Shown: one piece after another, positions 1-54,113 of the stretch | Layout: every line of letters begins with the position of its first letter | Numbering within the stretch: position 1 is the stretch's first letter | NCBI GenBank assembly: GCA_919902445.1 | Contig: CAKKQZ010000052.1 | Coordinates: 1 to 54,113, forward strand | Reading direction: 5' to 3' | Length of the DNA stretch: 54,113 nt | Source: Omnitrophica bacterium GWA2_41_15 | Lineage (GTDB): Bacteria; Omnitrophota; Gorgyraeia; Gygaellales; Profunditerraquicolaceae | Position numbers and translations under genes: made by a program | The notes under the pieces: generated by a model | The model's database searches: none | What the model saw: only the letters and a program-made list of their open reading frames with translations | What the model was told of the DNA's origin: nothing

Positions 1-52
1 TTACCAAAATATTTCGGCAATCGCCATAAATTTTATTAATGAAATTTATAAC

Positions 53-136
53 GGAGAGTGGAGGATTTGAACCTCCGATCGCTTGCGCGATAACGGTTTT
101 CGAAACCGCCGCATTCAACCGCTCTGCCAACTCTCC
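53..136 (-). tRNA. tRNA-Ser (anticodon CGA)
   Basis: Reverse complement folds as a cloverleaf: acceptor GGAGAGT/ACTCTCC, anticodon loop TTCGAAA, long variable arm ATCGCGCAAGCGAT, T-arm GGAGGTTCAAATCCTCC. CCA is not encoded. Confidence 0.85.
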
Positions 137-152
137 AGCATACTATCTCGAC

Positions 153-243
153 TGGCGGTGGGGCTGGGATTCGAACCCAGGGTGGGGAAAATCCCCACAA
201 CAGTTTTCAAGACTGCCGCTTTCAACCGCTCAGCCACCCCACC
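153..243 (-). tRNA. tRNA-Ser (anticodon TGA)
   Basis: Reverse complement: acceptor GGTGGGG/CCCCACC, anticodon loop CTTGAAA, long variable arm GTGGGGATTTTCCCCAC, T-arm CTGGGTTCGAATCCCAG, encoded CCA. Confidence 0.85.
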
Positions 244-249
244 AGTAAT

Positions 250-930
250 TTATCTTAAGAATAACTGCTTAAACACAGCAGAGAATATATCCTTAGCAAG
301 CGAATAAGTGCTATTTGAGAAATTTACGAAAGAGAATTCTTTAAAGATGAGGTTTAAACAAAAAGAAAACAAAGCAATATTTAAAACATAAATAAAAGAA
401 AATCCGAAAATGTAATTACCCTTTAGGAAGTCGCCCTTTTTGTAACGTATAGCCTTGGCAGAAAATACAAGATGCAATGCCAAAGTAAAACCGGCAAGAA
501 AAATAGAATATTTAATAAGCCAGGCGTCTTTAATTATCCCCGCTAATATTGCGTATAAAATAAATAAAACAATAGTATAAATCGGGAGCAAATAAGGCGC
601 TACCTTCACCAACGGCTTAAAGAAATTAAAGATTACCTCCAATAGTTTATGCCCCTTGTTATAAATTATTGCCGGCTCCCAGACAAATAGATAAATTACA
701 AGGAGTGAAATTACCCCTGACCAGAAATTACTCTGTAGCTCTTTATCGATAAGCCCGAATTCGTTCCAGAATGCGCTAGAGGAGGAATACACAAAAGGCA
801 ACAAACATACGCCCAAGATAAACTTAACGATGCCAAAGGCCTTGCCGGATAAACCAGGGGCTTTATCAGGAATACCCGATTGCCTAGGTTTAAAATCCCC
901 TTCTTTCTTAAGAAATTCGTTCTTTTCCAT
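250..930 (-). CDS. multi-pass membrane protein, unknown function
   Basis: 226-aa ORF with several long hydrophobic segments. No recognisable catalytic motif. Overlaps the serS 3' end by 23 nt. Confidence 0.5.
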
Positions 931-2176
931 CGAGATACGGCCTTAAAACCTGCGGTATAACTACAGAGCCGTCTTTTTGTTGATAATTTTCCAATAACGC
1001 TATAACTGTGCGCGCCAAGGCAATACCTGAGCCGTTTAAAGTATGCACAAAGTCTAATTTCTTAGTGTTTTTTCTTCTGAATTTTATATTCGCCCTGCGC
1101 GCCTGAAAAGCTTCGAAATTAGAACAACTTGAAACTTCAAGCCATTTATCCACTCCTGCGGCATATGCCTCAAGGTCATAACACTTACTGGCTGCAAAAC
1201 TTAAATCCTGCGAAGCAAGCATATTCACGCGATAAGGCAGGCCCAGAAGCTGCAATACATCCTCGGCATCCGCAACTAATTTTTCCAATTCATTGTAAGA
1301 AGTTTCCGGCTTTACAAATTTAACCATCTCCACTTTATCAAACTGATGCACTCGCGTTAGCCCTTTTGTATCTTTGCCGTATGAACCTGCCTCCCTCCTG
1401 AAACAGGCAGTGTAAGCGGTATAATAAACCGGCAGGCTGTCTTCATCCAAAACTTCATCGCGATGCATGTTGGTGACGGGTACCTCTGCTGTCGGGATTA
1501 AGAATAAATCATCATCTTTAAGCCGGTACATATCTTCTTCCAATTTCGGAAGCTGGCCGGTGCCGGTCATAGATGCCCTGTTAACTAAAAAGGGGGGAAA
1601 TATTTCTGTGTAACCGTGTTTTTTGGTATGCAGATCCAGCATAAAATTAAAGAGCGCCCGCTCAAGTTTAGCGCCCCACCCTTTAAAGAGAATGAAATTT
1701 GAACCGGTGATTTTCGTGGCGCGGGGAAGATCTATTATATCCAGATGCTGACTTATTTCGATATGGGTAGCCGGCTTAAAATCAAACTTTGGCAATTCCC
1801 CCCAAGAGCGCACAATCTTATTACAACCAGCATCTCCTACAGGAATAGATGAATGCGGGATATTCGGAATAGTTAAAACTAACTTTTCTAATTCCGTATC
1901 AAATTCCTTTAATTTGATTTCGAGGGCGCCTATTTTCTCTGATATTGCTTTCATCGAAGAAATCTTGGGCTTGGGGTCTTTTTTTTCTTTAAGCAGGGCA
2001 CTTATCTCATCATTGGCTTTATTCCTCCGGGCCCGTAACTCTTCAAGTTCAACTAAAAGCCTACGCCTGGAATTATCGGTTTTAATCAAAGCGTTTAAAT
2101 CTAATTTCAAATTGCGTTTTTTAATTGTTTCTTTTACCAAATCAATATTTTCGCGGATGAATTTGGGGTCTAACAT
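908..2176 (-). CDS. serS: seryl-tRNA synthetase
   Basis: 422 aa. N-terminal coiled-coil arm and class II aaRS motifs ([25 protein letters not shown]). Confidence 0.95.
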
Positions 2177-2238
2177 ACGAGTTCCTTTTTGGGTTGTGCA
2201 CGCTAAGCGGGACAGTCCCTACTCCAGAGCTTATTTAG

Positions 2239-4929
2239 TTATCCTTTAATAACACCAACCGGGCGCATGCGGCAGACGCGTTTTGAAATACCCGCGTTGT
2301 GCACGACATCTACCACATCATTTACATCTTTATAAGCATCCGGGGCTTCTTCGACTATTGTGCCGCGCCCGGAAGCTTTTACCATTATACCCTTAGATTC
2401 CAGCTCTTTCAATAACACATTTAGGTTCGTTGACCTTGTTGAAGCAGCTCGGGATTTTACCCTTCCTGCCCCGTGACAATTCTTTACCAAAATAGGAGTA
2501 AATGTCTTTGTAAATACAAAATAATTATGATTATCTTCAACATCTATATTATATAATTCGCTAGTTCCTAAATCTCTTATTTTTCTTACTCTCTGCATTC
2601 TTAAAGGAGAATTAACTATTTTAGTGATTTGCTCTCTGTTATAACGCGAACTTGATTGCCAAACTAGAAATTTCAAAATTTTATCCTTCTCCATTAAATT
2701 ATTTCTATCGGCCTTTCGCTTAAAAGGCCATTTTATATTGCCCGAGTCCCAATTGTCAGTAAATAATTGACGGACAGAAAATAACTTGCTTCCATATTTT
2801 TGTTTATATGGTGCCCCCTTTACTCTTTTTGTGAATCTTAGGATTTCCTCAAGCTTTTCCGATATTTGAATTATATAACAACTATCCCTTTGGATTGACA
2901 CATATGGTAAAATTCCTAATTTTAAACATGAAAGAATAATCGCCCCTATAACATTTTCCTTACTATTAAATATACTTATTACTTTGTGCACAGGATTCCA
3001 AGTACCATCCCCATCTATAACACCCGCCAAGAAGTTAAAGGTACTTTCTATACTTAATCCTAAAATCCATGTCTGTAAATTCTCATATATATTCCTTATT
3101 TCTTCCACTGTATTCTTTCGGCCGGTTACAAAGTCACTGGCTGATCCTACTATCGTCCTCCCCCTTATATAACCAACACTAAATTTAGGTTTGCCTTCGC
3201 TTAAATCGTGCCCAAAGTATCCGAAAGAAGACTTCACATAATTTATAAAATCTAGTTTCTCTGCTGTTTCTTTCTGGGTAAATATAATCCTTTTTTGCTT
3301 TTTGTCGATATAACCATCGGTAACCAGTGCCCCTAGCAAAAAGGCTAAACTTGGATGATGCAAAATCCAAGGAATAGATACCTTATCCAAAACACAAATC
3401 ATCTTCTGGTTATCAATAATCTTCTCTATCTCTTCATACTCTAATCGCGCGTTATCAAAGAGTGAAAATTTATGATCCGAACTCGTATCTAAATTGCTAA
3501 ATCTAGATCTATTTGTCTGTGAAACCGATATTCTTATTGCCGAACCCATTCTTTTGCTCACGCCTAAAATAGGCTTCCATTCTACCAATAAATTTTCTTT
3601 ATTAAAAGATAACGCTTTGTAGGATAGTCCTAATTTATTGAGCTCATATATTTCTTTTAACGTGACAATCCCTTTATCAGTGAGAATTCTTGTATCTCCT
3701 GTAAAACACGTAGAATAAAAAGTCTCCACTGCCTTTTCTGTGCCGACCAGTAAATATGAATTCCTTCCCATATCCCCGGGAATTATTACCGGCTGGCCTA
3801 TTTTTTTATACCTTTGAGGCAACGCGGGATGGCCGGGAGGGAAAGCGCGGGTTGCGCCTTTCCTATGCACGCAAAGATTTTTTTCTTTTCCGTCAATAGT
3901 GTATTTTTCTATTTTTGCGATATTATGCGCGACATCGTAGATTAAATCCATACCCATCTTCTGCCAGGGCATATCAAAAACCCTTTCAAATGCCCTGCGG
4001 CAAAGGTGCATAAGGCACTGCCTGTTTGCCCAAGCGTAATTTGCAGCGCATCTCATCGCCCCTAAATACTGTTTTGCCTCAGGGGAGTTAACCGGAGCGC
4101 AAGCAAGCTGGCGGTCAGGGACATTGATGCTGTATTTGGAGAGGCAGTGGACCATATTCTTTAGGTAATCATCGCAAACCTGATAGCCGAAACCGCGCGA
4201 GCCGGAGTGAATCATCACGGTAACCTGGCCTAAAGAAAGCTCGAGCTCATCGCAGATATCGCGGTCAAAGAGCTGGTCAATTACCTGCACCTCCAAGAAA
4301 TGATTCCCTGAACCAAGTGTCCCTGATTGCGCCTTGCCTCTCTCATACGCCCTGTCAGAAACCGCTTCAGGGTCTGCGCCTGATATTGCGCCGTTTTCTT
4401 CCGTGCATTCCAGGTCATCCTGCGTGCCGTACCCTTTTTCAACCGCCCACCTGGAACCCTTCACCAATAGCTCTCTTTCCTCTTTAGAGCTTATCCTTAT
4501 GTCCCCTTTAGAGCCGACGCCTGCGGGCACATCGGAAAATAAAGCATAGACCAGATCCTTGATTTTATCCTTTATATCCTCAAACTGAAAGTTGGTTTTT
4601 ACCAGCCTTATTCCGCAATTTATGTCAAATCCGATTCCGCCAGGGGCAATTACTCCACCATCCTCTATATCCGTCGCTGCCACACCTCCTATACAAAAAC
4701 CGTATCCCCAATGGATATCCGGCATTGCTAAAGACGCATTTACAATGCCGGGTAGGAACGCTACATTAGCTACTTGCTCCAACGCCTTATCCTTATAAAT
4801 ATCTTTGAGCAGTTTCTCATCGGCATAGATAATCCCCGGCACGCGCATTCCCGGTTTATAGCTTATAGGTATGCGCCAACGGTAATTATCTATTTTATCT
4901 AATGAGCCTGGCCAGATATCAGACATCAA
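2239..4929 (-). CDS. rtcB: RNA 3'-phosphate/5'-OH ligase RtcB, interrupted by an intein
   Basis: 896 aa. RtcB motifs HWGYGFCIGGVAA, GSGNHFLEVQ and C-terminal CHGAGR. A 410-aa insertion lies between ...FYST and CHGAGR. Confidence 0.93.
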   Translation of the reverse strand: MMSDIWPGSLDKIDNYRWRIPISYKPGMRVPGIIYADEKLLKDIYKDKALEQVANVAFLPGIVNASLAMPDIHWGYGFCIGGVAATDIEDGGVIAPGGIGFDINCGIRLVKTNFQFEDIKDKIKDLVYALFSDVPAGVGSKGDIRISSKEERELLVKGSRWAVEKGYGTQDDLECTEENGAISGADPEAVSDRAYERGKAQSGTLGSGNHFLEVQVIDQLFDRDICDELELSLGQVTVMIHSGSRGFGYQVCDDYLKNMVHCLSKYSINVPDRQLACAPVNSPEAKQYLGAMRCAANYAWANRQCLMHLCRRAFERVFDMPWQKMGMDLIYDVAHNIAKIEKYTIDGKEKNLCVHRKGATRAFPPGHPALPQRYKKIGQPVIIPGDMGRNSYLLVGTEKAVETFYSTCFTGDTRILTDKGIVTLKEIYELNKLGLSYKALSFNKENLLVEWKPILGVSKRMGSAIRISVSQTNRSRFSNLDTSSDHKFSLFDNARLEYEEIEKIIDNQKMICVLDKVSIPWILHHPSLAFLLGALVTDGYIDKKQKRIIFTQKETAEKLDFINYVKSSFGYFGHDLSEGKPKFSVGYIRGRTIVGSASDFVTGRKNTVEEIRNIYENLQTWILGLSIESTFNFLAGVIDGDGTWNPVHKVISIFNSKENVIGAIILSCLKLGILPYVSIQRDSCYIIQISEKLEEILRFTKRVKGAPYKQKYGSKLFSVRQLFTDNWDSGNIKWPFKRKADRNNLMEKDKILKFLVWQSSSRYNREQITKIVNSPLRMQRVRKIRDLGTSELYNIDVEDNHNYFVFTKTFTPILVKNCHGAGRVKSRAASTRSTNLNVLLKELESKGIMVKASGRGTIVEEAPDAYKDVNDVVDVVHNAGISKRVCRMRPVGVIKG
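2479..3708 (-). mobile_element. intein with LAGLIDADG homing-endonuclease domain inside rtcB
   Basis: Residues 408-817. Starts CFTGDTRIL (Cys1, codon checked at 3706-3708) and ends HNYFVFTKTFTPILVKN followed by +1 Cys (2476-2478). Two LAGLIDADG-like motifs: LLGALVTDGYI and FLAGVIDGDGT. Confidence 0.85.
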
Positions 4930-5047
4930 GTTCTCCTTTTGCCCCTCGCCTACCCGCTTGAAAATTTCTTCAAAATTTTCTACGCAGGCTCGGGATTAGT
5001 TCGGCCAGAGACTTACGCACGCTTTAGCTCCGTAAGTCTCGGCCTCA

Positions 5048-5464
5048 CTAAACATCAAAAATCACCTCTGCCTGCCACCTGTAATCAATCTTTTCTATTT
5101 TTAATTCATGGTAGGTGGCGGCTTTGATTTCGGTGTTAACTTTAAAATTTATTATATCGCTACCCGCGGCCGCAGCCTCAAGCTCTTTTTCATTTAATTT
5201 ATTTATCTTAATATCTTCAAAGATAACTTCTTTTGCCGCGGATAAAGATAATAATTCATTCAGCCAATTAACAAAAAGCTCCTCTAAGTTTTGCGCATTT
5301 TGGCTGATTGAAAATTTGTGCTTCTTTTTATCTTTGGTTATTTGTCTTTCCGCTGAAATCTGAAATATGGCAAGGCCGGCATTCTTAAAAAGATCATCCA
5401 GGCCATTGCCTCTTACCCTTACTTTTAAGTCTGCGGTGTGCTCGAGGATTTCGAAAGTTTTCAC
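5048..5464 (-). CDS. archease (RtcB activator family)
   Basis: 138 aa. N-terminal ILEHTADLKVRV signature typical of archease. Sits immediately upstream of rtcB. Confidence 0.85.
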   Translation of the reverse strand: MKTFEILEHTADLKVRVRGNGLDDLFKNAGLAIFQISAERQITKDKKKHKFSISQNAQNLEELFVNWLNELLSLSAAKEVIFEDIKINKLNEKELEAAAAGSDIINFKVNTEIKAATYHELKIEKIDYRWQAEVIFDV

Positions 5465-5476
5465 TAAAGGATTATT

Positions 5477-5552
5477 TGGTGGGCCATGCAGGATTCGGAC
5501 CTGCCACCACCTGCTTAAGAGGCAGATGCTCTACCAAATGAGCTAATGGCCC
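5477..5552 (-). tRNA. tRNA-Lys (anticodon CTT)
   Basis: Reverse complement GGGCCATTAGCTCATTTGGTAGAGC..., anticodon loop CTCTTAA, T-arm GCAGGTCCGAATCCTGC, encoded CCA. Confidence 0.88.
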
Positions 5553-5612
5553 GTTATTTGTGTTATATTTTAACTTAAAATATGGAGCCCTGCAAGGGGG
5601 ATTTATCTATGA

Positions 5613-6074
5613 TTAAAAACCTAAAACCGTATCAACTTCGCCTATATCTTTCACAATGCCATTTATCAAAGTAATCCTAATTTTTACTCCTTCTCCTATA
5701 AATTTCGTCCATCCAAACTTACCAACATCCGAATATCTAAATACTTTTTTATTCTTTCTCCATCCTTTTAAAATGCGGTTGGGCTTAGCCATAGTTAAAA
5801 CTTGTTCTTCGCTCATATCTAACATAACCCTGCAATTTCTCATTTTCTCCGCTACCTCTTTGCTTGTCTGCGGGTGTAGTAGTAAATACTGGTCTATTTT
5901 TTTCTGATACTCTTCTTTTATTGTATTATCTTCTAAATTGTTTTTGCTCCAGTAAGCATACCAAGCTAAACTGGCTTCTCCTATATGAGGGTATTTAGTA
6001 GAAGTGGCCATGCAGCCAGACATAATAAATACCACGGCCAATACCCAGGCAAATATTAATTGTTTTTTATTCAT
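5613..6074 (-). CDS. putative lipoprotein, unknown function
   Basis: 153 aa. Signal peptide ending in the lipobox-like FIMSGC. Confidence 0.55.
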   Translation of the reverse strand: MNKKQLIFAWVLAVVFIMSGCMATSTKYPHIGEASLAWYAYWSKNNLEDNTIKEEYQKKIDQYLLLHPQTSKEVAEKMRNCRVMLDMSEEQVLTMAKPNRILKGWRKNKKVFRYSDVGKFGWTKFIGEGVKIRITLINGIVKDIGEVDTVLGF

Positions 6075-6199
6075 TTTAAGCAGCGAGAATAGGTTATCGT
6101 TAGCAAGGTAACGACAGCTAAAAATAGCTCATTATTTTAACATTATTAAGTTAAAACTCAAACTTTTTCTTATATAGCTTTTTCTTATATAGCTTCTGA

Positions 6200-6390
6200 T
6201 TGATGCCATCCAACGGGTGGATTGGCTGATGCTTTAAGCGGGGCCTGTGGAAGCCTCGAGCGGGCAAGGTTCACCCTCTATTAAGTTGTCAGTGAGAGCG
6301 AGGGGCTCAGAACGGAGTGCAGTTGCGGCACGCTCTTGCCGCAACAAACGTCCCCGCTAAAGCACAGCCAAGACAGGACCCACTGCCTTA
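6200..6390. ncRNA. candidate structured RNA of unknown class (strand undetermined)
   Basis: GC-rich island in an AT-rich 397-bp divergent spacer. Long-range pairing GGCTGATGCTTTAAGCGGGG (6224-6243) with CCCCGCTAAAGCACAGCC (6352-6369). Perfect 9-bp hairpin GTTGCGGCA-cgctct-TGCCGCAAC (6322-6345). Hairpin GCCATCCA-acggg-TGGATTGGC (6205-6226). Confidence 0.4.
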
Positions 6391-6471
6391 TAGAATTTAG
6401 ACAAGGTTGAGTGTGCTGTTTCCGATAGAATTAGCTTGTAATTAGAGAAAAAGTATAATAGAATTTCTTAC

Positions 6472-7032
6472 ATGAAACGGGTATTGTTTATAGTTTTCAT
6501 ATTGCTTTGCCTCTGTTTACCGGGCTGCTCTGTGCCAAGGGTAGCTACTTACAGCCACCTAAAAAGCATTACCAAGAAAGAGATAAAGCCCAAGGGGATG
6601 TTCGGCGGGAACAAATCAGTATCCATTTACGATTTCCGCGGAATTGAAAGGTACGATGAGGATATAGACGCCCTAAAGGTGAGGGTTGAAAAATATATTT
6701 CAAGCCATCCTGATTTAAGCGGCGCCGCCAAAAATAACCTCCGAGAATTAAAAGCCTCCGAAGGCGCAGCAAAAGAAGAGGTTGAATTGCTTCTGGGAAA
6801 GCCGGATAAAGTTATCAAGCCATCAGGCAAAACTCAAGACACATCTGAAATCTGGATTTACAGCAAGAGTAAATTAAACGCCTTTACGGTATTTATTTTT
6901 CCTGTCTTCCCTACCCACGAAAGATACTATCTGTATTTTCAAGGCAATACGCTCGCCAATATTGAAAAACATTATCTGGAACAGCTCCTGGAAAGCACCT
7001 CCCCCGCAGACCCCTCTGATAAGAAATTATAA
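6472..7032 (+). CDS. putative lipoprotein, unknown function
   Basis: 186 aa. Signal peptide with lipobox LPGC. The only convincing plus-strand gene. TATAAT at 6454-6459 lies only 12 nt before the ATG and there is no SD. Confidence 0.55.
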   Translation: MKRVLFIVFILLCLCLPGCSVPRVATYSHLKSITKKEIKPKGMFGGNKSVSIYDFRGIERYDEDIDALKVRVEKYISSHPDLSGAAKNNLRELKASEGAAKEEVELLLGKPDKVIKPSGKTQDTSEIWIYSKSKLNAFTVFIFPVFPTHERYYLYFQGNTLANIEKHYLEQLLESTSPADPSDKKL

Positions 7033-7106
7033 TGCGCCCAGCAGGAGTTGAACCTGCAACATCCAGTTCCGAAGACTGGCGCTCTATCCAGTTGAGCTAT
7101 GGGCGC
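7033..7106 (-). tRNA. tRNA-Arg (anticodon TCG)
   Basis: Reverse complement GCGCCCATAGCTCAACTGGATAGAGC..., anticodon loop CTTCGGA, T-arm GCAGGTTCAACTCCTGC. CCA is not encoded. Confidence 0.88.
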
Positions 7107-7108
7107 TT

Positions 7109-7828
7109 TTAAACTATTTCGCAGTTTTCCCCTAAAATTTCTTTGATTTTTTCCAACTTATCTTTATTAACGGGAAAAACGCCTTTTTCAGCGGTAGTGC
7201 GCACAGGAGAGTTGAGCTGGATTTTATCGGGGTTTATTTTTTCTGCTATTTCTTTTAATCTTTTAATCTCTTGCAAGCTGTCATTAACCCCCTTAACCAG
7301 CATAACCTCAAGCCAGATCTTCCCCTGGAATTCCTTCCTTAGGGCTATCAAACCCCTTATAATATCCTCTAAATTTATCCCTTCATGCGGACGGTTAATC
7401 TTTTTAAATATCTCTGGGCTTACCGCATCTAAGGAGGGAATGAGTAAATCAGCACCACATAGTGCCTGTCTGACTTTCGAATCCCCTAACAAGGTAGCAT
7501 TGGTAATTACAGCAACGGAAGAAATAGAGATCTTCCTTATTCCGCTTATAAGCTCTCCGATTTTTATGTTTAAGGTCGGCTCTCCTGAACCGGAGATAGT
7601 TATAAATTTAAGGCGCTTTGCCTCATCAGGATTCTCCTGAATCCAGCTCCTTAGCTCATTTAAGATATCTTCAATACTTACATATTCTTTTCTGGATGAA
7701 ACCAGCTCTTTGGTCTCACCTAACTGGCAATAAAGGCAGTTGAGGTTACAGGTCTTATGCGGCGTAAGGCTAAGCCCCAATGATAGGCCCAGCCGGCGCG
7801 ATTTTACCGGCCCGTATATATATTTCAC
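7109..7828 (-). CDS. radical SAM protein
   Basis: 239 aa with CNLNCLYCQ (CxxxCxxC) near the N-terminus. GTG start preceded by GGGAGGAAG. Confidence 0.75.
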   Translation of the reverse strand: MKYIYGPVKSRRLGLSLGLSLTPHKTCNLNCLYCQLGETKELVSSRKEYVSIEDILNELRSWIQENPDEAKRLKFITISGSGEPTLNIKIGELISGIRKISISSVAVITNATLLGDSKVRQALCGADLLIPSLDAVSPEIFKKINRPHEGINLEDIIRGLIALRKEFQGKIWLEVMLVKGVNDSLQEIKRLKEIAEKINPDKIQLNSPVRTTAEKGVFPVNKDKLEKIKEILGENCEIV

Positions 7829-7912
7829 CTAAGCCCTTCCTCCCTAAACTATACGGGCGCCACATAAAGTGACGCCCTTAATCTTTCACTCCGGCATTAA
7901 CTAAAGCGAAGA

Positions 7913-8188
7913 TTATTTTACTTCTACAACACAATTGTGTGTGCCAAAACTATTAACTACGCAGGAATTGCAGCGCGGGTCATTCAGCCAGGTTCCGTCA
8001 ACAAGAAACTTATATTCGTACCTCCCTGGTTTCAGGCTGACCTTTGTCTTCCAGTTGCCTTTTGAATCTCTCTTTGCAGAGAGGTCCTTTGTGTTCCAGT
8101 TATTAAAACTGCCGGTGAGTGTAACTTTTTTTGCCTGCGGAGCAAAAAACTTAAATTCCGTGACTTTTTTGCCAGATAAGTTTACCAT
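7913..8188 (-). CDS. CBM48/AMPK-beta-like glycogen-binding domain protein
   Basis: Motifs GSFNNWN and GRYEYKFLVDGTW. Start moved to MVNLSGKK (ATG 8188), which is preceded by AAGGAGGGGG. The longer ORF (to 8224) runs into a repeat hairpin. Confidence 0.7.
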   Translation of the reverse strand: MVNLSGKKVTEFKFFAPQAKKVTLTGSFNNWNTKDLSAKRDSKGNWKTKVSLKPGRYEYKFLVDGTWLNDPRCNSCVVNSFGTHNCVVEVK

Positions 8189-8198
8189 ATCCCCCTCC

Positions 8199-8347
8199 TT
8201 AATGAACGCATAATTTACGAACACGAAGTGTGAGTAAATTATATGCGCGAATTAATCCCGCATCTTGCTTTCCTAAGGTAACGGCGGGAGAAATTCAAGC
8301 AAAACTTACGCAACATTAGTAAACGTAAGTTATTTGTGCGAATTACG
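8199..8347 (-). repeat. intergenic hairpin cassette (modules A, C, D-like) forming the 5' UTR of the CBM48 gene
   Basis: A: 8199-8253, GCATAATTTAC...GTAAATTATATGC flanked by TTAAT. C: CCCGC...GCGGG, 8254-8297. Third hairpin AAACTTACG...CGTAAGTT, 8299-8344. Confidence 0.8.
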
Positions 8348-8352
8348 TCTTA

Positions 8353-8381
8353 TTTATACACAACAACTTTGACGCTGTCAA
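8353..8381 (-). promoter_or_regulatory. sigma70-like promoter TTGACA-N17-TATAAA (with TG)
   Basis: Minus strand: TTGACA (8381-8376), 17-nt spacer, TATAAA (8358-8353) preceded by GTG. Lies directly upstream of the hairpin cassette. Confidence 0.5.
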
Positions 8382-8389
8382 GAATAAAA

Positions 8390-9193
8390 TTATACTGCGA
8401 CTATCGCAATACCCTTCTTATCTGCCAGCTTAACGCTTTTTTCTTTATCTATAAATAAAGTCTTGCCTGCTTCGATAGCAAGGCACCGGGCATTTGCCTT
8501 AATCAGGCTTCTTACGGTATTTAAACCTACCACGGGTATATCAAAGCGCATATCCTGCTTTGGCTTACTTACCTTGACTATGGTTATGCCTGCGCCACAG
8601 ACCTTTCCAGAACGCTTGATAAGGTTATCCGTCCCTTCCAGTGCCTCAACAGCAACTATTGCTTTATTCTTTACCGCGACTGCCTGGCCTATATCCAGAT
8701 CGGCAATTGCCTTTGCTAAATTCATGCCGAAATGCACATCTTCCCACACATAAAAATCAGGCACGTTTCTTGTAAGCGCGCCTTTCTTAGGCATAAGGCC
8801 TTTAAGGAATATCGTGGAATCTAATAACCGCAGGCCGTATGCTTTTAATTCCTGGGCTATCGCCGTGAATATAGTATCCGCTTTTTTGTCCTTTATGCCG
8901 GAAAGTATCTTTTTTAACTTCGCGTCTTTATCTATCTCTTTGCTAAAAAGGCGGCGAGGGCTTATCTGGCCTGCCATTACTACATTAGTAATGCCTTCCT
9001 TTTTGAATATTTCAAAGATACGGCTGAATTCATCCAGCCTCAGCCAGTAGATTTTATCCACGAAACGCTTTAATACAGGAGAGGTTTCCTTTTTTATGGC
9101 AATAGCCACAATATAATAATCTTTTAGCGAGGCCGCTTGCGAGAAAATGATGGGAAATTTTTTGTTGCCGGCAATTAAGCCGATTTTTTCCAT
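8390..9193 (-). CDS. lpxI: UDP-2,3-diacylglucosamine pyrophosphatase LpxI-like (DUF1009)
   Basis: 267 aa. N-terminal IGLIAGNKKFP. Located in the lpx cluster. Confidence 0.7.
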   Translation of the reverse strand: MEKIGLIAGNKKFPIIFSQAASLKDYYIVAIAIKKETSPVLKRFVDKIYWLRLDEFSRIFEIFKKEGITNVVMAGQISPRRLFSKEIDKDAKLKKILSGIKDKKADTIFTAIAQELKAYGLRLLDSTIFLKGLMPKKGALTRNVPDFYVWEDVHFGMNLAKAIADLDIGQAVAVKNKAIVAVEALEGTDNLIKRSGKVCGAGITIVKVSKPKQDMRFDIPVVGLNTVRSLIKANARCLAIEAGKTLFIDKEKSVKLADKKGIAIVAV

Positions 9194-9205
9194 ATGCTTA
9201 TTCTT

Positions 9206-9282
9206 TAGGGACGTTTCTTAACTTAGCTATAAGGTGTCCCCTACACGGGGACACTTTATAGCTGGCTTGAGAAACGTCCCTA
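9206..9282. repeat. 77-bp palindromic element, TAGGGACG...CGTCCCTA (copy 1)
   Basis: Outer arms TAGGGACGTTTCT/AGAAACGTCCCTA and inner arms GTGTCCCC/GGGGACAC. A second 77-bp copy lies at 30091-30167. Confidence 0.85.
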
Positions 9283-9288
9283 CTTTTA

Positions 9289-10071
9289 CTATTTACGGCA
9301 GGAGTGGGCTATACCGCGTTGCGACTTTTTTATAAAATTGATGAGGTAAGCGATTTCCTGAGTAGGCTCAATCTCTTTCTCAATTTTTTCAAGGGAGTGT
9401 TTTATAGTAAGGCCTTCGTTGAGTAATGCCTTGAAAGCGCGGCCAAGCGAATCTATAGAATCTTTGGAAACTTTTTGCCTCCTTAATCCGACGATATTTA
9501 ATCCGTATACGCGCGCAGGATGGCCATCGCAGGTAGAATACGGAGGAATGTCCTGGGTAACCTTAGAGCATCCTCCGATAATAGAAAGCGTGCCCACCCT
9601 GACAAACTGATGTATGGCAACCAGCCCGCCGACTACAGCTTTGTCTTCGATAGTTACATGGCCCGCAAGCGTGCCGTTGTTGGCAATAACGCAGTTACTG
9701 CCTACAACGCAATCATGCGCAATATGCGAATAGGCCATAAAAAGATTATCGTTTCCGATAACTGTCCTTGAGCCCTCTTCTGTGCCGGGGTTAAATGTGC
9801 AATATTCACGGATTATATTTCCGCTTCCTATATCTAAAAAGACTTTTTCTCCCTTATATTTTAAATCCTGAGTCCGCGACCCAATTACTGCCCCGGTAAA
9901 AATTTCACAGCCGCGCCCTACAGTGGTATTACCCTCTATTAAACAATAGGCGCCGATCTTTGTCTGGCCGCCTATTGCAACAGTGTCACTTATAATAGAG
10001 TAAGGGCCGACTCTGACATCATCGGCCAATTTTGCTTTTTTAGAAACTATTGCTGTCGGGTGAACCTGCAT
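9289..10071 (-). CDS. lpxA: acyl-ACP--UDP-GlcNAc O-acyltransferase
   Basis: 260 aa. Left-handed beta-helix hexapeptide repeats plus a helical C-terminal domain. lpx cluster context. Confidence 0.9.
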   Translation of the reverse strand: MQVHPTAIVSKKAKLADDVRVGPYSIISDTVAIGGQTKIGAYCLIEGNTTVGRGCEIFTGAVIGSRTQDLKYKGEKVFLDIGSGNIIREYCTFNPGTEEGSRTVIGNDNLFMAYSHIAHDCVVGSNCVIANNGTLAGHVTIEDKAVVGGLVAIHQFVRVGTLSIIGGCSKVTQDIPPYSTCDGHPARVYGLNIVGLRRQKVSKDSIDSLGRAFKALLNEGLTIKHSLEKIEKEIEPTQEIAYLINFIKKSQRGIAHSCRK

Positions 10072-10073
10072 AG

Positions 10074-11390
10074 CTAACCTTCTACAAGTGCAAACATCAA
10101 ATCCGCTTCCGCTACCAATTTACCTTCTACAAAGGCCTTACCAAAGACCTGGCCGGTCTTGGATTTTATCCTGCCTGCTTCTACTTCCAAAACTAATTGG
10201 TCCCCGGGAAGGACTGTTCTCCTGAATTTTATATTGTTTGCGGAGAGAAAAAAAGCAAGCTTTCCTCGATTTTCTTCCGGGGCAAGCATCATTACTCCGC
10301 CTACCTGAGCCATTGCTTCGACTATTAAAACCCCGGGCATAACAGGCCTGCCGGGAAAATGCCCCTTAAAAAAATAATCCTCCATTGTCAGGTTCTTGAT
10401 ACCTGTGGCGCGTTTACCCATCTCCAGAGAAACAATTTTATCTATAAACAAGAAGGGGTCGCGGTGCGGGAGTATCTTCTTGATTGCTTCAACATCCAAT
10501 TCCTCTCCGGCAGCAGGATGATATTTTACCCCAATGCCTCCGGCAGAAAACCTCATCTTTTGCTGGCTTAATTTTTTGGCAAGTTTCAAGTTAAGGGAAT
10601 GGCCGCTTCTTAAAGCTATAATATGGCCTTTTAGAGCAGAACCTATAAGATAAAGGTCTCCGATCAAATCCAGCATCTTATGGCGCACAAATTCATTTTC
10701 AAAGCGCAATTTATTTTTTATTACGCCTTTTTTACCTACTACCAGAGTATTTTCATAATTTGCCCCGCGGCCCATGCCATGGCGCTGTAATTCATTCGCC
10801 TCATCTTCAAGGCAGAATGTGCGCGCGGAGGCAATCTCTCTCTTAAACACCTGCGGATTCAAATCCAGTTCCATAAAATCCGTCTTAAGCGCTGAATGAT
10901 TGTAGTTAAGCGTATAAGAAATCCTGAATTCCTCAGATGGCACTGCTATAATTGACGAGCCATCCTCCTCCACAAAGACCGGCTCCCTGATAGAATACTG
11001 CTGCCGTACTTTATCCTGCGCTGCTATGCCTGCTTTCTCGAGAATCTCCAGAAAATTTAAACTGCTCCCATCTAAACCAGGGACTTCGTTATTATCTATT
11101 TCGATATTAATGTTATCTATTGCACGGCCTGCCAAGGCTGCCATAAGGTGTTCTATCGTCTGCACATTAACAGAATCGGTTCCTATGGATGTGCGGCGCG
11201 GGGAAAACTGAGGGGGAAGCAAAGAATCAACGCAGGCTTTTATAACGGGTTTTCCGGGTAAGTCTATACGGATAAAATTAATACCTGAATCTATACCTGC
11301 CGGCTTGAATGTTAAATTAACTTTGTTCGCGGTATGTAAACCGATCCCCTTTAAACTTAATTCTTTTGCAATTGTATTCTGTTTAACCAT
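10074..11390 (-). CDS. lpxC-fabZ: bifunctional LpxC deacetylase / FabZ dehydratase fusion
   Basis: 438 aa. N-terminal LpxC-like region (GIGLHTANKV..., HKMLDLIGDL) and C-terminal FabZ hot-dog (LPHRDPFLFIDKI, GHFPGRPVMPGVL). Confidence 0.9.
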   Translation of the reverse strand: MVKQNTIAKELSLKGIGLHTANKVNLTFKPAGIDSGINFIRIDLPGKPVIKACVDSLLPPQFSPRRTSIGTDSVNVQTIEHLMAALAGRAIDNINIEIDNNEVPGLDGSSLNFLEILEKAGIAAQDKVRQQYSIREPVFVEEDGSSIIAVPSEEFRISYTLNYNHSALKTDFMELDLNPQVFKREIASARTFCLEDEANELQRHGMGRGANYENTLVVGKKGVIKNKLRFENEFVRHKMLDLIGDLYLIGSALKGHIIALRSGHSLNLKLAKKLSQQKMRFSAGGIGVKYHPAAGEELDVEAIKKILPHRDPFLFIDKIVSLEMGKRATGIKNLTMEDYFFKGHFPGRPVMPGVLIVEAMAQVGGVMMLAPEENRGKLAFFLSANNIKFRRTVLPGDQLVLEVEAGRIKSKTGQVFGKAFVEGKLVAEADLMFALVEG

Positions 11391-11461
11391 CGCATTAAAA
11401 TGTCATTGCGAGCAATGACAAAATGATTTGCTAAACCTTGATACATTGACACTAATTTACA

Positions 11462-12487
11462 TTACTTACCTTCTAATTCCTGTATTTTATTCTTAAGTTC
11501 TTTTACCTGCTCATATAACTTCGGAAGATTTTGCACGCATGCATTTATGCGCCTTGCTTTATCATGCTGCCTTGCCGGGTAACCGGATACAATGGTATTA
11601 GGAGGAACCGACTTTGTGACTCCGCCTTGCGCAGCTACTACTGCCCCGTCTCCTATTGTTATGTGCCCGACTATCCCTGCCTGCCCGGCTAAGGTCACGT
11701 TATTTCCTATAATGGTGCTTCCTGAGATTCCTGCCTGCGCTACAATAATAGAGTTCTCGCCAATTACTACATTATGGGCAATCTGGACAAGGTTATCTAT
11801 TTTCGTGCCGCGGCCGATAACTGTTTTATCAAAACGCGCGCGGTCAATAGTTACATTGGCGCCTATCTCTACCTCGTCTCCTATTTCTACTATTCCTATT
11901 TGGGGGATCTTATGATGCAGCCCATTTATCGTAACAAAACCAAAACCATCCGAACCTATCACTGTGCCGCTGTGTATGATTACGCGGCTTCCTATAATTA
12001 CGCGTTCGCGGATAGATACATTCGGGTAAACAAGAGTATCATTTCCTATTTTTGTATGGTGCCCTATAAAACATCCTGAATAAATTATCGACTTATCCCC
12101 TATCGCAACATCATCTTCAATAACCACATAGGGCCCGATAGCGGCACCCTTACCCAGCGATACATTTTTACCTATCAGCGCACTCGGGTGCACCCCTTTA
12201 GGATGCTTAGCCTCATTAGGCGCAGCAAGAGAGATTATCTTAGCGAATGCCAAAGACGGATTCTCCGTGCGGATAGTCGGCTTAGGAACTCTCCCTGCAT
12301 CGCGTGAAGTTATTATTGCGGAGGCGCGTGTAGTATCTATAAGAGAGGAATACTTCGGATTTGCCAGAAAAGTAATGTCTCCTTCGGCTGCCTCTTTTAT
12401 CCCCGCAACTCCGGTAATGACTGTGCTCCCATCGCCGACAACCTCCCCTTCTATAAAATCTGCTATTTCCTTAAGGGTCTTGCGCAT
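11462..12487 (-). CDS. lpxD: UDP-3-O-acylglucosamine N-acyltransferase
   Basis: Hexapeptide-repeat protein with the LpxD N-terminal domain. Start uncertain: MRKTLKE at 12487, or 12499 per the ORF track. No clear SD. Confidence 0.88.
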   Translation of the reverse strand: MRKTLKEIADFIEGEVVGDGSTVITGVAGIKEAAEGDITFLANPKYSSLIDTTRASAIITSRDAGRVPKPTIRTENPSLAFAKIISLAAPNEAKHPKGVHPSALIGKNVSLGKGAAIGPYVVIEDDVAIGDKSIIYSGCFIGHHTKIGNDTLVYPNVSIRERVIIGSRVIIHSGTVIGSDGFGFVTINGLHHKIPQIGIVEIGDEVEIGANVTIDRARFDKTVIGRGTKIDNLVQIAHNVVIGENSIIVAQAGISGSTIIGNNVTLAGQAGIVGHITIGDGAVVAAQGGVTKSVPPNTIVSGYPARQHDKARRINACVQNLPKLYEQVKELKNKIQELEGK

Positions 12488-12488
12488 A

Positions 12489-12639
12489 TTAATGAACACT
12501 TGACTTACGAATACGCTTAGTATGAGTAAGTCAATGTGTGAATTAATCCCCCCTGCATTCTTGCAGAATGCAAGAAGGGGGGATAAGTTCGGCCAGATAA
12601 CTTATGTAGGCTAAAAGCCTCCATAAGTTATGGCCTCAC
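12489..12639 (-). repeat. stop-to-start hairpin cassette (modules D-C-A) between skp and lpxD
   Basis: A 12489-12544 (ACACTTGACTTAC...GTAAGTCAATGTGT), C 12545-12585 (CCCCCC...GGGGGG), D 12586-12639 (GGCCAGATAACTTATG...CATAAGTTATGGCC). Abuts the skp stop codon. Confidence 0.85.
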
Positions 12640-13161
12640 TTATTTCTTATAACCTTTGTTTAGCAAATCCACTATTCTTTCGGTTATATCAAGTTTTTTA
12701 TCCTGATAAACCAGCACCCTGTCGTTGAAAACAAGGGTGTACCCTTCTTTTTCAGAGTATTTATTCACTGTCTCTTCTACGTCTTTAAATATCTCTCTCG
12801 TCTTCTCATCATTCTCTTTACGCAGGTCAGCCTGTTTCTGCCTGTCATTTTCCTGAAAGGTTTTTACTTTTGCTTCCAGGTCAGGCCTTTTTGCTTCCTT
12901 TTCCTTGTCGCTTAATAAATTTACCTTGTCCTGAAAGGCCTTGATATCGCTTACCTTCTTTTCTTTTTCCGCGATATAGGCACTTTCTTTTTCGGTCAAT
13001 ACCTTTTCATACTCCTTAGCTTTATTATATTCGGCGAATATGCGGCTTAAATTAACATATGCGAACTTTCCCTCTGCGGCCGCCTGCCCTGCAAGGCACA
13101 TTAAAACAAAAGCTCCCAAAAAAACTCCTGCCACCTTTCTCATCTTGTTTCCCCTCCTCAA
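12640..13161 (-). CDS. skp: OmpH/Skp periplasmic chaperone
   Basis: 173 aa. Signal peptide followed by a Lys/Glu-rich coiled coil. Positioned between bamA and lpxD. Confidence 0.8.
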   Translation of the reverse strand: MRRGNKMRKVAGVFLGAFVLMCLAGQAAAEGKFAYVNLSRIFAEYNKAKEYEKVLTEKESAYIAEKEKKVSDIKAFQDKVNLLSDKEKEAKRPDLEAKVKTFQENDRQKQADLRKENDEKTREIFKDVEETVNKYSEKEGYTLVFNDRVLVYQDKKLDITERIVDLLNKGYKK

Positions 13162-13300
13162 TTTCCCTCTTTTTCTACCCGGAAATTGATCCCGAGCGAA
13201 ACGAGGGATTAAACTTTCTACCAGTAAATTAATCCCGTTAGAAATTTTGCGTTTGAATTTTTTGTCAATCCGGTATTTCTAATGGGATAAATTCAGCCAT

Positions 13301-13390
13301 CAAACTTACGTTCACTTCCCGCTAATTATGTAATATCGGGCGGGACCCCGCCGTTAACCTAAGTTAGGGTAGCGGGGGTTCCGTAAGTTT
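13301..13390 (+). repeat. ACTTACG hairpin with a CGGGACCCCG double hairpin nested in its loop (inverted orientation)
   Basis: CAAACTTACG-TTCAC-[TTCCCGC...GGGCGGGACCCCGCC...AGCGGGGG]-TTC-CGTAAGTTTG on the plus strand, opposite to the other module-A copies. Confidence 0.75.
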
Positions 13391-13399
13391 GGGCTTCAT

Positions 13400-15847
13400 T
13401 TAGAATCCATGGCTTGCGCTGAAGTGGAATCTTCCGCTGTTTTTATCATCTTCGCCAGGGGCTTTATTTAAGGGTATGCCGTAATCAAGCATTATCGGGC
13501 CGATGGGGGTTTTAAGCCGAAGCCCCAAACCAATACCTGATTTAAAACCGCCTGTTTCCTTAACACCGTTTGCGTCTTCCGACGAACCGAGATCGCCTAA
13601 CTTTGACCACACATTTCCTACGTCATAAAATGCAGCCACTTTAAGAAAGTTGAATAAAGGATACGTATACTCGATATTGCCGATAGCCATAGAATTTCCG
13701 CCTAACGGGTCCTTTGACGCGGGGTCAATAGGGCCTAATGACCTTTCCTCGTAACCTCTTACCGAGGAAGCGCCGCCTGCAAAGAATCTTTCGTATATCG
13801 GTATACGCTCGGTATTTGCGTAGGCAGCGGCTAAACCTACCCTCCCCCTTATCTCCAGGACAGAATTTAAAGGCATTGGGAAATAATGCGAAGCGCGGCC
13901 GAAAAATTTCCAGAAATCCTTATCCCCTGCTAACGGCCCGCCGGCCCATTGGACTGAACCATTAAAGTAATCGCCTTTTCTTGGGTCAAAGACATTATCG
14001 CGGCTGTCAAAGGTAAGGCCGGGAGAAATACTGCTGACTGTATTCTTCCCAACTTCCTGCTTTAAGTCATTTGTGGCATTATCAGTTATGTTAGAGATAT
14101 CAATCTCTTCAATCTTGTACATCAAATCAGACCTTAAATATTCGCTTATTTCTTTGCCCAGGCGAAGGTCCCCCCCGGTAATTTTTTCATCATAACCGTA
14201 ACCAACATCGGAATCCCTTTTACGCTCGCGCCTGTAGGCGTCAAAACCAAAAGATACAGGATAATCAAAAATCCAGGGCTCTGTAAAACTTAAATCAAAG
14301 CCGCTGCTGACAGTTCCGAATGAAGCGCGGAATTTCAAATTTTGCCCGCCTCCGGTAAAATAAGGAAAATTCTTCCAATCAAAATTCTTCTGCTCTACCT
14401 CTACAAACCCTACGAACTGGTCAACCGTACTGTAACCTCCGCCAAAGCTAAAAGACCCGGTCTTTGTTTCCTTCACCTCAACTATCAAATCTTTTTTATC
14501 AGGCAGATTTGTATCCTCGGTATCGTAACTGACCTCTTCAAAGAACCCTAAGTTCTGCAGCCTCTCCTTGCTGCGGCGAAGTTTTTCTCCGTCAAATTTT
14601 TCTCCGGGACGAATCCTTAATTCACGGCGTATAATCACGTCTTTGGTCTTTACGTTCCCCCTTATCTTAACCTTAGCCACATAAGCAACTTCATTTTCAG
14701 TAATGTTGTAGGCGATATCCACGCGCCCGGTCTGCGAGTTAACAGAAGTTGTATCCTGAATTTGGGCAGATATGTATCCTTTATCAAAATACAGGCCATG
14801 GATACTGGCGGCATCGCTCTTTAGCGCTTCATCGCTGAAAACCTTACCCGGGATACACTCTTTAAGCGTAGCCAGTATCTCCTTCTCAGGAATTTCCTTA
14901 TTACCTTGTATAGTTACATTGCCGGCCAGATATTTTTTACCCTCCTGTATCTTTATGTAGATGTATAAAGAATAGGTTTTTTTGGCATCCGGCTTGACTT
15001 CATAATTAACCACTGCGTCGGTAAAGCCGCCTCTGGTGTAGAAAGACTTTATACGCTCAATATCCTCCTTTAATACCTCATCCTTCAGGACCCCTGCGTT
15101 AAAAATCCATGCGCGTTTTGTCTTCAGTAATTTTAGGATGCGTTTTTTTGGAAACGCCTTATTCCCTTCTACAGCTATATCTTTAATCCTTACCTTCTTG
15201 CCCTCCAGGGCACTAAATTCTACTTTTGCTTTATTAGTTTCTTTGTTTAGGTCGGCCTTGTAAGTTATCTGCGCTTGGCTAAAGCCCATTTTTTCATATA
15301 ACTTCTCAAGCGTGCGCACATCTTCGGTTAAATTCGGATAATCCAGATACTGCGTTTCTTTGGATTTAAGCATCCCTTTTAGTTTCTCATCCTTCATGGT
15401 AATGCGGTACATTCCGGAAAAACCAATCTTTTCTATGATGGGCCTTTCTACAACCGTGAGGATGATTTTTACGCCGTCTTTGTAATTTTGCGTATCTATT
15501 TTTATGTCGCTAAAATACCCCAGAAGGTAAAGCCGCTTTAAATCATCGCTAACAACATTCTCCTGATAAGGGCTGCCTATGCGGGTCTTCATCTTCGAAA
15601 CAATAGTATTGGTGCTTATGTTCTTATTCCCCTTTACATCTATTCCGGTAACTAATTTTAAGCCTTCGGGTGTTTGCGCTTCGATGGATTCCTGCGATTT
15701 TACTTCGGAGGCAACAGGGGAAGATTCGTCTGGTGGGGATTGCGCGAATACGCTTATACTGCTCCCTAATATTAAAAAAATTGAGAAAAACGTGGAAATT
15801 TTCTTACGCATTGTTGTTATTATATATGAATTGCCCGAGGTAAGCAA
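13400..15847 (-). CDS. bamA: outer-membrane protein assembly factor BamA
   Basis: 815 aa. Signal peptide, POTRA repeats, C-terminal beta-barrel ending ...SASHGF. Start is either TTG at 15847 (AGGAG 8 nt upstream) or ATG at 15811. Confidence 0.92.
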   Translation of the reverse strand: MLTSGNSYIITTMRKKISTFFSIFLILGSSISVFAQSPPDESSPVASEVKSQESIEAQTPEGLKLVTGIDVKGNKNISTNTIVSKMKTRIGSPYQENVVSDDLKRLYLLGYFSDIKIDTQNYKDGVKIILTVVERPIIEKIGFSGMYRITMKDEKLKGMLKSKETQYLDYPNLTEDVRTLEKLYEKMGFSQAQITYKADLNKETNKAKVEFSALEGKKVRIKDIAVEGNKAFPKKRILKLLKTKRAWIFNAGVLKDEVLKEDIERIKSFYTRGGFTDAVVNYEVKPDAKKTYSLYIYIKIQEGKKYLAGNVTIQGNKEIPEKEILATLKECIPGKVFSDEALKSDAASIHGLYFDKGYISAQIQDTTSVNSQTGRVDIAYNITENEVAYVAKVKIRGNVKTKDVIIRRELRIRPGEKFDGEKLRRSKERLQNLGFFEEVSYDTEDTNLPDKKDLIVEVKETKTGSFSFGGGYSTVDQFVGFVEVEQKNFDWKNFPYFTGGGQNLKFRASFGTVSSGFDLSFTEPWIFDYPVSFGFDAYRRERKRDSDVGYGYDEKITGGDLRLGKEISEYLRSDLMYKIEEIDISNITDNATNDLKQEVGKNTVSSISPGLTFDSRDNVFDPRKGDYFNGSVQWAGGPLAGDKDFWKFFGRASHYFPMPLNSVLEIRGRVGLAAAYANTERIPIYERFFAGGASSVRGYEERSLGPIDPASKDPLGGNSMAIGNIEYTYPLFNFLKVAAFYDVGNVWSKLGDLGSSEDANGVKETGGFKSGIGLGLRLKTPIGPIMLDYGIPLNKAPGEDDKNSGRFHFSASHGF

Positions 15848-15858
15848 GAAAAAAACTC

Positions 15859-16220
15859 CTATTCAATGCGGGCGATGTTTTCAAATCTTGTATATTCTTT
15901 GATAAATGAGCGCATAACTTATGGAACGATAGTGAACATAAGTTATTACGCGAATTAATCCTTGACACGTAAGGTTCAAATCTTAATGTCATCGAATTCG
16001 TGTCAAGCATAACCTTGTTACTCAATGCGGGCGATGTTTTCAAACCTTGTATATTCTTTGATAAATGAGCGCATAACTTATGGAATGATAGTAAACATAA
16101 GTTATTGCGCGAATTTTGAGCACACAAAGTTTCTATTAGCGAAATCCCGCGTAAGCGGGGACCCTTGACACGTAAGATTCAAATCTTAATGTCGTCGAAT
16201 TCGTGTCAAGCATAACCTTG
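15859..16220 (-). repeat. two tandem units, each a 52-bp copy of the dnaB 3' end plus hairpin modules
   Basis: dnaB tail copies at 15859-15910 and 16018-16069 match 16221-16272 at 51/52 and 50/52. Interleaved modules: A (15911-15956, 16070-16114), B (16116-16160), E (15962-16017, 16164-16220). Confidence 0.9.
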
Positions 16221-17588
16221 CTACTCAATGCGGGCGATGTTTTCAAATCTTGTATATTCTTTGATAAATGAGAGTTTCAAGGCGCCTACCGGCCCGTTAC
16301 GTTGTTTGGCAATAATAACTTCCGCCACCCCCTGATTGTCGGGCGTCGGATTATAATACTCTTCCCTTAATATCAAGACAACTACATCCGCATCCTGCTC
16401 TATTGCGCCGGATTCCCTTAAATCCGATAGCTGCGGCCGATGGTCTGTGCGCGATTCTACCGCGCGGGATAACTGGCTTATTGCTATCACCGGAATACTT
16501 AATTCGCGCGCAAGCGCCTTGAGTGAGCGCGAAATCTCAGAGATCTCCTGCTGCCTGTTCTCTGTATTATTACTTGAGCCGCTCATTAACTGCATGTAAT
16601 CCAGTATAATCAGTTTTATATCCTGGTGCGCTTTAAGGCGCCTGGCTTTAGCGCGTAATTGCATTACCGTTATACCTGCTGAATCGTCGATAAATATGGG
16701 GGCTTCGGAAAGTTTTCCCGCTGCCGCAGTAAGGCGCGGCCAGTCAGAAACAGCAAGGTAGCCCGTCCTGACCTTATGGGCGTCAACCCTGGCATGAGAA
16801 CAAAGCATCCTCTGAACAAGCTGCTCCTTGGCCATCTCTAAACTAAAAATCGCTAAGGGCACCTTTTCTATTACTCCGGCGTATTCTGCTATTCCCAGCG
16901 CAAAAGCGCTTTTGCCCATTGAGGGCCTTCCGGCAACAACCACAAGGTCCGAATTCTGCAGCCCGGCTGTCTTTATATCAAAATCAATATAGCCCGTCGG
17001 AATACCGGTAACATGCGCCTTCTTCTGATAAAGCCTGTCTATGGACTCAATACTATCCTTAACAATTTCTTTCAGGTGCAAGGTTGTGCCTGAACTTTTT
17101 CTATCGCTAACTTCAAATATAAATTTTTCGGCGCTATCAACCACCTCGTTGACATTGCCTTCACTTTCATAACATAAAGAAACAATCCGCGTGGCATTAT
17201 TTATCAGGGTCCTTAAGATACTTTTTTCCTTGACGATGCTTGAGTAGTGGCTGATATTTGCCGCTGTAGGAACAGAGTTTGCAAGCGCTGTTAAAAAACT
17301 TGGCCCCCCAACTTCCTCCAGCGTCTCCTCTTTTTTTAGCGCATCCGTCAAAGTGATCAGGTCAACCGGCTTATTGGCGCTGTAAAGGCTTATGATTGCC
17401 TCAAATATTTTACGGTGGCTGTCTTTGTAAAAAGAATCCCTGTCCAGCATTTCACTGGCAACTGAAATAGCATCTTCATCGAGCAGCATGGAACCTAATA
17501 CCGCCATTTCAGCTTCCAGGTTTTGCGGAGGAATTTTGTCTAATGATACTGAGCCGAGCATATTTTGCATTATTTCTTTACAATCCAA
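16221..17588 (-). CDS. dnaB: replicative DNA helicase
   Basis: 455 aa. Walker A GRPSMGKSAF and DnaB N- and C-terminal domains. Confidence 0.95.
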   Translation of the reverse strand: MDCKEIMQNMLGSVSLDKIPPQNLEAEMAVLGSMLLDEDAISVASEMLDRDSFYKDSHRKIFEAIISLYSANKPVDLITLTDALKKEETLEEVGGPSFLTALANSVPTAANISHYSSIVKEKSILRTLINNATRIVSLCYESEGNVNEVVDSAEKFIFEVSDRKSSGTTLHLKEIVKDSIESIDRLYQKKAHVTGIPTGYIDFDIKTAGLQNSDLVVVAGRPSMGKSAFALGIAEYAGVIEKVPLAIFSLEMAKEQLVQRMLCSHARVDAHKVRTGYLAVSDWPRLTAAAGKLSEAPIFIDDSAGITVMQLRAKARRLKAHQDIKLIILDYMQLMSGSSNNTENRQQEISEISRSLKALARELSIPVIAISQLSRAVESRTDHRPQLSDLRESGAIEQDADVVVLILREEYYNPTPDNQGVAEVIIAKQRNGPVGALKLSFIKEYTRFENIARIE

Positions 17589-18013
17589 ACCTTAATTTTG
17601 GCAAGGACTTCCGGGTGCAGCCTTACCGGTACCTCGTAAATCCCTAAAGCCTTAATCGGTTCATCCAGCATAATGGAATTCTTATTTATCTCAAAGCCCT
17701 CTTCTTTTAATGCCGCTGCCAGATCAATAACGCCTATACTTCCGTATAGCTTATCTTCTTCCTGCGTAAGCGCTTGGAGAGTTAAAGAGATGCCCTCTAA
17801 TCTCTCCTTTTGCTCCTCTGCCTCATCTTGAATTTTTTCCTGCTGGAGATTCTTTTTAATCTTTTCCTGCTCCAGCCGTTTTAAATTTTCAGGAGTCAAA
17901 GGAATAGCGAGTTTATTAGGTATAAGAAAATTACGGGCAAACCCATCTTTCACCTTTACAACTGCCCCGGCTTTCCCTATCCTATCCACATCTTTATTTA
18001 ATATGACTTCCAT
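17570..18013 (-). CDS. rplI: 50S ribosomal protein L9
   Basis: 147 aa. MEVILNKDVDRIGKAGAVVKVKDGFARNFLIP. Confidence 0.93.
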   Translation of the reverse strand: MEVILNKDVDRIGKAGAVVKVKDGFARNFLIPNKLAIPLTPENLKRLEQEKIKKNLQQEKIQDEAEEQKERLEGISLTLQALTQEEDKLYGSIGVIDLAAALKEEGFEINKNSIMLDEPIKALGIYEVPVRLHPEVLAKIKVWIVKK

Positions 18014-18023
18014 AATACACCTC

Positions 18024-18228
18024 TTAATGAGCCCACAACTTACGGAACGTCAGTGAACGTAAGTTGTTTGGGCGAATTATTGAGCACCTAAAGTTTCTAT
18101 TAGCGAAATCCCGCGTAAGCGGGGATCCCCACATCTTGTTTCCAAGCAAACAGCGGGATAAGTTCGGACAGATAAGTTATGTCGTTTAGATTTCTTATTA
18201 TATAGTTCTCCATAACTTATGTCCTTAC
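18024..18228 (-). repeat. full stop-to-start hairpin cassette (modules D-C-B-A) between rpsR and rplI
   Basis: A 18024-18078, B 18080-18124, C 18126-18158, D 18159-18228. It fills the whole spacer between the rpsR stop codon and the rplI SD. Confidence 0.85.
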
Positions 18229-18525
18229 TTAACGCGTATAAGGAATAAGTGAAAGGAACCTTGCCTTTTTTATTGCCTCGGCAATACGCCTCTCGTGTTT
18301 GGCGCAATTTCCTGAGATACGGCTTGAAACAATCTTTCCGCGCTCGGTAATAAAGGCCTCAAGCCTTTTTACATCCTTATAATCGATAGACTTCACCTTA
18401 TCCTCCGCGCAGAAACGGCAGAATCTTTTTCTGGCAGGCAGATGATCGCGCTTCTTAATAATTATCTTACCTCTGGCACCGGCTTTAGTGCCCGCTTTAG
18501 TAAATGTTTTTGTCTTAACTTTCAT
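18229..18525 (-). CDS. rpsR: 30S ribosomal protein S18
   Basis: 98 aa. [30 protein letters not shown] signature. Confidence 0.92.
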
Positions 18526-18958
18526 TTGCTTCTTCCTCGCTTTCTCCTAACCATGTGTTTTCGCTGGATTGCTCCACTTGCCCGGATAATTCAACTGCAG
18601 GTTCTGCTGCCTGCGGCTTAACCTCGCCGGCCTTGCCTAAAAACTGCACGCGTTCAGCCCTTACTTCGATAACGCTTTTTTTCTGTCCGGCATTATCCTC
18701 CCAGGAACGCGACTGCAATCTTCCCTCCACAAAAAGTGGGCTTCCTTTATGCAAATACTGGTTACAGGTTTCTGCCTGTTTATTCCACACTACCGCGGTA
18801 ATAAAACAAACCTCTTCTTTTAGTTCGCCGTTTTTATTTTTAAACCTGCGGTTTACTGCAAGGCGCAGATTAGCCACTGCCACTCCTTGCGGGGTATAAC
18901 GCAGTTCCGGGTCTTTGGTTAAATTACCCATAAGATAAACTCTATTGAAACTTGCCAT
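18515..18958 (-). CDS. ssb: single-stranded DNA-binding protein
   Basis: 147 aa. OB-fold N-terminus ([21 protein letters not shown]) and an acidic C-terminal tail. Confidence 0.9.
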
Positions 18959-19009
18959 GTCAAACCTCCTCTTGGCTTATTTCGCGAGCAAGCCGCATCT
19001 AGCATGGTA

Positions 19010-19062
19010 GGGACAGTCCCCTTTGTTTTTTCAAAAATTTGCACTCTGACGGGGACAGTCCC
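19010..19062. repeat. pair of GGGACAGTCCC palindromes
   Basis: AGGGACAGTCCCC (19009-19021) and GGGGACAGTCCCT (19051-19063) in the rpsF-ssb spacer. Confidence 0.85.
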
Positions 19063-19095
19063 TACTGCAGTGTTCATGCCGCTTCCTTTCCTTCT

Positions 19096-19383
19096 TTACT
19101 CTAGTTTTGTAAAAAGGGATCTTAATATATTTTCATTGAGGCTGTAGGTGCGCGTTACCTCTTTTAATAAAAGCGGGGGAAGAGAAAACTGTAAAAGATA
19201 ATATACGCCTTCCTGATGCTTCTTTATAGGAAAATATAATTTCCTTTTTTCCGACCAGATAGCGCCGCTGGAAACCTGGCCTTGATTTTTAGTTACTGTC
19301 TCTCCTATCTGGCTGAAAAGTGTTTTCTTCTCATCCTCAGACAGGTCCGGCCTAATGATAAACATCGCTTCGTACTTATTCAC
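19096..19383 (-). CDS. rpsF: 30S ribosomal protein S6
   Basis: 95 aa. MNKYEAMFIIRPDLSEDE start. Confidence 0.9.
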   Translation of the reverse strand: MNKYEAMFIIRPDLSEDEKKTLFSQIGETVTKNQGQVSSGAIWSEKRKLYFPIKKHQEGVYYLLQFSLPPLLLKEVTRTYSLNENILRSLFTKLE

Positions 19384-19405
19384 GCCTGCCCTTCCTTTCT
19401 TAAAT

Positions 19406-19990
19406 TTAGCCCCGGCCCTTTTTTGAAGGGCGGTTGTAAATATTCATTGCCCCTGTTGTGCCTTTTGTTGCCCAGGACTCGCAACAACCTAGTGCTTTTT
19501 CTATTGTTTCCTTGACTCGGGTTTTTTCCTTTTTTGAAAACTCAGACAAAACGTAATCAGCTGTTTCCATATCTTTATTGGGCCTGCCGATCCCAACGCG
19601 CAAACGCGCAAATCCTTCACATTTTAGCGAATCTATTATAGACTGGATGCCCCTATGGCCAGCCGATGAGCCGGAAGGCCGTAATTTTAACCTTCCGAAT
19701 TCCAGGTCCAGGTCATCGCAAATAACCAATAAACTCTCTATGCCTACCTTGTATTTTTTGAGAACCCGGCTTACCGCTGTGCCGGATAGGTTCATAAAGG
19801 TAAGCGGCAATGCCAGGGCTATATTTCTCCCTGCTATTCTTACTCTAGCGCTTAAGGAAGAAATTCCGAAATCTTTTTTTAAAGCGGCTTTATATTCTCT
19901 GGCTAACGCCTTTACAACCGTAAAGCCTATATTATGCCTTGAATGAGCGTAAACATCACCCGGGTTACCCAGTCCGACGATTAATTTCAT
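19406..19990 (-). CDS. pth: peptidyl-tRNA hydrolase
   Basis: 194 aa. LIVGLGNPG and HNIGF motifs. Confidence 0.93.
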   Translation of the reverse strand: MKLIVGLGNPGDVYAHSRHNIGFTVVKALAREYKAALKKDFGISSLSARVRIAGRNIALALPLTFMNLSGTAVSRVLKKYKVGIESLLVICDDLDLEFGRLKLRPSGSSAGHRGIQSIIDSLKCEGFARLRVGIGRPNKDMETADYVLSEFSKKEKTRVKETIEKALGCCESWATKGTTGAMNIYNRPSKKGRG

Positions 19991-20026
19991 TTAAGCTCTA
20001 AGCTTTAAGCTTACGGCTTACAGCTT

Positions 20027-20740
20027 TTATTTTCCTTTCTCTTTCTCCTTGCCTTCCTTTTTCCCCTCTTCTTGCGCGCCTTCTTCAGCAGGGGCTTCCT
20101 TCTTTTCCTTGATTACCTCAGGCTCTTGCGGCACTTCTCCTTCCAGAGGCGCAGCAACAACCTCTTCTTTCATAGGAGCTGCTACGGATAGTATAATCGA
20201 GGTCTGGTCATTTAAAATCTTAACCCCTTCGGGAACAATTAAATCCTTTACGTGAACAGAATCCCCTATTTTCATTTGGGCAACATCCACTTCGAACTCT
20301 TTAGGGATATTAGTAGGCAGGCACTCTACTTCAACCTCCCAGAGTATATGTTCCAATGCGCCGCCTTCCTGCTTTACTCCCGCAGGCTCTCCCTTTGCCA
20401 CCACAGGCACATTAACTTTAATCGCCTTAGTCAGGGATATCTGGTTAAAATCAACGTGTTTTATGTCCCCGTGAACCGGATCATATTGAACCTCTTTGAT
20501 TAGGCAGGGGCGGGATTTAAATTTCTTATCATCCTTAATCTTAATGTTGATTATAACGCCCTCTATCCTGTGCTGCTGGTGCACAAGCCTGATGAGCGCG
20601 CTGTTTGAAACCTTCAAGGCCTGCGATTCTCTTCCGTCGGCATAAATTACCGCGGGGATAAAACCTTTATCCCTTAAATCTTTAACCTTGCCTCTTCCCT
20701 TTTCTTCCCTTAGCTCTGCTTCTAAAAATATCTCATCCAT
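20027..20740 (-). CDS. rplY: 50S ribosomal protein L25 (Ctc form)
   Basis: 237 aa. L25/Ctc N- and C-terminal domains plus a Lys/Glu-rich tail. Confidence 0.88.
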   Translation of the reverse strand: MDEIFLEAELREEKGRGKVKDLRDKGFIPAVIYADGRESQALKVSNSALIRLVHQQHRIEGVIINIKIKDDKKFKSRPCLIKEVQYDPVHGDIKHVDFNQISLTKAIKVNVPVVAKGEPAGVKQEGGALEHILWEVEVECLPTNIPKEFEVDVAQMKIGDSVHVKDLIVPEGVKILNDQTSIILSVAAPMKEEVVAAPLEGEVPQEPEVIKEKKEAPAEEGAQEEGKKEGKEKEKGK

Positions 20741-20839
20741 AATAATAAAACTCTCCTTAATGAGCCCACAACTTACGGAACGTTAGTTGTTTGGGCGAAT
20801 TAATCCCAATAACAATCTAATCGGTATTTCTAACTTAGG

Positions 20840-21778
20840 CTAGTCAAACAGGGAGCTAACTGACTCTTCATTGTGTATCCTCTTGATCGCCTCGCCTAAA
20901 AGATCCGCGACCGACAATACCTTAATACGTGGATGCCTTTTATGGCTATTCAAAGGAATACTATCTGAAATAACCAGTTCCTTAAGCTCCTTACATTTAT
21001 CAAGCCGCTCTATCGCAGGGCCTGATAAAACTCCGTGCGCAATTGCCGCATAAATATTTTTTGCCCCTCCCCTTTTTAAGAACCCTACTCCTTCGAAAAG
21101 CGAACTTCCGGTGGCAATCAAGTCGTCTACAATTATCGCATTCTTGCCCTTAACTTCTCCTAATATGTGCACTGCCTCGGTTTTCTCGGGAGAATCGCGC
21201 CTTTTATCGATAATAGCGAGGCCCGCTTCGAATCTTTTTGCGTAAGCGCGCGCCATTTTGATCCCGCCGACATCGGGGGAAACAATTACTAAATCCTTGA
21301 TTTTTAATTTTTTAAAGTATTCCGTAAAAACACCCACTGAAAAAAGATGGTCCACGGGTATATCAAAAAAACCCTGGATCTGCCCGGCATGTAAATCCAT
21401 AGTCAAAACCCTGTTCGCGCCGGCTGTAGTAATAAGGTTTGCCACTAACTTTGCGGCAATAGGAACGCGCGGCTGATCCTTTCTATCCTGGCGGGCGTAA
21501 CCAAAATAAGGCATCACGGCGGTTATGCGCTGGGCTGATGACCTTCTTAAGGCATCGCACATAATCAAAAGCTCCATAAGATTTTCATTCGGGGGAGGGC
21601 AGGTCGGCTGAATTATGAATACGTCTTTGCCGCGCACATTCTCATTGATTTTTACCCGTATCTCACCCTCGCTGAACCTTGCCACAAAGGCATCTGATAA
21701 TTTAGCCTTCAGGTACTTACAAATATTCTTAGCTAAGCCCGGATGCGCATTCCCGCTAAAAATCGCTAATTTATCCAC
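20840..21778 (-). CDS. prs: ribose-phosphate pyrophosphokinase
   Basis: 312 aa. DLHAGQIQGFF and IIVDDLIATGSS. GTG start. Confidence 0.95.
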   Translation of the reverse strand: MDKLAIFSGNAHPGLAKNICKYLKAKLSDAFVARFSEGEIRVKINENVRGKDVFIIQPTCPPPNENLMELLIMCDALRRSSAQRITAVMPYFGYARQDRKDQPRVPIAAKLVANLITTAGANRVLTMDLHAGQIQGFFDIPVDHLFSVGVFTEYFKKLKIKDLVIVSPDVGGIKMARAYAKRFEAGLAIIDKRRDSPEKTEAVHILGEVKGKNAIIVDDLIATGSSLFEGVGFLKRGGAKNIYAAIAHGVLSGPAIERLDKCKELKELVISDSIPLNSHKRHPRIKVLSVADLLGEAIKRIHNEESVSSLFD

Positions 21779-21862
21779 GTGCGCCCTTCCTTTCGCTTTT
21801 TATCCTCCTTCGCGCTTTAATAAACACGTAATAGCTTTGACGCGCTACGGAGGGCTTAGTAA

Positions 21863-23116
21863 TTACCTTTTTTTTAATACCCTTGCCGGAACACCTGCAA
21901 CCGCTGTCCAGTCTTTGACCTTTGTATGTTTTGTAACTACCGACCCGGCTCCGGTTATCGCGCCTTTACCGATTTTTACGGGAGCTACAAAAATAGTATC
22001 GGAGCCGATATTTGCCCTGTCTTTGATCTCGGTGATGCTCTTTTTACCTCGGTCAAAATTAGCCGTAACCGTACCGGCGCCGATATTCACATTTTGGCCG
22101 ATACGGCTATCACCGAGATAACAAAAATGTTTGGCTATAGTTTTGGAGGAAATCTTTGAGCGGACAACCTCAAGGAAATTTCCCAATGTTACATCATCTT
22201 TTAGTTCGGTGCCTTCCCGAAGGTGAGCAAAAGGCCCAACGAAGCAGCGTTTGCCAATTTTAACACCTCTTTCGATGACTGTAAAGGGATAAATAGTGGT
22301 ATTCCGGCCTATTTTTACGCCATAACTTATAAAGGTAGAATCAGGGTCAACAATAGTAATTCCCTTTTGCATAAAATCTTCGTTTATGCGCTTTTGCATT
22401 AGCGCGTTTGCCTTTGCCAGTTCAGAGCGGGAATTTATCCCTAATGCTTCGTCGGTATCGGATATCCTTACTGAATCAATGAGCTTGCCTTTTTTATAAA
22501 GTATGCTTATTATATCCGTGAGGTAATATTCTTTTTTTCGGTTATTGGGACGGATATATTTTAGGCCCTCTGATAAACTCTCACTTTTAAAACAAATTAT
22601 TCCGGTGTTAATTTCTTTAATATCTTTCTGAAAATCATCCGCGTCTTTTTCTTCTACAATGCCTAAAACGCTTGAGTATTTATCGCGTAAAATCCTGCCG
22701 TAACCGGAAGGTTTATCTAATTGCGCGGTCAAAATAGTAGCGTCCACATTATTTTCGATGTGGTACTTTAAAAGTTTATCGATGCTGTCTTTCCTTAAAA
22801 GCGGTATATCTGCGTAAAGCACTAATACCGTGCCTTTAAAACCCTTTAACGCACTCAAGGCGCACTTGACTGCATCCGCAGTGCCGGCAAGCCGTTTTTG
22901 TATAACAACTTTTTCACCCGGCGAAAGTGACTTTCTTACTTCTTGATGCCTGTGGCCAAGCACCGTAACAGGCTTTTTGATTTTTAAATCCTTGGCCAGC
23001 TCAAAGACATATTCCAGCATCGGCCTGCCGCAAAGCGGATGTAGGACTTTAGGCGTATCGGATTTCATCCGCTCTCCCTTCCCCGCTGCCAAAATTATAC
23101 AAGCAATTTTTTTCAT
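21863..23116 (-). CDS. glmU: bifunctional GlcNAc-1-P uridylyltransferase / GlcN-1-P acetyltransferase
   Basis: 417 aa. LAAGKGERM N-terminus and a C-terminal hexapeptide beta-helix. Confidence 0.9.
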   Translation of the reverse strand: MKKIACIILAAGKGERMKSDTPKVLHPLCGRPMLEYVFELAKDLKIKKPVTVLGHRHQEVRKSLSPGEKVVIQKRLAGTADAVKCALSALKGFKGTVLVLYADIPLLRKDSIDKLLKYHIENNVDATILTAQLDKPSGYGRILRDKYSSVLGIVEEKDADDFQKDIKEINTGIICFKSESLSEGLKYIRPNNRKKEYYLTDIISILYKKGKLIDSVRISDTDEALGINSRSELAKANALMQKRINEDFMQKGITIVDPDSTFISYGVKIGRNTTIYPFTVIERGVKIGKRCFVGPFAHLREGTELKDDVTLGNFLEVVRSKISSKTIAKHFCYLGDSRIGQNVNIGAGTVTANFDRGKKSITEIKDRANIGSDTIFVAPVKIGKGAITGAGSVVTKHTKVKDWTAVAGVPARVLKKR

Positions 23117-23286
23117 CTTTGAAGAATTAAACCTCCTCTTAACTTTCGCCGCATTGCTTTCTGATTCCCCGTTAACACCTTATCCGCCAATTCATTTATC
23201 AACCTGAAACCTTCGAGTTTGTTTTGTGCGGATATTTTTGCGCCTTTTAAGATTTTCTCTTTTTTTGTCTCCCACCCAAACCTCAT
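23113..23286 (-). CDS. small ORF (57 aa), unknown function, not in the supplied ORF track
   Basis: Hand-translated MRFGWETKKEKILKGAKISAQNKLEGFRLINELADKVLTGNQKAMRRKLRGGLILQR. ATGA start/stop overlaps with the upstream gene (23283-23286) and with glmU (23113-23116). Confidence 0.35.
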   Translation of the reverse strand: MRFGWETKKEKILKGAKISAQNKLEGFRLINELADKVLTGNQKAMRRKLRGGLILQR

Positions 23287-23774
23287 CTTAGGCTCCTTGC
23301 TAACTTTAAGTCTTCGATATCTTTCAGGTCTTTTTCTCTGCCGGCAGCTTTCTTCATCTCTATAAATTTTTTAGGAGAAATAACAGTTAAATTCAACCCT
23401 GCGGCCTTAACTTTTACGGCATCCCTGATAGCGTCTTTAAAATCAACGGGAGAATCTATAATGATGTCAACCTCTTCGTATGTCCTTTCCCCTTTATAAA
23501 AATTAAATGCCTTCATATTCTTATTTATCACCCAATCTTGGCGCGTCTTTTTATCCGCTATCATAACAGGATCCACCGGCTGCTTAACATGGTAACCTGC
23601 TTTTTTTAGAATATTAACAATCTTAAGGAGGTTTTTATCGGCCATTTCAACAAGGATATCCATATCAAGCGTATTGCGGTAGCCGCCGAGAAGGTTAAAT
23701 GCTATGCCTCCCACCAACACGTATTTTACCTTTTGTTTCTGAAACTCCCTCAGTATCTCCTCGTAAATTATCAT
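23283..23774 (-). CDS. putative nucleotidyltransferase-fold protein (small MNT/DUF-type)
   Basis: 163 aa. VLVGGIAFNLLGGYRNTLDMDILV resembles the G-x-x...D-x-D NTase core. C-terminal AGREKDLKDIEDL motif. Confidence 0.45.
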   Translation of the reverse strand: MIIYEEILREFQKQKVKYVLVGGIAFNLLGGYRNTLDMDILVEMADKNLLKIVNILKKAGYHVKQPVDPVMIADKKTRQDWVINKNMKAFNFYKGERTYEEVDIIIDSPVDFKDAIRDAVKVKAAGLNLTVISPKKFIEMKKAAGREKDLKDIEDLKLARSLR

Positions 23775-23987
23775 AGCTTAAACGCAGCTAATCACACCCT
23801 TTTAAAACATCCAAACTGTTTGGCTGGGATGTATGGATTCCGCTTCGCTAGAACCAGTCGTCCTCGCTTACGCTCTTCCTCCCCATAGGGGCTCTGCCCC
23901 TCTGGCGTCCCGCTTTCAGCGGGACTGTCACCCCGAAAGCGTGGGGACGGTCTCCCCACACCCCTTAGGTTCTCATCTAGATAACTG

Positions 23988-24058
23988 CTGGGACGTATGG
24001 ATTCGAACCATAATAGCGAGACCCAAATTCTCGTGTCCTACCATTGGACGACATCCCA
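23988..24058 (-). tRNA. tRNA-Gln (anticodon TTG)
   Basis: Reverse complement TGGGATGTCGTCCAATGGTAGGACACGAGAATTTGGGTCTCG..., anticodon loop ATTTGGG, T-arm TATGGTTCGAATCCATA. CCA is not encoded. Confidence 0.85.
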
Positions 24059-24092
24059 AAATTTATAAGCTGTGGCGTCCATACCCACCATT

Positions 24093-24159
24093 GTCCCGCT
24101 GAATCCATTCCTTATCGCCAGCGGGATCCCGCTGGCACTAATTATACGCTGCAGCGGGA
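24093..24159. repeat. CGGGATCCCG double-hairpin element upstream of tRNA-Gln
   Basis: GTCCCGCTG ... CCAGCGGGATCCCGCTGG ... CAGCGGGA. Same three-part architecture as 34820-34880, 50613-50685, 13316-13378 and 52143-52185. Confidence 0.8.
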
Positions 24160-24183
24160 GACGACATCCCAAAAATTTGGACA

Positions 24184-24579
24184 TTAAACCACTGTGGGTC
24201 CCTTTGTTTTCTCCTGCTCGTAGGCCTCCAAAACTTTTTTCTGTAAGTGTTCCCTGAATACCTGCGTTATAGGATGGGCGATATCTTTATGCTCCAATTG
24301 CGCGGTAGCTCCTGCTTCCGGGGTTACCGGGCGAACAGCCACAGGCAAGGGGCAAGCGCACTGGTTGCAAAATTTAGAGCGCAGTTCGTTCTTAAATGCG
24401 CACTTAGGGCAGGGCTGCTTTACTTTTCTTGAAGGCATGGCGATAAATAAGCCGCTTGTGCCATCTATCACTTTTATATTCCTGACTACAAAGGCATTGT
24501 CAAAGGTTACGGTGGCATATGCCTTTAGTTTTTTATCCGGTGAGTCCTTTAAAACCACCCTGACTTCTGTTATATCCAT
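24184..24579 (-). CDS. spoVG: SpoVG family protein with an inserted zinc-ribbon-like segment
   Basis: [12 protein letters not shown]...[36 protein letters not shown] ... DIAHPI. Start at ATG 24579 after GGAGG. CPKC...CNQC insert. Confidence 0.85.
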
Positions 24580-24604
24580 AGTTACCTCCGGTTGCAGAAA
24601 AACT

Positions 24605-25522
24605 TTAAACCGTCCTTGCGACAAAAACCCGCCAGGATTTCTCCTGCTTTTTAATTTCCCTGCTGACTCTAACGGCCTCCTTTCTGGAAGAAACAATACC
24701 GAACACTGCCGGACCGCTTCCGGACATCAAGATTGATTTAACGCCAAGGCCAGCGAGCCCCTCTTTAATCCTCCTAACTTGCGGATACTCACTTGCTGTA
24801 ACCTCTTCAAGGCTGTTATATAAAAGCAGGGGGATTAACGAAAAGGCTTTTTTTCTTAATGCCGAAAATATTATATTAACATCATATGCAGGGGTTGTCA
24901 ACCCAGAAAATTCCTGCCTGCCCTGCCTTGCCGGCAGGCGGGCGGCAGGGAGGGCATCCCACTTTTTATAAATCAGGGGGGTAGAGGCCTTTATTTTAGG
25001 GACAACCAGTATATGCCAAAGCCGTAAATCTTTAAGCCCTTCAAGGGGCGTAATTCTATCCCCGCGGTTTGAGCCTTTAGCAAAAGATGTATTATAAATA
25101 AAAAATGGAACATCGCAACCTACTTCCTTAGATAAAGTTACAAGCCTGCTTAAAGAAAGATTCACTTTCCAAAGCCTGTTTAAACCCAAAAACACGCTCC
25201 CTGCATTACTTGAGCCGCCTCCTAACCCTGCGCCGATAGGAATACTTTTTAGTATCTTTATATCCGCTCCCTTTTGAACTTTATACTTTTCTTGCAATAA
25301 CTTTGCGCCTTTGTAACAGAAATTAGTTTCATCTCTAGGAAGATCCGGATTAGCGCAAGATATCCTGATTAATTTATCGCGGCGCAGCTTCAGGGTTATA
25401 GTATCGTAAAGGTTTATTCTCTCAAAGAGGGTTTCGATATTGTGGTAATTATCAGGGCGTTTATTGAGGATTTGCAGGAAAAGATTTAACTTAGCGAAGG
25501 ATTTGACAATTAGGGTATTCAC
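24605..25522 (-). CDS. ispE: 4-diphosphocytidyl-2-C-methyl-D-erythritol kinase
   Basis: 305 aa. GHMP kinase motif [13 protein letters not shown] and N-terminal AKLNLFL. Confidence 0.9.
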
Positions 25523-25537
25523 TTAGAGGTAAGAAAA

Positions 25538-26464
25538 TTAAGAAACGATTCTCAGGGCTGCTTTTTCTATATCTGAGCTGGTAAGATTATATTCTTTCAA
25601 AAGCTCATCCGGCTCTCCTGACTGGCCGAACCTGTTTTTAACGCCCAGACAAATGACTTTTACAGGAAAAGATTCGGCAACCGCTTCCTGCACGCTTGAG
25701 GCAAGGCCTCCGATAACAGAATGCTCTTCGCAAACAAGGATTCTTTTAGTTTCTTTTGCTGCTTTTAAAATAGTATCGCTGTCAAAAGGCCTTATAGTGT
25801 GCAGATTAATAAGCCGGACCTTTATTCCTTTATTGATAAGGTTTTTTACTGCGTTAAGCGCCTCGTTAACCATAATACCGCAGGCAACTATGGTTAAATC
25901 ATCCCCTTCAGTAAGAACCTGTGCCTTCCCCAGTTTAAATTCTCCCGTATTTTCTATTGTCGGAACCTTCGGCCTTCCCAGGCGCACATAAAAAGGGCCT
26001 TTGCTGTTTGCTGCGGCAATTACGGCTTCGTGCGTCTGCGGGCCATCGCAAGGGACTATTATGCTCATATTCGGGATAACGCGCATTAACGCAATATCTT
26101 CTAATGCCTGGTGGCTTGCACCGTCCGGCCCCACGGAAACACCGGCGTGTGTTGCCACTATCTTGACATTCAAATTGCTGTAACTGATGGAATTTCTTAC
26201 CTGGTCCCACGCGCGGCCAGTTGCAAAGATTGCAAAAGTAGAAACAAATACGGTCTTATCGCAGCTTGCAAGGCCTGCGGCAGATGCCATCATATTCTGC
26301 TCTGCTACGCCAAAATTAAAAAATCTATCGGGAAATTCTTTTGCAAAGAGCCCTGTCCGCGTTGAGCTGGATAAATCGGCATCCAGGACCACAATGTCTT
26401 TGTTCTGCCTGCCTAACTCTACAAGCGTCTTACCATATACATCTCTTTGATATAACATTTCCAT
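25538..26464 (-). CDS. transketolase, C-terminal (pyrimidine-binding) subunit
   Basis: 308 aa. FNFGVAEQNM motif. Split-transketolase arrangement with the upstream gene. Confidence 0.88.
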   Translation of the reverse strand: MEMLYQRDVYGKTLVELGRQNKDIVVLDADLSSSTRTGLFAKEFPDRFFNFGVAEQNMMASAAGLASCDKTVFVSTFAIFATGRAWDQVRNSISYSNLNVKIVATHAGVSVGPDGASHQALEDIALMRVIPNMSIIVPCDGPQTHEAVIAAANSKGPFYVRLGRPKVPTIENTGEFKLGKAQVLTEGDDLTIVACGIMVNEALNAVKNLINKGIKVRLINLHTIRPFDSDTILKAAKETKRILVCEEHSVIGGLASSVQEAVAESFPVKVICLGVKNRFGQSGEPDELLKEYNLTSSDIEKAALRIVS

Positions 26465-26466
26465 TA

Positions 26467-27288
26467 TTACTCTAATTCCTTTAACGCCTTTTCTGCCTCT
26501 TCTTTTGTGGGTGCGCGGCCGTGGAAATCACAGACGTTTTCCATAAAGGATACACCTTTCCCCTTTATGGTATGCGCAATGATAATACTCGGTTTTCCCT
26601 TTGTTTCCCTTGCTTCATCGTAAGCTGATAAAATCTCATTTATATTGTGCCCATTTATCACAATTGTATGCCAACCAAATGCCTTCCATTTATCCGCGAT
26701 TGGCTCCAAATCCATAATATCGCATGTCTTTCCGTCTATCTGAAAGCCATTATAATCAAGTATCCCGCATAAATTATCGCACTTGTAATGAGCGCTCGCC
26801 ATAGCTGCTTCCCAGATATTGCCTTCCTGTATTTCTCCGTCACCCATTAAACAATAAACACGGTAATCCTTTTTATCAACTTTACCAGCCAGGCTCATTC
26901 CTAATGCAACAGATAAACCCTGGCCGAGCGAACCGGAAGCAACTTCAACTCCGGGTGTGCGCCTGTCAGGATGCCCCTGCAATAAAGAGCCCAACTGCCT
27001 TAAAGTCATGAGTTTTTCTGTCGGGAAATATCCTGATTCGGCCAACACAGAATACCATAAAGGCGCGCAATGTCCTTTGGACATATGAAATCTGTCGCGT
27101 TCAGGCCAATGAGGGTCTTTGGGATTGTGGCGAAGGGCTTTAAAAAATAAAGCTGTGATTAGGTCCGCCGCAGATAAGCTTCCTCCGGGGTGGCCTGAAC
27201 CGGCCCTGGCGATCATCTGCACAATCAGCCTGCGAATTTCTTTTGCCTTTACTTCTAAATCCTTGATTTGTTTTTCTGTATAAGCCAT
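26467..27288 (-). CDS. transketolase, N-terminal (ThDP-binding) subunit
   Basis: 273 aa. GHPGGSLS, GSLGQGLS and GDGEIQEGN. Confidence 0.88.
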   Translation of the reverse strand: MAYTEKQIKDLEVKAKEIRRLIVQMIARAGSGHPGGSLSAADLITALFFKALRHNPKDPHWPERDRFHMSKGHCAPLWYSVLAESGYFPTEKLMTLRQLGSLLQGHPDRRTPGVEVASGSLGQGLSVALGMSLAGKVDKKDYRVYCLMGDGEIQEGNIWEAAMASAHYKCDNLCGILDYNGFQIDGKTCDIMDLEPIADKWKAFGWHTIVINGHNINEILSAYDEARETKGKPSIIIAHTIKGKGVSFMENVCDFHGRAPTKEEAEKALKELE

Positions 27289-28259
27289 TATTTATTTATT
27301 TTTTCTAACTTCCCCCTGATTTTCTCCTCACCCGGGCTTAATTTTAAGGATTTCTGCCAGTTTAATTTTGCCTTTTCTTTGTCATGTACTTTTAAGTACG
27401 CTTCAGCTAGGTGATCGTATATAACATAGTCTTCCAGCAGAGAACTGGCCCTCTCTAATTCTTTTACGGCTTCTTTAAATTTACCCCTCCTAAAATAAAT
27501 CCAGCCCAAACTGTCAATATAAGCGCCGTTGTCGGGATCTAGTTGGAGCGCTTTTTTTATCATGGTTTCTGCCTGATCCAGGTTTTTATTTTCTTCGGCC
27601 CAAAGATAGCCCAGGTAATTCAAAGCCTCAGCAAAATCAGGCTTTAACCTTATTGTTTCCTTTAGCTCATTCTCAGACAGGTTATAATTTTTTAGCTCGT
27701 TATAAATACCGCCGAGGTAAAAATGCGCCTCAGGGTTTTCAGGAGCCAGCTCTATTATCAATTTATACGCGCCTTCCGCCTCTTTATATTTTTTCTGTTG
27801 CAGATAAAGAGCCCCCAGGCTTTTGTAAATCTCTATATTCTTTGGCTGCAGTTTTAAGGCATTCTCAAGGGCTGTCTCGTACTCTTCGGCTGCTGCCTTA
27901 AGTTTATCCTGCGAGGTGTACAGAAGAGCTAATATAGCGTGCGGCTCTATCACCTCAGGGTCAAGCCGTATTAGTGTTTTTAGCTCTTCTACTGCCTCCG
28001 GGATATTATCTTTTTTTATGTAGCTGGAGGCAAGATTAAGGTGTATTATTGATGCCTCTTCATCGAATTTTAGCGATTTTTTATATTCCTGGATAGCCGT
28101 GTCTATATCACCGGTGCCTTCGGAAATAACACCCATAATATAGTGGCTGATGGCAGAAGATGTTTTTTTATCTAAGGCAATGGAATCTGTTTTTACGATA
28201 AGCGCAGCCGCAAGGCAACACAACAGCAACAAAATAATTTGTTTAATACGGGAGGACAT
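27288..28259 (-). CDS. TPR-repeat protein with signal peptide
   Basis: 323 aa. N-terminal hydrophobic signal and repeated 34-aa TPR-like units (A..Y...L...P....A...LG). Confidence 0.7.
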   Translation of the reverse strand: MSSRIKQIILLLLCCLAAALIVKTDSIALDKKTSSAISHYIMGVISEGTGDIDTAIQEYKKSLKFDEEASIIHLNLASSYIKKDNIPEAVEELKTLIRLDPEVIEPHAILALLYTSQDKLKAAAEEYETALENALKLQPKNIEIYKSLGALYLQQKKYKEAEGAYKLIIELAPENPEAHFYLGGIYNELKNYNLSENELKETIRLKPDFAEALNYLGYLWAEENKNLDQAETMIKKALQLDPDNGAYIDSLGWIYFRRGKFKEAVKELERASSLLEDYVIYDHLAEAYLKVHDKEKAKLNWQKSLKLSPGEEKIRGKLEKINK

Positions 28260-28407
28260 AAAAAACAGTGGCCGCGATTAACCCCAGGCCCTCTTCTTCA
28301 AGTGGCGAAGACGGCGACGCATCTTCTTTCTTTTGTGGGTCCTGATCTTCCTTCTTTTTCTTTTTCTACCGCAAGGCATAATTCATCTCCCATGCAACAC
28401 TTTTCTT

Positions 28408-28480
28408 GTTGCGGGACAGTCACTCCTTACAAGGGACTGTCCCCGAAGGGGACTGTCCCTTGACAGTCCCTGGCCGCAAC
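28408..28480 (-). repeat. composite long hairpin built from four GGGACWGTC units downstream of hisG
   Basis: Outer stem GTTGCGG/CCGCAAC encloses GGGACAGTCAC, AGGGACTGTCCCC-gaa-GGGGACTGTCCCT and TGACAGTCCC. On the sense strand the apex is a UUCG loop. Confidence 0.8.
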
Positions 28481-28493
28481 ACTATTCTATCAC

Positions 28494-29378
28494 CTAATAA
28501 ATAACTTTATTCAAAGGGTATTCTATAATCCCTTGAGCGCCTGCATTTTTTAACTGCGGGATCAACACGCGCACAATTTTTTCGTCTATCACTGTCTCTA
28601 TGGCATACCAGCCATCCTCGGAAAGTGAGGAAACAGTAGGTTTTTTCAATGCAGGCAGGATAGCAGCCACTTTCTTCAAGTCATTCTTCCTGACATTCAT
28701 TTTTAAACCTACCTTTTCTTCGGCAGATATAGCTCCTTTTAAAAGCAGCGCGATCTGCTCCATCTTGGATTTTTTCCAGCTATTTCTAAAGGCTTGCTTA
28801 TTTGCGATAAACTGGGTAGTAGACTCGGCAATAGTGGCGATCTCCGCTAATTTATTCGCCATCAAGGAGCGGCCAGTTTCAGTCAACTCCACAATTGCAT
28901 CAACCAATCCAGCGCTTACCTTTACTTCGGTTGCCCCCCAGCTGAATTCTACTTCAACCTTTACTTTATTTTCTTTAAAATATTCCCTTGTAACGTTGAC
29001 TAATTCTGTGGCTATGCGCTTCCCTTCTAAATCCTTTACAGACTTCATCCCGGAGTCCTGAGGCACAGCCAGCACCCAACGCACTTTATTTAAACCCTGT
29101 TTGGCATAAGCTAAATCTGTTACCCTCACTACATCTGATTTATTCTCCAGTATCCAGTCGTTACCGGTAATCCCGCAGTCTAAGGCACCGTCCTGCACAT
29201 ACCTTGACATCTCTTGCGCCCGTAGTAATACCGGTTCTATCTCGCGGTCATCTATCGACGGAAAATAAGAACGCTCGCTGGATAAAGAAACATTAAATCC
29301 CGCTTTCCTGAATATCTTAAAGGTAGACTCTTGAAGGCTCCCCTTTGGCAAGCCTAATTTAAGCACTTTGTTTGGCAT
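28494..29378 (-). CDS. hisG: ATP phosphoribosyltransferase (long form)
   Basis: About 294 aa from [17 protein letters not shown]. The ORF-track start at 29393 is a GTG inside a repeat stem. Confidence 0.88.
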
Positions 29379-29380
29379 TT

Positions 29381-29567
29381 TTAATGAGCCCACAACTTAC
29401 GGAACGACAGTGAACGTAAGTTGTTTGGGCGAATTATTGAGCACATAAAGTTTCTATTAGCGAAATCCCGCGTAAGCGGGGCTCCCGCATCTTGTTTTCC
29501 AAGGAAACAGCGGGAGAGGTTCAACCGCATAACTTATGGAGCGTAAACATAAGTTATCGGCACGGAC
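29381..29567 (-). repeat. hairpin cassette (modules D-C-B-A) forming the hisG 5' UTR
   Basis: A 29381-29435, B 29437-29481, C 29482-29518, D 29519-29567. Confidence 0.85.
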
Positions 29568-29571
29568 ATTA

Positions 29572-29600
29572 ATTATAACGGTATATTAATATTTTGTAAA
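29572..29600 (-). promoter_or_regulatory. sigma70-like promoter TTTACA-N17-TATAAT
   Basis: Minus strand: TTTACA (29600-29595), 17-nt spacer, TATAAT (29577-29572). Lies immediately upstream of the cassette. Confidence 0.55.
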
Positions 29601-29620
29601 GGTAAAAATAGCTATTTTTC

Positions 29621-30076
29621 TTAAACAGGGGGCTTTGAAAGCCGCTCTCTTACAAGTCCGCTTACAAGCGTTCCATCCGCCTGGCCGGAAACCTTAGCTG
29701 TAACCTCTTTCATTACTCTTCCCATATCCTTAATGCCTTGCGCGTTGGTAGAGGCAATAGCCTCTTCAATAACCTTCTTTATCTCATCTAAAGAAAGCTC
29801 GGCAGGAAGATAGGTTTTTAATATCCCTGCTTCTTTCTTCTCTTTTTGGGCCATCTCCAGGCGAGCGCCTTTTGTAAACTGCTCAATAGAGTCCTGACGC
29901 TGTTTAATCTGCTTTTTTATCACGGAAATCACTTCGCCATCATCGAGCTTCTCCTTTTTCTTTGCCAAGGCAAGATTCATCATATCCGCCCGCAAGAAAC
30001 TAAGGACAGAACTTTTCAGGGTATCCCTGTTTTTCATCGCTTCTTTATAGTCATTAAGGATTTTTTCTTCCAGCAT
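29621..30076 (-). CDS. GatB/YqeY domain protein
   Basis: MLEEKILNDYKEAMKNRD... is typical of YqeY. Start moved to ATG 30076 (AAAAGGGGGA upstream) because the longer ORF enters the 77-bp palindrome. Confidence 0.75.
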   Translation of the reverse strand: MLEEKILNDYKEAMKNRDTLKSSVLSFLRADMMNLALAKKKEKLDDGEVISVIKKQIKQRQDSIEQFTKGARLEMAQKEKKEAGILKTYLPAELSLDEIKKVIEEAIASTNAQGIKDMGRVMKEVTAKVSGQADGTLVSGLVRERLSKPPV

Positions 30077-30090
30077 CGCTTCCCCCTTTT

Positions 30091-30167
30091 TAGGGACGTT
30101 TCTCAACTTGAATATAAAGTGTCCCCTTTAAGGGGACACTTTACTAACGGCCTTAGAACCGTCCCTA
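30091..30167. repeat. 77-bp palindromic element, TAGGGACG...CGTCCCTA (copy 2)
   Basis: Same length, termini and inner GTGTCCCC/GGGGACAC arms as 9206-9282. Confidence 0.85.
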
Positions 30168-30172
30168 GTTTT

Positions 30173-31072
30173 TTAAAATAAAGTCAGGTTTCTGAATCTG
30201 GCAAGCCTTTTCTCCATGTCCTTTATACTTAAACGCGCTGTCCTCTTAAGCCCGAAATCTTCAATGTTAAATGATGCCGCTACTGTTCCGTAAGCAAGCG
30301 CCCTCTTTAAATTTAGCGCATTTATTTTTTTTGCCTTTGCAAGGTAACCCATGAATCCTCCGGCAAAGGTATCCCCTGCCCCTGTCGGGTCAATGACTTT
30401 ATCCGTAGGGTAAGCAGGCAGGGAAAAAATAAATTTATCGCTGTAAAATAAAACTCCGTGCTCGCCTTTTTTTATCAAGATCATTTTTGGGCCACGCGAG
30501 CGCAGGGATTTTGCCGCTTTGATTAAATTTACCTCTCCTGACAAGCTTCTTGCCTCCTGGTCATTTGCCACATAAATATCCACCTGTTTTAATAAGCGCA
30601 GCAGGGGCCTGCGCTTGTTATTTATCCAATAATTCATACTATCTGAAGCAACCAGCTGCGGTGAGCGCATATGGCTTAAGAGGTGGCTCTGTAGGTCAGG
30701 GTCAATATTCGCTAAGAATATATTTTTTATTCCCCTCTGTTCCTTAGAAACCGTGGGCTTAAAAGCCGAAAGCACCCCTAACTCCGTGCTTAAAGTCAGG
30801 GCTGTATTCAAATCACCCCTATATTCCCCAGACCATTTAAAGGTCTCACCCTTAGATTTGATAAGGGAAGTTAAGATTACGCCTTTTTGCCTTAAAAAAT
30901 CAATGTACTTTTCAGGAAAATCCTCTCCGACAATAGCTACAAGGTTTACTTGAGTAAATAAACGCGCGGCCATGGAAAAATGCGCTGCCGAGCCACCTAA
31001 CATATATTTTCCTTTTCCAAACGGAGTCTTGACAGTATCCAGCGCAACCGTCCCTAAAACTAAAATACTCAC
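30173..31072 (-). CDS. PfkB-family sugar/nucleoside kinase
   Basis: 299 aa. DPTGAGDTFAGGF motif. Confidence 0.8.
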   Translation of the reverse strand: MSILVLGTVALDTVKTPFGKGKYMLGGSAAHFSMAARLFTQVNLVAIVGEDFPEKYIDFLRQKGVILTSLIKSKGETFKWSGEYRGDLNTALTLSTELGVLSAFKPTVSKEQRGIKNIFLANIDPDLQSHLLSHMRSPQLVASDSMNYWINNKRRPLLRLLKQVDIYVANDQEARSLSGEVNLIKAAKSLRSRGPKMILIKKGEHGVLFYSDKFIFSLPAYPTDKVIDPTGAGDTFAGGFMGYLAKAKKINALNLKRALAYGTVAASFNIEDFGLKRTARLSIKDMEKRLARFRNLTLF

Positions 31073-31088
31073 CTTCTAACCCCTCCCC

Positions 31089-31865
31089 TTATTTACCTAA
31101 AGGCGCTAACCAAAACAAGGTTGCAATACATACCCTGTATATCCCGAATATAATAAAGTTATGCCTTTTAATAAACGTAAGTAAAAGTTTAATTGCTATT
31201 GCGGCAACGATAAACGACATACAAAAACCTGCGGATAAAAGAAAAAATTTACGGCTATCAAAGGCATTTGCGTTTCTTATTAAATCCAGCGCCGTAGCAG
31301 ACAGCAACGTAGGGATTGCCAAGAGAAAAGAAAATTCTACAATGGCCTTTCTTTTAAGCCCCAGAGAAAGGCCTCCGATGATTGTCGCAGCAGCGCGCGA
31401 AACACCCGGAATGATTGCAATAGACTGAAACAAACCGATACAGAATGACTGTTTATAGGAAATCCTGTCAATGGTATCTGCGGCATCTGCCTTTTCCCTG
31501 TAGAATAACTCAAAGATAATCAGCAGGATGCCACCGAGAAACAAAGACCAGAGTACAACCGCGTTGTTACCCAATAAAAAATTTTTAATCAGTTTGTATA
31601 AAATCAAACCGATGCAAGCCGTAGGTAGAAACGCTACAAAAATACGTTTCCAGATTTCCCGTCCTTTAACCAAAGTTTTCCAGTAAAGGACAACAACGGC
31701 AAGTATCGCGCCAAGCTGAATACCAATCTCAAAACTTTTCAGGAATTCTGTTTGTTTAAGATTCAATGCATGCGCGGTGAGTATAAGGTGCCCGGTTGAG
31801 GAAACGGGCAAAAATTCCGTTATTCCCTCTACAACTGCGAAAACTAAAACATGCAGTAGATTCAT
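31089..31865 (-). CDS. uppP: undecaprenyl-diphosphatase
   Basis: 258 aa membrane protein with VEGITEFLPVSSTGHL. Confidence 0.9.
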   Translation of the reverse strand: MNLLHVLVFAVVEGITEFLPVSSTGHLILTAHALNLKQTEFLKSFEIGIQLGAILAVVVLYWKTLVKGREIWKRIFVAFLPTACIGLILYKLIKNFLLGNNAVVLWSLFLGGILLIIFELFYREKADAADTIDRISYKQSFCIGLFQSIAIIPGVSRAAATIIGGLSLGLKRKAIVEFSFLLAIPTLLSATALDLIRNANAFDSRKFFLLSAGFCMSFIVAAIAIKLLLTFIKRHNFIIFGIYRVCIATLFWLAPLGK

Positions 31866-31868
31866 GCC

Positions 31869-32507
31869 TTACCCGCCCTTAGTAGTGTGTTTATCCAAAA
31901 ATTCTTTTAAGTCTTTTGGCAAATCAACATGCAAACTCAAAATATCTTTTCTGACAGGATGGGTAAATTCTAACCCCTTGGCATGGAGGCAGAGCCGTTT
32001 TGCTTTGATTAAAAAATCGCGCCTGAAAGCGTATTTTGTCTCCCCTAATATAGGATGCCCTATCTCTTTGAAATGTATCCTTATCTGGTTGGTGCGGCCG
32101 GTCAGGGGATTTACCTCTACAATAGCAAAATCTTTTCTTTTTTCAATAACTTTATATTTAGTTAAGGCGGCAACTCCCTCAATTGGGTTTTTTATATCAG
32201 CCTGAAGCTTAAAGGGAACCCCCGCAACAAAGGCGATATAAGTCTTCTTTACCTTCTTTAGCTTAAACTCCTCCATCATCTTTTTCTGTATCGATTTACC
32301 TTTTGCGTAAATAATCAGGCCTGAGGTTTCGCGGTCAAGGCGGTGACAGGGATGCAGCCGGTAGGGAATGCCTTTTTTTTGCAGGTCTTCATTAAGGAGG
32401 CCTGTAAGCGTGCGGGAATCTTTTCTTGGAGAGGGTATCACAAGGAGCCCTGGCGGTTTATCCAACGCCATCAGGTATTCATCCTCGTAAACAATTGGAA
32501 TATTCAT
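31869..32507 (-). CDS. RluA-family pseudouridine synthase
   Basis: 212 aa. HRLDRETSGL catalytic motif. Confidence 0.85.
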   Translation of the reverse strand: MNIPIVYEDEYLMALDKPPGLLVIPSPRKDSRTLTGLLNEDLQKKGIPYRLHPCHRLDRETSGLIIYAKGKSIQKKMMEEFKLKKVKKTYIAFVAGVPFKLQADIKNPIEGVAALTKYKVIEKRKDFAIVEVNPLTGRTNQIRIHFKEIGHPILGETKYAFRRDFLIKAKRLCLHAKGLEFTHPVRKDILSLHVDLPKDLKEFLDKHTTKGG

Positions 32508-32524
32508 CCCCCGTAGAAGCCTTC

Positions 32525-33448
32525 CTAAATTATTTCCAGCATTCTATCTATTGCCTTTTTGGCGCGCAGCCGTATATCCTCGGAGACCTTTACTTCCATT
32601 TTTAACTCCTCCAGGGCCCATAGTATTTTTTCCTGTGTGGTACGCTTCATATTCGGGCAGACAGCTGCTTCAGATGCAGCGTAAAATTCCTTTTCCTGAT
32701 TATCCTGCTTTAAGCGGTAAATAAGCCCTACTTCGGTTGCCACAATAAATTCTTTTGCAGAGTCTTCTTTGGCAAACTTAGCCATACCGCTTGTAGACAA
32801 GGCCGCATCTGCCATCGCCACAACAGAAGGAAGGCATTCGGGATGCGCCATTACCTTGGCAAAAGGATGGAATTTTCTCTCGCGCTTTATATCCTCAGGC
32901 AAGATCTTTACATGCGTAGGGCAGTACCCATTCCAGGAGATAAGTTTTTTCCCCGTCTTTTTTGAAACATAATCCGCAAGGTATTTGTCGGGTACAAAGA
33001 TTATATCCTTCTCGCCCTTCAAGGCATTTACTACTGAAACGGCATTGGTAGAGGTACAGCAATAGTCGAGCTCTGCCTTAACCTGCGCCGAGGTATTCAC
33101 ATAACCGACTACAACTGCTTTATTGTGCTCGCGCTTCAGCCTTCGAACATCTTCCGCATTAATCATATTTGCCATGGGGCAGCCTGCCTGTATATCCGGC
33201 ATTATCACTTTTTTATCCGGGCAAAGAATGGAAGCGGTTTCTGCCATAAAATGCACGCCGCAGAAAACGATAACCTTAGCGGATGTCTTTGCTGCCTGAC
33301 GGCTCAACTCCAGGGAATCCCCCCGGAAATCCGCGATATCCTGAACCTCGGGAAGCTGATAGTTATGCACCAAAATCACGGCGTCGCGCTTCTTTTTTAA
33401 TTCCTTTATTTTTTCCGCTATATCGTCTTGGAATAATTTCTTAAACAT
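32525..33448 (-). CDS. nadA: quinolinate synthase
   Basis: 307 aa. Overall NadA-like sequence (VILVHNYQLPEVQDIAD, conserved Cys residues). Confidence 0.88.
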   Translation of the reverse strand: MFKKLFQDDIAEKIKELKKKRDAVILVHNYQLPEVQDIADFRGDSLELSRQAAKTSAKVIVFCGVHFMAETASILCPDKKVIMPDIQAGCPMANMINAEDVRRLKREHNKAVVVGYVNTSAQVKAELDYCCTSTNAVSVVNALKGEKDIIFVPDKYLADYVSKKTGKKLISWNGYCPTHVKILPEDIKRERKFHPFAKVMAHPECLPSVVAMADAALSTSGMAKFAKEDSAKEFIVATEVGLIYRLKQDNQEKEFYAASEAAVCPNMKRTTQEKILWALEELKMEVKVSEDIRLRAKKAIDRMLEII

Positions 33449-33449
33449 C

Positions 33450-34520
33450 TTAATTTAGCACCTTATCGATTATCCCCCCTCCGGACACTCTATCGCGCTC
33501 ATAAAATACCGCTGATTGGCCGGGAGTAATGGCGAATTCTGGTTTCTTAAATCTGATTTTGATTTTATTTTTATAGGGAATGGCTTCGGCCAGCGATTCT
33601 TTATGATTATACCTTATCTTAACTTTTAGGGCAACTTTATTTTTTATCGGCTTTGATATAAAATTCAACTCTTTAACCAGGAATTCTTTTTTACAGGCGC
33701 GCATCTTTGTGCCTACGGTTATAAGATTATTTTCCGGGTCTATCCGGGTAATATATACAGGGTAACCCCTGGCAATGCCCAAGCCCTCCCGCTGCCCAAT
33801 GGTATAGAATGCGATTCCTCTGTGCCCTCCCAATATATTGCCTTCAGAGTCAATAATTTTTCCGGGGACAATCGCTTTTTTTACCCGCGATTTTAAAAAT
33901 ACACGGTAATCATCTTGCGGCAAAAAACAAATCTCCTGGCTGCCAACTTTATCAGCAACAGCAAGGCAGAATTTTCTGGCTAATTCCCGAACCTCGTATT
34001 TTGTATAATTGCCTAAAGGAAAAAGTGAGCGTTTAAGCTGGTTTTGATTAAGGCGGTAAAGAAAATAAGATTGGTCCTTATTTAAATCCTTTGCTTTTTT
34101 GAGGCTATAACCGTTGTTTGCCCTGACAACCCTTGCGTAATGCCCGGTTGCAAGAAACTTTGCATCAAGAGCGATTGCCTTTTTTAATAAAAATGAGAAT
34201 TTAAGGTATTGATTGCAACGCACGCAGGGATTCGGGGTCCTTCCGGATAAATATTCCTGCAGGAAATCCCTGATCACATGTTCCTCAAGCGTCTTTTGCA
34301 TATTCACTACATAATGTTTTATGCCTAATTTATGCGCTACCCTCCTGGCATCCTCTATCCCCTGGATTCCGCAGCAGGCCGGCTTCTTCCTGTCGGAATC
34401 CACAAGGTTAAAACACATAGTCATGCCTATAACCTCATAACCCTGCTCCTTAAGTAAGGCAGCAGCCACAGAGGAATCCACTCCGCCGCTCATCGCCACT
34501 ACCACACGTTCTTTTTTCAT
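33450..34520 (-). CDS. mnmA: tRNA 2-thiouridine(34) synthase
   Basis: 356 aa. PP-loop AMSGGVDSSVAA. Confidence 0.92.
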   Translation of the reverse strand: MKKERVVVAMSGGVDSSVAAALLKEQGYEVIGMTMCFNLVDSDRKKPACCGIQGIEDARRVAHKLGIKHYVVNMQKTLEEHVIRDFLQEYLSGRTPNPCVRCNQYLKFSFLLKKAIALDAKFLATGHYARVVRANNGYSLKKAKDLNKDQSYFLYRLNQNQLKRSLFPLGNYTKYEVRELARKFCLAVADKVGSQEICFLPQDDYRVFLKSRVKKAIVPGKIIDSEGNILGGHRGIAFYTIGQREGLGIARGYPVYITRIDPENNLITVGTKMRACKKEFLVKELNFISKPIKNKVALKVKIRYNHKESLAEAIPYKNKIKIRFKKPEFAITPGQSAVFYERDRVSGGGIIDKVLN

Positions 34521-34545
34521 CCTACTATTAATTATATTTCTAACA

Positions 34546-34579
34546 AATAAGGCCCGATAATGAATTACCGGGCCTTATT
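34546..34579 (-). terminator. intrinsic terminator after cspA
   Basis: Sense strand: AAUAAGGCCCG-guaauucauuau-CGGGCCUUAUU followed by UGUU. Confidence 0.6.
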
Positions 34580-34596
34580 GCTTTATTTTTCTTAGT

Positions 34597-34797
34597 TTAT
34601 AGCTTCACTACCTTTGTAGCCTGCTCGCCTTTAGGACCTTTTTCAATTTCAAACTCTACTTCCTGGCCCTCCTCTAAAGACTTATAGCCATCACCCTGGA
34701 TTGCTGTGTGATGCACGAATACATCATTGCCATTCTCAGGAGTAATAAATCCATAACCTTTTTGGTTGGAAAACCACTTTACTTTACCTTTTGCCAT
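34597..34797 (-). CDS. cspA: cold-shock protein
   Basis: 66 aa. [14 protein letters not shown] and VFVHH RNP motifs. Confidence 0.95.
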
Positions 34798-34819
34798 TAC
34801 TCACTACCCTCCTTTCCAC

Positions 34820-34880
34820 TTCCCGCTCAATGATTAATCTTAGGGCGGGATCCCGCCTTCTCTTAAAATGATTGGCGGGA
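34820..34880 (-). repeat. CGGGATCCCG double-hairpin element in the cspA leader
   Basis: Sense strand: UCCCGCC-N16-GGCGGGA|UCCCGCC-N17-GCGGGAA, ending 13 nt before the SD. Both loops contain AAUCAUU. Confidence 0.8.
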
Positions 34881-34907
34881 AAAATTATAGTAAATAACGG
34901 CAGAAAC

Positions 34908-34946
34908 AAAAAAAACCGCAAGAGCGAAAACTTCCCCTCCTTACGG
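34908..34946 (-). terminator. intrinsic terminator-like hairpin plus U8
   Basis: Sense strand: CCGUAAG-N17-CUUGCGG followed by UUUUUUUU. Lies 77 nt downstream of the ABM gene stop and upstream of the cspA leader. Confidence 0.5.
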
Positions 34947-35022
34947 CCCAAGACTTCTACTCCTTTATTTACTACGAGTATAAGTATATACTAAATTCAG
35001 GGTTTGTCAATCCTAATTTTTA

Positions 35023-35316
35023 TTATTTCCTGACCCGGTCTATTGCCTTAAGGTTAAAACACCCTAAAACTTTCACTTTTGACTTGGATTTTGTCACCAA
35101 CCGATCATGATATTTATTCATAAAGCGGTCGTGGTCCGACTTTGTCTGCCATTCATATACAGAAGCATACTGATTCTTGAAATCAAAGCGCTGCATGGTG
35201 CGATACGCAACAAACCCCTTGGCTTTCCTGGCATGGCTGGCCCACATTTTGCTGTCTTGGCGGTATTGTATAACTTCTTCCGGCTGGATTTCAAATAGCA
35301 TGCTATGGATAAACAT
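35023..35316 (-). CDS. ABM/Dabb-fold monooxygenase-like protein
   Basis: 97 aa. Size and alpha+beta pattern resemble antibiotic-biosynthesis-monooxygenase domains. Weak call. Confidence 0.45.
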   Translation of the reverse strand: MFIHSMLFEIQPEEVIQYRQDSKMWASHARKAKGFVAYRTMQRFDFKNQYASVYEWQTKSDHDRFMNKYHDRLVTKSKSKVKVLGCFNLKAIDRVRK

Positions 35317-35329
35317 CCTCGCTCCTTTT

Positions 35330-36670
35330 TTAGTCTGATAGAGATTTAATTACAACGTAAGCTTTGTTTAAGACATCTTTCAATTCATTCTTCTTGATAC
35401 AAAGCGGCAGGAATAGATAAACTATACTACCCAGCGGCCTTAAAACAAGGTTCTTTTTCAAGCCCTTTTTATAAACTTCTAAACCTATGCGCTCTCTTAT
35501 GCCGAAGGCCTGCTTCGTTTTCTTATTCTTAACCAGCTCTATTGCGCCTATTAACCCAATGTATCTGACATCTCCGACTGAAGGCAGGCATCTGAATTTT
35601 TCTAAACCATTATGTAATAACGGCGCTACCTCTTGTATTTTCTCCAGGGTTCTTTCTTTTTGGAAAACTTCCAAACTCGCCAAAGCAGCCGAGCAGGATA
35701 TTGGATTCGCCGTATAGGTATGGCCATGATAAAATGTCTTCCTCTTTTCATAATCCGCATAAAATGCTTTATGTGTTTTATCGGTGGCTAAGGTTGCTGC
35801 TAACGGCAGATACCCGGAGGTGAGGCCTTTGGAAAGGCAGATAAAATCGGGTTTTATTCCCGCATGCTCACAGGCGAACATTTTACCTGTCCTGCCAAAA
35901 CCGGTGGCAACTTCATCCGCAATTAAATGCACATTGAATCTTTTGGCCAACGCCGAAACGCCCTTTAAATACTCCCCGGGGTAAACAATCATACCCCCTG
36001 CGCCAAGGAGCATCGGCTCAATGATTATCGCGCTAATCTTTTCGGACTTTTCTCTTAGAAGTTTCTCAAGCGGTTTTATACAATCCATAGAGCAGGCTTC
36101 TTTAGTTTTTCCCATAGGACAACGGTAGCAATAAGGAGAGGGCACCTTGTAAGATGAGAAAAAAAGCGGGGTAAAAACTTCATTAAAAAGATTCACTCCG
36201 CTTACGCTCATTGCGCCGAGAGTATCTCCGTGATATCCGTAATCCAATGATATGAATTTAGTCTTTTTTCTCTCACCCTTATTATGCCAGTATTGAAACG
36301 ACATCTTTAAGGCCACTTCCACAGCCGTTGAACCATTATCCGAGAAAAATACCTTTGTCAGCCCAACAGGTGCCAAAGAAACAAGTCCTTCTGCTAACCT
36401 TATTGCCGGTTTATGAGTAAACCCGGCAAATAAAACATGCTCCAGGGAATCAATCTGTTTTTTTATCGCCTCTTTTATTTTAGGGTGATTGTGCCCGTGT
36501 ACATTGCACCACCAGCTTGAGATTGTATCATAATAAAAATTGCCTTTTGTATCAAAGAGCTTAATGCCTTCCGCTCTTTTTATTAAAATAGGCGGCATCT
36601 CCCGGCAATCCTTCATCTGCGTATAAGGATGCCAGATAAATTTTAAGTCTTTTTTAAGCAATTTATCCAT
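35330..36670 (-). CDS. bioA: adenosylmethionine-8-amino-7-oxononanoate aminotransferase
   Basis: 446 aa class III aminotransferase. DEVATGFGRTGKMFA and LSKGLTSGY. Confidence 0.9.
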   Translation of the reverse strand: MDKLLKKDLKFIWHPYTQMKDCREMPPILIKRAEGIKLFDTKGNFYYDTISSWWCNVHGHNHPKIKEAIKKQIDSLEHVLFAGFTHKPAIRLAEGLVSLAPVGLTKVFFSDNGSTAVEVALKMSFQYWHNKGERKKTKFISLDYGYHGDTLGAMSVSGVNLFNEVFTPLFFSSYKVPSPYCYRCPMGKTKEACSMDCIKPLEKLLREKSEKISAIIIEPMLLGAGGMIVYPGEYLKGVSALAKRFNVHLIADEVATGFGRTGKMFACEHAGIKPDFICLSKGLTSGYLPLAATLATDKTHKAFYADYEKRKTFYHGHTYTANPISCSAALASLEVFQKERTLEKIQEVAPLLHNGLEKFRCLPSVGDVRYIGLIGAIELVKNKKTKQAFGIRERIGLEVYKKGLKKNLVLRPLGSIVYLFLPLCIKKNELKDVLNKAYVVIKSLSD

Positions 36671-37409
36671 TTTTCAGTATTCGTTTAAGTATTTTATTTC
36701 CTATGGGAATAAACTTTTTGTATATCTTTTCATAATCCGGCTCCCGCTCTAAATTACCGAGGACCTCGCATGCTGTTAATGCCTTTATGATCCGGGGGTT
36801 ATCTTTAAGGATTAAACTATTCTGCTTCCAGAGATTATTAAAGACTAAGCCTAATGTCTTTATTTTTCTTGCATTCAACGACTCTATGGCCAATAAAGTA
36901 TGGTTTATCGCCCCTAACTTATTTCCCGCCACAATCAGCGCCGGTAATTTAAGCTCCTTAACTATATCTATCAGTAGTTTGTTTTTATTAATGGGGACCA
37001 GTGCGCCACCCGTCCCTTCAACTATTACAAAATCAAACATTTTAGATAATGACCTGAAGCTCTTTTTTATTTTATCTGGATCTATTTTTTTATTTTCCAA
37101 CCTGGATGCCAAGTGCGGAGAGGCCGGGGTTTTAAATACATTGGGCAAAATTAAAGGCAGGTATTCTTTTACCTGATTTAGGGAGCGTTTGGAAATCTTA
37201 AAGTGTATTCCTATATCCGAGGAAAGAAGGGAATTGCTTCCGGTTTGGACCCATTTTTGGGTTATAACGCTATAACCTTTCTGTGTCAAATACCTGAAAA
37301 GGCAGCCTGTTACCACGGTCTTTCCCACTCCTGTATCTGTCCCGGTTACAAATATCCCTTTCACTTTCGGACTTATCCCTTTCTGGCCCGGCAATAAAAA
37401 ACCTGACAA
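36663..37409 (-). CDS. bioD: dethiobiotin synthetase
   Basis: 248 aa. P-loop GTDTGVGKT. Confidence 0.85.
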   Translation of the reverse strand: MSGFLLPGQKGISPKVKGIFVTGTDTGVGKTVVTGCLFRYLTQKGYSVITQKWVQTGSNSLLSSDIGIHFKISKRSLNQVKEYLPLILPNVFKTPASPHLASRLENKKIDPDKIKKSFRSLSKMFDFVIVEGTGGALVPINKNKLLIDIVKELKLPALIVAGNKLGAINHTLLAIESLNARKIKTLGLVFNNLWKQNSLILKDNPRIIKALTACEVLGNLEREPDYEKIYKKFIPIGNKILKRILKNG

Positions 37410-38137
37410 GTTGCTTTTATTTTCTTGAATTTACCTAAATAGCAATCCTGCAGCCTCTCAAACACCCGGGGGGTAAATAGCATCTTGGCCCCGAAACCTT
37501 CCCCCCTTATCCCTGTATATTTTATTTTTCGCAGTAAATCTTTAAGGCAAAGGAAGGTTTCTTCGTATAAAGCCTCTTTTATTTGCGCTTCTTTGAAGTT
37601 TTCTTCAAGGATTGACTTTAAGCCTTCTTGAGATGTAAAACTTACGCCGTTACCAAAGGCGCTTAACCCAAGCGATTTTAAAGATTCATTTAATTCTTTA
37701 AATGTGCCGGGGCCGAATATTGAAAATGCTATGATTCCCTCCTTTGAAAGCGAGCCCTTGTATTTTCTTAATGCTTTTCTTAAATCCTCAAACCACTGAA
37801 AACAGGCGTTAGAGGTAATCAGGTCATAATTTTCCCGTAACTCGGTATTTTCTGCGTCAGCAACCCTAAAATCCACTTCCCCTCTTTTAAATTTTTCGCA
37901 GGCGACTTCCACCATCCTTTCAGACAGGTCTATCGCCTCTAACTTTGCCTGCTTAAACTTTTTCATCAAAAGAAGGGTATAATTTCCCGTGCCGCATCCA
38001 ATTTCAAGGATATTCCTAAAATCCACCTGATCGATTAACCCGAGTAACTCTGAGGCTGCGCGTTTTTGGATATCCGCATACCTGTCGTAAGTATGGGCGC
38101 ATCTGGAAAAATTCCTGGTAATTATTCTTTTATCCAT
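37373..38137 (-). CDS. bioC: malonyl-ACP O-methyltransferase
   Basis: 254 aa. FSRCAHTYDRYADIQ and SAM motif LEIGCGTGN. Confidence 0.85.
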   Translation of the reverse strand: MDKRIITRNFSRCAHTYDRYADIQKRAASELLGLIDQVDFRNILEIGCGTGNYTLLLMKKFKQAKLEAIDLSERMVEVACEKFKRGEVDFRVADAENTELRENYDLITSNACFQWFEDLRKALRKYKGSLSKEGIIAFSIFGPGTFKELNESLKSLGLSAFGNGVSFTSQEGLKSILEENFKEAQIKEALYEETFLCLKDLLRKIKYTGIRGEGFGAKMLFTPRVFERLQDCYLGKFKKIKATCQVFYCRARKG

Positions 38138-38825
38138 TGAATTTGTCCCTGAAATTCCCGGCTAAAAAAGGGATGTGCCCGCACTCGAGGGTCACAAAAT
38201 CAGCCAAAGGCAAATCATCCCTTAACAAGACTGCCTTTTCAAAAGGCGCAATCGCGTCCTTTCTGCCGTGAAAAATCCTTAATTTCTTAATCCGGGCCAA
38301 AGAATCAGTTTTTAGCTGTGATTGCGATAAATAATCGAGGCCGGCGAGCAAATAATTGAGTTCCATCCCCCCGCAGTAATCCTCAAGCAGGTTCTTCTTA
38401 AACCAGGCCAAGGCCTCTAAATCATTATCCGAAAAACACTCCAGATAAAACTTATAAAGAAACGCTCTTTTGTTTTTAAAAAGTTGGCTTTTAATTTCTT
38501 CTAAGGCCTTAAGCCCGTATCTTTTGCGTATGCTTACAAGCAAAAGCTCCTCTATCATATTATGATTGTTTAAAGCAAATTCCTGCGCTAGAAAAGCTCC
38601 CAAAGACCAGCCGAAGAGTGAAATTCTCTTTATGGATTCCCTGTTTAATATCTTCGTTAAGCCGGCATTAAAGTTAGAGGGCTCAAATTTTACCGGCACT
38701 AAATAATTGTAGTCCAGGTTGAGGGTATTAAATATCCTAAAATCAGTTGCCCATCCCGGAATAAGTACTAAAAAACTAGAGAAACCCCTGTCTATCAATT
38801 TAAACTCTGATACTGGAGATTTCAT
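38130..38825 (-). CDS. alpha/beta hydrolase, probable pimeloyl-ACP methyl ester esterase (BioH-like)
   Basis: 231 aa. GWSLGA nucleophile elbow. Positioned between bioF and bioC. Confidence 0.65.
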   Translation of the reverse strand: MKSPVSEFKLIDRGFSSFLVLIPGWATDFRIFNTLNLDYNYLVPVKFEPSNFNAGLTKILNRESIKRISLFGWSLGAFLAQEFALNNHNMIEELLLVSIRKRYGLKALEEIKSQLFKNKRAFLYKFYLECFSDNDLEALAWFKKNLLEDYCGGMELNYLLAGLDYLSQSQLKTDSLARIKKLRIFHGRKDAIAPFEKAVLLRDDLPLADFVTLECGHIPFLAGNFRDKFNG

Positions 38826-39981
38826 TTATAAGTTTTTGCAATATTTCTTCGCTATGGTCAAAGGTCAATGAAAATCTTAAGCGCGCCTCACCCAAAGGAA
38901 CAGTAGGGGGCCTGATGGGTAAAACCCAATAACCTTTTTCCTGCAGTTTCCTGGCGAATTCTACCGTCTTCAAATTTCCCCCTGTTATTAGCGGGATTAT
39001 TTGCGATTCCCCTTTAACCTCAAAACCCTCACTTTTTAGATTATTGCGGAAATATTCTGCTTTTATTAAAAGTTTTTCCCTGCGCAGTGGCTCCTCTTTT
39101 ACTAAACCAAGCGCAGCCAGGTTACAGGCGATTACCGACGGCGGCAAAGCTGTTGAATAGATAAAACTTCGGCAGGTATTTATCAAATATTTAGACACTT
39201 TTGAAGAAGTGGCTAAATAAGCCCCGAATCCGGCTAAGGCCTTGCTAAAGGTCCCCATGATAAAATCTATTTTTTCCCCTAATCCCTCTTTTTCTACTAC
39301 GCCGCTTCCGTTTTGTCCGAATATTCCGGTAGCATGCGCTTCATCCACAAAAATTTCGCAATTATATTTTTCCTTTAATAACACAAGCCCTTTTAACGGG
39401 GCTTCGTCTCCGTCCATACTGAAAATACTCTCGGTAATTATCAGGGCGCTTTTAAATTTCGCTCTTTCTTTTTTAAGAAGCCCTTCGAGGTGCGCTACAT
39501 CGTTATGCTGAAAACGGAAAAAATTAGCTTGAGAAAGGATTACCCCGTCAATGATACTGGCATGGCTTAAGGCGTCGAAAAATATAACATCGCCTTTGCC
39601 GTAAAGGGAGCTTAAGATACCGACATTCGCCTGATAACCGGAATTAAAAAACAGGGCTGATTCTTTATTTTTAAAATCAGCTATTTTTTCTTCTAGCGAA
39701 TGATTTAATTCCAAATCCCCGCTCAAAAGCCGCGAGGCGCAAGACCCTGTGCCAAATTTATCTATCGCGCCCTTGCTTGCCTCGATGAGTTTAGGGTGGC
39801 TTGATAAACCAAGGTAATCATTTGAGGAAAAATCAATATATTCCCTGTTATTAATGCCTATCTTTCCGTTTTTGCGCCAAGAAACAGGCCTTAAAACCCT
39901 TAAGCCACCTTCTTCTTCCCTTTTTTTTAAAAACCCATCTATATCTGCCATATTTTTTTTATTTCTTCGGCTAATCTCCAA
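38800..39981 (-). CDS. bioF: 8-amino-7-oxononanoate synthase
   Basis: 393 aa (start possibly MADIDGF at 39951). PLP-lysine motif GTFSKALAG. Confidence 0.88.
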   Translation of the reverse strand: MEISRRNKKNMADIDGFLKKREEEGGLRVLRPVSWRKNGKIGINNREYIDFSSNDYLGLSSHPKLIEASKGAIDKFGTGSCASRLLSGDLELNHSLEEKIADFKNKESALFFNSGYQANVGILSSLYGKGDVIFFDALSHASIIDGVILSQANFFRFQHNDVAHLEGLLKKERAKFKSALIITESIFSMDGDEAPLKGLVLLKEKYNCEIFVDEAHATGIFGQNGSGVVEKEGLGEKIDFIMGTFSKALAGFGAYLATSSKVSKYLINTCRSFIYSTALPPSVIACNLAALGLVKEEPLRREKLLIKAEYFRNNLKSEGFEVKGESQIIPLITGGNLKTVEFARKLQEKGYWVLPIRPPTVPLGEARLRFSLTFDHSEEILQKLINEISSIRV

Positions 39982-40856
39982 TCCTCTTCTACGCTTCTGC
40001 CTTTAATAGTTAAATACCCTCCGATAAGCATTCCGTTTGCCCCTGCCATAAATCCTAAGGCCTGAAAATCCTTTAACAGGGATTCTCTGCCAGCGGCAAT
40101 TTTAATGACTTTGTCTTTTAATATAATCCTAAAAATAGCTATGGTTCGGATTACCTCTTCGCAGGTAATTGGCGGCTTACCCTCTAAAGGTGTGCCTTTT
40201 ACCGGCACCAGGATATTCAGAGGCACTGAATCCACATTGAGCTCCTGCAGGCATAAAGCCATCTCTACCCTGTCTTCCATAGTCTCGCCTAAACCAATTA
40301 TTCCTCCGCTGCAAACTCTTAATCCCGCGTTTTTAGCGGCCTTAATCGTATTTACCCTATCCTGAAAAGTATGGGTGGTAACGATTTTCGGGAAATAACC
40401 GGCAGAGGTTTCTATATTATGGTGATACTGCGTAAGGCCTGACTGCTTTAATTCCTTAAGCGCCTCTTCTCCCATCGCCCCCAAAGAAGCGCACATTTTT
40501 ATGCCTAATTCTTTAGTGATTTCAGTAATTACTTCGCAGATTACTTTTAATTCTTCTTTTGACAGCGAATCTCCGCTTGTAACGATATCAAACCTTTCTG
40601 CGCCTATATCTTTTGCCCGGCGGGCCGCGTCAAATATCTCTTTTTTTGTTTTAAGCGGATATACCGGTATTTTAGTCTTATGCCTGAGCGCCTGCGCGCA
40701 AAATTTACAATCCTGGCCGCATAGCCCGGATTTAGCGTTCAAAATGCTGCATAAGTCCAGATTTGTGCCCGCAAATTCTCTCCTTACTTTATCCGCTATC
40801 GATATAAGCTCTGAAAGGGGAAGCTTCAAAAACGAATTTATCAGTTCTTTTTTCAT
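39939..40856 (-). CDS. bioB: biotin synthase
   Basis: 305 aa radical SAM protein. CGQDCKFCAQ. Confidence 0.92.
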   Translation of the reverse strand: MKKELINSFLKLPLSELISIADKVRREFAGTNLDLCSILNAKSGLCGQDCKFCAQALRHKTKIPVYPLKTKKEIFDAARRAKDIGAERFDIVTSGDSLSKEELKVICEVITEITKELGIKMCASLGAMGEEALKELKQSGLTQYHHNIETSAGYFPKIVTTHTFQDRVNTIKAAKNAGLRVCSGGIIGLGETMEDRVEMALCLQELNVDSVPLNILVPVKGTPLEGKPPITCEEVIRTIAIFRIILKDKVIKIAAGRESLLKDFQALGFMAGANGMLIGGYLTIKGRSVEEDWRLAEEIKKIWQI

Positions 40857-40967
40857 CTGGGGCCCTTTCTTATCCGCCTTCGCACAGTCTACCTACGCAC
40901 TTCATGCTTCGGTGGATCCGCCGTAGCTCTCAAAAGAGCGTAGGCGGAAAATAATAAACCCGGCTTT

Positions 40968-41020
40968 ATTATATTAATTGCCGGGCTTATTGTCAACTGT
41001 AATATTATTATACGTTTACA
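40968..41020 (-). promoter_or_regulatory. bio operon promoter (TTGACA-N17-TATAAT) overlapping a BirA operator-like inverted repeat
   Basis: Sense strand: TGTAAAC-N16-GTTGACA (41020-40991). Its right half contains TTGACA (40996-40991), followed by a 17-nt spacer and TATAAT (40973-40968). Confidence 0.65.
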
Positions 41021-41977
41021 TTATCTGCAATGAACTACATCTCCAGCGGTAATCTTCTGAGTCAGGCCATGGTCGTTTCGTAAAAGCAGGCTGCCGTCCT
41101 TATCTATATCCAGGGCCTGCCCTTCATAATGCTCTTTCTGGCTGTATACCTTTACGCGCCTGCCCAAGGTAATGTTATGTTCGCGCCATTTATCTATTAT
41201 CGCAGGAGCGCCCCGCGCTTTAAAAAGCAGGTAATTGTTTTCAATCTTACGCAATATTCCCTGCAATAATTCTACCCGGTTGAAATTCTGTTTTTTCTCA
41301 TTTCTTAAAGAAGTTGCCCCGCTAACAAGATTTTTCTTTTCGTTATTTATGTTCAGGCCTATGCCGATGACTACAAAGTTTATTTTATCGGTCTCTGCAT
41401 TTAGTTCCGTCAAAATCCCGCCTAATTTTTTATCGTTGATTAAAATATCGTTTGGCCATTTTATCTTTGCATCCGCGTCCGCTGCTTCCTTTAGCGCCTC
41501 GCATATACTTACAGCCGACAGAAGCGTAAGCAGGGGCGACTGGTAAGGCAAAATTCCGGGTTTCAAAATCAGGGATAAATATATACCTTTATATTTCAAA
41601 GAAATCCAGTTTCTGCCGAGCCGCCCCCTTCCCTTTGTTTGCGCTTCTGCTAAAACTAACGTGCCTTCAGGGGCCCCTTTAATACCCAGTTGAAATGCGG
41701 TGTCCATGGTCGAAGCAATACCTTCAAAATAATAAATCTTCCTGCCGATAAATTTAGTGTTGAGTTCGCGCGCAATTTCAAAGCCATACAGGCGGTCGGG
41801 GCTTGATTCAAGGCGGTATCCCAGATGAGGCACTGCTACGATCTCATAACCGTTTTCTTTTAATTCCTGTATATGTTTCCAGAGGGCTTGCCTGCTTATC
41901 CCTAAACGGTGGCTGATCTGGTCTCCTGAGATATAGCCCTGTTTTCTTTTTAAAAAATCCAGGATCTTCTGGCGCAT
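41021..41977 (-). CDS. birA: bifunctional biotin--protein ligase / bio operon repressor
   Basis: 318 aa. N-terminal wHTH (ISGDQISHRLGISRQALWKHIQELKENGY) and TKGRGRLGRNW. Confidence 0.9.
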   Translation of the reverse strand: MRQKILDFLKRKQGYISGDQISHRLGISRQALWKHIQELKENGYEIVAVPHLGYRLESSPDRLYGFEIARELNTKFIGRKIYYFEGIASTMDTAFQLGIKGAPEGTLVLAEAQTKGRGRLGRNWISLKYKGIYLSLILKPGILPYQSPLLTLLSAVSICEALKEAADADAKIKWPNDILINDKKLGGILTELNAETDKINFVVIGIGLNINNEKKNLVSGATSLRNEKKQNFNRVELLQGILRKIENNYLLFKARGAPAIIDKWREHNITLGRRVKVYSQKEHYEGQALDIDKDGSLLLRNDHGLTQKITAGDVVHCR

Positions 41978-41985
41978 TATTATGA

Positions 41986-43149
41986 TTATTTATTTTCGTA
42001 AAGAGGGGACATTGCGCGTAATTTATCTACTATTCTTGGAAGGCACTCTAAAAGATAGTTGACGTCGCCTTCTTTTGTCCATCTGCCCATGGTAATCCTC
42101 AATGAACCGTGGGCGATTTCATGGGATAAACCGATAGCCAGCAGAACATGCGATGGCTCTAAGGAACTCGACGTGCACGCAGAGCCGGTTGATGCTGCCA
42201 GCCCAAGCATATCCAAACTCAACAGAATGGATTCCCCTTCAATGTATTTTATAGAAAAGTTTACATTATTCGGAAGCCGCTTGGTAGGATGGCCGTTTAG
42301 ATAAACCTCTTTAATTTTTTCCGGAATCTCTTTTATAAGATTGTCGCGCAAGGCGGCCTGGAACTTTGCCTCTTTATCCATTTTTTCGCGGCTTAAATTT
42401 ACAGCTTTCCCCAATCCCACTATGCCTGTTAAATTATGCGTAGATGCGCGCCTTCCTTTTTCCTGGTCTCCTCCGTGCATAAACCTATCAATACGCGTGC
42501 CTTTTCTTATGTATAAAGCGCCCGCTCCTTTAGGGCCGTAGAATTTATGAGCTGAAAGCGAAAGCAGGTCTACATTTAGTTCGTTTACATTAACGGGTAT
42601 ATGCCCTACCGTCTGTACTGCGTCCGTATGAAAATAAACCCCTTTTTCTTTTGCTATTTTACCGATTTCCGCGATAGGCTGGATTGTGCCGATTTCATTA
42701 TTGGCATGCATTATTGAAATAAGGATTGTCTTATTGTTAATCGCAGCTTTAACATCATCCGGAGAAATCAGGCCGAATTTATCGACCGGGACATAAGTGA
42801 CGCTAAACCCCTTCTTCTCCAAAAATTTACACGGCTCACTTACAGCGTGATGCTCTATAACCGAAGTAATAATATGATTGCCCTTCTTTTCTAAAGCAGA
42901 GGCAACGCCTTTTAAGGCAAAATTATCCGATTCCGTGCCCCCTGAAGTAAAAACAATCTCTTCCGGTTTTGCGCCTAAAAATAATGCCAGCGTTTCGCGG
43001 CTGTCTTCAATAGCCTTTTTTGCCTCCTGTCCGAAAGAATGTATGCTCGAAGCATTCCCGAACTTCGTAAAAAAATATGGCTCCATCGCCTTGACCACTT
43101 CCGGGTCGCAAGGAGTGGTTGCCGCATAATCTAAATATATTCTTTCCAT
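41986..43149 (-). CDS. cysteine desulfurase (NifS/IscS type)
   Basis: 387 aa. SAHKFYGPKG (PLP Lys) and GSACTSS (catalytic Cys). Confidence 0.9.
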   Translation of the reverse strand: MERIYLDYAATTPCDPEVVKAMEPYFFTKFGNASSIHSFGQEAKKAIEDSRETLALFLGAKPEEIVFTSGGTESDNFALKGVASALEKKGNHIITSVIEHHAVSEPCKFLEKKGFSVTYVPVDKFGLISPDDVKAAINNKTILISIMHANNEIGTIQPIAEIGKIAKEKGVYFHTDAVQTVGHIPVNVNELNVDLLSLSAHKFYGPKGAGALYIRKGTRIDRFMHGGDQEKGRRASTHNLTGIVGLGKAVNLSREKMDKEAKFQAALRDNLIKEIPEKIKEVYLNGHPTKRLPNNVNFSIKYIEGESILLSLDMLGLAASTGSACTSSSLEPSHVLLAIGLSHEIAHGSLRITMGRWTKEGDVNYLLECLPRIVDKLRAMSPLYENK

Positions 43150-43940
43150 TATTTAATCACCTCATTCATACTTCCTGTCCGGTATCCTTCCAGATCCAGG
43201 GTTATATAATTATAACCCATTTTTTTTAATCTGCCGGCCACAAGATCGCTCTTGTGCGCCAAAAGGCTGATTTCACTTTTTGCTACCTCTATGCGGCAGA
43301 GCCCATCGTAGTGCCTTAACCTTACCTGCTTAAACCCTGCCTTCCTCAAAAATTCCTCTGCTTTGTTTATCCGGCTTAAAACAGGAGAAGAAATTTTCTT
43401 TCCGTAAGGTATTCTTGATGCCAGACAGGCAAGTTGAGGTTTATCCCATGTCTTAAGGCCCAATTTTTTGCTAAATATCCGGATATCTTCTTTGGTAAAA
43501 CCGGCTTCCTGAAGGGGAGAACGCACGCCCAGTTCATTTTTAGCGATACTCCCAGGCCGGAAATCTTTTTTGTCGGATACATTGCTTGCGTCAGCCACAA
43601 AATTTAACCTGGTATCTTTAGCTATCTTCCTTAATCTGCTGAATAGTTCGCTTTTACAAAAATAGCAGCGGTCAACGGGATTCTTGATAAAATTTTTATC
43701 TTCCAGTTCCAGCGTTTTAATGACTTTATGCCTTACCCCCAGCTCTCTTGCCATTTTTTTAGAAAATTTCAGTTCCTGACTTTGGTATGTCGGAGAATCT
43801 GCGGTAACCGCTAAAACCTTACTCCCCAAACAATCACGGGCTACCTTCAAAAGAAATGTGCTATCCACTCCTGCGGAATAAGCAACTAATACGGAACCCA
43901 TTTCTTTTAATATTGATTTAAGTTTTTTTAGTTTATCCAT
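43149..43940 (-). CDS. PP-loop ATP pyrophosphatase, LarE-like sulfur transferase family
   Basis: 263 aa. AYSAGVDSTFLL PP-loop. ATGA-type overlap with the desulfurase gene. Confidence 0.7.
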   Translation of the reverse strand: MDKLKKLKSILKEMGSVLVAYSAGVDSTFLLKVARDCLGSKVLAVTADSPTYQSQELKFSKKMARELGVRHKVIKTLELEDKNFIKNPVDRCYFCKSELFSRLRKIAKDTRLNFVADASNVSDKKDFRPGSIAKNELGVRSPLQEAGFTKEDIRIFSKKLGLKTWDKPQLACLASRIPYGKKISSPVLSRINKAEEFLRKAGFKQVRLRHYDGLCRIEVAKSEISLLAHKSDLVAGRLKKMGYNYITLDLEGYRTGSMNEVIK

Positions 43941-44010
43941 TTAGAAATGCGCTTCCATCGCGCGCGCGAAGAGAGGCTTATGACACAAGGTTAGCAGGCC
44001 TTCATTAGCT

Positions 44011-44232
44011 TTATAGCGCGATTATCTCCTTTATCTCTGGAACCTCCTGCCTTAAAACCCTTTCTACCCCTGTCTTTAAAGTCATCTGAGACATCGGGCA
44101 GCATCCGCAGGTGCCGGTAAGTTTTAACTTCACTACTCCATCGGGAGTAACCTCCACCAATTCCACATTTCCGCCATCAGCCATAAGCATGGGGCGTATC
44201 TTATCAAGCGCTTTCTCTACTCTTTCTCTCAT
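44011..44232 (-). CDS. NifU C-terminal-like (Nfu) Fe-S scaffold domain protein
   Basis: 73 aa from MRERVEK (ATG 44232 after AAGGAGAGAG). ADGGNVELV and GTCGCCPMS motifs. Confidence 0.85.
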
Positions 44233-44242
44233 CGCTCTCTCC

Positions 44243-44340
44243 TTAATGAGCACATAACTTACGAACACGATAGTGTGAGTAAGTTATTGTGCGAATTAAT
44301 CCCGCATCTTGCCTTCCAAGGGAACAGCGGGAGAAGTTCA
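44243..44340 (-). repeat. hairpin cassette (modules C-A) forming the nfu 5' UTR
   Basis: A 44243-44297 (GCACATAACTTAC...GTAAGTTATTGTGC, TTAAT on both flanks). C 44298-44340. Confidence 0.85.
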
Positions 44341-44343
44341 ATA

Positions 44344-44372
44344 ATTATACCATTTAACCGGCAAAAAGGCAA
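44344..44372 (-). promoter_or_regulatory. sigma70-like promoter TTGCCT-N17-TGgTATAAT
   Basis: Minus strand: TTGCCT (44372-44367), 17-nt spacer ending in TGG, TATAAT (44349-44344). Confidence 0.55.
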
Positions 44373-44508
44373 ATAACCGCACATAATATAACCCCTGCTG
44401 CCTCTAAACAAAATAAAATTCTTGCTTAAAAGCTTGATTAATGCCGCTTCAACAAATTTTTTACCCACTTTTATTCTTTTATATTTAAACATGCTGCAGT
44501 TTTACTTT

Positions 44509-45135
44509 TTAAAAACCTTCTACGGCCTTTAATACTGCATTCTTTGCTTCTTCTATCTTTTTTTGTAATAATTCCGGCCCCATATCAGCGGGCTGTAAAT
44601 TTATAAAATTTATATCTGCTATGCCTACAAATCCAAAGATGGCGCGTAAATACGGCTCTTGAAAATCATAACCCTGGGCAGGTGTCCCCGGGCTATAATC
44701 TCCTCCGCGGCTAGTGATAACCATCATCTTTTTATTTTTAACTAAGCCTTCTATACCGTTTGCAGCATAGCGGAAAAGGTACTTTGGCTGGATAATGATG
44801 TCTATATATTGTTTAAGAGGGTATGGTATATGAAAATTCCACATTGGAGTTGAAATAAGGTAAGCGTCAGCCAAAAGAAAACGCTCGATGTGCCGTATCA
44901 CCGGATTCCAAGCATCCTTAAGTTTATCAGTCAGCTCCTTACCCCCTAACAATTCGTATTTTCCGGACACAACCTTTAACGTAATAGGAGGCAGCTCTTC
45001 TGTCATAACGTTTAATTCGTCTATACAGCAATCCGGGTATTTTTTTCGAAAGGCATCCAGAAATACTGCCGATACCTTAAGGGTGCGCGATTCTTCCTGC
45101 CTGGGTGTGGCAATAATAGAAAAAAGTCTTTTCAC
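44509..45135 (-). CDS. FMN-dependent NADH-azoreductase / flavodoxin-like fold reductase
   Basis: 208 aa. AzoR/AcpD-like N-terminus and length. Confidence 0.7.
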   Translation of the reverse strand: MKRLFSIIATPRQEESRTLKVSAVFLDAFRKKYPDCCIDELNVMTEELPPITLKVVSGKYELLGGKELTDKLKDAWNPVIRHIERFLLADAYLISTPMWNFHIPYPLKQYIDIIIQPKYLFRYAANGIEGLVKNKKMMVITSRGGDYSPGTPAQGYDFQEPYLRAIFGFVGIADINFINLQPADMGPELLQKKIEEAKNAVLKAVEGF

Positions 45136-45155
45136 TTTTCACCTCATATTTTTAC

Positions 45156-46061
45156 TTAAAACCTATGCTCGGATAAATACCTGAATGCGCTTAAAGTTGC
45201 TTTTGAACCTTCTCCTGCGGCAATTATGATCTGTTTCTCCGGAACATCCGTGACATCCCCTGAAGCAAAAATCCCGGGGATATTGGTTTCGTTTCGGTTA
45301 TTGATTTTGATTTCTCCCGCCTGATTTTTTTCAATATCTTTAGCGAATTCTGAATTTGGTATAAGGCCGATTTCAACAAACACTCCGCCAACCGCCAAGG
45401 ATTCTTCCCTGCCTTCTCGTTTTACTTTAATGCCGTTAACCATTTTTACTCCTGATACGGCAGTAACCTGGCTATTATTTAAAACAGTTACTATCTCGCT
45501 CTCCTCCACCTTCTGGCGCATTACAGCGTCACCGCCTAAGCAAGAAGTAATATTAATAAGATAAATATATTTTGCGATTTTCATTAACTGCAAAGTTGCG
45601 TCAAGCGCGGAGTTTCCTCCTCCGATAACAGCTACATCCCTGCCGGAAAAAAGCGGCGCATCGCAGGTAGCGCAATATGTAAGCCCTAAGTTTTTAAACT
45701 CTTTTTCTCCCGGGACATTAAGTTCCCGCGTCCTTTTTCCGGAAGCAATAATCGCACTTCTTGCTTCATAGCTGCCTTTATCAGTCGTAACCGTAATTAT
45801 ATCCCCTTCTTTCTTTAAAGCTATTGCGCCTTCATTCTCTTTTAACTCAATATCGTACTTACGCAGATGCTCTTCGAATTTAACCGCAAGCTCTGGCCCG
45901 GTAATAAACTGATAGCCGGTGTAATTTTCAATATCCCCGCTCCATGCCGCCTGCCCGCCGATATCCTTGGAGACAACTAAAGATTTCATCTTCTTTCGGG
46001 CAGCATATACGGCAGCGGTAATCCCTGCCGGCCCGGCACCGATAATTATTAAGTCATACAT
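45156..46061 (-). CDS. trxB: thioredoxin-disulfide reductase-like flavoprotein
   Basis: 301 aa. IIGAGPAG, redox-active CATCD, GGGNSA. Confidence 0.85.
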   Translation of the reverse strand: MYDLIIIGAGPAGITAAVYAARKKMKSLVVSKDIGGQAAWSGDIENYTGYQFITGPELAVKFEEHLRKYDIELKENEGAIALKKEGDIITVTTDKGSYEARSAIIASGKRTRELNVPGEKEFKNLGLTYCATCDAPLFSGRDVAVIGGGNSALDATLQLMKIAKYIYLINITSCLGGDAVMRQKVEESEIVTVLNNSQVTAVSGVKMVNGIKVKREGREESLAVGGVFVEIGLIPNSEFAKDIEKNQAGEIKINNRNETNIPGIFASGDVTDVPEKQIIIAAGEGSKATLSAFRYLSEHRF

Positions 46062-46116
46062 ATTCGTGAAATATAGATGAACCTGAAAATTTTCGTGAGA
46101 AAATTGGCAGGTTCAT

Positions 46117-46353
46117 CTATAACCCTAAAGCGGTCTTTATCTTCTCCTTGTCAAACCCTACTATAATGTTTCCATCTATATCCAATACAGGAACGCCCAT
46201 CTGCCCGGATTTCTGGACCATCTCTTCTGACGCTGGCTGGTTTGTGGAAACATCCAAATCCTGATAAATGATATTATTGTCTTTTAAGAACTGCTTGAGC
46301 CGCATGCACCAGGGACAAATCGGGGTGCTATATATTTTAACATTTACAGCCAT
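46117..46353 (-). CDS. glutaredoxin-like small thiol-disulfide protein
   Basis: 78 aa. CPWC active site. Confidence 0.8.
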   Translation of the reverse strand: MAVNVKIYSTPICPWCMRLKQFLKDNNIIYQDLDVSTNQPASEEMVQKSGQMGVPVLDIDGNIIVGFDKEKIKTALGL

Positions 46354-46371
46354 TAAACTTCCTCCTTAAGA

Positions 46372-46848
46372 TTATAATACCTTCTTTAAATTGGTTAATT
46401 GCACCAAATGAGACTCTTCCTGCGCAATAAGCTCATGGAGTATTTTCTGATCGCATTCCGGCACCATCCTCTTCATCCCTTCATAAAAAACAATAGAATC
46501 TTTTTCAAAGCCTATACCCCTCTCAACCGCCTCTTTATCGCTTTTTATACCCTTGGCGATTTCCTCGCCCCTTTCTTTCTGCGTAAAGACATATCCGCTT
46601 GCCAAAGCATTCATATATGCGAAATACTCTCCCGGATACGCCTCAGCAGGCTCGTATTTTTCTACGGAATCAAAGATCTTTTGAAAAGTGGCTATATGTT
46701 TCTCTTCCTCTTTAGCTAAATATTTATATATTTCTTTTGCCTTTGCGCTATTTGAATTATTGAATAATATGTTGTAAAAATCCCTTCCGTTTTTTTCAAT
46801 CTGTATCCCTATTTCTACTATCTCACTTCCTGCAAATATGTTTCCCAT
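46372..46848 (-). CDS. ferritin-like / rubrerythrin-family diiron protein (no rubredoxin domain)
   Basis: 158 aa. ExxH pairs (EEEKH, QEESH). Confidence 0.7.
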   Translation of the reverse strand: MGNIFAGSEIVEIGIQIEKNGRDFYNILFNNSNSAKAKEIYKYLAKEEEKHIATFQKIFDSVEKYEPAEAYPGEYFAYMNALASGYVFTQKERGEEIAKGIKSDKEAVERGIGFEKDSIVFYEGMKRMVPECDQKILHELIAQEESHLVQLTNLKKVL

Positions 46849-46858
46849 AACGCTCTCC

Positions 46859-47320
46859 TTATTTAAGGTGGTGCGGGGTCAGGTCGATAATCTCACGGAC
46901 TTCCATTGCAATCATATATTTTGGGCTGGGTAGAAGTACCTCCGGGTGGCGCGCATGTCCCTTCTCCTCGCGAAGGTTCTTTAAAAGCCGCTGCGTCAAC
47001 CTGCTGGTTATCCTATCCTCCCAGGCTTTTATAATGTGGGGCTGGAGGCTTCCTTTATGTATAGTTACGGCTTTTCCTTTAAGGCAATAACCCCTGAATT
47101 TATGCTCATCAACAGCTGTGATAGTTATACGCGGATTACGCGTTATATTTGCGTATGTATTGCCCCGGTAAAGGTCAAGAAGATAAACCGTGCCGCTGAC
47201 GTTTATATCTACTATGCCTTTGCAGGCGCTGTGCGCTCCCCCGTCCCGGTCAATGGTTGAAACAATAACGAAGCTCTGGCTATGGAAAAACTGAACTACA
47301 TCTTCGGGTAATCTTTTCAT
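46859..47320 (-). CDS. pyridoxamine 5'-phosphate oxidase-family FMN-binding protein
   Basis: 153 aa. Split-barrel-like pattern. Moderate call from overall resemblance. Confidence 0.55.
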   Translation of the reverse strand: MKRLPEDVVQFFHSQSFVIVSTIDRDGGAHSACKGIVDINVSGTVYLLDLYRGNTYANITRNPRITITAVDEHKFRGYCLKGKAVTIHKGSLQPHIIKAWEDRITSRLTQRLLKNLREEKGHARHPEVLLPSPKYMIAMEVREIIDLTPHHLK

Positions 47321-47331
47321 TTCGGCCTTTT

Positions 47332-48507
47332 TTATTCAATCTCCTTAACTATTTTTCTACCGAACTGGAAACATTCCTCGCGCTGCTTTTGGAAAGGAAT
47401 ATATTTTATATCAATCCCCCCCAGCACCTTAAACCCTATTTTTTCAAGTTCCTCGTTTATTATCTTAACCGCTAACCCCTTGCTCCAGCCATAACTGCCG
47501 AAAGCAGCTGCCTTCTTATTCGGCGGCCTTATGCCTTTAAGAAAAGTCAAGAATCCTCCTACCGTAGGATAGAGGTTCATATTTAAAACAGGGGAGCCGA
47601 TAAGAATAAGGCGCGATTCGATAATTTCCCTGATTATTTCCGTCCAATCGCTTGAACGCAGGGAAAAGGCCCTCACCGGCACGCCTTCGTGGATTATCCC
47701 GCGCGCTATCTCATCAGCCATTACGGCTGTACTCTGCCACATAGTATCAAAAACAATAGTTACTTTACGCTCAGATTCTCCGCTACTCCATTTTTTATAA
47801 GCGCCAAGGATTCTTTTCGGTTCCTTCCAGATTACTCCGTGCGCCGGAGCAATCATCTTGATATCAAGCGCCATCTCCTCTATTTCTTTAATCTTCTCCT
47901 GGACCATATTGGAATAAACGCTCACGATTACGGCAAAATATTTTGTGAACTCTTCAAATGCTTCATGGCCGACCTCATCATCAAAACGTTGGGCGGTTGC
48001 AATATGCTGGCCAAAGGCATCGTTGGAAAAAAGGATCTTGTCTTCCTTTGCATAAGTAAACATATTATCCGGCCAGTGCAGCATTTTTGCCTCTATGAAC
48101 ATAAGCGTCTTTTTACCGAGTGTAAGCCTATCCCCTGTTTTAACTGCCCGGGCATCCCAGTCGGTGCCAAAATGCGAGGCCAGGTTCTCCTTGCCTGCCT
48201 GCGTGCAAATAACTTTAGCTTTTGTAGCGGCTTTCATTAATTCCGGGAGTGCGCCTGAGTGGTCCTGTTCAGAGTGCTGAGAAATACAATAGTCTATTTT
48301 TGCGGGGTCGATTATTTCTCTTATCTTTTCAAGCATTTCCGCTTCAAAACCGCCCTTTACAGTATCTATGAGCGCGATTTTCTCATCTTTGATAAGGTAT
48401 GCATTGTAAGTCGTTCCGCGGGGCGTATTATATGAACCGCAGGAACGAAGATTCCAGTCAATGGCCCCAACCCAATAAATATCGGAAGCTATTTTTATAG
48501 CCGGCAT
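47332..48507 (-). CDS. flavodiiron protein (FprA / O2- or NO-reductase type)
   Basis: 391 aa. Metallo-beta-lactamase-like domain with HSEQDHSG plus a C-terminal flavodoxin domain. Confidence 0.88.
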   Translation of the reverse strand: MPAIKIASDIYWVGAIDWNLRSCGSYNTPRGTTYNAYLIKDEKIALIDTVKGGFEAEMLEKIREIIDPAKIDYCISQHSEQDHSGALPELMKAATKAKVICTQAGKENLASHFGTDWDARAVKTGDRLTLGKKTLMFIEAKMLHWPDNMFTYAKEDKILFSNDAFGQHIATAQRFDDEVGHEAFEEFTKYFAVIVSVYSNMVQEKIKEIEEMALDIKMIAPAHGVIWKEPKRILGAYKKWSSGESERKVTIVFDTMWQSTAVMADEIARGIIHEGVPVRAFSLRSSDWTEIIREIIESRLILIGSPVLNMNLYPTVGGFLTFLKGIRPPNKKAAAFGSYGWSKGLAVKIINEELEKIGFKVLGGIDIKYIPFQKQREECFQFGRKIVKEIE

Positions 48508-48525
48508 ATTATCCCCCCACTTTTT

Positions 48526-49233
48526 TTACTGATAACCGGTAAAATTTTCTGTAATGATATTTTCTTTTTTGATACCTAACTCTTCATTGAGTATCTCTTT
48601 CATCTCCTCAACCATTTTCACAGGCCCGCAAAGGTAAAATTTTCTCTTCCCAAAATCCGGGACTTCATTTTTTATAACCCTGCTGTTAATCAAACCGGCA
48701 GTGCATTTAAATCCGGGTTCAGGCTCGCAAAGTACGTGGGCAACCTTTAACCTGGGGTAAAGTTTCTGCATCTGGTCAAAATCATCTTTAAAGACGGCAT
48801 CCTCTGCAGAACGGTTGGCATACACCAGGACCATATCCGTGCCTAAGTTTTCATCCACAACATACTTACAGATACTTCTTATGGGAGTAATCCCTATCCC
48901 TCCGGAAATAAAAGCCACTCTTGCCTGTGGATCTTCAAGTGTAAATTTGCCGAGAGGATACTGGACCCTTAGCGTGTCTAGCGGCTTTAAAACCTCAAGT
49001 GATTTAGAAAAATCGCTCTGCGTAATTTTTTTTGTAAATTCTATATAGCCGGTTTCTGTGGGAGAACTCGATATGGAAAGATATCTTTTACAAACCGGTT
49101 CCTGTTTAACTGAAACGCAGCAAAACTGCCCTGCTTTATAATCTATCGGCTCGCTGACTTCAAGGCGCACGCTTTTTACGTTATAGGCCCTTTGGATTAT
49201 TTCCTTAACCCTTAACTCGTATTCATTAGGCAT
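48526..49233 (-). CDS. FNR-like FAD/NAD(P)-binding oxidoreductase
   Basis: 235 aa. RYLSISS (RxYS) and GGIGITP. Confidence 0.75.
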   Translation of the reverse strand: MPNEYELRVKEIIQRAYNVKSVRLEVSEPIDYKAGQFCCVSVKQEPVCKRYLSISSSPTETGYIEFTKKITQSDFSKSLEVLKPLDTLRVQYPLGKFTLEDPQARVAFISGGIGITPIRSICKYVVDENLGTDMVLVYANRSAEDAVFKDDFDQMQKLYPRLKVAHVLCEPEPGFKCTAGLINSRVIKNEVPDFGKRKFYLCGPVKMVEEMKEILNEELGIKKENIITENFTGYQ

Positions 49234-49745
49234 TACTTCAATTTCTTGATTATCTCTTTGCAGAAAGCCGGCAAGTCATAAGGATTACGCGAAGTGATCA
49301 GGTTGCCATCCACCACCACATCCTTATCATAATACTCTGCGCCGGCATTGATTAAATCATCTTTTATGGCGGAAAAACCCGTTACCTTCTTGCCCTTTAG
49401 GATACCGCTTGAAACAAGCACCCACCCCGCATGGCATATTGCCGCAACAATTTTTCCTTGCTTAAACATCTCACTTACGAAACTATTTATTTCTGCGTGC
49501 CTTCTTAAGTAATCAGGGGCATAACCACCCGGGATAACTACAGCGTCAAAATCTTCTGCCCGGGCTGCTTTTATATTGAGCTCTTCAACCGCGGGGTAAC
49601 CTTCCTTGCTCTTATACTCTTTTTTGCCTGTCCCGATAAACACGGTGTTTATCCCTTCTTCGCGAAGGCGCAGATACGGGTACCAAACCTCTAAAACCTG
49701 ATATTGGTCTTCAACTAATACGCCAACCTTTTTCATCCCCCGCAT
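49233..49745 (-). CDS. DJ-1/PfpI family protein
   Basis: 170 aa. AAICHAG nucleophile elbow. Confidence 0.85.
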   Translation of the reverse strand: MRGMKKVGVLVEDQYQVLEVWYPYLRLREEGINTVFIGTGKKEYKSKEGYPAVEELNIKAARAEDFDAVVIPGGYAPDYLRRHAEINSFVSEMFKQGKIVAAICHAGWVLVSSGILKGKKVTGFSAIKDDLINAGAEYYDKDVVVDGNLITSRNPYDLPAFCKEIIKKLK

Positions 49746-50590
49746 CCTATCTCATCTATGAACTTAGCCATGATAAAGTCGTTTTCGCTTAAGCCCCCTA
49801 TTGCGTGAGTAGTAAGGGTTATTTTAACTTTATTGTAAATTATAGTTATCCCTGGATGATGCCCCTGTTCTTCGGCAATAACTGATACAAGGTCAAGAAA
49901 ATATTTTGCTTCTATAAAGTCCTTAAACTTAAATTCTTTTACTATTCTTTTATCCTCGGCCAACTGCCAGCCGCGGTATTGGGCAAGCAACCTATCGATT
50001 TTTTGTTTTGGCATAGGAGGGGTAGCGCCTTCGCAGGGCTTACAGTGAGAAGGTAATTCTTCTTTTATTGGCAATGCAGAATTTTTGATAATATCTTCAA
50101 GGTTTTTTAATACATCCTCATAATTGGGAGGGGTGGTTAATTCTTCTACTATCTGGATATATCTTAATATATCGTTTTTATCTACGATCACCACGCCTCT
50201 TGCCAAAAGATTCATTTCTTTAACCAAAACACCGTAATTTATACCAAAAGAGGAAGTCTTGTAATCGGAAAGGACCACTACATTTTTTATCTCATTAGCA
50301 GAACAAAATCTTTTTTGCGCGAAAGGCAGGTCTTTGCTAATACCGAGCACTACAACATCCGAAGATAGCCCGGAAGAGCTTTTGTTGAATTCTTTTAGCT
50401 GAAGGTCGCAGACAGAAGTATCCAGCGAAAGAAAGAATGTAATAACTTTAATCTTCCCTTTAAAATCAGCTAAACCGGATTCTTTTAATTCGCTTGAGAC
50501 TACCTTAAAATCTGGGGCTCTAATCCCAACTTTTATAGCCCTTCCAACTAAAGTTACCGGGCCCCCTTTAAAAGTCACATTTTTTGGCAT
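49733..50590 (-). CDS. thiol peroxidase (Tpx) fused to pterin-4a-carbinolamine dehydratase (PCD/DCoH) domain
   Basis: 285 aa. Residues about 1-170 are Tpx-like (SLDTSVC, LPFAQKRFC). Residues about 180-285 are PCD-like (EGHHPGITIIYNKVKITLTTHAIGGLSENDF). Confidence 0.8.
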   Translation of the reverse strand: MPKNVTFKGGPVTLVGRAIKVGIRAPDFKVVSSELKESGLADFKGKIKVITFFLSLDTSVCDLQLKEFNKSSSGLSSDVVVLGISKDLPFAQKRFCSANEIKNVVVLSDYKTSSFGINYGVLVKEMNLLARGVVIVDKNDILRYIQIVEELTTPPNYEDVLKNLEDIIKNSALPIKEELPSHCKPCEGATPPMPKQKIDRLLAQYRGWQLAEDKRIVKEFKFKDFIEAKYFLDLVSVIAEEQGHHPGITIIYNKVKITLTTHAIGGLSENDFIMAKFIDEIGCGG

Positions 50591-50612
50591 CTCCTGATTC
50601 CTAATTTATTTT

Positions 50613-50685
50613 TCCCCGACTCAATCATTTAGATTATCTGGGTCGGGATCCCGACACCCAAATTATAAAACTATTGTGTCGGGAC
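50613..50685 (-). repeat. CGGGATCCCG double-hairpin element between rubredoxin and tpx
   Basis: TCCCCGAC ... GTCGGGATCCCGAC ... GTGTCGGGAC. The distal arm overlaps the last codons of rubredoxin. Arms co-vary (CGAC/GTCG here, CGC/GCG elsewhere). Confidence 0.8.
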
Positions 50686-50832
50686 AAACTGATCCTTGCC
50701 TACCCCGCACTCTGGGCAAACCCAGGTATCGGGTAAGTCTTCAAAAGATGTTCCGGCAGGAATCCCTTGAGTTGAATCTCCGGCTGCAGGGTCGTAGATG
50801 TAACCGCAAACCAAACATTTATACTTATCCAT
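50671..50832 (-). CDS. rubredoxin (53 aa), absent from the supplied ORF track
   Basis: Hand-translated codon by codon: [53 protein letters not shown]. Has CxxCG...CPxCG. SD GGGAGGA lies upstream. Confidence 0.9.
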
Positions 50833-50894
50833 ATTCTAATTCCTCCCTTAAATTACGCATAGAGCCCTCACGCCTGTAAAGACGCAAGGGCTTT

Positions 50895-50923
50895 ATTATA
50901 TCACGATTCCCCGCAATTGTTAA
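50895..50923 (-). promoter_or_regulatory. sigma70-like promoter TTAACA-N17-TGaTATAAT for the rubredoxin-led operon
   Basis: Minus strand: TTAACA (50923-50918), 17-nt spacer, extended -10 TGATATAAT (50903-50895). Followed by a 10-bp 5' hairpin (50863-50892) with G-U pairs only on the sense strand. Confidence 0.55.
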
Positions 50924-50969
50924 TTCATCTTCTTCCTCTTGTCCTCTTCTCCTATTCATTATTACTTGT

Positions 50970-52514
50970 CTATTCTATCTTTTCTATTATCCCCACCACA
51001 TAACTATATATCCTCTTAGGATTATCTGGATTTTTCCGGGCGATTATATCAAAGGCCTTCTTTAACTTTATCTCCCCATATTTTTTTGTTTTTATGATTA
51101 TATCCTCAATTACTTCGGGATTATTCTCTTCAAAGACTATTTCCGCGTATTTTCTTGCTTTGACATATATCTCTTTGCCATATTTTTCTTCTATTTCTTT
51201 TAGCTTTAATTCCAGTTCTTTTGGATTATAAAACCTTAAGATTTTATACATCTTCGGCATTCTTTTTTCATAGGGCTTATCAGTTAATGAATCATATTTT
51301 ACCTCTATTAATTTATTCCTTCTTAATTCACCCATCCCTTTATTTACGATATCTTGGCCTACCCCGCCAAACTGCTTAGTTATTGTGGCTACACTTTTCG
51401 ACCAATATGGTTTTGTATCGCTTATACTGGAATAGGCAAGATTTATAAAATAACAAAACTTAGCCCTAAAGGATAAAATCCTATTCCAGCCAAAATTAAA
51501 ATAATCGTTAGGAATAGGGACTGTCCCCGCCAGAGCTTTTTCAGAATCTTTTAAGGGGACTGTCCCTAATAATTCAATCGCTGCTTCTTTCGCATAACGC
51601 GGCTCAAATTTTATTAGTTTATATTTTTGCTCTAATTTTCTAAGGACTTTTATAATCTGCTTTCTATAATCTGTGGTTGTCCAGCCTTCATAAATCCCAA
51701 GGTGTTTGGCGAGGTCGTCATAAGATAGCGTTAACAAAAAGGTGTCCCCTTTTTTCCACAGCAAGTACAAATAAATATCAAAAGCCCGCGCATCTTGCGC
51801 TTTTATCATCAAGGGCGCAAGCCTTGGATTTTCCATAAACTCCCAAGCTACAGGCGTAGAAGGGCCGATAAAATCAAGGTATTTCTCTATCTCGCTATCT
51901 ATCTTGATCGCCTTAAAATAACTTAAGATATCTTCCGCTAATCCTTTTGAATTAATCAAAACATTTGCTTCAATACTTTTATCAAATGAAGATTCGGTCC
52001 AATTTGTGCTGCCTAATATAACTATTTCTTTATCTATAATAATGGATTTGGCATGAGTATATTTTACTGGTTCATCATAATGTACCCTTATCCCGGCATC
52101 TCTAAGGCGCTTGTAAGCCCTTATGCTTCTAATTTTGGCTTCCTCCCGCAGAGGGCGGGACACCCGCCGATCCGATACGGCGGGGTGCATATGCACGAAA
52201 TCCACATTTTGATCCAAGATAACTTCCACATCCACCCCTCTTTTCTTAGCCTCAATAAGCCCATCAATAAGCTGGTTAACTTTTGAATTCTCTTTGTATG
52301 GAGATAGCTCAATTATAAACATCACCAGGCTTATTGACTTCTTTGCTTTTGATAGCGCCTCTTTTACGGCAGGAAAATATTTATCACCGCTAATATTTAC
52401 TACTTCGGCGCTATAACAATAAGCCCTTGCCGTTATTCCTAACACAGCAAGAGCTATTATAAAAATTATTAAATATCTTTTCATTCTAGAGCCATTTCCC
52501 ATATAAAAACCCAA
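50970..52514 (-). CDS. PLD/Nuc-like (single HKD) protein with N-terminal signal/anchor and long C-terminal extension
   Basis: 514 aa. HAKSIIIDKEIVILGSTNWT (HxK-x4-D-x6-GSxN). N-terminal MKRYLIIFIIALAVLGITA. C-terminal half of about 300 aa is unassigned. Start ambiguous (52514, 52502 or 52484). Confidence 0.7.
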   Translation of the reverse strand: MGFYMGNGSRMKRYLIIFIIALAVLGITARAYCYSAEVVNISGDKYFPAVKEALSKAKKSISLVMFIIELSPYKENSKVNQLIDGLIEAKKRGVDVEVILDQNVDFVHMHPAVSDRRVSRPLREEAKIRSIRAYKRLRDAGIRVHYDEPVKYTHAKSIIIDKEIVILGSTNWTESSFDKSIEANVLINSKGLAEDILSYFKAIKIDSEIEKYLDFIGPSTPVAWEFMENPRLAPLMIKAQDARAFDIYLYLLWKKGDTFLLTLSYDDLAKHLGIYEGWTTTDYRKQIIKVLRKLEQKYKLIKFEPRYAKEAAIELLGTVPLKDSEKALAGTVPIPNDYFNFGWNRILSFRAKFCYFINLAYSSISDTKPYWSKSVATITKQFGGVGQDIVNKGMGELRRNKLIEVKYDSLTDKPYEKRMPKMYKILRFYNPKELELKLKEIEEKYGKEIYVKARKYAEIVFEENNPEVIEDIIIKTKKYGEIKLKKAFDIIARKNPDNPKRIYSYVVGIIEKIE

Positions 52515-52535
52515 AACCTCCCCTAGTTTTATGGG

Positions 52536-53363
52536 TTATTTATAATGCAATTTTTTGACTTTTCTAGATTGCTCTAAGAAATTATCTCTTGAGACAATGG
52601 GCCTTCTTATTCTTTTTTCCAACTGTTTTCTGGCATTACCGGCAATATCTCCTCCTGCCTTGGCATCGGATTTAAGCTTCGGCACACCTCGCGAATCTTC
52701 AGTGCGGTGAATTTCGGTAGTTGCCCTTTCTCCAAGCATTGTAAAGATAAGCTCAAAATCATCCATATGGTCACGCAGGTTTTCACGTTTTAACCGTTTT
52801 ATCTTCTTATACTGGCTGGGCGTGACTCCAAAGGTAGCTTTTGAGATTTCTGCCGTTAAAATTTCGTAATCCTTTTTCTCTTCCACCCCGCGTTTCTGCC
52901 ATTCATCCGTAAGTTCTTCACGAATGGCAATACCTCGCATCCGCTTTTCAATCCAATTATCGGAATATCCTTTGAGTTTATAGAGCATCCTTGTCCGTTT
53001 GGTTGCCAGCTCCGGGTTCTCAATTTCCTGCACGCGCTCATAACCAACTTTAGCCAACCAACGTTTAAATGGCTCTGCTTTAGGCGATGGGATTGATTGG
53101 ATTATGCGAAATATCCCTTCTGTATTAGCGCAATCGGTCTCGTATTTTTTGCCGTCAGGCGCTTCTAATTTGAGTCCGTGACAAAATGTCACGACCTCGC
53201 TACCTTCCTCTCTTAATCTTTGTTTTAATTTACGCCAATAAGCGCCCGCATCAATACTATCCGTTAATGCCCCGCACACATCCACAACAGAAAACCACCA
53301 TTCATTCTTATGAATGGTTTTTCGTACCTTCTTACCTTTAAATACTGCTATCCTTGTATCCAT
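52536..53363 (-). CDS. Bro-N domain protein (phage antirepressor-like family)
   Basis: 275 aa. N-terminus FKGKKVRKTIHKNEWWFSVVDVCGALTDS and SIPSPKAEPFKRWLAKVGYERVQE resemble widespread Bro-N family proteins. Confidence 0.65.
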   Translation of the reverse strand: MDTRIAVFKGKKVRKTIHKNEWWFSVVDVCGALTDSIDAGAYWRKLKQRLREEGSEVVTFCHGLKLEAPDGKKYETDCANTEGIFRIIQSIPSPKAEPFKRWLAKVGYERVQEIENPELATKRTRMLYKLKGYSDNWIEKRMRGIAIREELTDEWQKRGVEEKKDYEILTAEISKATFGVTPSQYKKIKRLKRENLRDHMDDFELIFTMLGERATTEIHRTEDSRGVPKLKSDAKAGGDIAGNARKQLEKRIRRPIVSRDNFLEQSRKVKKLHYK

Positions 53364-53486
53364 GCTTTCCTCCTACCATAACAGACGCAGAAAAGGTCAA
53401 AATCTAACAGAAAATTTATCGCTCTTCTATTTCTATACTTATCTTTTCCACTCCGGCAGGCAGTTCTTTCACTACGATTTAGCTGT

Positions 53487-53514
53487 ATTTTACCACTAAA
53501 AATGCTCTTTTCAA
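53487..53514 (-). promoter_or_regulatory. sigma70-like promoter TTGAAA-N16-TGgTAAAAT
   Basis: Minus strand: TTGAAA (53514-53509), 16-nt spacer ending in TGG, TAAAAT (53492-53487). About 120 nt upstream of the Bro-N gene. Confidence 0.4.
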
Positions 53515-53613
53515 ACCAATTTCCGCCCCCTTGTGAACGCCCCCTTGCCGAGAGGAATAAATATCCGAATTTTTCGATACAGCTAATAATCGAACTTAAT
53601 AATCAGAAAATTA

Positions 53614-53690
53614 CAAAAAAATAAAAGGGGAGTTTGTTTAGGCAACCTTTTTAGGCTGATGAGCTCTCAAAAAGGCAGGACTCCCCTTTT
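53614..53690 (-). terminator. intrinsic terminator after ORF 53748-54080
   Basis: Sense strand: AAAGGGGAGU ... (inner stem CCUUUUU/AAAAAGG) ... ACUCCCCUUU followed by UAUUUUUUU. Confidence 0.55.
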
Positions 53691-53747
53691 ATAAAGGGAC
53701 TGTCCCCTCCGCCCCGCCGAAGGCGGGGCAAGGGGACTCTCCCTAGC

Positions 53748-54080
53748 TTAAGATACTGTTCCTGAAAATATCTGTTTTAATTCCTGAGCAGGCCTCCCGG
53801 ATTCAAGCACAACTAGAATATCTTTAAGCATTGCTTCTGTTGAATAACAACGCTCTTCTTCTAATCTTAGGATATCGGCAATACAGGAGACAACTTTCTG
53901 CATATCTGAATTGCCTTTAAGTAAAGATACCTGGACATATTCTTTTATCCTTTCTGCAGAAGGAATTATTCCAGAGCTTACCATCCGCGCTATTTGTTGC
54001 CACTCTTCATCAAGGTTAACTTGAAGTAGGGACTGTCCCCGCAGGGGACTGTCCCTAAGGCCTATGCTTAGATTACTCAT
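53748..54080 (-). CDS. hypothetical protein
   Basis: 110-aa ORF with no recognisable motif. The first about 25 codons are encoded by a GGGACTGTCCC palindrome pair, so the true start may be the internal Met (MVSSGII, about 53984). Confidence 0.4.
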   Translation of the reverse strand: MSNLSIGLRDSPLRGQSLLQVNLDEEWQQIARMVSSGIIPSAERIKEYVQVSLLKGNSDMQKVVSCIADILRLEEERCYSTEAMLKDILVVLESGRPAQELKQIFSGTVS

Positions 54081-54113
54081 CGCCTGGGTGACGATGGGAA
54101 GGGCGCGGAAGTC

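Follow-up and report, generated by a model that had tools for sequence, protein, structure and literature searches.

Hairpin copies in a housekeeping segment of an Omnitrophota chromosome

The window, meaning the whole stretch of DNA analysed here (54 kb, 42% GC) from an uncultivated bacterium of groundwater, carries housekeeping genes, and almost all genes lie on the minus strand. They include those for seryl-tRNA synthetase, RtcB with an intein, archease, LpxI/A/C-FabZ/D, Skp, BamA, DnaB, L9, S18, SSB, S6, Pth, L25, Prs, GlmU, and HisG, among others. A search for a close phage match to the window found none, and a phage regulatory cassette (T4-type promoter/stem-loop) was discarded as an identity because this is a housekeeping chromosome segment without such a match. 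The L9 protein of the window finds matches only in Hainich groundwater metagenomes, and relatives picked via BamA carry the annotation Candidatus Omnitrophota. The Omnitrophota are widespread, uncultivated, and often ultra-small bacteria, and to our knowledge almost nothing is known of their gene expression and mobile DNA.

A covariance model of the repeated hairpin (R1, scores in bits) recovered 13 copies in the window and one interrupted copy, and all 14 are intergenic. The initial annotation had counted at least eight copies and an inverted one; all nine are present where it placed them, the arms that it quoted are correct, and its minimum count is exceeded by the model search. Copies beyond that list lie at 4993-5054 (+), 8287-8349 (-), 12581-12645 (+), 18156-18234 (+), and 29527-29561. 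The core pattern CTTAYG-N5-25-CRTAAG matches the window 8 times, against 0.2 matches expected.

The hairpin is imperfect, has a median length of about 57 nt, and consists of a 5-bp outer stem, a TC/TC internal loop, a 4-bp stem, a bulge of 1 to 2 nt, a 10-bp stem, and a variable tip. On the gene-sense strand of a start-side copy, the 5' half reads NN-AAT (outer stem), TC, a 4-bp stem that is often GCAC or GCGC, the 1- to 2-nt bulge, and the 10-bp stem ending in ACTTAYG; the tip and the complementary arm follow, and then TC and ATT-N'N'. The bulge keeps a fixed place, as had been noticed from the window copies, and measures 1 nt in 46 and 2 nt in 81 of 127 copies. The tip often takes the form of a mini-hairpin, closed by another TC/TC loop, e.g., ACG-TC-GCAC-TTC-GTGC-TC-CGT. 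This tip is absent from four independent copies, which read YG-TTC-CR instead, a deletion between TC repeats. The TC...TC deletion of the window copy at 20754-20806, rightly described before as a loop-deleted copy (20757-20801), also occurs in L022, L073, and L081. Similar GC-rich hairpins are nested in the apical loop of three copies, in L099, in L118, and at 13285-13405 of the window, and those of the window interrupt the inverted copy first reported at 13301-13390; the nested hairpin of L099 is bordered by duplicated TTCAC. In minimum-energy DNA folds, either strand yields the hairpin structure as well as the other does (z -4.3 to -8.5). The element has polarity, since R1 gives 60 to 78 bits for one strand but only about 14 for its complement. 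Its ends are GGGRTW-AATTC and TCATT-WA. The TCATT end always points toward the coding region: in start-side copies (sense) the start codon follows it, and in stop-side copies (antisense) the stop codon of the upstream gene lies in the outer stem. The window copies and their neighbouring parts, among them GC-rich "C" hairpins and a further module B, are as follows.

4923..4929, minus strand: right copy of the 7-bp direct duplication TTGATGT (left copy at 5052-5058)
4930..4995, minus strand: C hairpin (4942-4995) and SD-bearing tail CAAAAGGAGAAC (4930-4941)
4993..5054, plus strand: stop-side copy of the AGTTC...TCACT subfamily, which gives archease its TAG stop; R1 65.3 bits
8196..8258, minus strand: start-side copy cited by the initial annotation, followed directly by the SD GGAGGGGG and the ATG of a CBM48-domain gene; R1 65.6 bits, DNA fold z -4.3 on both strands
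8257..8288, minus strand: GC-rich C hairpin CCCGC...GCGGG, attached to copy 8196-8258 at that copy's AATTC end
8287..8349, minus strand: degenerate copy just 3' of a conserved promoter-like site, with the 3' end TTGAATT, not TCATT; R1 33 bits
8353..8381, minus strand: promoter-like TTGACA-17-TATAAA, also present in relatives L128 and L129 (spacer comparison)
12486..12549, minus strand: start-side copy adjoining the LpxD ATG without an SD (TTCATTAATATG); R1 60.6 bits
12548..12582, minus strand: C hairpin CCCCCC...GGGGGG in the Skp-LpxD composite, separating its two copies
12581..12645, plus strand: stop-side copy with the Skp stop TAA within its outer stem; R1 62.2 bits, z -7.1 and -8.5
13189..13286, minus strand: two more C-type hairpins before the Skp SD (13234-13286 and 13189-13209)
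13285..13405, plus strand: stop-side copy after BamA whose apical loop contains two nested GC-rich hairpins; R1 60.3 bits
15900..15961, minus strand: second-unit copy of a 159-bp tandem duplication in the dnaB-bamA spacer; R1 70.9 bits
16059..16120, minus strand: first-unit copy of this duplication, with a C hairpin (16164-16210) and module B (16126-16160) ahead of it; R1 63.6 bits
18021..18083, minus strand: start-side copy before the SD and ATG of rplI (L9); R1 66.7 bits, against 14.1 on the other strand; z -5.1
18090..18157, minus strand: module B (18090-18124) and C hairpin (18127-18157), inside the S18-L9 composite
18156..18234, plus strand: stop-side copy after rpsR with the core AAGTTAT/ATAACTT; R1 46.7 bits
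20754..20806, minus strand: start-side copy before rplY (L25), with the apical mini-hairpin deleted between TC...TC repeats so that it reads ACGTTCCGT; R1 52.4 bits
29378..29440, minus strand: start-side copy before hisG, with module B (29447-29481) and a C hairpin (29484-29514) ahead of it; R1 69.6 bits
29527..29561, minus strand: partial degenerate copy of ambiguous orientation; R1 25.3 bits
29572-29600: promoter-like TTTACA-17-TATAAT, with the partial copy 29527..29561 just downstream
44240..44302, minus strand: start-side copy before a NifU-like gene, with a C hairpin (44301-44331) and promoter-like TTGCCT-17-TATAAT (44344-44372) ahead of it; R1 69.9 bits

An A-C-A composite occupies the space between the promoter-like site at 8353..8381 and the SD. 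The hairpin at 13234-13286 belongs to the class CCC.TTAGAAAT...ATTTCTAACGGG, and hairpins of the same class are nested in the copies of L099 and L118. Module B was dropped as a general part of the element, being confined to the population of the window.

Pairing, flanks, and placement of the hairpins

The initial annotation held that the arms differ from copy to copy and compensate each other. This was examined in 127 copies from different genomes, picked by a pattern that leaves the arms free, among which there are 111 distinct 5' arms. Paired cells make up 96.8% of this set, compared with 79.4% in shuffles and 27 to 41% in slid controls, and 431 double-sided changes stand against 114 expected, so the compensation is far beyond chance. 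Across alignments, 95 to 97% of cells are paired, compared with 76 to 79% in shuffles. A model-guided alignment of 96 copies has double-sided changes in 18 of 19 pairs (12.1 expected), a number that 0 of 500 shuffles reach; this alignment was fitted to the structure and hence leans toward it, whereas the pattern-based result from the 127 copies is free of this bias. Another 55 copies found by the model show that the positions fixed in the pattern covary too, with the TC/TC loop kept: the outer stem AAT/ATT changes to AAGT/ACTT or AAGC/GCTT, and the core ACTTA/TAAGT changes to AGTTA/TAACT or ACTTAGC/GCTAAGT. The covariation bears out the earlier argument that something acts on the hairpin itself, because its pairing is kept while the sequence drifts. 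A copying process that merely regenerates one arm from the other, suggested at the same time, is unlikely to suffice, because the asymmetric bulge and the TC/TC loops are conserved.

What pairs as a G·U wobble on one strand is an unpaired A·C mismatch on its complement, and in an RNA helix under selection G·U is expected to be tolerated much better than A·C. In the hairpins, 33 mismatch cells are of the G·U type and 26 of the A·C type, each about 1% of all cells; the sample is thus a small one of 59 informative cells. The transcribed strand is the TC strand in start-side copies and the GA strand in stop-side copies; the ratio of the two mismatch types by transcribed strand is 18:11 versus 13:12 (Fisher p = 0.58), with no shift by context. 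As both types are equally rare on either transcribed strand, the pairing looks selected in DNA and not in mRNA, and selection at the mRNA level was rejected for the missing asymmetry, both overall and split by transcribed strand. The data are compatible with selection for strict Watson-Crick pairing of DNA; young copies of perfect masters that then decay neutrally fit them as an alternative.

The TTAAT pentamers flanking the window copies had been taken for a target-site duplication. The pentamers are there, but as part of the helix. In 113 of 135 copies (48 expected), the base next to AATTC on the outside is paired with its counterpart next to TCATT, and the flank combinations are complementary (tt/aa, ta/ta, and tc/ga are common, and tca/tga also occurs). 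The direct repeat (ATTAA pair) that a duplication requires is present in only 19 of the 135. Since TTAA is self-complementary, an inverted repeat looked direct. The target-site duplication is therefore rejected in favour of a covarying outer stem.

In 153 of 173 copies (88%), a stable hairpin of about 50 nt (median -18 kcal/mol) ends immediately 5' of the element, with the junction consensus C-GGG-R-T-W followed by AATTC. These GC-rich C hairpins group into classes common to several species. Gene context, which in all the following counts comes from crude ORF calls, places stop codons within the outer stem as 22 TAA, 9 TGA, and 3 TAG, and start-side spacing is bimodal. About 44 copies have the start codon 10 to 17 nt away, typically behind an SD whose core begins 0 to 4 nt past TCATT in 31 of 41 copies, and about 22 have an ATG 1 to 5 nt away and no SD. 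Adjacent copies form 30 inward-facing pairs, 15 tandem pairs, and no outward-facing pair, and the typical layout runs from the stop of gene 1 through a reverse hairpin, a C hairpin, and a hairpin to the SD and ATG of gene 2. Most stop-side copies stand apart as a subfamily whose basal stems read GGCC/AGCC and whose outer stem reads AAGT/ACTT. In the fold of the Skp-LpxD composite, three hairpins adjoin one another through linkers of zero length (z -10.4), and the two copies of the element in it have unrelated arms, fold each on its own, and do not pair with each other.

Distribution across Omnitrophota and turnover between relatives

With only AATTC, AYTTAY, RTAART, and TCATT prescribed in the pattern, a scan of one genome per bacterial or archaeal species returned at least 120 stretches, of which 6 are AT-rich chance matches. 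At least 114 other Omnitrophota genomes carry the hairpin, and 114 loci score 43 to 78 bits with R1, nearly all of them titled Omnitrophota. The carriers are deeply divergent, with 48 to 54% identity in Adk, 40 to 50% in L15, and a GC content of 31 to 61%. Among viruses, 57 contigs match the arm-free pattern and none scores with R1, hence no true copy was seen there. A control independent of the covariance model agrees: at 7 free arm positions, the viral matches have 0 to 5 Watson-Crick pairs, compared with 6 or 7 in 119 of 129 Omnitrophota matches. With Rfam 15, the window gave only five tRNAs at the gathering score and no match to the hairpins, and an E-value scan of one composite gave only a chance-level RsmY (E 0.56); a known RNA family was accordingly set aside as the identity of the element. 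Our literature search found no paper describing these hairpins or repeats of Omnitrophota, and the family has apparently not been described before.

Units are gained and lost between related genomes. The initial annotation had proposed looking for empty sites in relatives, and both filled and empty sites are seen at syntenic spacers. The comparison covered six syntenic loci from relatives with 74 to 86% BamA identity and conserved gene order. Spacers of 0 to 12 nt in relatives stand against composites of 150 to 370 nt in the window, and other sites are filled in relatives only. Five spacers are listed here.

Skp-LpxD: 155-nt composite in the window; 9-12 nt in four relatives
DnaB-BamA: 374 nt in the window, where a tandem duplication contains two copies; 7-59 nt in all 5 spanning relatives
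S18-L9: composite in the window and in L128; TAAATG in L129
Prs-L25: filled in the window and in L129; empty in L128
LpxD-LpxC: empty in the window; filled only in L128

In the DnaB-BamA spacer, a TTGATT-17-TATAAT site is evident in L126, L127, L129, and L130. The S18-L9 composite of L128 has the same stop-side arms as the window (its copy is identical in the arms to 18156..18234) and a start-side copy of a different subfamily. The junction seen most clearly is that of archease and RtcB, which overlap by 8 nt in L128 and L129 (GATTTTTGATGTCTGATA); the window has an insert of about 118 nt between them, made up of a hairpin in reverse orientation, then a C hairpin and the tail at 4930-4941. The insert brings a new stop codon (TAG) and an SD, and it is bordered by a duplication of TTGATGT, which the relatives have once, inside the 8-nt overlap. 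This is the only site with a flanking duplication; at the other filled sites none is visible and the old spacer has been replaced. In the ribosomal-protein operons of five divergent genomes the element occupies different spacers, so its position turns over, and its presence within these operons means that the composite cannot be a strong terminator. No insertion polymorphism was found among independent assemblies of the population of the window, and two short assemblies stop exactly at the repeat upstream of rplI.

Interpretation and relation to known repeats

The best-supported reading, to which we give a probability of roughly one-half, is that the hairpins are an Omnitrophota-specific, REP/BIME-like family of mobile non-coding palindromic DNA, served in trans by a putative hairpin-reading enzyme. 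The unit is a variable GC-rich hairpin ending in GGG-R-T-W followed by the imperfect hairpin of about 57 nt, on which the fixed irregularities (TC/TC near the base, often a second near the tip, and the one-arm bulge) confer polarity. Such units lie at gene boundaries with TCATT toward the coding sequence, often as inward pairs around one GC-rich hairpin. The stems would need only to pair, and the loops and bulge would be read by a structure-specific enzyme; acting on the folded single strand of DNA, it would place copies of the unit at further boundaries, in the way that REPs are handled by TnpA-REP/RAYT. Stems of this kind would account for free covariation and for the lack of extra G·U tolerance. 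Persistence in compact genomes may reflect little disturbance of expression, as the outer end has stop codons in two frames, the other side adjoins or brings an SD or start codon, and the element is predicted to fold into abutting hairpins within the transcript.

Searches for the partner enzyme covered several sources. In a REPtron, the genome has a RAYT gene that its REPs typically flank. Among the ORFs of the window compared with Pfam (about 60, including all of gene size), there was no transposase, RAYT, recombinase, integrase, or HUH enzyme; in about 120 element-anchored loci no candidate enzyme recurs, the only recurrent genes being ribosomal ones and those of the secY-adk-map operon. A phmmer search of 964 kb (about 0.5% per genome), with IS200/IS608 TnpA queries, gave no match, a negative of little weight, and no inward-facing pair spans a gene in the element loci in the manner of a gene-carrying parent element. 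The phylum-wide conservation of sequence, much wider than in known REP-RAYT pairs, also counts against the REP-like reading, as do the missing GTAG/CGTC tag of the known REP superfamilies and the restriction of flanking duplications to a single site. Two further observations suit a host function no less than selfish spread: start-side and stop-side subfamilies differ, and a relative with 74% BamA identity has identical arms at the orthologous site.

Such a function could lie in the RNA, with the hairpin protecting or processing mRNA ends or insulating coupled translation, perhaps bound by a phylum-specific protein or nuclease; a mobile origin would be compatible with it. Copies do lie within transcripts, downstream of promoter-like sites and inside ribosomal-protein operons, and the close junction with the SD, the SD-less ATGs right behind the hairpin, the stop codons in the outer stem, the abutting folds of the composite, and the two subfamilies all agree with a role in mRNA. 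We nonetheless regard it as doubtful: wobble pairs are not tolerated, mismatch types do not shift with the transcribed strand, occupied spacers turn over and many orthologous spacers lack the element, Rfam has no matching family, and the conserved loops appear in the transcript as UC/UC on the start side and GA/GA on the stop side, so that one RNA-binding factor could not see the same motif. We think it unlikely, and rather speculative, that the two-hairpin unit is a self-contained cassette for gene boundaries, moved by an enzyme other than a RAYT. At one side it would bring stop codons, at the opposite side an SD or start context. Its tight fold would keep a stop codon and the next start codon adjacent in space, and ribosomes could then re-initiate across a 150-nt insert. 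Re-initiation of this kind would account for the SD-less ATGs 1 to 5 nt after the hairpin and for inserts in overlapping genes and ribosomal-protein operons.

A cut-and-paste MITE, i.e., a deletion derivative of an IS whose terminal inverted repeats are used by a DDE transposase that leaves a target-site duplication, would match the inverted-repeat arms, the filled and empty sites, the single 7-bp duplication at archease/RtcB, and the similar, outward-facing ends of the composite. We judge it quite improbable, because the arms covary within copies, which recognition of double-stranded terminal repeats does not require, 127 copies have 111 distinct arms, the supposed TTAAT duplication of single hairpins is an inverted covarying stem, the two hairpins of the composite are not copies of one another, no parent IS or transposase was seen in the window ORFs or element loci, and most filled sites have no duplication. 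The compensation might also arise in one step and with no structural selection, through quasi-palindrome correction by template switching or arm conversion during replication. Strict Watson-Crick pairing with G·U and A·C mismatches equally rare is what this would yield, and the repeated deletions between short TC...TC repeats show that replication slippage acts on these hairpins. Correction would, however, remove the TC/TC mismatches and the bulge alike; all 127 pattern-selected copies have the bulge, and TC/TC, which the pattern prescribed for those copies, is still present in most of the 55 that the model found, next to stems that covary. The phylum-wide conserved boxes and fixed geometry are left unexplained as well, which makes this account very unlikely. 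Scarcely credible to us is a site in double-stranded DNA, whether the operator of a dimeric regulator, a DNA-uptake signal, or a plain intrinsic terminator. Its appeal lies in the conserved inverted core AACTTAYG...CRTAAGTT, the intergenic position, and the adjoining GC-rich hairpin. Outside the hairpins, however, the core word is not enriched (8-mer 2 versus 2.8 expected, 6-mer 48 versus 48.8), which excluded a DNA uptake sequence (DUS/USS) or binding word; the core itself covaries, from ACTTA/TAAGT to AGTTA/TAACT, and a binding site has no need of arm-wide covariation. Intrinsic terminators were likewise excluded, as the terminator scan does not call the C hairpins and its total count equals that of the shuffled control; these hairpins are without T-rich tails, and composites lie inside ribosomal-protein operons and 5' leaders. 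The consensus scan for terminators and promoters was uninformative, with counts equal to those in shuffles.

The element occurs about every 4 kb in this genome, which accounts for fragmenting Omnitrophota assemblies, and the hairpin is a sensitive marker for the phylum. Its inserts between translationally coupled genes are a natural test of how far compact operons tolerate structured DNA. A REP-like superfamily without a GTAG or CGTC tag would imply a hairpin-recognising enzyme yet to be named, and a partner enzyme, if found, would be a new structure-specific recombinase or transposase of single-stranded DNA with a well-defined substrate. Were the self-contained unit with re-initiating ribosomes the true account, a phylum of very small cells would tolerate or use a mobile element as gene punctuation.

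Among known systems, the RAYT/Y1-type analogy drawn at the outset holds in that REP-type repeats are the closest known kind. REPs are palindromes of 20 to 40 nt that bear an unpaired tag, GTAG or CGTC; their 8 phyla include the PVC group, and no transposase is known for the CGTC superfamily (PMC3733652). In Escherichia coli, TnpA-REP recognises REPs as single-stranded DNA, on one strand only, and a conserved bulge is needed for its activity (PMC8266576); the folded single strand is the enzyme's substrate (PMC8266576, PMC3733652). Like REPs and BIMEs, the Omnitrophota hairpins are many-copy extragenic imperfect palindromes with a bulge or mismatch in covarying stems, form mosaic arrays of alternating orientation around linker motifs, lie at gene ends within transcripts, and vary in occupancy between related genomes. 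The conserved mismatch or bulge of group 2 REPs has its counterpart in the fixed bulge and TC/TC loop, and the 30 inward pairs around a GC hairpin correspond to the alternation of REPs around linkers that defines a BIME. They differ from REPs in their median length of 57 nt, the obligatory partner hairpin on one side, the invariant TC/TC, and boxes kept across a phylum, whereas those of REPs are kept only within a genus or species group; a GTAG or CGTC tag, or its complement, lies within 24 nt of an end in only 2 to 5% of 182 copies. REPINs share with the element a long hairpin as the replicating unit and clusters and tandem arrays, and compensatory changes are reported to be common in them (PMC3116915), so the initial annotation overstated compensation as a mark setting these hairpins apart from known mobile repeats. 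A REPIN, however, is two inverted REPs pairing together, whereas the Omnitrophota hairpin is a single unit and the hairpins of a composite do not pair. Integron attC sites resemble the hairpin in their short outer helix, unpaired spacer, inner helix with extrahelical bases, and variable terminal structure; in both, structure is kept while sequence drifts, and both lie right after a stop codon and before the next gene. The attC core sites RYYYAAC/GTTRRRY are absent, the outer stem being NNAAT/ATTNN or AAGT/ACTT, and attC sites belong to arrays of promoterless cassettes beside an intI gene, whereas these hairpins flank syntenic housekeeping genes in a window without an integrase. Correia elements, RPE, and other structured MITEs are also small, co-transcribed intergenic inverted repeats with strain-variable occupancy and, like the Omnitrophota element, can supply or overlap expression signals; they have constant terminal inverted repeats and a defined target-site duplication (e.g., TA), whereas the arms of the Omnitrophota hairpin are specific to each copy.

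Duplication and promoter-like sites between dnaB and bamA

Positions 15860-16235 of the window hold a tandem duplication with a period of 159 nt that includes the last ~18 nt of dnaB (ATCGCCCGCATTGA.TA.), a C hairpin (the GC-rich hairpin joined to the AATTC end of the main ~57-nt hairpin repeat) and a hairpin copy, and the end of dnaB is present there in three copies. Syntenic loci of relatives carry TTGATT-17-TATAAT upstream of bamA, with the ATG 7 nt further downstream, the layout of a leaderless mRNA.

TTGATT-17-TATAAT before bamA in relatives
L126, 1416-1463
L127, 2644-2702
L129, 9951-10000
L130, 815-851

The window has a repeat-filled 374-nt spacer in place of this arrangement, and its bamA start codon appears to be TTG. 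Two independent short-read assemblies of the window's population (L004 and L005) terminate 34 nt upstream of rplI, within a hairpin copy, and the closest relatives (80 to 86% BamA identity) are all represented by contigs 3.5 to 5 kb long. The main hairpin repeat is probably a cause of fragmentation in Omnitrophota assemblies.

Further hairpins and associated modules

In three composites of the window the C hairpin is separated from the main hairpin by module B (CCCCGCTTACGCGGGATTTCGCTAATAGAAACTTT...), which was confined to the window's population among the 188 loci compared. Extra small GC-rich hairpins of the types TCCCGC...GCGGGA and GGGATCCCGAC, upstream of tRNA-Gln and of a peroxiredoxin-like gene, are similar to those nested in the main hairpin copy at 13285-13405. 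A second long-hairpin repeat family, unrelated to the main hairpin, has the layout GGGACG.TTCT...AAAGTGTCCCC-loop-GGGGACAC...AGAAACGTCCC; a related hairpin, GGGACTGTCCC...GGGGACTGTCCCC, occupies the S18-L9 spacer of the relative L127. Directly 3′ of the LpxI stop codon, two relatives carry a "hollow" element, AATTCGCCTGCTCATTAA, that has the flank on either side and the two TC dinucleotides but lacks the hairpin interior. This element may be what a deletion left behind or the footprint of an excision.

Hairpin-related features
16126-16160, 18090-18124 and 29447-29481, module B in three composites
24060-24190 and 50590-50680, small GC-rich hairpins
9200-9290, minus strand, second-family hairpin 3′ of LpxA
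30100-30175, minus strand, second-family hairpin 3′ of a YqeY-like gene
L128 17057-17082 and L129 about 16921-16945, hollow element adjoining the LpxI stop codon

Further genes and the tRNA-Lys/tRNA-Arg interval

An RtcB intein with a LAGLIDADG domain is present in the window and in L128 and absent from L129. The Bro-N gene, close to the window end, adjoins a long noncoding stretch (53360-53750).

Proteins and open reading frames
Window 2239-4929, RtcB, 896 aa, intein present
L128 18937-21630, RtcB, 897 aa, intein present
L129 18694-20151, RtcB, 485 aa, no intein
Window 10074-11390, LpxC-FabZ fusion protein
Window 24184-24696, SpoVG with an inserted zinc-ribbon segment
Window 52536-53363, Bro-N domain protein
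Window 5613-6074, minus strand, ORF
Window 6472-7032, plus strand, ORF

The last two ORFs, neither of which matched a Pfam domain, lie in the stretch of about 1.6 kb (5553-7032) that separates tRNA-Lys from tRNA-Arg, and, of the ORFs called mechanically in the window, the second is the only one of appreciable size noticed on the plus strand. The corresponding archease/radical-SAM interval in L128 and L129 spans only 200 to 310 nt.

Follow-up and report, generated by a model that had tools for sequence, protein, structure and literature searches.

Organization of the dnaB 3' end

The locus analyzed here raises the question of how the end of an essential gene came to be present in triplicate, with hairpin modules between the copies, while the gene itself was kept intact. 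The window, i.e. the whole stretch of 54,113 nt that was analyzed, carries a dnaB gene on the minus strand (16221..17570; ATG at 17570, stop codon TAG at 16221-16223), whose 449-aa product contains the Pfam domains DnaB and DnaB_C and has 120 Omnitrophota homologues. The last 52 bp of the gene (CTCATTTATCAAAGAATATACAAGATTTGAAAACATCGCCCGCATTGAGTAG, 16272..16221 on the minus strand) were also found at 16018-16069 (50/52 identical) and 15859-15910 (51/52), the pairwise identities among the three copies being 50/52, 51/52 and 49/52. A search allowing up to 3 mismatches gave these three matches, and none in 100 shuffles. The copies are separated by spacers of 151 nt (16070-16220) and 107 nt (15911-16017) that hold sets of modules, in agreement, for coordinates, identities and spacers alike, with the triplication described in the earlier note on this DNA.

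Read along the minus strand, on which all these features lie, the array begins with the functional dnaB 3' end (tail copy 1, 16221..16272), which encodes ..LSFIKEYTRFENIARIE* and ends with GAG TAG. The cassette of unit 1 follows (E+B+A; 16070..16220, 151 nt), composed of the linker CAAGGTTATG (16211-16220), hairpin E (arms at 16202-16210 and 16164-16172, with a 29-nt loop), module B (16116-16160) and hairpin A (16062-16115), the last 8 nt of which, CTCATTTA, are at the same time the first 8 nt of tail copy 2. This second copy (16018..16069; 50/52) is non-coding, ends with GAG TAA, and has A before it and E after it. The cassette of unit 2 (E+A; 15911..16017, 107 nt, without B) comprises a linker (16008-16017), hairpin E (arms at 15999-16007 and 15961-15969) and hairpin A (15903-15958), the latter with the same 8-nt overlap into tail copy 3 (15859..15910; 51/52), which has kept GAA TAG, the ancestral ending, and borders on the native upstream region of bamA. 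The two spacers could be aligned end to end, the only differences being 5 substitutions and the presence of module B, a block of 44 nt, in one of them; because of this 44-nt indel between the units, the array was not reported by TRF.

The 52-nt repeats stop exactly at the dnaB stop codon. The coding sequence is whole, as had been claimed, and the 120 homologues show hardly any variation in the last 17 residues of DnaB. When five tail copies were compared, every difference was either synonymous or a stop-to-stop change, a pattern that fits an origin of the copies from functional alleles, or gene conversion. The differences consist of A/G changes in both directions and stop-codon swaps. No clear block of a recombination mosaic was detected within dnaB, the one-unit contig L004 merely having private changes crowded into the final 150 nt, and the 414-nt array had no match in phage and plasmid collections (distant blastn). 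Translation of tail copies 2 and 3 as mini-ORFs, from an in-frame ATG in the 3' arm of A and giving MRSFIKEYTRFENIARIE, was rejected as the main reading, since an SD is lacking and the stem sequesters the ATG. A diversity-generating retroelement was likewise rejected, with no RT among the window ORFs examined and no adenine bias.

Authenticity and polarity of the array

Comparison of assemblies indicates that the two-unit array is almost certainly genuine. A second contig (L001; independent ENA assembly, Hain_H51 R3), with 7 SNPs relative to the window over 11,126 nt, carries the identical two-unit array and encodes an identical 449-aa DnaB. It is conceivable that an assembler threaded two co-existing one-unit strains, one with B and one without, into a single two-unit contig: coverage was low (about 5-6x, from contig names), the repeats are short relative to reads, and several contigs of the same population end next to tRNA-Gln repeats. 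Such an artefact is nevertheless hardly credible, given that two assemblies 7 SNPs apart share the array and that L004, from a separate sample, is a clean one-unit contig. Moreover, each tail copy carries SNPs of its own and module B is present in one unit only, while tail copy 2, the sole tail with A before and E after it, shows a private SNP combination (AGG plus TAA) in a context, A-tail2-E, that is absent from any one-unit genome.

The comparison of relatives proposed in the earlier note revealed copy-number polymorphism, with all three states represented: no unit in nine related contigs (L002, L003, L125-L131), one in L004, and two in the window and L001. Nucleotide identity of dnaB to the window was 96.1% for L004, and 95.2% and 94.6% for the zero-unit L002 and L003, respectively. 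The single unit of L004 is of the E+A type, as unit 2. Relatives without units have just a short spacer and no cassette between dnaB and bamA, and L002 shows only a 15-nt stub resembling the start of a unit (linker and first bases of E). With nine relatives holding none, L004 one, and the window and L001 two, the order of events is 0 to 1 to 2 units, and the units are recent gains produced by a real rearrangement. Units 1 and 2 differ by the 5 substitutions and B, the L004 unit being an intermediate consensus of both. The tail ending GAATAG is found in the zero-unit L002, L003 and L126 and in tail copy 3, while all E-adjacent copies end with GAG plus a stop codon; the distal copy is therefore the ancestral dnaB-bamA junction, as the earlier note had proposed. 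Scanning of metagenomes with the tail pattern returned only two contigs, one of them new, and a BamA-based search for close strains retrieved no other full-length BamA above 86% identity.

The bamA start and predicted promoter

The distal tail copy is followed by the spacer GAGTTTTTTTC (15848..15858, minus strand), also present in L004 and absent from the zero-unit relatives, and then by TTGCTT. The latter is the -35 element (15842-15847) of a predicted bamA promoter (15812..15847, minus strand), with a 17-nt spacer, a -10 element TATAAT at 15819-15824, and 7 nt to the ATG. The corresponding geometry, TTGATT-17-TATAAT-7-ATG, was conserved in all relatives (L002, L003, L125-L131). A simple promoter scan misses this promoter because TTGCTT matches at only 3/6 positions. 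From the ATG at 15811, bamA (13400..15811, minus strand) encodes a protein of 803 aa that begins MRKKIST... with a signal peptide, its closest homologues having 803-806 aa, although the ORF finder extends the frame to a TTG at 15847. The earlier note had read the tail TAG plus the following GAG as the SD of a bamA start at this TTG. That proposal did not hold: the TTG belongs to the -35 hexamer, the start is the ATG at 15811, and GAGTTTTTTTC is not conserved. The bamA mRNA is probably leaderless or near-leaderless, as judged from this arrangement.

Hairpin modules and the CTCATT junction

Module A is a covarying hairpin that precedes start codons across Omnitrophota. In the window, the modules occur as A alone, B+A, C+A, D+C+B+A, E+A and E+B+A, i.e. 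short stem-loop modules in varied sets and many intergenic copies, as is characteristic of BOX- or BIME-like elements. Covariation of the A outer stem was evident among 99 hairpins, with TTAATTC/..TCATTAA in 43 cases (+8) and TAAATTC/..TCATTTA in 23. Module B of the array is 94% identical to copies at 18080-18128 and 29437-29485 (family D6); it stands in for 3 nt and has no flanking duplication. No donor for E and the linker was found elsewhere, either in the 54-kb window (at up to 3 mismatches and by 9-mers) or in about 1 Mb of 130 Omnitrophota loci, the only trace being the 15-nt stub of L002. E was also considered as a promoter and discarded: TTGACA is present, but the scan passed no -10 element at a proper distance. 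Rfam 15 recovered only tRNAs at gathering score over the whole window and nothing meaningful at E<=10 within 15800-18300, with no family for any module, and a literature search on Omnitrophota repeats and RNA motifs returned nothing relevant.

The cassette ends CAAGGTTATGC.. and ..AAGTTATGCG are alike in direct, not inverted, orientation, and there are no terminal inverted repeats. Neither recombinases within the units nor recombinases or transposases among the ten ambiguous window ORFs checked against Pfam were detected; the remaining window ORFs resemble housekeeping genes.

The match to dnaB opens precisely with CTCATTTA; immediately before it stands a T in dnaB, and a G where the repeat comes after module A. 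Since A ends with GCTCATTWA outside the array, the homology indeed begins at the sequence that terminates this module, as the earlier note had observed. The canonical A end and dnaB overlap by 6-8 nt, CTCATT[TA], and the new junction falls within this stretch; an arbitrary cut would give such an overlap with a chance of about 4^-6 to 4^-8. The Ser codon TCA that creates CTCATT in dnaB is present only in the lineage that gained the units (TCG in L002, CTT TCA in L003). Furthermore, the A copies of unit 2 and L004 have TTAATTC opposite TCATTTA, a mismatched type that is rare (4 cases) and to be expected if the last bases came from dnaB. At the left junction (stop|CAAGG) no demonstrable microhomology was found. 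In tandem cassette arrays of other MAGs, junctions occur after GTGGG, CTCAT, CTCATT, CTCATTA, CTCATTAA and CTCATTAAAG/GG; with junctions at seven different positions, a fixed cleavage site at CTCATT (HUH/RAYT-like) is weakened as a candidate.

Gene-end duplications at other loci

A search for other gene ends duplicated around hairpin inserts, also suggested in the earlier note, was successful, with lengths of 14-21 nt. In the window, tRNA-Gln has hairpin inserts with 18-nt gene-end duplications on both its 5' (94%) and 3' (94%) sides. The duplicated 5' fragment is split by two hairpins, followed by 22 nt of filler, and two C hairpins at this gene lack flanking duplications. Elsewhere, a 16-nt duplication was detected at tRNA-Lys in L045, the site being empty in L118, together with a 19-nt duplication at the 5' end of tRNA-Arg in L007 and L011, a 21-nt duplication at the 3' end of tRNA-Arg in L007, and further gene-end duplications in L046 (14 nt) and L090 (17+ nt). 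The duplicated targets (dnaB, tRNA-Gln, -Lys, -Arg and -Glu) differ in sequence at each site, yet the outer boundary of the duplication always lies 0-4 nt past the gene end. Given its occurrence at dnaB, at both tRNA-Gln ends and at tRNA genes of other MAGs, gene-end duplication appears to be widespread in Omnitrophota, having been seen in at least 7 MAGs.

Across loci the duplications vary from 14 to 52 nt, with 14-21 nt at tRNA and other sites and 52 nt at dnaB; as the repeat scan detects only direct repeats of at least 14 nt, what looks like a class of 14-21 nt may be just the upper part of a wide distribution. Most cassettes have no flanking repeat, their median best match being equal to that of the shuffled control. 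One insert family, GGGGTGTGGGG..GTCCCCACGC, has a transposon-like look: in three genomes, it was found at three targets unrelated to each other, each time bounded by direct repeats of 17-21 nt. Two species share the 19-nt tRNA-Arg duplicate without any difference, although their cassettes at that site cannot be aligned, a degree of conservation not accounted for by one random event followed by neutral decay.

Origin of the array

The likeliest account, which we hold with slightly less than even confidence, is that microhomology-primed template switching, or illegitimate recombination, brought in a copy of a cassette and at the same time copied the gene end anew, unequal crossing-over then amplifying the resulting unit. 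In the first step, whose outcome is seen and whose mechanism is proposed, a canonical intergenic hairpin cassette, namely a truncated "stop-D-E-A-start" set of linker, E and A, would have been copied directly behind the dnaB stop codon through an error of replication or repair and with no dedicated element involved. Synthesis or strand exchange past the dnaB end would run on into cassette DNA and rejoin the dnaB template 52 nt behind the stop codon, where the cassette end GCTCATTWA matches the codons CTC-TCA-TTT-A. Two routes would be possible: template switching primed by microhomology (MMBIR/FoSTeS type), or homology-facilitated illegitimate recombination of an allele that has the cassette with one that lacks it. 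The gene end would thereby be copied twice, giving the order dnaB tail, E+A, tail and native bamA promoter, which is the state of L004. Unequal homologous exchange between the two tails would then yield the second unit, i.e. the state of the window and L001, and unit 1 would have acquired the 44-nt module B between E and A, the position that B also occupies elsewhere. Selection would act as a filter: because the last 17 residues of DnaB are nearly invariant, only events that return upstream of their point of departure, duplicating and not deleting the gene end, would survive, and the same filter would explain the duplicated tRNA ends beside hairpin inserts. The extra tails and cassettes would need no function of their own.

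The identity at the junction, CTCATT[TA], is as expected of template switching. The varied junctions in the arrays of other MAGs speak for the absence of a fixed cleavage point and count for template switching, as do the variable duplication lengths; the split fragment and filler at tRNA-Gln are a complexity typical of it. The absence of a recombinase from the units and from the ten ambiguous window ORFs counts for a repair-type origin. Against this account stand the lack of an E donor in the sequences searched, the left junction without microhomology, the recurrence of gene-end duplications with so narrow an outer boundary, and the transposon-like GGGGTGTGGGG..GTCCCCACGC inserts together with the identical tRNA-Arg duplicate in two species. 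Plain microhomology-mediated tandem duplication (MTD) failed, since it requires a progenitor that already holds the unit between two microhomology arms, and none of the nine zero-unit relatives has a cassette there. From a cassette-free ancestor it cannot give tail-M-tail-bamA, so that a donor, ectopic or allelic, must be assumed. The third option of the earlier note, unequal recombination between CTCATT microhomologies, stands only in part: the overlap is real, matters for the mechanism and brings this option closest to the account preferred here, but plain unequal exchange between two CTCATT sites cannot, on its own, leave a tail beside bamA.

A serious rival, which we nonetheless consider unlikely, is the first option of the earlier note, according to which an enzyme inserts non-autonomous hairpin cassettes by nicking the strands 14-52 nt apart, gap filling duplicates the target, and hits near the end of an essential gene survive since the duplication restores the gene. 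Long, variable target duplications are produced by the IS1634/IS1549 group, and casposons generate 14-15 bp duplications at the 3' ends of tRNA or EF-2 genes. At dnaB, a flanking direct repeat coincides with an empty site in relatives, so that the two alleles, empty and filled, have precisely the appearance of a target-site duplication; there are more inserts with direct repeats at gene ends (tRNA-Gln, -Lys, -Arg; L046, L090), and homologous insert cores occur at three unrelated targets. The identity of 6-8 nt between the A end and the start of the duplication, on the other hand, is unexpected for cut-and-fill, terminal inverted repeats are lacking from the inserted segment, whose ends (CAAGGTTATG.. 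and ..AAGTTATGCG) are similar in direct orientation, and 52 nt is far from the 14-21 nt of other sites. Nor does such an enzyme agree with the many cassettes without a flanking repeat, with the C hairpins at tRNA-Gln and module B, which lack duplications, with the varying array junctions, or with the absence of a transposase among the ten ambiguous ORFs of the window. The wider proposal that an undescribed Omnitrophota insertion enzyme places hairpin cassettes (5'-leader modules such as A) flush at gene boundaries, duplicating 14-52 bp of target and thereby letting dnaB, tRNAs and the like tolerate hits in their ends, is about as unlikely; the activity may be Cas1/casposase-like, IS1634-like or of the HUH type acting on hairpins. 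If it were true, the dnaB array would be a fresh, polarised footprint of that enzyme (0, 1 and 2 units), and the near-perfect conservation of some duplicates would indicate that these are in use, e.g. as pairing partners or processing signals.

Far less probable is the remaining option, in which integrase-less, CIME-like miniature elements carrying an att copy of the gene end were integrated in trans and stacked in tandem. The direct repeats do reach exactly to the end of an intact gene, as attL and attR of islands that target gene ends, the units are in tandem, and tRNA genes are among the targets, but the option proved to be poorly supported. No integrase was found in the units or among the ten ambiguous window ORFs checked against Pfam, no integrase-bearing relative occupies the site (the nine related contigs show only the short spacer between dnaB and bamA), and the content of the cassette is not foreign, consisting of intergenic modules that belong to the host itself (A, B and E), with A distributed phylum-wide. 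Each tiny element would need its own gene end, and no single site-specific enzyme could recognise all targets, given that the duplicated sequence is a different one at each of them. In addition, a double-stranded circle of 159-203 bp would presumably be a poor recombination substrate, and the near-identity of the units points to amplification rather than to independent integrations.

Relation to known systems

Among known mechanisms, both MMBIR (PMC2621351) and microhomology-mediated tandem duplication (bioRxiv 10.64898/2026.02.28.708716) are established classes. The array resembles the products of MMBIR, FoSTeS, MTD and HFIR in its junction within a short identity, its templated insert flanked by a duplication, the change of copy number by unequal exchange, and the complex variants with filler DNA at sister loci. 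It differs from them in that the dnaB progenitor had no cassette, so that no simple duplication between two microhomology arms is involved, and in that events recur at gene ends beside one family of hairpin modules. Homology-facilitated illegitimate recombination (HFIR) is likewise a known mechanism.

Pneumococcal BOX, enterobacterial REP/BIME and neisserial NIME/Correia elements are also short intergenic stem-loop modules of varied order and number, in which tandem, strain-variable arrays are common. In contrast to these, module A covaries phylum-wide and is fixed right before start codons, and the insertion of such elements is not known to duplicate 14-52 bp of a neighbouring gene end. With CIMEs, gene-end integrative elements and casposons the locus shares repeats that are the end of the target gene, an intact gene, tandem units and tRNA targets, whereas here neither a recombinase nor a casposase was seen, the inserts consist of 60-200 bp of host modules, and the repeats at different loci are unrelated in sequence and length. 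Insertions of the IS1634/IS1549 group are similarly flanked by direct repeats of tens of bp and of variable length, yet at dnaB there is neither a transposase gene nor terminal inverted repeats, and one junction has microhomology. As for the MIRU-type VNTRs of mycobacteria, the units are intergenic in operons, present in 0, 1 or 2 copies among strains, and abut stop and start signals; unlike them, the dnaB unit is a gene tail plus unrelated hairpin modules and not a homogeneous minisatellite.

The dnaB locus offers a dated and polarised case of phylum-wide cassettes reaching new sites, one groundwater population having alleles with no unit, one unit and two. The recurrent outcome is duplication, not loss, of an essential gene's end, by which cassettes can spread without breaking essential genes; the cause would be either a hairpin-provoked error of replication or repair, or an insertion process of a new kind that leaves long duplications of the target. 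For annotation, gene callers place the bamA start wrongly and predict spurious ORFs across the array, fragments of pseudo-tRNAs and pseudo-gene ends are easily misread, and contigs break at such repeats. The number of units, in turn, provides a ready strain marker.

Structure of the repeated dnaB end

The dnaB gene (minus strand, ATG at 17570 to TAG at 16221; 449 aa) ends in a 52-nt tail, CTCATTTATC...CATTGAGTAG, which was found a second time at 16069-16018 with two mismatches and a third time at 15910-15859 with one mismatch; a search for it in shuffled sequence returned 0 matches. Between the tails lie two cassettes of short intergenic hairpin modules, also on the minus strand, of 151 nt (unit 1; 16220-16070) and 107 nt (unit 2; 16017-15911). 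Both were built alike, with a linker (CAAGGTTATG) first, hairpin E (arms of 9 bp, CTTGACACG/CGTGTCAAG; loop of 29 nt) second and hairpin A last, the final 8 nt of A (CTCATTTA) doubling as the opening 8 nt of the next tail. Unit 1 contained in addition module B (44-45 nt), placed exactly at the E/A boundary, where 3 nt were replaced without duplication; module B aside, the two units differed at five positions. Among the five tail copies from the window and from a related one-unit contig (L004), every difference was synonymous or stop-to-stop, and every tail preceding E ended in GAG followed by TAG, TAA or TGA. The coordinates, identities and module assignment that the earlier note had given for this array were all correct, and the locus is best described as a small array of VNTR type that arose when a host hairpin cassette was illegitimately inserted and duplicated.

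The 10-nt sequence AAGATTTGAA was common to the dnaB tail (16242-16251 and 15880-15889) and the E loop (16178-16187 and 15975-15984), with a chance probability estimated at ~0.2-1%. Moreover, when read from the ATG in the 3' arm of A, tail copies 2 and 3 each complete an in-frame ORF of 18 codons (minus strand, 16018-16074 and 15859-15915; MRSFIKEYTRFENIARIE).

Unit number in related genomes and the start of bamA

The names that sources give to homologues of DnaB and BamA indicate that the window belongs to an Omnitrophota bacterium. The comparison of dnaB-bamA junctions proposed in the earlier note revealed relatives with 0, 1 and 2 units. An independent assembly (L001; ENA, Hainich well H51) had the identical two-unit array, with 7 SNPs relative to the window in 11,126 nt, and L004, a contig from well H43 with 96.1% nucleotide identity to the window in dnaB, had a single unit, arranged as tail(TGA)-E-A-tail(GAATAG)-GAGTTTTTTTC. 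In nine further related contigs (L002 and L003, at 95% nucleotide identity, and the more distant L125 and L126-L131), the bamA promoter was located 3-30 nt after dnaB, and the cassette and second tail were absent. Because two units were present in the window and L001, one in L004 and none in these nine relatives, unit gain had the polarity 0 to 1 to 2. The array is recent. This order fits the ancestral ending GAATAG kept by the distal tail copy, the GAG-stop ending of tails preceding E, and the single L004 unit, which equals the consensus of units 1 and 2. At dnaB, a cassette and a second gene end were gained, followed by a near-identical second unit; B was gained in one unit, and dnaB stayed intact. 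An assembly artefact is unlikely, since tail copy 2 has private SNPs and an A-left/E-right context that would be absent from a one-unit genome.

In the zero-unit contig L002 (4601-4630), the dnaB TAG was directly followed by CAAGGTTATTCTTGA, 14/15 identical to the unit start, and then by 15 unrelated nt (ATAAAAGTTATCC) and the bamA -35. This stub could be what is left of a lost unit, or a cassette precursor.

The interpretation offered in the earlier note was partly right; it failed in its reading of TTG 15847 as the bamA start, served by an AGGAG SD at the end of the distal tail. Upstream of bamA, all relatives (L002, L003, L125-L131) shared TTGATT-17 nt-TATAAT-7 nt-ATG, with TTGCTT in the window (15811-15847), and the TTG is part of this conserved promoter geometry. 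The ATG at 15811 begins a classical signal peptide (MRKKISTFFSIFLILGSSISVFAQ) and agrees with the length of the nearest BamA homologues (803-806 aa). As GAGTTTTTTTC was present only in window/L001 and L004, the apparent SD is fortuitous. Judging from the promoter-ATG geometry, the bamA mRNA is probably leaderless. Gene callers often stretch the bamA ORF into the promoter, yielding N-termini such as ..GNSYIITTM.

Junctions and duplicated gene ends at other loci

Homology to dnaB begins within CTCATT[TA], which is also the canonical end of A; the preceding base is T in dnaB and G after A. CTCATT arises from a Ser codon, TCA, that was specific to the unit-gaining lineage, most homologues having Ala or Thr there. 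The A hairpins of unit 2 and L004 had a 5' flank of the TTAAT type and ended in ATTTA, a rare mismatched class (4 of ~55), as expected if the bases after CTCATT derive from dnaB. The overlap of 6-8 nt at this sole illegitimate junction reads as the signature of microhomology-primed joining.

The search for other gene ends duplicated around module sets, also suggested previously, yielded several, in the window and in other MAGs. Both ends of the window's tRNA-Gln(UUG) (23987-24058, minus strand) were duplicated (18 nt at 94% each). The 5' duplicate (3 leader nt and nt 1-12; 24047-24064/24160-24177, hairpin-rich insert of ~95 nt) lay 113 nt upstream and abutted the spoVG stop, the copies being separated by two C-type hairpins, tRNA nt 13-22 and 22 nt of filler, in that order; this pseudo-copy, split by the two hairpins, sits at the tRNA's own position in L125. 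The 3' duplicate (23823-23840/23987-24004) was found 164 nt downstream, past a hairpin-rich insert of ~146 nt, and its distal copy retains the ancestral base, like the distal dnaB tail. Empty sites were detected for both sides in L125 and for the 3' side in L124, a strain at 95% dnaB nucleotide identity.

At the same position, L124 (9789-9860) carried a tRNA-Gln(UUG) with another acceptor stem (TGCCCGG.. vs. TGGGATG.. in the window), which looks like an allele replacement. Three independent short-read contigs from this population (L132-L134, at their starts) ended in or beside the tRNA-Gln repeat region (window ~23840-24045), suggesting that these duplications break assemblies.

In other Omnitrophota MAGs, direct repeats of gene ends flanked hairpin inserts: 5'-end repeats were found for tRNA-Lys (16 nt; L045, 1298-1390; empty site in L118) and, in two species and on either side of an A cassette, for tRNA-Arg (19 nt; L007, 4835-5247, and L011, 1329-1554), 3'-end repeats for tRNA-Arg (21 nt; L007) and tRNA-Glu (17-20 nt, three copies; L079, 5700-5930), and further repeats at genes other than tRNAs (14 nt in L046, 7385-7562; 17+ nt in L090, 4533-4745). 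In every case the gene-end repeats reached 12-52 nt into the gene and just 0-4 nt past its end. The duplicated fragments are more conserved than expected under neutral decay. A core, GGGGTGTGGGG..GTCCCCACGC, was homologous in three of the repeat-flanked inserts.

In other MAGs, cassettes were also commonly arranged in tandem with no gene ends between them, as 2-3 units ending in A (L018, 4500-4775; L045, 430-725; L047, 6130-6450; L094, 80-320; L117, 3670-4090; L120, 3795-4105; L122, 914-1160), and the internal junctions of these arrays varied in their position around A's 3' end. In one MAG, two loci (L047 and L117) had a promoter-like spacer unit in common.

Origin of the array

Our tentative preference is for insertion through a replication or repair error, followed by unequal exchange. 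The first event may have been MMBIR-type template switching or illegitimate recombination of a cassette-bearing with a cassette-free allele, with a return to dnaB at the CTCATT that lies 52 nt upstream of the stop; unequal exchange between tails would have produced the second unit, and selection would have purged outcomes truncating the nearly invariant DnaB C-terminus. This origin is favoured by the junction overlap, the variable duplication lengths and array junctions, the presence at tRNA-Gln of filler DNA and of copies that are interrupted, the replacement of 3 nt by B without duplication, the failure to find a recombinase in the units or among ten ambiguous ORFs of the window, and the confinement of tail differences to synonymous or stop-to-stop changes.

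Counting against it, no donor of the inserted cassette was found in the window or in 130 further loci, flush outer boundaries recur, one insert family sits at three unrelated targets, and the 19-nt tRNA-Arg duplicate is identical in two species with unalignable cassettes. For these reasons, enzyme-driven insertion with a long, variable target duplication is a strong rival, although we consider it less likely; a 6-8 nt junction overlap is not expected of cut-and-fill transposition. Att-type integration is highly improbable, given that every site has its own duplicated sequence and that no relative with an integrase was found among the related contigs.

Module A and the cassette family

The dnaB locus exposes, with known polarity, the recurrent landing of Omnitrophota cassettes at essential gene ends, and it draws attention to module A, an undescribed structured element present across the phylum. 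This hairpin of ~60-75 nt, (G)GGATTAATTCGCNCAnAYAACTTAYG-loop-CRTAAGTTRTGNGCTCATTWA, conserved with clear covariation in Omnitrophota MAGs, is located immediately before start codons (often at 0-4 nt, with no SD) and before some tRNAs. It corresponded to no Rfam family, and no description of it was found in the searchable literature. A scan for TAAGTTRTGNGCTCATTWA in one genome per species detected at least 119 stretches; 96 of the 119 matches listed came from MAGs labelled Omnitrophota, and the remaining ones mostly from MAGs labelled Planctomycet* or unclassified, with a complete hairpin. Covariation was evaluated in 99 copies of A whose 5' arm could be recognised: the variable pair of the GCNC/GNGC stem was G-C in 39, A-T in 38 and C-G in 16 (6 mismatched), the Y-R pair T-A in 73 and C-G in 23 (3 mismatched), and the outer stem TTAAT..ATTAA in 51 and TAAAT..ATTTA in 23 (few mismatched). 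A long ORF started within 60 nt downstream of A in 91/134 copies (0-4 nt in 45/134), and a few copies adjoined tRNA genes. In addition to loci L005-L123, A was found in the window at 8186-8255, 12476-12530, 18012-18079, 20744-20802, 29369-29436 and 44230-44302 (minus strand), and at least six other window genes were preceded by it, as A, B+A, C+A or D+C+B+A. Module A may serve as a 5'-leader, processing or stabiliser element.

In other MAGs, E-type hairpins (CCTTGACA...TGTCAAGG) immediately preceded A, within cassettes whose canonical order was stop-D-linker(GAACTTATC)-C/E-(B)-A-start. The unit at dnaB resembles a canonical cassette that has been truncated, with its left end flush with the stop codon.

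Most long ORFs of the window (57/60) were on the minus strand, and every A hairpin was oriented as its gene. Palindromic repeats unrelated to modules A-E were also present in the window (9204-9287/30089-30172, 28432-28460/54028-54056 and 2197-2234/19040-19077), among them palindromes of the GGGACTGTCCCC type and an element of 84 nt with 80% identity between copies.

Follow-up and report, generated by a model that had tools for sequence, protein, structure and literature searches.

A previously undescribed family of small palindromic repeats at stop/start boundaries of Omnitrophota genes

Repeat families such as REP, MITE and BOX are usually specific to a species or a genus, and arms that are kept exactly throughout a phylum are not usual among them. 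Intergenic hairpins are also known from the early and late genes of phage T7, where RNase III hairpins with an internal loop lie between the cistrons of long co-directional transcripts. Once these sites are cleaved, the upstream RNA ends in a 3′ hairpin and the downstream RNA starts with a short leader. The BOX repeats are modular, occur as co-transcribed adducts of operons and provide the stop codon of 36 genes (PMC3049150). For REPINs, the inverted doublets are likely the replicating unit, and they form sequence populations within genomes (PMC3116915, PMC5581495). The Correia elements, which are MITEs of Neisseria, are co-transcribed as hairpins that can be cleaved by RNase III or can stabilise the mRNA, and their insertions are polymorphic between strains (PMC2649163).

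Here, we analysed a stretch of 54,113 nucleotides from Omnitrophica bacterium GWA2_41_15 (contig CAKKQZ010000052.1, hereafter the window), in which the minus strand carries nearly all genes and the GC skew is negative along the whole plus strand. The RplI protein of the window is encoded on contigs from Hainich groundwater metagenomes. Pfam supports the names rpsR, rplI, skp, lpxD, hisG, lpxI, CBM48 gene, nfu, prs, rplY, archease and rtcB, and with them all names that a preliminary description of this DNA had given to the flanking genes. The same description had proposed that ordered hairpin modules lead from the stop codon of one gene to the SD and the start codon of the next. Indeed, we found this arrangement also far outside the window: other species share the recurring module order D-C-(B)-A of the window, and the anatomy of the units holds for 145-179 A units, collected at about 190 loci from many species. 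The spacer between rpsR and rplI contains the following elements:

18159-18231, minus strand: module D (fold, mapping), with a terminal stem TAAGT/ACTTA, a GA/GA loop, an outer stem GGAC/GTCC and a core stem ATAAGTTATG/CATAACTTAT
18229-18231, minus strand: stop codon TAA of rpsR, which is the first three bases of D
18126-18158, minus strand: module C, a GC-rich hairpin TCCCGC..N..GTGGGGA (repeat family)
18080-18125, minus strand: module B, a hairpin CCCGC-TTAC-GCGGG with a tail (repeat family)
18024-18079, minus strand: module A (repeat family, alignment), with a terminal stem, a TC/TC loop, an outer stem GCCC/GGGC, an A-bulge and a core stem CAACTTACG/CGTAAGTTG; its 3′ end reads ..GGGCTCATTAA
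18014-18023, minus strand: SD GAGGTG and spacer before the rplI ATG (18013), a host sequence that is also found in the closest relative, L125

Module A has a terminal stem of 5 bp (TWAAT/ATTWA), an internal loop TC/TC (in 134 of the 149 units), an outer stem GCNC/GNGC (A-T, G-C or C-G at the N pair), a bulge of 1-3 nt on the 5′ arm, a core stem YAACTTAYG/CRTAAGTTR and a terminal loop of 11-56 nt, which holds a nested hairpin in some units. The consensus of the unit is TAA-(A)TTC-GCNC-bulge-YAACTTAYG-loop-CRTAAGTTR-T-GNGC-TCAT(T)-TAA. In the predicted fold, module D (TAA-GTGA-GGNC-...-GNCC-GAAC-TTA) follows the same helix plan, with the stems TAAGT/ACTTA and GGNC/GNCC around a GA/GA loop and with the bulge on the 3′ arm, i.e. 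as a mirror image of A. The pattern of the A left arm matches D on the opposite strand, a loose pattern of the A right arm matches the reverse complement of the D left arm, and this reverse complement reads CATAACTTATGKCCTCACTTA where the A right arm reads CRTAAGTTATGNGCTCATTWA. Thus, D is a mirror-image relative of A, and in the cassette two palindromic units in inverted orientation enclose variable GC hairpins (C, B). Module B is 94% identical between its 3 copies, and its tail (..GTGCTCAA) resembles a collapsed module A.

The boundaries of the units are just as regular. The alignment of 103 A units begins with TWAATTCGC and D begins with TAAGTGAGG, TA or TAA is found at both flanks of every unit, and TAA or TTA separates each hairpin from the next. 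The TWA triplets at the two ends covary with each other as inverted partners and not as a direct repeat. With terminal inverted repeats, a small size, no ORF and many copies, the A and D units share the generic features of MITEs. Three details of the first reading were revised by this anatomy: module D exists, but the consensus given for it was a plus-strand reading; the stop codon, which had been placed before D, is itself the start of D; and the SD does abut module A but is not part of it, as it is present in L125 without a cassette. Two further possibilities for module A were considered and rejected. Since the length of its loop varies, no reading frame is kept, which rules out a small ORF inside A as a means of coupling, and positions -12 to -7 from an abutting ATG read TGCGCT, in which no -10 box of an internal promoter for leaderless transcription was seen by eye.

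When read on the minus strand, every spacer that the preliminary description had listed contains its modules. The list was real but incomplete, with further instances at 13233-13402 and 15848-16218. A repeat search of the window recovers the module families, and the other cassettes, together with the promoter-like sites upstream of three of them, are as follows:

12489-12642, minus strand: skp/lpxD cassette D-C-A (spacer reading, mapping), with D at 12584-12642 (including the skp stop TAA), a C variant at 12547-12583 and A at 12489-12546; the lpxD ATG lies 1 nt past A, without an SD
29381-29571, minus strand: cassette upstream of hisG (spacer reading, repeat family), with a D-like unit at 29516-29571, C at 29483-29515, B at 29437-29482 and A at 29381-29436; the hisG ATG lies 2 nt past A
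8199-8345, minus strand: lpxI/CBM48 cassette (spacer reading, repeat family), with an A/D hybrid unit at 8290-8345, C at 8256-8289 and A at 8199-8255, followed by GGAGGGGGAT and then by ATG
44243-44341, minus strand: cassette C-A upstream of nfu, with C at 44300-44341 and A at 44243-44299
20757-20828, minus strand: prs/rplY, a 25-nt leader piece and a short-loop module A (comparison with L125); module A maps to 20757-20803
4996-5050 and 4942-4995, minus strand: archease/rtcB, module D (its junction spanned by the stop codon TAG) and then a hairpin; the reverse complement of this hairpin recurs as a module before A in other species
13233-13402, minus strand: bamA/skp, a D unit at 13288-13402, which starts on the bamA stop TAA and has CCCGC hairpins nested in its loop, and a C-like hairpin at 13233-13287
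15848-16218, minus strand: dnaB/bamA, a 370-nt segment in which hairpin, B, A and the last ~50 nt of dnaB are duplicated in tandem; its two A units lie at 15903-15958 and 16062-16115
8353-8381, minus strand: promoter-like TTGACA-17-TATAAA upstream of the lpxI/CBM48 cassette, a consensus match
29572-29600, minus strand: promoter-like TTTACA-17-TATAAT directly upstream of the hisG cassette, a consensus match
44344-44372, minus strand: promoter-like TTGCCT-17-TATAAT (with TG) upstream of the nfu cassette, a consensus match

The three promoter-like sites have the sequences and the 17-nt spacer first reported for them. As a class, such sites are not enriched in 4900-21000, a region that contains only the first of the three. 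Going by these consensus matches, the cassette may form the whole 5′ UTR at three loci. ORF callers yield spurious ORFs in the cassette spacers (e.g. 15804-16127), and wrong GTG starts are called for hisG, lpxD and the CBM48 gene, which is explained by the repeat family.

Is this arrangement a peculiarity of one genome? In the window itself, the core hairpin AACTTAYG-N5-30-CRTAAGTT has 7 matches versus 0.00 expected and CCCGC..GCGGG hairpins occur 16 times versus 1.5 expected; 10 core hairpins lie in the 54 kb, with D and A as inverted relatives around a spacer. We scanned one genome per species with the A 3′ arm (21 positions, 19 of them specified) and found exact matches in at least 119 stretches of at least 85 species-representative genomes. 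Almost all of these genomes are labelled Candidatus Omnitrophota, and they originate from groundwater, lakes, deep mines, marine sediment and single cells. Viral contigs were ruled out as carriers by 0 matches of the same arm in IMG/VR. On the window, only tRNAs reach the gathering score of an Rfam model; on the cassette, nothing relevant was found at E≤10, the best sub-threshold match being RsmY with 13 bits where 57 are needed. A literature search found no paper on interspersed repeats in Omnitrophota. The repeat family is previously undescribed in this phylum, and it is of a known kind, that of small palindromic repeats. Members of the Omnitrophota have not been cultivated, and there has been hardly any work on their gene expression.

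The position of the units relative to genes is strongly polar. Of 179 A units, 131 have the start of a long sense-strand ORF no more than 30 nt downstream. For a stricter set, this applies to 104 of 145 units (72%), versus an antisense start at the other end in 6 of 145 (4%) and a background of 22% for random positions. The distances from A to the start are bimodal: units at 0-3 nt have no SD, e.g. CTCATTAA followed directly by ATG, and for units at 7-18 nt the SD begins 0-1 nt past the A unit. An SD is absent in more than half of the start-abutting A units, and many of the genes abutted without an SD are essential. Downstream of A lie housekeeping genes of various kinds (infA, gap, glmS, hisH, tpiA, groEL, r-protein genes, secY and others). 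At the other end of the cassette, a search for D across the loci, in which a stop codon was not required, gave 32 units; 30 of them begin with TAA, and in 25 the first triplet terminates, in frame, an ORF of at least 60 codons. Opposite-strand evidence on polarity comes from two loci. One (L013) has a 625-aa gene on the opposite strand amid a plus-strand block, with its own sense-oriented A at the ATG, and the other (L057) behaves likewise; in both, the polarity of A holds for genes on either strand within a single 8-kb locus. Thus, the polarity follows the gene and not the replication strand.

We compared the rpsR/rplI junction among RplI relatives from 80 metagenome loci with 50-88% identity. 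In most of them the junction is compact and empty (0-30 nt), often TAA..ATG or overlapping TAATG, and a minority carries D-C-A or A units. The presence of the cassette is patchy across the RplI tree, even within clusters of close RplI relatives. Where the site is filled, the insert ends 0-2 nt before the ATG in 7 of 8 cases, a placement that is tighter than ‘anywhere harmless’.

The closest relative, L125 (90.5% DNA identity over 12 kb), has none of the A/D hairpins at three shared junctions, where the window has five. At prs/rplY, the window differs from L125 by a clean 72-nt insert located exactly at the 5′ edge of the SD GGAGAG, which is kept in the empty site. At rpsR/rplI, L125 is missing the modules D, C and A and keeps GAGGTG-N-ATG; its 25-nt spacer, a possible remnant of module B, matches this module at 13 of 23 positions, in AT-rich sequence. 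At dnaB/bamA, the 370 nt of the window are absent from L125. The start codons at the shared junctions are kept throughout. Filled and empty sites also separate other close pairs: L130 and L131 carry a 189-nt cassette where L132 (93% identity) has an empty TAATG junction, and L131 and L155 differ in the same manner at rplI/dnaB. Because the units come and go between close relatives, they look like tolerated mobile DNA and not like an essential control device.

Copying takes place within genomes, and at least one unit is shared between species. The B-A blocks at 18024-18129 and 29381-29486, two unlinked loci, are 97% identical, and the C-A composites are genome-specific, with copies homogenised within genomes. 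The nfu A unit (44243-44300) is identical over all of its 58 nt to a unit in the genome of another species (L030), which sits there upstream of a different gene, the flanking genes not being alignable at ≥85%. We found no clean target-site duplication in the filled/empty pairs window/L125, L130/L132 and L131/L155. Simple duplications of TAA, TTAAG or TA are not reconstructed by these pairs, the TWA ends being inverted partners, and a TTAAG duplication at rpsR/rplI, CG[TTAAG]...[TTAAG]AGGTG, is attractive but unsupported by clean pairs.

The searches for a mobilising enzyme covered genome fragments, i.e. the loci around the units. A phmmer search with E. coli RayT against 4842 ORF segments (~1.3 Mb of loci) gave no match at E≤10, and among the motif-selected loci no transposase-like or recombinase gene recurs beside the units. 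Clustering of 1416 ORFs of the motif-selected loci returned housekeeping families only (r-proteins, SecY, PyrB, TpiA etc.), by which over-represented neighbour proteins were rejected as the mobiliser. Two ORFs at 5613-7032, taken up as candidate enzymes, are ordinary lipoproteins.

Does the conserved hairpin act as RNA or as DNA? In the A stem, 96.5% of the cells of 103 copies pair, 11 of 19 pairs change on both sides and 170 cells are compensatory, values that 0 of 500 shuffles reach and that are somewhat inflated because the copies were pre-filtered for pairing. The stems are 97.8% Watson-Crick; an unbiased count among 1872 pairs gave G·U 21 times versus A·C 20 times, a comparison of low power with only 41 events, by which a wobble asymmetry as a signature of RNA was rejected. 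Folding shows no strand preference, with z -3.5 for the sense and -3.9 for the antisense strand. With G·U about as frequent as A·C and neither strand folding better than the other, nothing marks the sense RNA as the selected molecule. The near-perfect Watson-Crick symmetry is the expectation for terminal inverted repeats or DNA hairpins and points to these.

Based on the observed mosaic anatomy, spread in Omnitrophota, polarity and position, insertion polymorphism, within-genome copying and stem covariation, we favour, with a probability of roughly 0.6, a BOX/REP/MITE-like repeat family, non-autonomous and co-transcribed, that is tolerated only at stop/start boundaries. The units would be copied within genomes, and gained and lost between close relatives, and would survive only where they are harmless, which in compact co-directional operons would be the few bases between a TAA stop and the next SD or start. 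Insertion that is harmless only there would explain that D begins on the stop codon and that A ends on the SD or the ATG, the composite filling the entire spacer. From their position, the units would be transcribed with the operon and fold into local hairpins. We speculate that they are mobilised in trans by an enzyme that recognises the conserved bulged hairpin and that TA(A) is targeted. Effects at the RNA level, such as protection by 3′/5′ hairpins, processing at UWA linkers or a stop-start proximity for re-initiation, would then be by-products or later co-option.

Among the three roles discussed in the preliminary description, ‘selfish DNA tolerated only in this position’ fits best, with L125 empty, the presence patchy and the copies homogenised. 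The suggested portable translation-initiation cassette disagrees with an SD that pre-exists in the empty site and with its absence from more than half of the start-abutting A units. Judging from the empty junctions, the element is apparently dispensable for the expression of rplY, rplI and bamA in the sister lineage. Selection alone is an incomplete account of the strict polarity.

The missing enzyme, the missing target duplication, the phylum-wide arms, the strict polarity and the 7 of 8 tight sites keep alive the reading that the hairpins are host-functional RNA, which we regard as possible but doubtful. They would punctuate the transcript between cistrons and be read by a conserved protein or RNase of Omnitrophota (RNase III- or RNase E-like), with cleavage at the UWA linkers or the TC/TC loop leaving D as a 3′ stabiliser of the upstream cistron and A as a 5′ cap directly before the SD or AUG; alternatively, the folded cassette would keep stop and start close and couple termination to re-initiation. 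Such a function would agree with the strict sense orientation in which A abuts the SD or start (104/145 versus 6/145), also for the opposite-strand gene of L013, with the stop codon included in D, with the asymmetric bulge and the conserved TC/TC loop, with the many A units abutting SD-less essential genes and with a sequence whose conservation over at least 85 species exceeds that of the flanking genes. It is difficult to reconcile with the 90.5%-identical L125, which has no units before rplY, rplI and bamA, and with the rpsR/rplI junction that is empty in most relatives. Neither the G·U count, without an excess over A·C, nor the antisense strand, which folds as well as the sense strand, speaks for RNA; no Rfam family matches, and genome-specific homogenised copies indicate copy-and-paste and not vertical conservation. 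The two views can also be combined: the A/D hairpins could be a phylum-wide ‘cistron punctuation’ used by the host, a domesticated self-propagating expression module that still spreads like mobile DNA. A conserved protein or RNase would recognise the bulged TC/TC hairpin and process long co-directional transcripts at the UWA linkers, and the A hairpin or the folded cassette would permit SD-less initiation immediately 3′ of the helix; we consider this unlikely.

A host site at the level of DNA, i.e. bulged hairpins on ssDNA or a cruciform recognised by a host enzyme for recombination or chromosome organisation, is very improbable in our judgement. Candidates for the enzyme would be a tyrosine recombinase (as for attC), a Y1 HUH enzyme, or gyrase or a nucleoid protein (as for REP). 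The helix plan, with a terminal stem, an unpaired internal loop, extrahelical bases and a variable loop of 11-56 nt, is attC-like, the near-perfect complementarity is symmetric on both strands, and the core ATAACTT..AAGTTAT presumably resembles the arms of recombinase sites such as loxP, which we count in favour of such a site. The genes flanking the units, on the other hand, are syntenic housekeeping genes (rpsF-ssb-rpsR-rplI-dnaB) and not mobile cassettes, the attC core motifs RYYYAAC/GTTRRRY are unmatched by the A arm (GTTRTGN), no recombinase gene was found beside the units in the motif-selected loci, and an organisation of DNA does not predict the sense-oriented abutment on start codons. 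We finally considered whether chance similarity or metagenome assembly could have produced the pattern. The contigs L004 and L005 of the same population both start within the cassette, 34 nt before the start of rplI, so that assemblers evidently break at the cassette repeats. The artefact is refuted by independent assemblies of this population (L001-L003) that contain the cassette; the units are also present in at least 85 genomes of unrelated studies, including single-cell genomes, and the motif is expected 0 times in the window by chance. The probability of such an origin is negligible.

In summary, the repeat family, which we interpret as tolerated non-autonomous elements, provides a sequence marker for Omnitrophota and explains assembly breaks in their genomes. 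A 58-nt unit identical between species whose genes are more than 15% diverged, together with exact arms in at least 85 species, argues for a conserved recognising enzyme or a host function, and either would be new. As the elements lie between the stop and start of essential, SD-less, translationally coupled genes, coupling across an insert of 150-200 nt becomes a testable question.

How does the family compare with described systems? The similarity to the T7 RNase III hairpins is a functional analogy only: the T7 sites are neither mobile nor polymorphic, and processing of the cassette is hypothetical. From the palindromes derived from IS200/IS605 the units differ in that their orientation is not tied to the replication strand (in two loci, L013 and L057). 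Integron attC sites likewise follow directly on the stop codon of every gene of a co-directional array. They are recognised in the form of a folded single strand, whose terminal stem, unpaired spacer, extrahelical bases and variable terminal loop have an analogue in the helix plan of A and D. Their core motifs RYYYAAC...GTTRRRY are, however, unmatched (A right arm GTTRTGN), and the flanking genes are syntenic core genes in 80 relatives and not cassettes, with no integrase seen there.

By analogy of their build, the cassettes also appear close to the REP/BIME/REPIN systems and to the Correia elements. With the latter they share terminal inverted repeats, TA at both flanks and insertion polymorphism. 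Correia elements, in contrast, are single units of 100-155 bp with proven TA duplication and outward promoters, whereas the cassette is a chain of separate hairpins with strict polarity and no clean duplication in the filled/empty pairs. Like the REP/BIME/REPIN-RAYT systems of Enterobacteria and Pseudomonas, the units are short imperfect palindromes in alternating orientation that form mosaics with other motifs and occur in hundreds of copies between co-directional genes, and the layout of the cassette resembles the Y/Z REP units of BIMEs. The A/D units are different from REP in having no GTAG head (103 A units aligned) and a length of ~55 nt versus 20-40 nt, and no RAYT relative was found in the loci searched. 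REP sequences vary between species, whereas the A/D arms are phylum-conserved, and REPs are mostly located at 3′ ends and not against start codons.

The cassette seems closest in kind to the BOX elements of S. pneumoniae (boxA-boxB(n)-boxC). The A-arm motif scan matched Omnitrophota almost exclusively, and the likeness is probably not one of sequence. BOX occurs only in mitis-group streptococci, whereas A/D units with exact 21-nt arms are found in at least 85 Omnitrophota species, and each outer module is here a bulged hairpin, while 72% of the A units run up to an SD or start at their downstream end. In both families, an ordered mosaic has outer modules that are complementary and inner modules that are optional or repeated, and both are non-coding, lie between the genes of operons and supply the upstream stop codon from the repeat itself (PMC3049150).

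Hairpin-forming sequences were found within coding regions as well as between genes. The palindrome in ispE is an in-frame insert that is missing from the closest relative, L125 (about 90% identical), and its motif CCTGCCTGCC..GGCAGGCAGG recurs nested within the loops of module A, the bulged hairpin that adjoins the downstream gene, in other species (L052, L099, L105 and L162). L125 itself carries a hairpin insert in pth that likewise keeps the reading frame and has the 9-nt direct repeat GGCAGGCCC on both sides, the only clear target duplication among the insertions seen.

Features in and between genes (window positions unless L125 is named)
24913-24955, within the minus-strand ispE ORF 24605-25522: GC-rich palindrome of 42 nt, GCCCTCCCTGCCGCCCGCCTGCCGGCAAGGCAGGGCAGGCAG
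L125 6353-6410 (corresponding to window 19588), within the pth ORF: hairpin of 57 nt, CCCGCACCAATTGC..GCAATTGGTGCGGG
9204-9287 and 30089-30172: hairpins of the second repeat family, 84 nt
28432-28460, 54028-54056, about 19000-19045 and about 2200: hairpins of the third family
24095-24158, 34822-34879 and 13318-13376: twin hairpins with GCGGGATCCCGC
6075-6471: gene-free stretch of 397 nt, flanked by two lipoprotein genes

Three further kinds of hairpin were observed in the window. The long hairpins of the second repeat family (TAGGGACGTTTCT...AGAAACGTCCCTA) are 80% identical between their two copies, and the family is also present at the rpsR|rplI junction of another species (L155). Hairpins of the form AGGGACTGTCCCC-loop-GGGGACAGTCCCT lie 3' of genes and may be terminators or another repeat. 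In the twin hairpins the palindrome GCGGGATCCCGC serves as the joint; L125 lacks the copy at 24065-24164. The gene-free stretch between the lipoprotein genes contains GC-rich hairpins and two copies of the direct repeat AGCTATATAAGAAAAAG, and gave no Rfam match. At 2239-4929, an intein that carries a LAGLIDADG domain splits rtcB, the Pfam matches being RtcB in two pieces, Intein_splicing and LAGLIDADG_3.

At the dnaB|bamA junction (15848-16218), repeat modules have been duplicated in tandem, and the duplicated segment also takes in the final ~50 nt of dnaB. Because CTCATTTA, within the coding end of dnaB, is the same sequence as the end of module A, microhomology may have driven this duplication. 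The ORF at 15804-16127 is spurious.

Module D of the rpsR|rplI spacer, the mirror-image counterpart of module A, has a promoter-like AGGACA-17-TATAAT (18197-18225) inside its left arm and loop; the orthologous D units in L126 and L130 again have AT-rich, TATA-like loops. The window's module A at 44243-44300 (58 nt) is 100% identical to a unit in a MAG of another species (L030) and 97% identical to those of L007 and L093, and the genes downstream of these near-identical copies differ at each locus. Two species (L008 and L011) share an identical non-coding AATTGAGCTACAGGCGCATAT directly 3' of module A, and AGTCCAGATG.. follows module A in both L059 and L123; either of these shared sequences may be a conserved non-coding RNA or a promoter.

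Follow-up and report, generated by a model that had tools for sequence, protein, structure and literature searches.

The window, by which is meant the whole stretch of 54,113 nt that was analysed, is contig C52 of a genome assembly of 1.29 Mb (97 contigs, 94.6% complete). It harbours the gene string rpsF-ssb-rpsR-rplI-dnaB, and between rpsR and rplI a cassette of hairpin modules is located (18024-18217, plus strand). The start codon of rplI (ribosomal protein L9; 17570-18013, minus strand) is situated 10 nt from the A end of this cassette, with a Shine-Dalgarno (SD) sequence, GAGGTG, in between, and the stop codon of rpsR (ribosomal protein S18; 18229-18525, minus strand) is situated 11 nt from its C-side end. 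Three modules, all read on the plus strand, make up the cassette. Module A (18024-18079) consists of an outer stem TTAAT/ATTA, a tandem G.A (TGA...GAA) and a covarying inner stem GCCC.../...GGGC, and module C with its tail (18125-18217) contains a CCCCAC...GCGGG hairpin with a nested stem-loop followed by the tail hairpin GATAAGTTATG...CATAACTTATG. Between them lies the copy of module B studied here (18080-18124, plus strand), which is composed of box 1 (TTGAGC, 18080-18085), a spacer (18086-18102), box 2 (GCGAAA, 18103-18108) and the hairpin P2, formed by T18109, CCCGC (18110-18114), the loop GTAA (18115-18118), GCGGG (18119-18123) and G18124. Since this copy of B is placed inside the rpsR-rplI operon it must be transcribed in sense. 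A σ70-like site (AGGACA-17-TATAAT, 10/12) was also noted on the minus strand at 18197-18225, in the loop of the tail hairpin and at the upstream (sense) end of the cassette, but this may be a chance match.

A search of the window with the 45-nt pattern of B, leaving two positions free, gave exact matches at 16116-16160, 18080-18124 and 29437-29481, all on the plus strand, and none in 100 shuffles of the window. The sole differences between the three copies are found at positions 9-10 (AC, CT and AT, respectively), and these three states (AC, AT, CT) are also the only ones of this dinucleotide in the whole genome. The first copy is located downstream of dnaB, among duplicated dnaB 3' ends in the dnaB/bamA gap, and shows an AB architecture with an A hairpin before it (16063-16115, plus strand) and a different hairpin after it. 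The third belongs to an A-B-C cassette (A at 29380-29436 and C at 29482-29525, both on the plus strand) between yqeY (29621-30106) and hisG (28494-29393). The initial annotation had described three nearly invariant 45-nt copies carrying a CCCGC-GTAA-GCGGG hairpin, with a loop of the GNRA type on the plus strand only and with this strand antisense to the flanking genes. All of this was confirmed: the pattern matches exactly at the three sites, the hairpin is present, its loop is GNRA on the plus strand only and within the window every flanking gene is encoded by the minus strand.

When the search was extended to the complete genome, a 35-nt core of B was found in 27 copies at ≤3 mismatches and in 28 at ≤5, and 34 matches were obtained with the covariance model described below. 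Profile searches gave module totals of about 115 A, 31 B and 57 C in the 1.29 Mb, arranged as A (31), AC (13), ABC (12), ACA (6), AB (5) and longer strings. An A module precedes B in 26 of 28 copies and a C-type or another hairpin follows it, and when the context is complete B is always found between A and a C-type hairpin. There is either no B or a single one per cassette, so that the copies are dispersed singly, and since several of them are situated at contig ends the repeat evidently breaks the assembly. In the 26 cassettes with full context, copies of B share 94.5% identity on average in pairwise comparison; the figures for the 58 nt of A to the left of B and for the 44 nt to the right of B are 68.9% and 64.7%, respectively. 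The suggestion that the neighbouring modules diverge freely while B stays fixed is hence valid genome-wide, and the search for the 45-mer that had been called for returned about 28-34 copies, which do not show the drift of A and C.

To compare strains, contigs from other groundwater runs were aligned to the window. In a strain that is ~95% identical (a 5930-nt contig from run X9) the whole cassette 18024-18217 is absent, with 6 nt in its place; the joint goes from 18023 to 18218 with flanks of at least 255 nt, the contig reads rplI and then rpsR, and 18217 is the final base that is missing. The same contig also lacks 15839-16205. Comparing the empty site of the related strain with the filled one at 18023/18218, no target-site duplication was seen at this one empty site. 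Among the contigs compared with the window there was no reliable case where B alone is present or absent. Joints skipping B and part of C did occur, but they have only 24-27 nt on one side and are best read as contigs of other cassette copies. As the whole cassette is missing in such a close strain, cassettes come and go as units.

The distribution outside this genome depends on how the motif is defined. With the 35-nt core at ≤3 mismatches no match was found in 40 relatives, a blank result caused by the genome-specific spacer and not by a lack of the motif. When the pattern was reduced to TTGAGCAC and GCGAAATCCCGCG with a gap in between, a species collection gave 68 loci, 51 of them real and 17 chance matches in GC-rich coding DNA. 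The 51 real loci come from more than 25 MAGs, all Omnitrophota by deposited title or by the genome set used. The exact pattern is present in 28 of 401 Omnitrophota genomes, all of the same class as the window. A covariance model of the two-hairpin unit represented by B (hereafter the dyad), built from 27 short copies, was applied to 60 genera of the same Omnitrophota family and detected the motif in 37 of them with 1-37 copies each, the richest genomes being G014 (37), the genome of the window (34), G306 (20) and G006 and G446 (17 each). The motif was also seen in MAGs deposited as 'Planctomycetales' or 'Planctomycetia' (L044, L038, L046, L065, L068, L070, L072); the model match of L044 is identical in score and span to the G023 locus from the Omnitrophota family of the window, so these Planctomycete labels may be wrong. 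A search of viral contigs gave a single match, which lacks the hairpin, falls in GC-rich coding DNA and is attributed to chance.

What the other genera share with the window is the pair of boxes, TTGAGCAC and AGCGAAAT, and a TCCCGC/GCGGGA hairpin after them, with spacer and loop lengths that vary. An alignment of 78 copies shows that both boxes are near-invariant, that the spacer is 12-29 nt long, free in sequence and sometimes occupied by a small hairpin with C-GNA-G loops, and that the P2 loop ranges from 3 to 47 nt and sometimes holds a whole nested module or stem-loop. Tandem double units exist in other genomes (L157, L164 and the JAZDLY loci). In the MAG JAZDLY01 (L039, L074, L078, L085, L096, L099) a different composite has been amplified, co-directional with the genes and consisting of two tandem box 1/box 2 units, the TCCCGC hairpin and then a hairpin with the loop GAGC..TAGCGAA.

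Within the genome of the window the spacer of B, AAAGTTTCTATT, is almost invariant, whereas in other genomes it is free. That a spacer unconstrained elsewhere is shared by ~30 local copies points to a recent master copy or to homogenisation. We therefore interpret the identity of B as having two layers, an old constraint on the helix bases and a recent burst or homogenisation in this genome. Recent mobility and sequence-specific constraint had been proposed as alternative causes of the high identity, and both find support: the unconstrained spacer is identical within this genome, indicating recent amplification, and one and the same pair of boxes recurs in dozens of genera, indicating constraint on the sequence. 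How B is conserved and how it is built are described here for the first time.

Concerning the fold of B, 96.8% of the cells of the P2 helix (TCCCGC/GCGGGA) are paired and compensatory changes occur at four of its six pairs, values reached by 0 of 500 shuffles. The two boxes may form a second helix, P1, by the antiparallel pairs U-A, U-A, G.A, A.G, G-C and C-G around the spacer. P1 is absent from nearest-neighbour (energy-minimisation) folds of B, where P2 alone is predicted, and B as a whole folds marginally better than shuffles (z about -1.3). As the box columns hardly vary, the support for P1 comes from one compensated variant (L050, 7042-7093), in which both boxes are replaced by TCCCGC and GCGGGA and are fully Watson-Crick, and from the analogy with A. 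Of the parsed A hairpins, 28 of 29 retain TGA on the 5' side and GAA on the 3' side, and the inner four base pairs covary (GCCC/GGGC, GCGC/GCGC, GGCC/GGCC, GCAC/GTGC); one A subfamily starts with TTAATGAGCAC and ends with GTGCGAATTAA. The A-C junction GCGAATTAATCCCGC parallels GCGAAATCCCGC within B, and the C hairpins have the CCCGC/GCGGG base of B. Judging from these sequence likenesses, box 1 and box 2 appear to correspond to the base of an A-type hairpin, which has tandem G·A and the form T-GA-stem-GA-A, and P2 to that of a C-type hairpin. Being built from the helix bases of A and C, B resembles a reiterated, miniaturised A-C unit more than a foreign insert, and A-B-C reads as A-(mini A-mini C)-C. 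This bears on the earlier proposal that B is an insertion into the TTAAT junction between A and C. The junctions themselves are as proposed, the direct A to C junction GAATTAATCC occurring 66 times in the genome and the A to B junction GAATTATTGAGCAC 25 times, with B between A and C, but the notion of B as a separate insert has to be revised because the only strain polymorphism observed at this locus removes the whole cassette and because B shares the helix bases of A and C.

The genes of this genome lie on the G-rich strand and the cassettes are placed in a regular manner relative to them. In 67 of 76 cassettes the element is antisense to the gene on its A side, so the order on the gene-sense strand is stop-C-B-A-start. 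The outer end of A (TCATT in sense) is separated from the start codon by a median of 12 nt and is followed by AAGGAGG-N6-8-ATG or, where there is no SD, by AAAA-ATG; in at least five cases a TTGACA box lies within about 10 nt beyond the cassette. Thirteen cassettes are found in divergent gaps vs one in a convergent gap, in a genome with 86 divergent and 93 convergent gaps (p = 0.002). The signals that cassettes adjoin are those of the downstream gene, namely an SD, an ATG, a -35 box or a tRNA 5' end, and canonical TTGACA-N17-TATAAT promoters can be found just downstream of some cassettes. A σ70 promoter inside B itself was looked for and rejected, no hexamer pair at 16-18 nt spacing being present on either strand, and the spacer length of 12-29 nt also argues against a two-box promoter. 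Two further features of gene starts were noticed: in some genes (L002:1600-1650, G000 C5 and others) a TATAAT box precedes the ATG by 7 nt and an SD is missing, an arrangement suggestive of a leaderless mRNA, and about ten genes begin 4 nt past a cassette (TCATTAAAAATG), also without SD.

We consider it probable that B is a minimal two-hairpin (dyad) repeat unit, widespread in one class of Omnitrophota and belonging to mosaic modules of the REP/BIME/BOX-like kind. The helix bases would then be the cis-acting core by which the element is folded, recognised and copied, and for this reason their sequence would stay the same from genus to genus, whereas the interiors are free to drift or to take up nested modules. 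The ~30 local copies of B would go back to a single recent master or owe their likeness to homogenisation, and cassettes are gained and lost whole in intergenic gaps, beside the signals of downstream genes. We infer that copying is transposase-independent and directed to hairpin loops, with duplication of the flank, and that the boxes serve as its recognition core. The analysis brought to light neither an enzyme nor a target rule nor a target-site duplication, so the mobility in this scheme is deduced from differences in presence/absence and in copy number only.

It is possible, though on the whole unlikely, that the dyad is the recognition core of an undescribed form of transposase-free copying, in which a host factor conserved in this class reads the boxes, or else that the boxes are bound by a conserved RNA- or DNA-binding protein having a host function at gene starts. 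In the former case small hairpin modules would be copied into the loops of other hairpins with duplication of the flanking arm, and module loops, tRNA anticodon or T loops and gene boundaries would be the places of insertion. The gap between tRNA-Glu(UUC) and glmS bears on a host function; this synteny is conserved in 30 genera (L135-L164). Depending on its module content the spacer ranges from 9 to >150 nt and consists of about 9 nt, of AGGTGCTCA-ATG, of one dyad, of two tandem dyads or of an A hairpin. In roughly one genus out of three a dyad immediately precedes glmS. The retention of dyads at this site would fit a host function too, as would the end of the dyad, AAGGTGCTCA, which is usable as a ribosome-binding site. 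The variable spacer is nevertheless a case of turnover at an orthologous site and not of stable conservation, and together with the cassette-free strain and the range of 0-37 copies this turnover weighs against an essential host role. Partial or degenerate tRNA duplicates (Ala, Gly, Glu) were observed beside the intact tRNA at L058:3520-3640, at L097:5150-5300 (minus strand) and, upstream of glmS, at L145, L146 and L158; in these duplicates a hairpin module lies exactly within the anticodon loop (between positions 35 and 36) or within the T loop.

A related proposal, which we judge unlikely, is that the dyad in its gene-sense orientation is a portable 5'-UTR or intercistronic element kept by host selection. 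It would read as a 5' hairpin, then UUUCGCUA, the spacer and (A)AGGUGCUCAA, and would supply or frame the ribosome-binding site and stabilise or process the downstream message. Low-copy genomes speak for it, since there the sense end GTGCTCAA is followed directly by GGAGG-N6-ATG (rpsT-like, glnB-like and phoU-like genes), by the ATG itself (glmS and leuB-like, fusA-like, accD-like and hypC-like genes), where AAGGTG can act as SD, or by the mature 5' end of a tRNA (L076). The sequence AGGTGCTCA-ATG is moreover retained at glmS in loci that lack the hairpins (L138, L148), gene starts are preferred over gene ends by 13:1 and the copy at 18080 is necessarily transcribed in sense within the rpsR-rplI operon. 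The sense strand, however, folds worse, with tandem U.C/C.U in place of G.A and with UNNC loops, and some cassettes are positioned upstream of a canonical -35/-10 promoter, including L083 where GTGCTCAA is followed by such a promoter, and hence lie outside any UTR. In addition, module A separates B from the SD in this genome, and the close strain expresses rplI without the cassette.

The folding asymmetry would instead agree with a functional structured RNA made from the plus strand, a cis-antisense or small RNA acting on the 5' end of the opposite gene, in which the tandem-G.A helix and the GNRA-capped hairpin would bind a conserved protein. The plus strand, antisense to the genes in this genome, is favoured by every strand-specific folding signal: it has tandem G.A in the helix where the minus strand has U.C/C.U, A folds with a mean of -20.0 kcal/mol on the plus vs -17.2 kcal/mol on the minus strand, C contains 62 G.U pairs on the plus vs 17 on the minus strand, the A loops are G..A on the plus strand in 85 of 113 copies, and P2 has U.G pairs in eight cases vs C.A in two. 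Boxes kept across genera with stems of variable length at two fixed places are also known from structured RNAs, and the element overlaps the complement of the SD/start region of the downstream gene. We still find this reading improbable. No promoter or terminator is evident for a plus-strand transcript, the motif gave no Rfam match, the number of copies varies between 0 and 37 among genera and the close strain lacks the 18024-18217 cassette. Furthermore, about a third of the loci in other genomes have the opposite orientation to genes, the plus strand being co-directional with them in 12 of ~47 loci, mostly from three genomes.

The reading of B as a lone CRISPR repeat or as a guide-RNA scaffold for a TnpB, IscB or Cas-like nuclease, raised in the initial annotation because of the GAAAC end on the sense strand, is a resemblance only, the minus strand showing a hairpin and then an AU-rich tail ending in GAAAC as in type I repeats, and is largely refuted, with hardly any likelihood left to it: no CRISPR array was found in the 97 contigs (18-mers repeated ≥3 times at 45-100 nt spacing), Cas1 (PF01867, the universal cas marker, with controls that matched), the TnpB domains PF07282 and PF01385 and reverse transcriptase gave no match in the 94.6%-complete genome, the GAAAC falls in the spacer and is not conserved in other genomes, and the copies of B are single and embedded in A/C cassettes. 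A search of Rfam 15 with the window and 18 loci gave no match to the motif at the gathering score or at E ≤10, the only matches near copies being tRNAs, one 6S RNA and one group II intron.

The Omnitrophota are abundant, uncultured, small-celled bacteria with small and tightly packed genomes, and modular hairpins fill up to several percent of their intergenic gaps, including those of ribosomal-protein operons and tRNA neighbourhoods. A defined target has been gained, a 45-nt conserved minimal core of two invariant boxes and one hairpin that is the same across dozens of genera, the dyad can now be annotated with a covariance model, and CRISPR or TnpB is removed as a false lead. The fragmentation of MAGs of this lineage at these sites is likewise explained by the dyad and cassette repeats. 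The point of interest is the copying of modules with no linked transposase, and a possible effect on the expression of essential genes.

When comparing B with known elements, the CRISPR repeats of the I-E/I-F style share with it, on one strand, a short GC hairpin with an AU-rich tail behind it, but B has no spacers, array or cas genes and its tail is unconserved. Locally B reads GA-(GC...GC)-GAAA and then a helix, similar to the GA-stem-GAAA junctions with tandem sheared G.A of hammerhead ribozymes and k-turns. The core consensus of the hammerhead is CUGANGA; by inspection B has UUGAGCA instead, and no Rfam ribozyme model matched at E ≤10, so this identity was rejected, as was that of a k-turn, for which inspection showed that neither the strand polarity nor the closing C-stem agrees with B. 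Likenesses to IHF sites, CIRCE and boxA (nut) were too weak to be retained.

Four RAYT-like Y1 genes are present in the genome of the window, G000 (C56:5214-5699, C44:6881-7381, C60:28689-29279 and C51:767-1441), each bracketed by its own inverted TAGGGAC...GTCCCTA repeats, which are REPIN-like, and not by A/B/C. In 61 genomes the copy number of B and the number of Y1 genes are uncorrelated (Spearman rho = -0.11), and five of the ten dyad-richest genomes are free of Y1 genes, including 96-98%-complete ones with 20 and 17 copies of B. With repeats of their own at the Y1 genes and no correlation in copy number, RAYT was rejected as the mobiliser of B. Dispersed copies of the TAGGGAC type also occur in the window (9204-9287, 30089-30172, 28432-28460 and 54028-54056) and constitute a second repeat system besides A/B/C.

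A, B and C themselves are short intergenic palindromes occurring in tens to hundreds of copies and arranged in mosaics, as are REP/BIME elements. With the latter they share high-copy, imperfect palindromes combined with short extra-palindromic motifs, a bias in strand and orientation and the breaking of assemblies. In BIME-1 an L motif sits between two REPs. The Omnitrophota elements differ from REP/BIME in favouring gene starts and not convergent 3' ends.

The closest architectural analogue of the A/B/C cassettes appears to be the BOX element of Streptococcus pneumoniae and S. suis, a composite intergenic repeat of the form boxA-boxB(n)-boxC with an optional boxB of about 45 nt (PMC3049150). 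In both systems the end modules A and C measure about 50 nt and the optional ~45-nt B between them folds largely alone, and both show extra module types in relatives, mutual insertion of elements, variation between strains and co-transcription with neighbouring genes (PMC3049150). Unlike BOX, the Omnitrophota element showed no terminal inverted repeats with target-site duplication at the one empty site, and its B occurs zero times or once per cassette in this genome instead of in long tandem arrays. There is no sequence relationship between the two, which belong to different phyla, and the likeness is one of architecture only. In the Omnitrophota element it is B that is the most conserved module, common to a family of genera, and the helix bases contain tandem G.A.

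Follow-up and report, generated by a model that had tools for sequence, protein, structure and literature searches.

The insert that follows the tRNA-Gln gene of an uncultured groundwater bacterium is a member of a widespread structured element that is absent from Rfam 15. The gene lies in a 54,113-nt contig (CAKKQZ010000052.1) of Omnitrophica bacterium GWA2_41_15 (Omnitrophota), analysed over its whole length and referred to below as the window; the ORFs of these 54 kb are all collinear, on the minus strand. The tRNA-Gln(UUG) itself (23987-24058, minus strand) is of the sequence type that we have called type G (UGGGAUG...CGUCCCAG), has no encoded CCA and is intact according to ARAGORN and Rfam (RF00005, 54.7 bits). 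Both of its ends are repeated outside the gene, always on the minus strand. At the 3' end, tRNA positions 57-74 (GCTGGGACGTATGGATTC, 23987-24004, within the functional gene) recur as GCTGGGATGTATGGATTC at 23823-23840 and are followed there by CA, the distal copy (23821-23840) thus reading ...CCCAG-CCA. These two 3' copies are identical at 17 of 18 positions, and the sole change in the distal one, G67 to A67, converts the U6-G67 wobble of pair 6-67 into a Watson-Crick pair. At the 5' end, 6 nt of leader plus tRNA 1-12 (GACGACATCCCAAAATTT, 24047-24064) recur with one extra A (leader AAAUUUU plus tRNA 1-12) at 24160-24178, a copy that begins 13 nt past the spoVG stop. Both duplications had been reported in a preliminary description of this DNA, and we find them at the same places, the gene-proximal copies leaving the tRNA whole as was claimed. 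That description also judged the pair to be beyond chance, and our test agrees: when the tRNA plus 10 nt on each side was compared with either 390-nt flank, allowing at most one mismatch, the longest match was 18 nt; first-order Markov randomisation (2000 per flank) gave a mean of 9.5 and never more than 16 nt. No partial copies were found alongside the remaining tRNAs of the window (Ser, Ser, Lys, Arg), except for the mutual similarity of the adjacent tRNA-Ser genes.

An assembly artefact or a chance similarity was considered; the one observation in its favor is that contigs of independent assemblies end in or beside the tRNA. However, for each insert two or more independent assemblies contain it together with its distal copy, without a single base difference. 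The downstream insert (insert A) was reproduced by contigs of ENA ERZ1292634 and Logan ERR3858130, ERR3858132 (all three from Hainich H51 samples) and SRR32696701 (L001, L002, L004; L-numbers designate the compared loci in metagenome and genome contigs), and the upstream one (insert B) by two of these, ENA ERZ1292634 and Logan ERR3858132 (L005, L007). Homologous structures are moreover present in unrelated samples, and none of the randomisations reached 18 nt. We have therefore rejected this explanation, whose probability we consider close to nil, except for the join over the 55-nt tRNA core: several of the supporting contigs end inside or beside the tRNA, so that this join depends on the assembly of the window itself.

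The neighboring genes allowed the comparison with related genomes. Upstream is spoVG (24184-24579, minus strand), which has a C-terminal zinc-ribbon extension and was used as the anchor for orthologous loci. On the other side, a nucleotidyltransferase gene (DUF6036, by Pfam) followed by a 57-aa ORF (23283-23774, minus strand) separates the tRNA locus from glmU; only some relatives have this cassette of two genes. Empty sites were found in relatives with SpoVG identities of 95% (L084/L085), 90% (L086-L088) and 85% (L090/L091); in all of them no more than 138-158 nt separate spoVG from the next gene, and the tRNA is all that lies between. The inserts are therefore real insertions, as the preliminary description held. 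In another relative, L089, the functional type-G tRNA starts 4-5 nt past the spoVG stop, and the 5' fragment of the window starts within ~10 nt of that point, while in L054 the distal 3' copy is located 5 nt ahead of the glmU start. By these positions, the distal copies are the ones that occupy the ancestral places.

The 146-nt downstream insert has no coding capacity. Read in the sense of the tRNA, a spacer AGUUAUC (23980-23986) leads from the tRNA end to the structured element, the boundary being set by the match to our covariance model R1. The conserved core (23849-23979) scores 105.1 bits against this model (E 2e-26) and has a minimum free energy z-score of -3.7. It begins with the 5' strand of the closing helix P1, AGAACC (23968-23973), followed by GGGGUG, a hairpin GUGGGG/CCCCAC and the invariant GGGGUGACAG; after a first variable hairpin come the invariant CCAGAGGGGC-AGA-GCCCCUAUGGGGAGG, a second variable hairpin, CGAC and the 3' strand of P1, GGUUCU (23850-23855). 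The last part already belongs to the distal tRNA copy, i.e., TGGTTC (23851-23856) is tRNA 51-56 and doubles as the 3' strand of the closing helix. A 10-nt mini-hairpin, UAGCGAAGCG (23841-23850), then splits the distal T loop at 56/57, and the complete distal copy reads tRNA 51-56, mini-hairpin, tRNA 57-74, CCA (spacer, core, TGGTTC and mini-hairpin all on the minus strand). Equivalent hairpins with GAA loops and compensating stems (GGCC/GGCC, GCGC/GCGC, GGAC/GUCC, GGUC/GACC) were found in other copies of the Omnitrophota type. No second copy of insert A was detected within the window by blastn-short, and the tie to dispersed repeat modules proposed in the preliminary description holds for the upstream insert but not for the downstream one, which has no relative among the modules of the window in the same search.

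Outside the window the element is frequent. The exact motif CCAGAGGGGCNNNGCCCCTATGGGGAGG occurs at 33 metagenome loci, many of them at contig ends, and metagenome and genome contigs together gave a family of ~125-145 nt (alignment A1, folded with RNAalifold); a search of 446 kb with R1 gave 40 copies at E < 0.001, one of them within the window. The helices covary: 94.8% of the cells are paired, and the covariation score was 0.269 compared with 0.122 in shuffles (0 of 500 reached it) and at most 0.08 when the partners were slid. The large excess of G-U over A-C pairs indicates that the relevant strand is the one in the sense of the tRNA. At gathering score no family of Rfam 15 covers the element in the window or in 18 further loci, where only tRNA matches were returned. 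The core motif gave no match in IMG/VR viral contigs, and sensitive blastn gave none in PLSDB plasmids. The defining motifs of hammerhead, HDV-like, group I and II intron and tmRNA folds were not seen by eye, and ARAGORN predicted no tmRNA. The genes near the copies are unrelated housekeeping genes, an HNH plus DUF3800 pair (L071) and an ordinary DDE-type IS (L009); no integrase, reverse transcriptase or transposase was found within ~3 kb of the copies inspected (by ORF inspection, with a few ORFs scanned against Pfam).

Copies of the element are found directly 3' of at least eight tRNA species, including Gly, Lys, Gln(UUG), Gln(CUG), Glu, Val, Met and an intron-containing tRNA. Behind each such tRNA comes the element and then a copy of the same tRNA that starts at positions 48-58 and extends for 18 to ~70 nt. 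The inner boundary of this repeat is fixed at the T stem/loop and the outer one is variable (18 nt in the window, 24 in L051, 37 in L065, ~70 in L066, where the terminator is included). The 5' segment of the element (x') pairs with the T-arm copy (x, tRNA 51-56) to form the closing helix, which varies with the tRNA: in every case x' complements the local T-stem 5' strand plus TTC (AGAACC/GGTTCT, CGAACCC/GGGTTTG, GGACTC/GAGTTC, GGTGCCC/GGGCACC). The variation of this terminal pairing with the tRNA, together with a repeat of 18 to ~70 nt, led us to reject a MITE identity for the element. In three loci (L059, L071b, L076) the tRNA-like tail has no adjoining tRNA, in L018 it derives from a different allele and in L016 a type-C fragment lies behind a type-G gene; in all, the distal fragment is of another tRNA-Gln type or allele than the functional gene in L014, L016 and L018-L020. 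Tails of these kinds, orphan or foreign, indicate that the element is able to carry its tRNA-like tail along. Distal copies with CCA were found in the window, L071, L073 and L075, and neither the functional genes there nor the tRNA-Gln genes of the relatives encode it. High-GC copies are different in that there are many per sample, away from tRNAs and sometimes with the 3' repeat absent (L062, L069, L081).

The preliminary description saw each insert as framed by an 18-bp direct repeat. A tRNA-end repeat does bound each of them, but the homology runs on inside both inserts (tRNA 13-19 upstream, 51-56 downstream), beyond the 18 bp that it had set as the limit against decayed tandem tRNA-Gln genes. 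Longer homology is what such tandem genes would leave; however, the 5' fragment is upstream and the 3' fragment downstream, an order that is nested and not tandem, the middle is absent, the pieces are undecayed and the arrangement recurs at other tRNAs with the same element, which makes decayed tandem genes an improbable origin. Since the repeat length ranges from 18 to ~70 nt with a fixed T-arm start, there are tails without tRNA and the distal type can differ from that of the gene, we argue from these sequence comparisons against a simple staggered-cut duplication and for a tRNA segment that either travels with the element or is left over from a replacement of the gene.

An extension of the view taken in the preliminary description is a long target-site duplication, arising when the target is cut in a staggered manner or when the element RNA is reverse transcribed from a nick in the target. 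The first nick would be fixed in a tRNA loop (T loop 56/57, D arm 12/13), whereas the second would fall outside the gene, nearer or farther from case to case; everything from one nick to the other, the gene end included, would thus be duplicated. The fixed inner and variable outer boundary of the 3' repeat fits this, as does L065, where the repeat reaches directly to the 5' end of the element. The element is RNA-like, the CCA of some distal copies would suit an RNA/cDNA intermediate, and in one high-GC sample many copies are at contig ends. On the other hand, tRNA homology flanks the hairpins within the distal copies, so that the hairpins are not between the repeats, and neither the foreign type or allele of the distal fragment (L014, L016, L018, L019, L020) nor the tails without adjacent tRNA (L059, L076) are expected. 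The match of x' to each target is left unexplained, and no reverse transcriptase was seen near the copies. We consider this explanation unlikely.

The upstream side has its own regularities. In tRNA sense the distal 5' copy reads tRNA 1-12, a 66-nt double hairpin, tRNA 13-19. The double hairpin (24094-24159, no strand assigned) is a palindromic element whose arms read TCCCGCUG..CAGCGGGA twice (also given as TCCCGCTG..CAGCGGGA twice) around a center CGGGATCCCG, with stems that covary between loci. As stated in the preliminary description it belongs to the CGGGATCCCG double-hairpin family, of which there are two further copies in the window. It can be described as REP/BIME-like, i.e., a short imperfect palindrome that is intergenic, occurs three times in the window and has covarying stems. 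Beyond it, CAATGGT (24087-24093, minus strand) continues the distal 5' fragment with tRNA 13-19, a continuation also found in L009, L012, L014 and L094, as CAATAGT in L097 and in its type-C form, TAATGGTAG(C/T)AC, in L014 and L016. A 22-nt filler (24065-24086, minus strand) that holds GGACGCCAC (GGACGAC in relatives) connects this fragment to the functional leader. A -10-like TATAAA (24062-24067) was read by eye, partly in the filler and 3 nt into the proximal repeat; a sigma-70 consensus promoter scan gave no support to the -10 boxes seen by eye ahead of both 5' copies. The whole unit, located directly before the functional gene, is composed of -10-like box, tRNA 1-12, REP-like double hairpin and tRNA from 13 (to ~19-25). 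A tRNA 5' fragment with the double hairpin exactly at 12/13 was found in eight distinct instances at seven other Omnitrophota loci (those named being L009, L012, L014 twice, L016, L094 and L097), and in the compared DNA 9 of the 11 distinct copies of the double hairpin are at one of two exact positions in tRNA-Gln fragments, 12/13 and 56/57. Insert B has a minimum free energy z-score of only -1.9 and shares nothing but the hairpin core with the rest of the window (blastn-short), and besides the hairpin the inserted material of the 5' unit amounts to <50 nt, which is odd for an element. The tRNA-derived parts and the extended stem GTCGTCC/GGACGAC are conserved across loci in which the hairpin loops have diverged, a hint of function and not of a relic. 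An interrupted or split tRNA gene (with archaeal-type introns or a group I intron) was considered and rejected: the outer fragments do not have positions 20-50, and the double hairpin has no counterpart among the intron families.

At this locus the tRNA-Gln(UUG) is either of type G or of an unrelated sequence type, C, and the type switches even between relatives whose SpoVG proteins are 83-95% identical. The order of the fragments is C5', G gene, C3', G3' in L016; G 1-35, modules, C gene, modules, G 58-74 in L019 and L020; and C5', G5', C gene, C3' in L014, while in L008 a type-C fragment (17-30) abuts the type-G gene. This alternation brings to mind a serial replacement of the gene, in which incoming cassettes would carry a complete tRNA-Gln with leader and trailer and the outer fragments would be the old gene, later riddled with hairpins. 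The symmetric nesting in L014, L016, L019 and L020, the C fragment abutting the G gene in L008 and the ancestral position of the outer fragments are all in agreement with it, as is the co-occurrence of 5' and 3' fragments at five loci (the window, L014, L016, L051 at tRNA-Gly and L071 at tRNA-Gln(CUG), the last two extending the two-sided pattern beyond tRNA-Gln(UUG)). However, events confined to one side are frequent (L054, L063 and L065 have the 3' part alone; L012, L094 and L097 have the 5' part alone), and the outer and inner sequences of the window are of the same type. The 3' fragment takes part in a covarying helix with the 5' end of the element in every copy and is not a passive relic, and the supposed relic parts are undecayed while the neighboring filler and loops have diverged. 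We consider serial replacement rather improbable.

Alternatively, the arrangement could be a functional RNA that serves the host and not mobile DNA. The leader, which imitates the 5' half of the tRNA and carries two hairpins, and the trailer, in which the core is followed by a mimic of T arm, acceptor and CCA, would be processed from the pre-tRNA, their 7-bp acceptor-like helix giving a split tRNA-like RNA, or would act as processing or stability signals. With A67, the distal 3' copy can form a Watson-Crick pair to the distal 5' fragment in place of the U6-G67 wobble, several tails encode CCA, and both the core fold and the GTCGTCC/GGACGAC stem of the 5' unit are conserved. The same layout exists at the E. 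coli tyrT locus, where the tyrT-rttR trailer is an analogue. At L019, one copy lies in the spoVG 5' UTR. Yet the presence of these structures is patchy even among close relatives, the same core follows many tRNAs and also appears at non-tRNA sites and in high copy number, and the acceptor pairing is impossible where one side alone is present. We give such a host function a low probability.

Our preferred explanation, which we advance tentatively and put just short of an even chance, is that small non-autonomous elements enter tRNA genes at their arms and, by bringing along a matching piece of tRNA, leave the gene whole. The tRNA-Gln gene would be a hot spot for insertion in which two small elements now reside, neither of them protein-coding; each would interrupt the gene at one arm, and the matching tRNA stretch on the gene-proximal side would preserve it. 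Downstream, the element would enter the T arm through Campbell/att-style recombination over a core that resembles a T arm, with the resulting order tRNA 1-50, element-borne 51-74, spacer, x', core, CGAC and chromosomal 51-74. In L071 the parts form a tandem array (tRNA, element, tail, HNH and DUF3800 genes, tRNA-end fragment, element), the arrangement typically left by repeated integration into a single site. A putative enzyme would act in trans, and the x'-x pairing may aid the choice of target. As none of the three enzyme types was seen beside any copy, the mobilising enzyme is purely conjectural. The upstream unit would be a spare promoter-proximal copy of the tRNA, coming from the same kind of recombination or from a rescue duplication; the spare copy would tolerate the hairpin at 12/13, an insertion that would be lethal in the working gene, and hairpins at 12/13 and 56/57 might then stop the non-functional copies from acting as tRNA pieces or recombination sites. 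Some observations count against integration of this kind. The high-copy, non-tRNA, high-GC copies resemble a transposition-style spread, and the CCA of the distal copies is unexpected because a displaced chromosomal 3' end should be without it. The compensatory changes in the variable hairpins (GNRA/GAA-type loops) indicate a functional RNA; att arms that bind protein would not be expected to change in this manner, and a classical integrase att site therefore fails to explain the core.

A further idea, to which we give only a small probability, is that the ~130-nt element would be the RNA component of an undescribed mobility or recombination system that recognises its target by pairing. The x' segment would pair with the T-stem/TTC half of the tRNA gene, and the tail (T-arm 3' half and acceptor strand, often with CCA) would match the other half. 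A trans-acting recombinase or reverse transcriptase would insert the element, with or without cargo genes, regenerating the tRNA gene; new tRNA targets might be reached by altered x' and tail, and the tRNA-like tail may recruit tRNA-processing enzymes of the host.

tRNA genes are classic landing sites for protein-encoded integrases. Here elements of only 110-170 nt, devoid of any protein-coding gene, likewise end up inserted at a tRNA arm while the gene is regenerated, and the downstream element has a conserved covarying RNA fold with a closing helix tailored to each tRNA. If pairing sets the target, this would be a compact system that can be retargeted by sequence change; even if it does not, several bacterial lineages share a structured element that had escaped annotation. 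Because of this family, metagenome assemblies break at tRNA loci and the annotation of tRNAs and genomic islands can go astray, and the alternation of types G and C at one syntenic locus among close relatives raises the question of what drives the turnover of an essential single-copy tRNA gene.

Among the known families, the Clostridiales-2 RNA (Rfam RF02937) has the same motif order (GGGGUG, hairpin, GGGUGnCAG, hairpin, CGnC..AGGG), and a diverged copy in L076 is closer to it still; membership was rejected, the score in an E-value search of the region being 19.6 bits (E 0.05) versus a gathering score of 58.6. The literature accessible to us gave no description of Clostridiales-2 and nothing relevant on Omnitrophota repeats, on rtT or on partial duplication of tRNAs with mobile elements. 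Insert B resembles REP/BIME units and MITEs in being short, imperfectly palindromic, intergenic and dispersed, with compensating stems. It differs from them in having neither a constant terminal inverted repeat nor a short fixed target duplication, and no RAYT or transposase was identified in the 54-kb window (three ORFs were scanned against Pfam). With the EBS-IBS pairing of group II introns and the bridge/seek RNAs of IS110/IS1111 the resemblance is of logic only: x' complements the left half of the target, the tail equals the right half and both change with the tRNA, but no intron domains, DEDD recombinase or reverse transcriptase were seen, and the pairing segments are terminal and not in internal loops. 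The trailer of E. coli tyrT-tyrV (RttR, rtT) also consists of ~160-180-nt units after a tRNA, each terminated by the last 19 nt of that tRNA with CCA added; in MG1655 we located the tRNA-Tyr 3'-end copies at +157, +335 and +513 after tyrV, i.e., in units of 178 nt. There is no homology (R1 gives at most 10.8 bits on the E. coli unit, and Rfam rtT has no match in the window), and the rtT repeats occur at one locus only, unlike the present family with its at least eight tRNA species and several lineages.

The last comparison is with the elements mobilised by tyrosine integrases, which target tRNA genes and have att identity blocks, and for which sublocation classes are reported to have been described by Williams in 2002. 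An element of ~130-170 nt with no integrase in any copy and with RNA-type covariation in place of protein-binding arm sites is unlike them, as are the additional duplication on the 5' side, the CCA of the distal copies and the high-copy non-tRNA branch. Like them, the present family has a repeat that runs from the T arm to or past the tRNA 3' end and leaves the gene intact, forms tandem arrays at one tRNA (L071) and has cargo genes beside the site. The repeat of insert A also has the extent of an att identity block, covering tRNA 51/57-74 in a family where it starts at 48-58 and measures 18 to ~70 nt.

The major ORFs of the window, which covers 54 kb of an Omnitrophota genome, are all collinear on the minus strand. 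Exact proteins of the window are also present in Hainich groundwater assemblies, and the closest species-representative genomes are Omnitrophota MAGs with an IspE identity of only about 59%. The minus-strand gene order is ispE, spoVG, tRNA-Gln(UUG) (23987-24058), a DUF6036 nucleotidyltransferase, a 57-aa ORF, glmU and prs. The ispE-spoVG-tRNA-Gln synteny was held in 17 of the 19 related Omnitrophota-like genome loci examined, an exception being L054 (L numbers designate loci and contigs, from genomes and metagenome assemblies, compared with the window), where ispE is immediately upstream of the tRNA. SpoVG (24184-24579) has a C-terminal zinc-ribbon extension (CPKC...CNQC), like thousands of Omnitrophota homologues, in some of which the Pfam domains DZR and zinc_ribbon were found.

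Both inserts flanking this tRNA are insertions, and the gene has been kept whole by the repeated tRNA segment on its proximal side. In the comparison that the preliminary description had proposed, they are absent in close relatives (SpoVG 95%, 90% and 85% identical), where the gap between spoVG and the next gene is 138-158 nt and contains the tRNA and neither insert. The two 18-nt repeats, 23823-23840 with 23987-24004 and 24047-24064 with 24160-24178, were confirmed in the sequence and are beyond chance, since neither flank gave an 18-nt match, one mismatch being allowed, in any of 2000 randomisations (maximum 16). Each insert, together with its own distal copy (the partial tRNA copy on the far side), is reproduced by contigs of independent assemblies, four sources for the downstream insert and two of those for the upstream one. 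Several independent contigs terminate within or next to the tRNA, as expected at a locus bearing repeats. The inserts had been described as framed by 18 bp; the repeats stand but this limit does not, because tRNA homology continues through positions 13-19 upstream and 51-56 downstream, so that the distal copies are tRNA fragments 1-19 and 51-76.

Read in the direction of the tRNA, the upstream side consists of 13 nt after the spoVG stop, UGGGAUGUCGUC (tRNA positions 1-12), the 66-nt double hairpin (24094-24159), CAAUGGU (positions 13-19) and a 22-nt filler ending in a -10-like TATAAA, followed by the intact tRNA. A consensus promoter scan reported none of the -10-like boxes on which promoter statements are based. 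Downstream, a 7-nt spacer leads to a 131-nt structured core (23849-23979) ending in ..GGACGAC-UGGUUC, of which UGGUUC is positions 51-56, then to UAGCGAAGCG and to GAAUCCAUACAUCCCAG-CCA, i.e., positions 57-73 plus CCA. Both distal copies are hairpin-split, the 5' fragment at 12/13 and the 3' fragment at 56/57.

Unexpectedly, the empty-site relatives have a quite different tRNA-Gln(UUG), type C (UGCCCGGUAGUG...CCGGGCAA), and type G is found in the window, L089, L094 and L097. Both types are spread across the 19 genome loci and alternate between close relatives. G73 and G3-C70 mark type G, A73 and C3-G70 mark type C, and these unrelated tRNAs share one syntenic site in relatives with SpoVG identities of 83-95% (L084-L097 against window 23987-24058). 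In five loci (L016, L019, L020, L014 and L008) fragments of one type flank the intact gene of the other in symmetric order. The distal 5' copy of the window starts within about 10 nt of the functional tRNA start of L089, relative to spoVG, and the distal 3' copy of L054 is 5 nt upstream of glmU, indicating that the outer pieces sit at ancestral positions. We consider it quite unlikely that the fragments were left behind by serial replacement of the tRNA gene; gene replacement and the insertion of elements probably both operate here. Of the empty-site relatives, the 95% one has the nucleotidyltransferase cassette and the 90% and 85% ones lack it. This cassette, the DUF6036 gene plus a small ORF of 53-57 aa between tRNA-Gln and glmU (window 23113-23774), occurs in L014, L019 and L084 and is missing from L086, L090 and L095; it could be an accessory or toxin-antitoxin-like island of small size.

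The downstream insert represents an element new to Rfam: structured, present in multiple copies and associated with tRNAs. We found a homologous insert in L014, 3' of a type-C tRNA, and a 25-base motif common to the window and L014 led to 33 metagenome loci, of which many are at contig ends; as most members were found by this exact motif, apparent conservation is inflated and diversity limited. The consensus of 21 aligned copies runs from a closing helix (P1) through AAAGGGGUG, a hairpin GYGGGG/CCCCRC, an additional CCUGCCUGC..GCAGGCAGG hairpin in some copies only, the invariant GGGGUGACAG, a variable hairpin, CGCCAGAGGGGC-NNN-GCCCCUAUGGGGAGG and a second variable hairpin with often GNRA-like loops, to CGAC and the P1 3' strand. 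In this MAFFT alignment, not fitted to structure, 94.8% of cells were paired, double-sided changes affected 45 cells (16.8 ± 3.0 in shuffles) and the covariation score was 0.269 against 0.122 when shuffled (0/500 reach it) and at most 0.08 with partners slid. The invariance of the P4 hairpin is uninformative, being fixed by the search pattern. G-U pairs abound and A-C pairs are rare, indicating that it is the tRNA-sense strand that folds. With a covariance model, 40 copies (E < 0.001) were detected across 446 kb searched, 23849-23979 (105 bits) being the sole match in the window. On no copy did an Rfam 15 family reach its gathering score; Clostridiales-2 came closest (19.6 bits against 58.6). 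This sub-threshold resemblance (window 23895-23973, minus strand) and a diverged copy in L076 (1610-1761) with a different P4 hairpin sequence suggest a family broader than the motif used for retrieval.

The element lies directly 3' of tRNA-Gly(GCC) and tRNA-Lys(UUU) (L051/L083), tRNA-Gln(UUG) (window, L014, L054), tRNA-Gln(CUG) (L071, L073, L078), tRNA-Glu(CUC) (L061), tRNA-Val(CAC) (L063), tRNA-Met(CAU) (L065/L072), a partial tRNA at a contig end (L066) and a tRNA with a group I intron (L075). With L075 oriented on the element, this interrupted tRNA lies between about -760 and -140 relative to the motif, and its intron (RF00028, 68.4 bits, match 444-637) contains an HNH-like ORF. Each tRNA-adjacent element has behind it a direct repeat of its tRNA that starts at positions 48-58 and reaches the 3' end (18-26 nt), goes 16 nt past it (L065) or takes in the downstream terminator (L066, about 70 nt). 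In all cases the P1 3' strand corresponds to the 5' strand of the T stem, plus TTC, in this distal copy, and the P1 5' strand is its complement; being built from the local T stem, P1 varies by tRNA (AGAACC/GGUUCU, CGAACCC/GGGUUUG, GGACUC/GAGUUC), with AU 10, UA 5 and CG 4 at one pair. In all Omnitrophota-type copies a small hairpin, with a GAA loop and stems that show compensating changes, interrupts the distal T loop. Discriminator-CCA closes the distal copy in the window and in L071, L073 and L075, and CCA is encoded neither by the genes adjoining these tails nor by any relative's tRNA-Gln: three or four events in roughly ten, with 1 in 64 expected for each.

Tails without a neighbouring tRNA were found in L059, L071b and two or three copies in L076; one copy, in L019, occupies the spoVG 5' UTR and lacks a tail, the complementary segment lying upstream of it. 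At least 17 high-GC loci form a group located at GGGCACCC-type palindromes, not at tRNAs. In L071 the order is tRNA, element, tail, HNH + DUF3800, tRNA-end fragment, element. Classical integrase integration is opposed by the high-copy branch without tRNA association, by the RNA-like evolution of the core and by the lack of an integrase gene near the copies inspected, whose neighbouring ORFs were for the most part assessed visually. A long duplication of the target, made by staggered nicks or through target-primed reverse transcription, is unlikely in our opinion. The fixed start and variable end of the repeat, both T-arm halves carried by the element, the P1 5' strand and tail specific to each tRNA, the tails apart from tRNAs and the tandem array with cargo lead us to favour, tentatively, integration by recombination across the tRNA-arm-like core that the element carries, which a putative trans-acting enzyme would perform.

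A regular-expression search of 711 kb gave 11 distinct copies of the upstream double hairpin. Eight are exactly at 12/13 of a tRNA-Gln 5' fragment (window, L009, L012, L014 twice, L016, L094, L097), one is at 56/57 of a type-C 3' fragment (L016) and two are elsewhere in the window; this share is biased, as loci were chosen around tRNA-Gln, but the exactness of position is free of that bias. The loops of the hairpin have diverged between loci, the stems are kept by compensating changes and the tRNA-derived parts are kept, with an extended stem GUCGUCC/GGACGAC retained in four loci. The fragment type can differ from that of the functional gene, type G before a type-C gene in L014 and the reverse in L016. 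A 5' partial copy (-10 to +9) with a hairpin/module insert precedes tRNA-Gly in L051, and that of tRNA-Gln(CUG) in L071 has positions 1-15, a composite module and then 16-21. A further insertion into this hot spot is seen in L009, where a DDE_5/IS4-like transposase gene (3650-4915) lies between the 5' fragment/double-hairpin unit and the tRNA position of the sister locus L012.

Composite intergenic modules also split tRNA-Gln fragments in L018, L020 and L071. In the window (8186-8345, 12476-12607, 13284-13400, 18012-18182, 20744-20802, 29369-29539, 44230-44341) they read TAATTCGCxCAAACAACTTACG...CGTAAGTTGTGGGCTCATTAAGGAG on the minus strand, and in many cases TCCCGC..GCGGGA hairpins are attached to them, along with a unit of the form TTGAGCAC..GAAATCCCGCGTAAGCGGGG. 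Their CTCATTAAGGAG end adjoins start codons, and so seems to supply a ribosome-binding site. Such modules separate three copies of the last ~50 nt of dnaB plus a ~60 nt trailer (15801-16272; 110-nt units, 96% and 61% identical), a triplication that does share with the tRNA-Gln inserts the gene-end-preserving logic first pointed out for it. An 84-nt palindromic element, TTTAGGGACGTTTCT...AGAAACGTCCCTA, occurs at 9204-9287 and 30089-30172; in L097 a relative of it replaces most of the structured element, leaving only the GGACGAGAACCTAAG start. Another palindromic repeat, AGGGACTGTCCCCGNAGGGGACTGTCCCT, is at 28432-28460, 51516-51544 and 54028-54056. In L021, L022 and L023, palindromic elements starting GGTTCGAC or CTTCGAC lie between tRNA-Gln and small 3' ORFs that by eye are GIY-YIG (UPF0213-type) nuclease-like.

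The recombination, duplication, replacement and host-RNA readings are not mutually exclusive. The last, in which the inserts would serve the host as leader and trailer RNA, is drawn by analogy with E. coli tyrT-rttR and appears very doubtful to us. The E. coli units lack homology to the downstream element; as we checked, the tyrT locus has 178-nt units, each closing with 19 nt from the 3' end of tRNA-Tyr and CCA.
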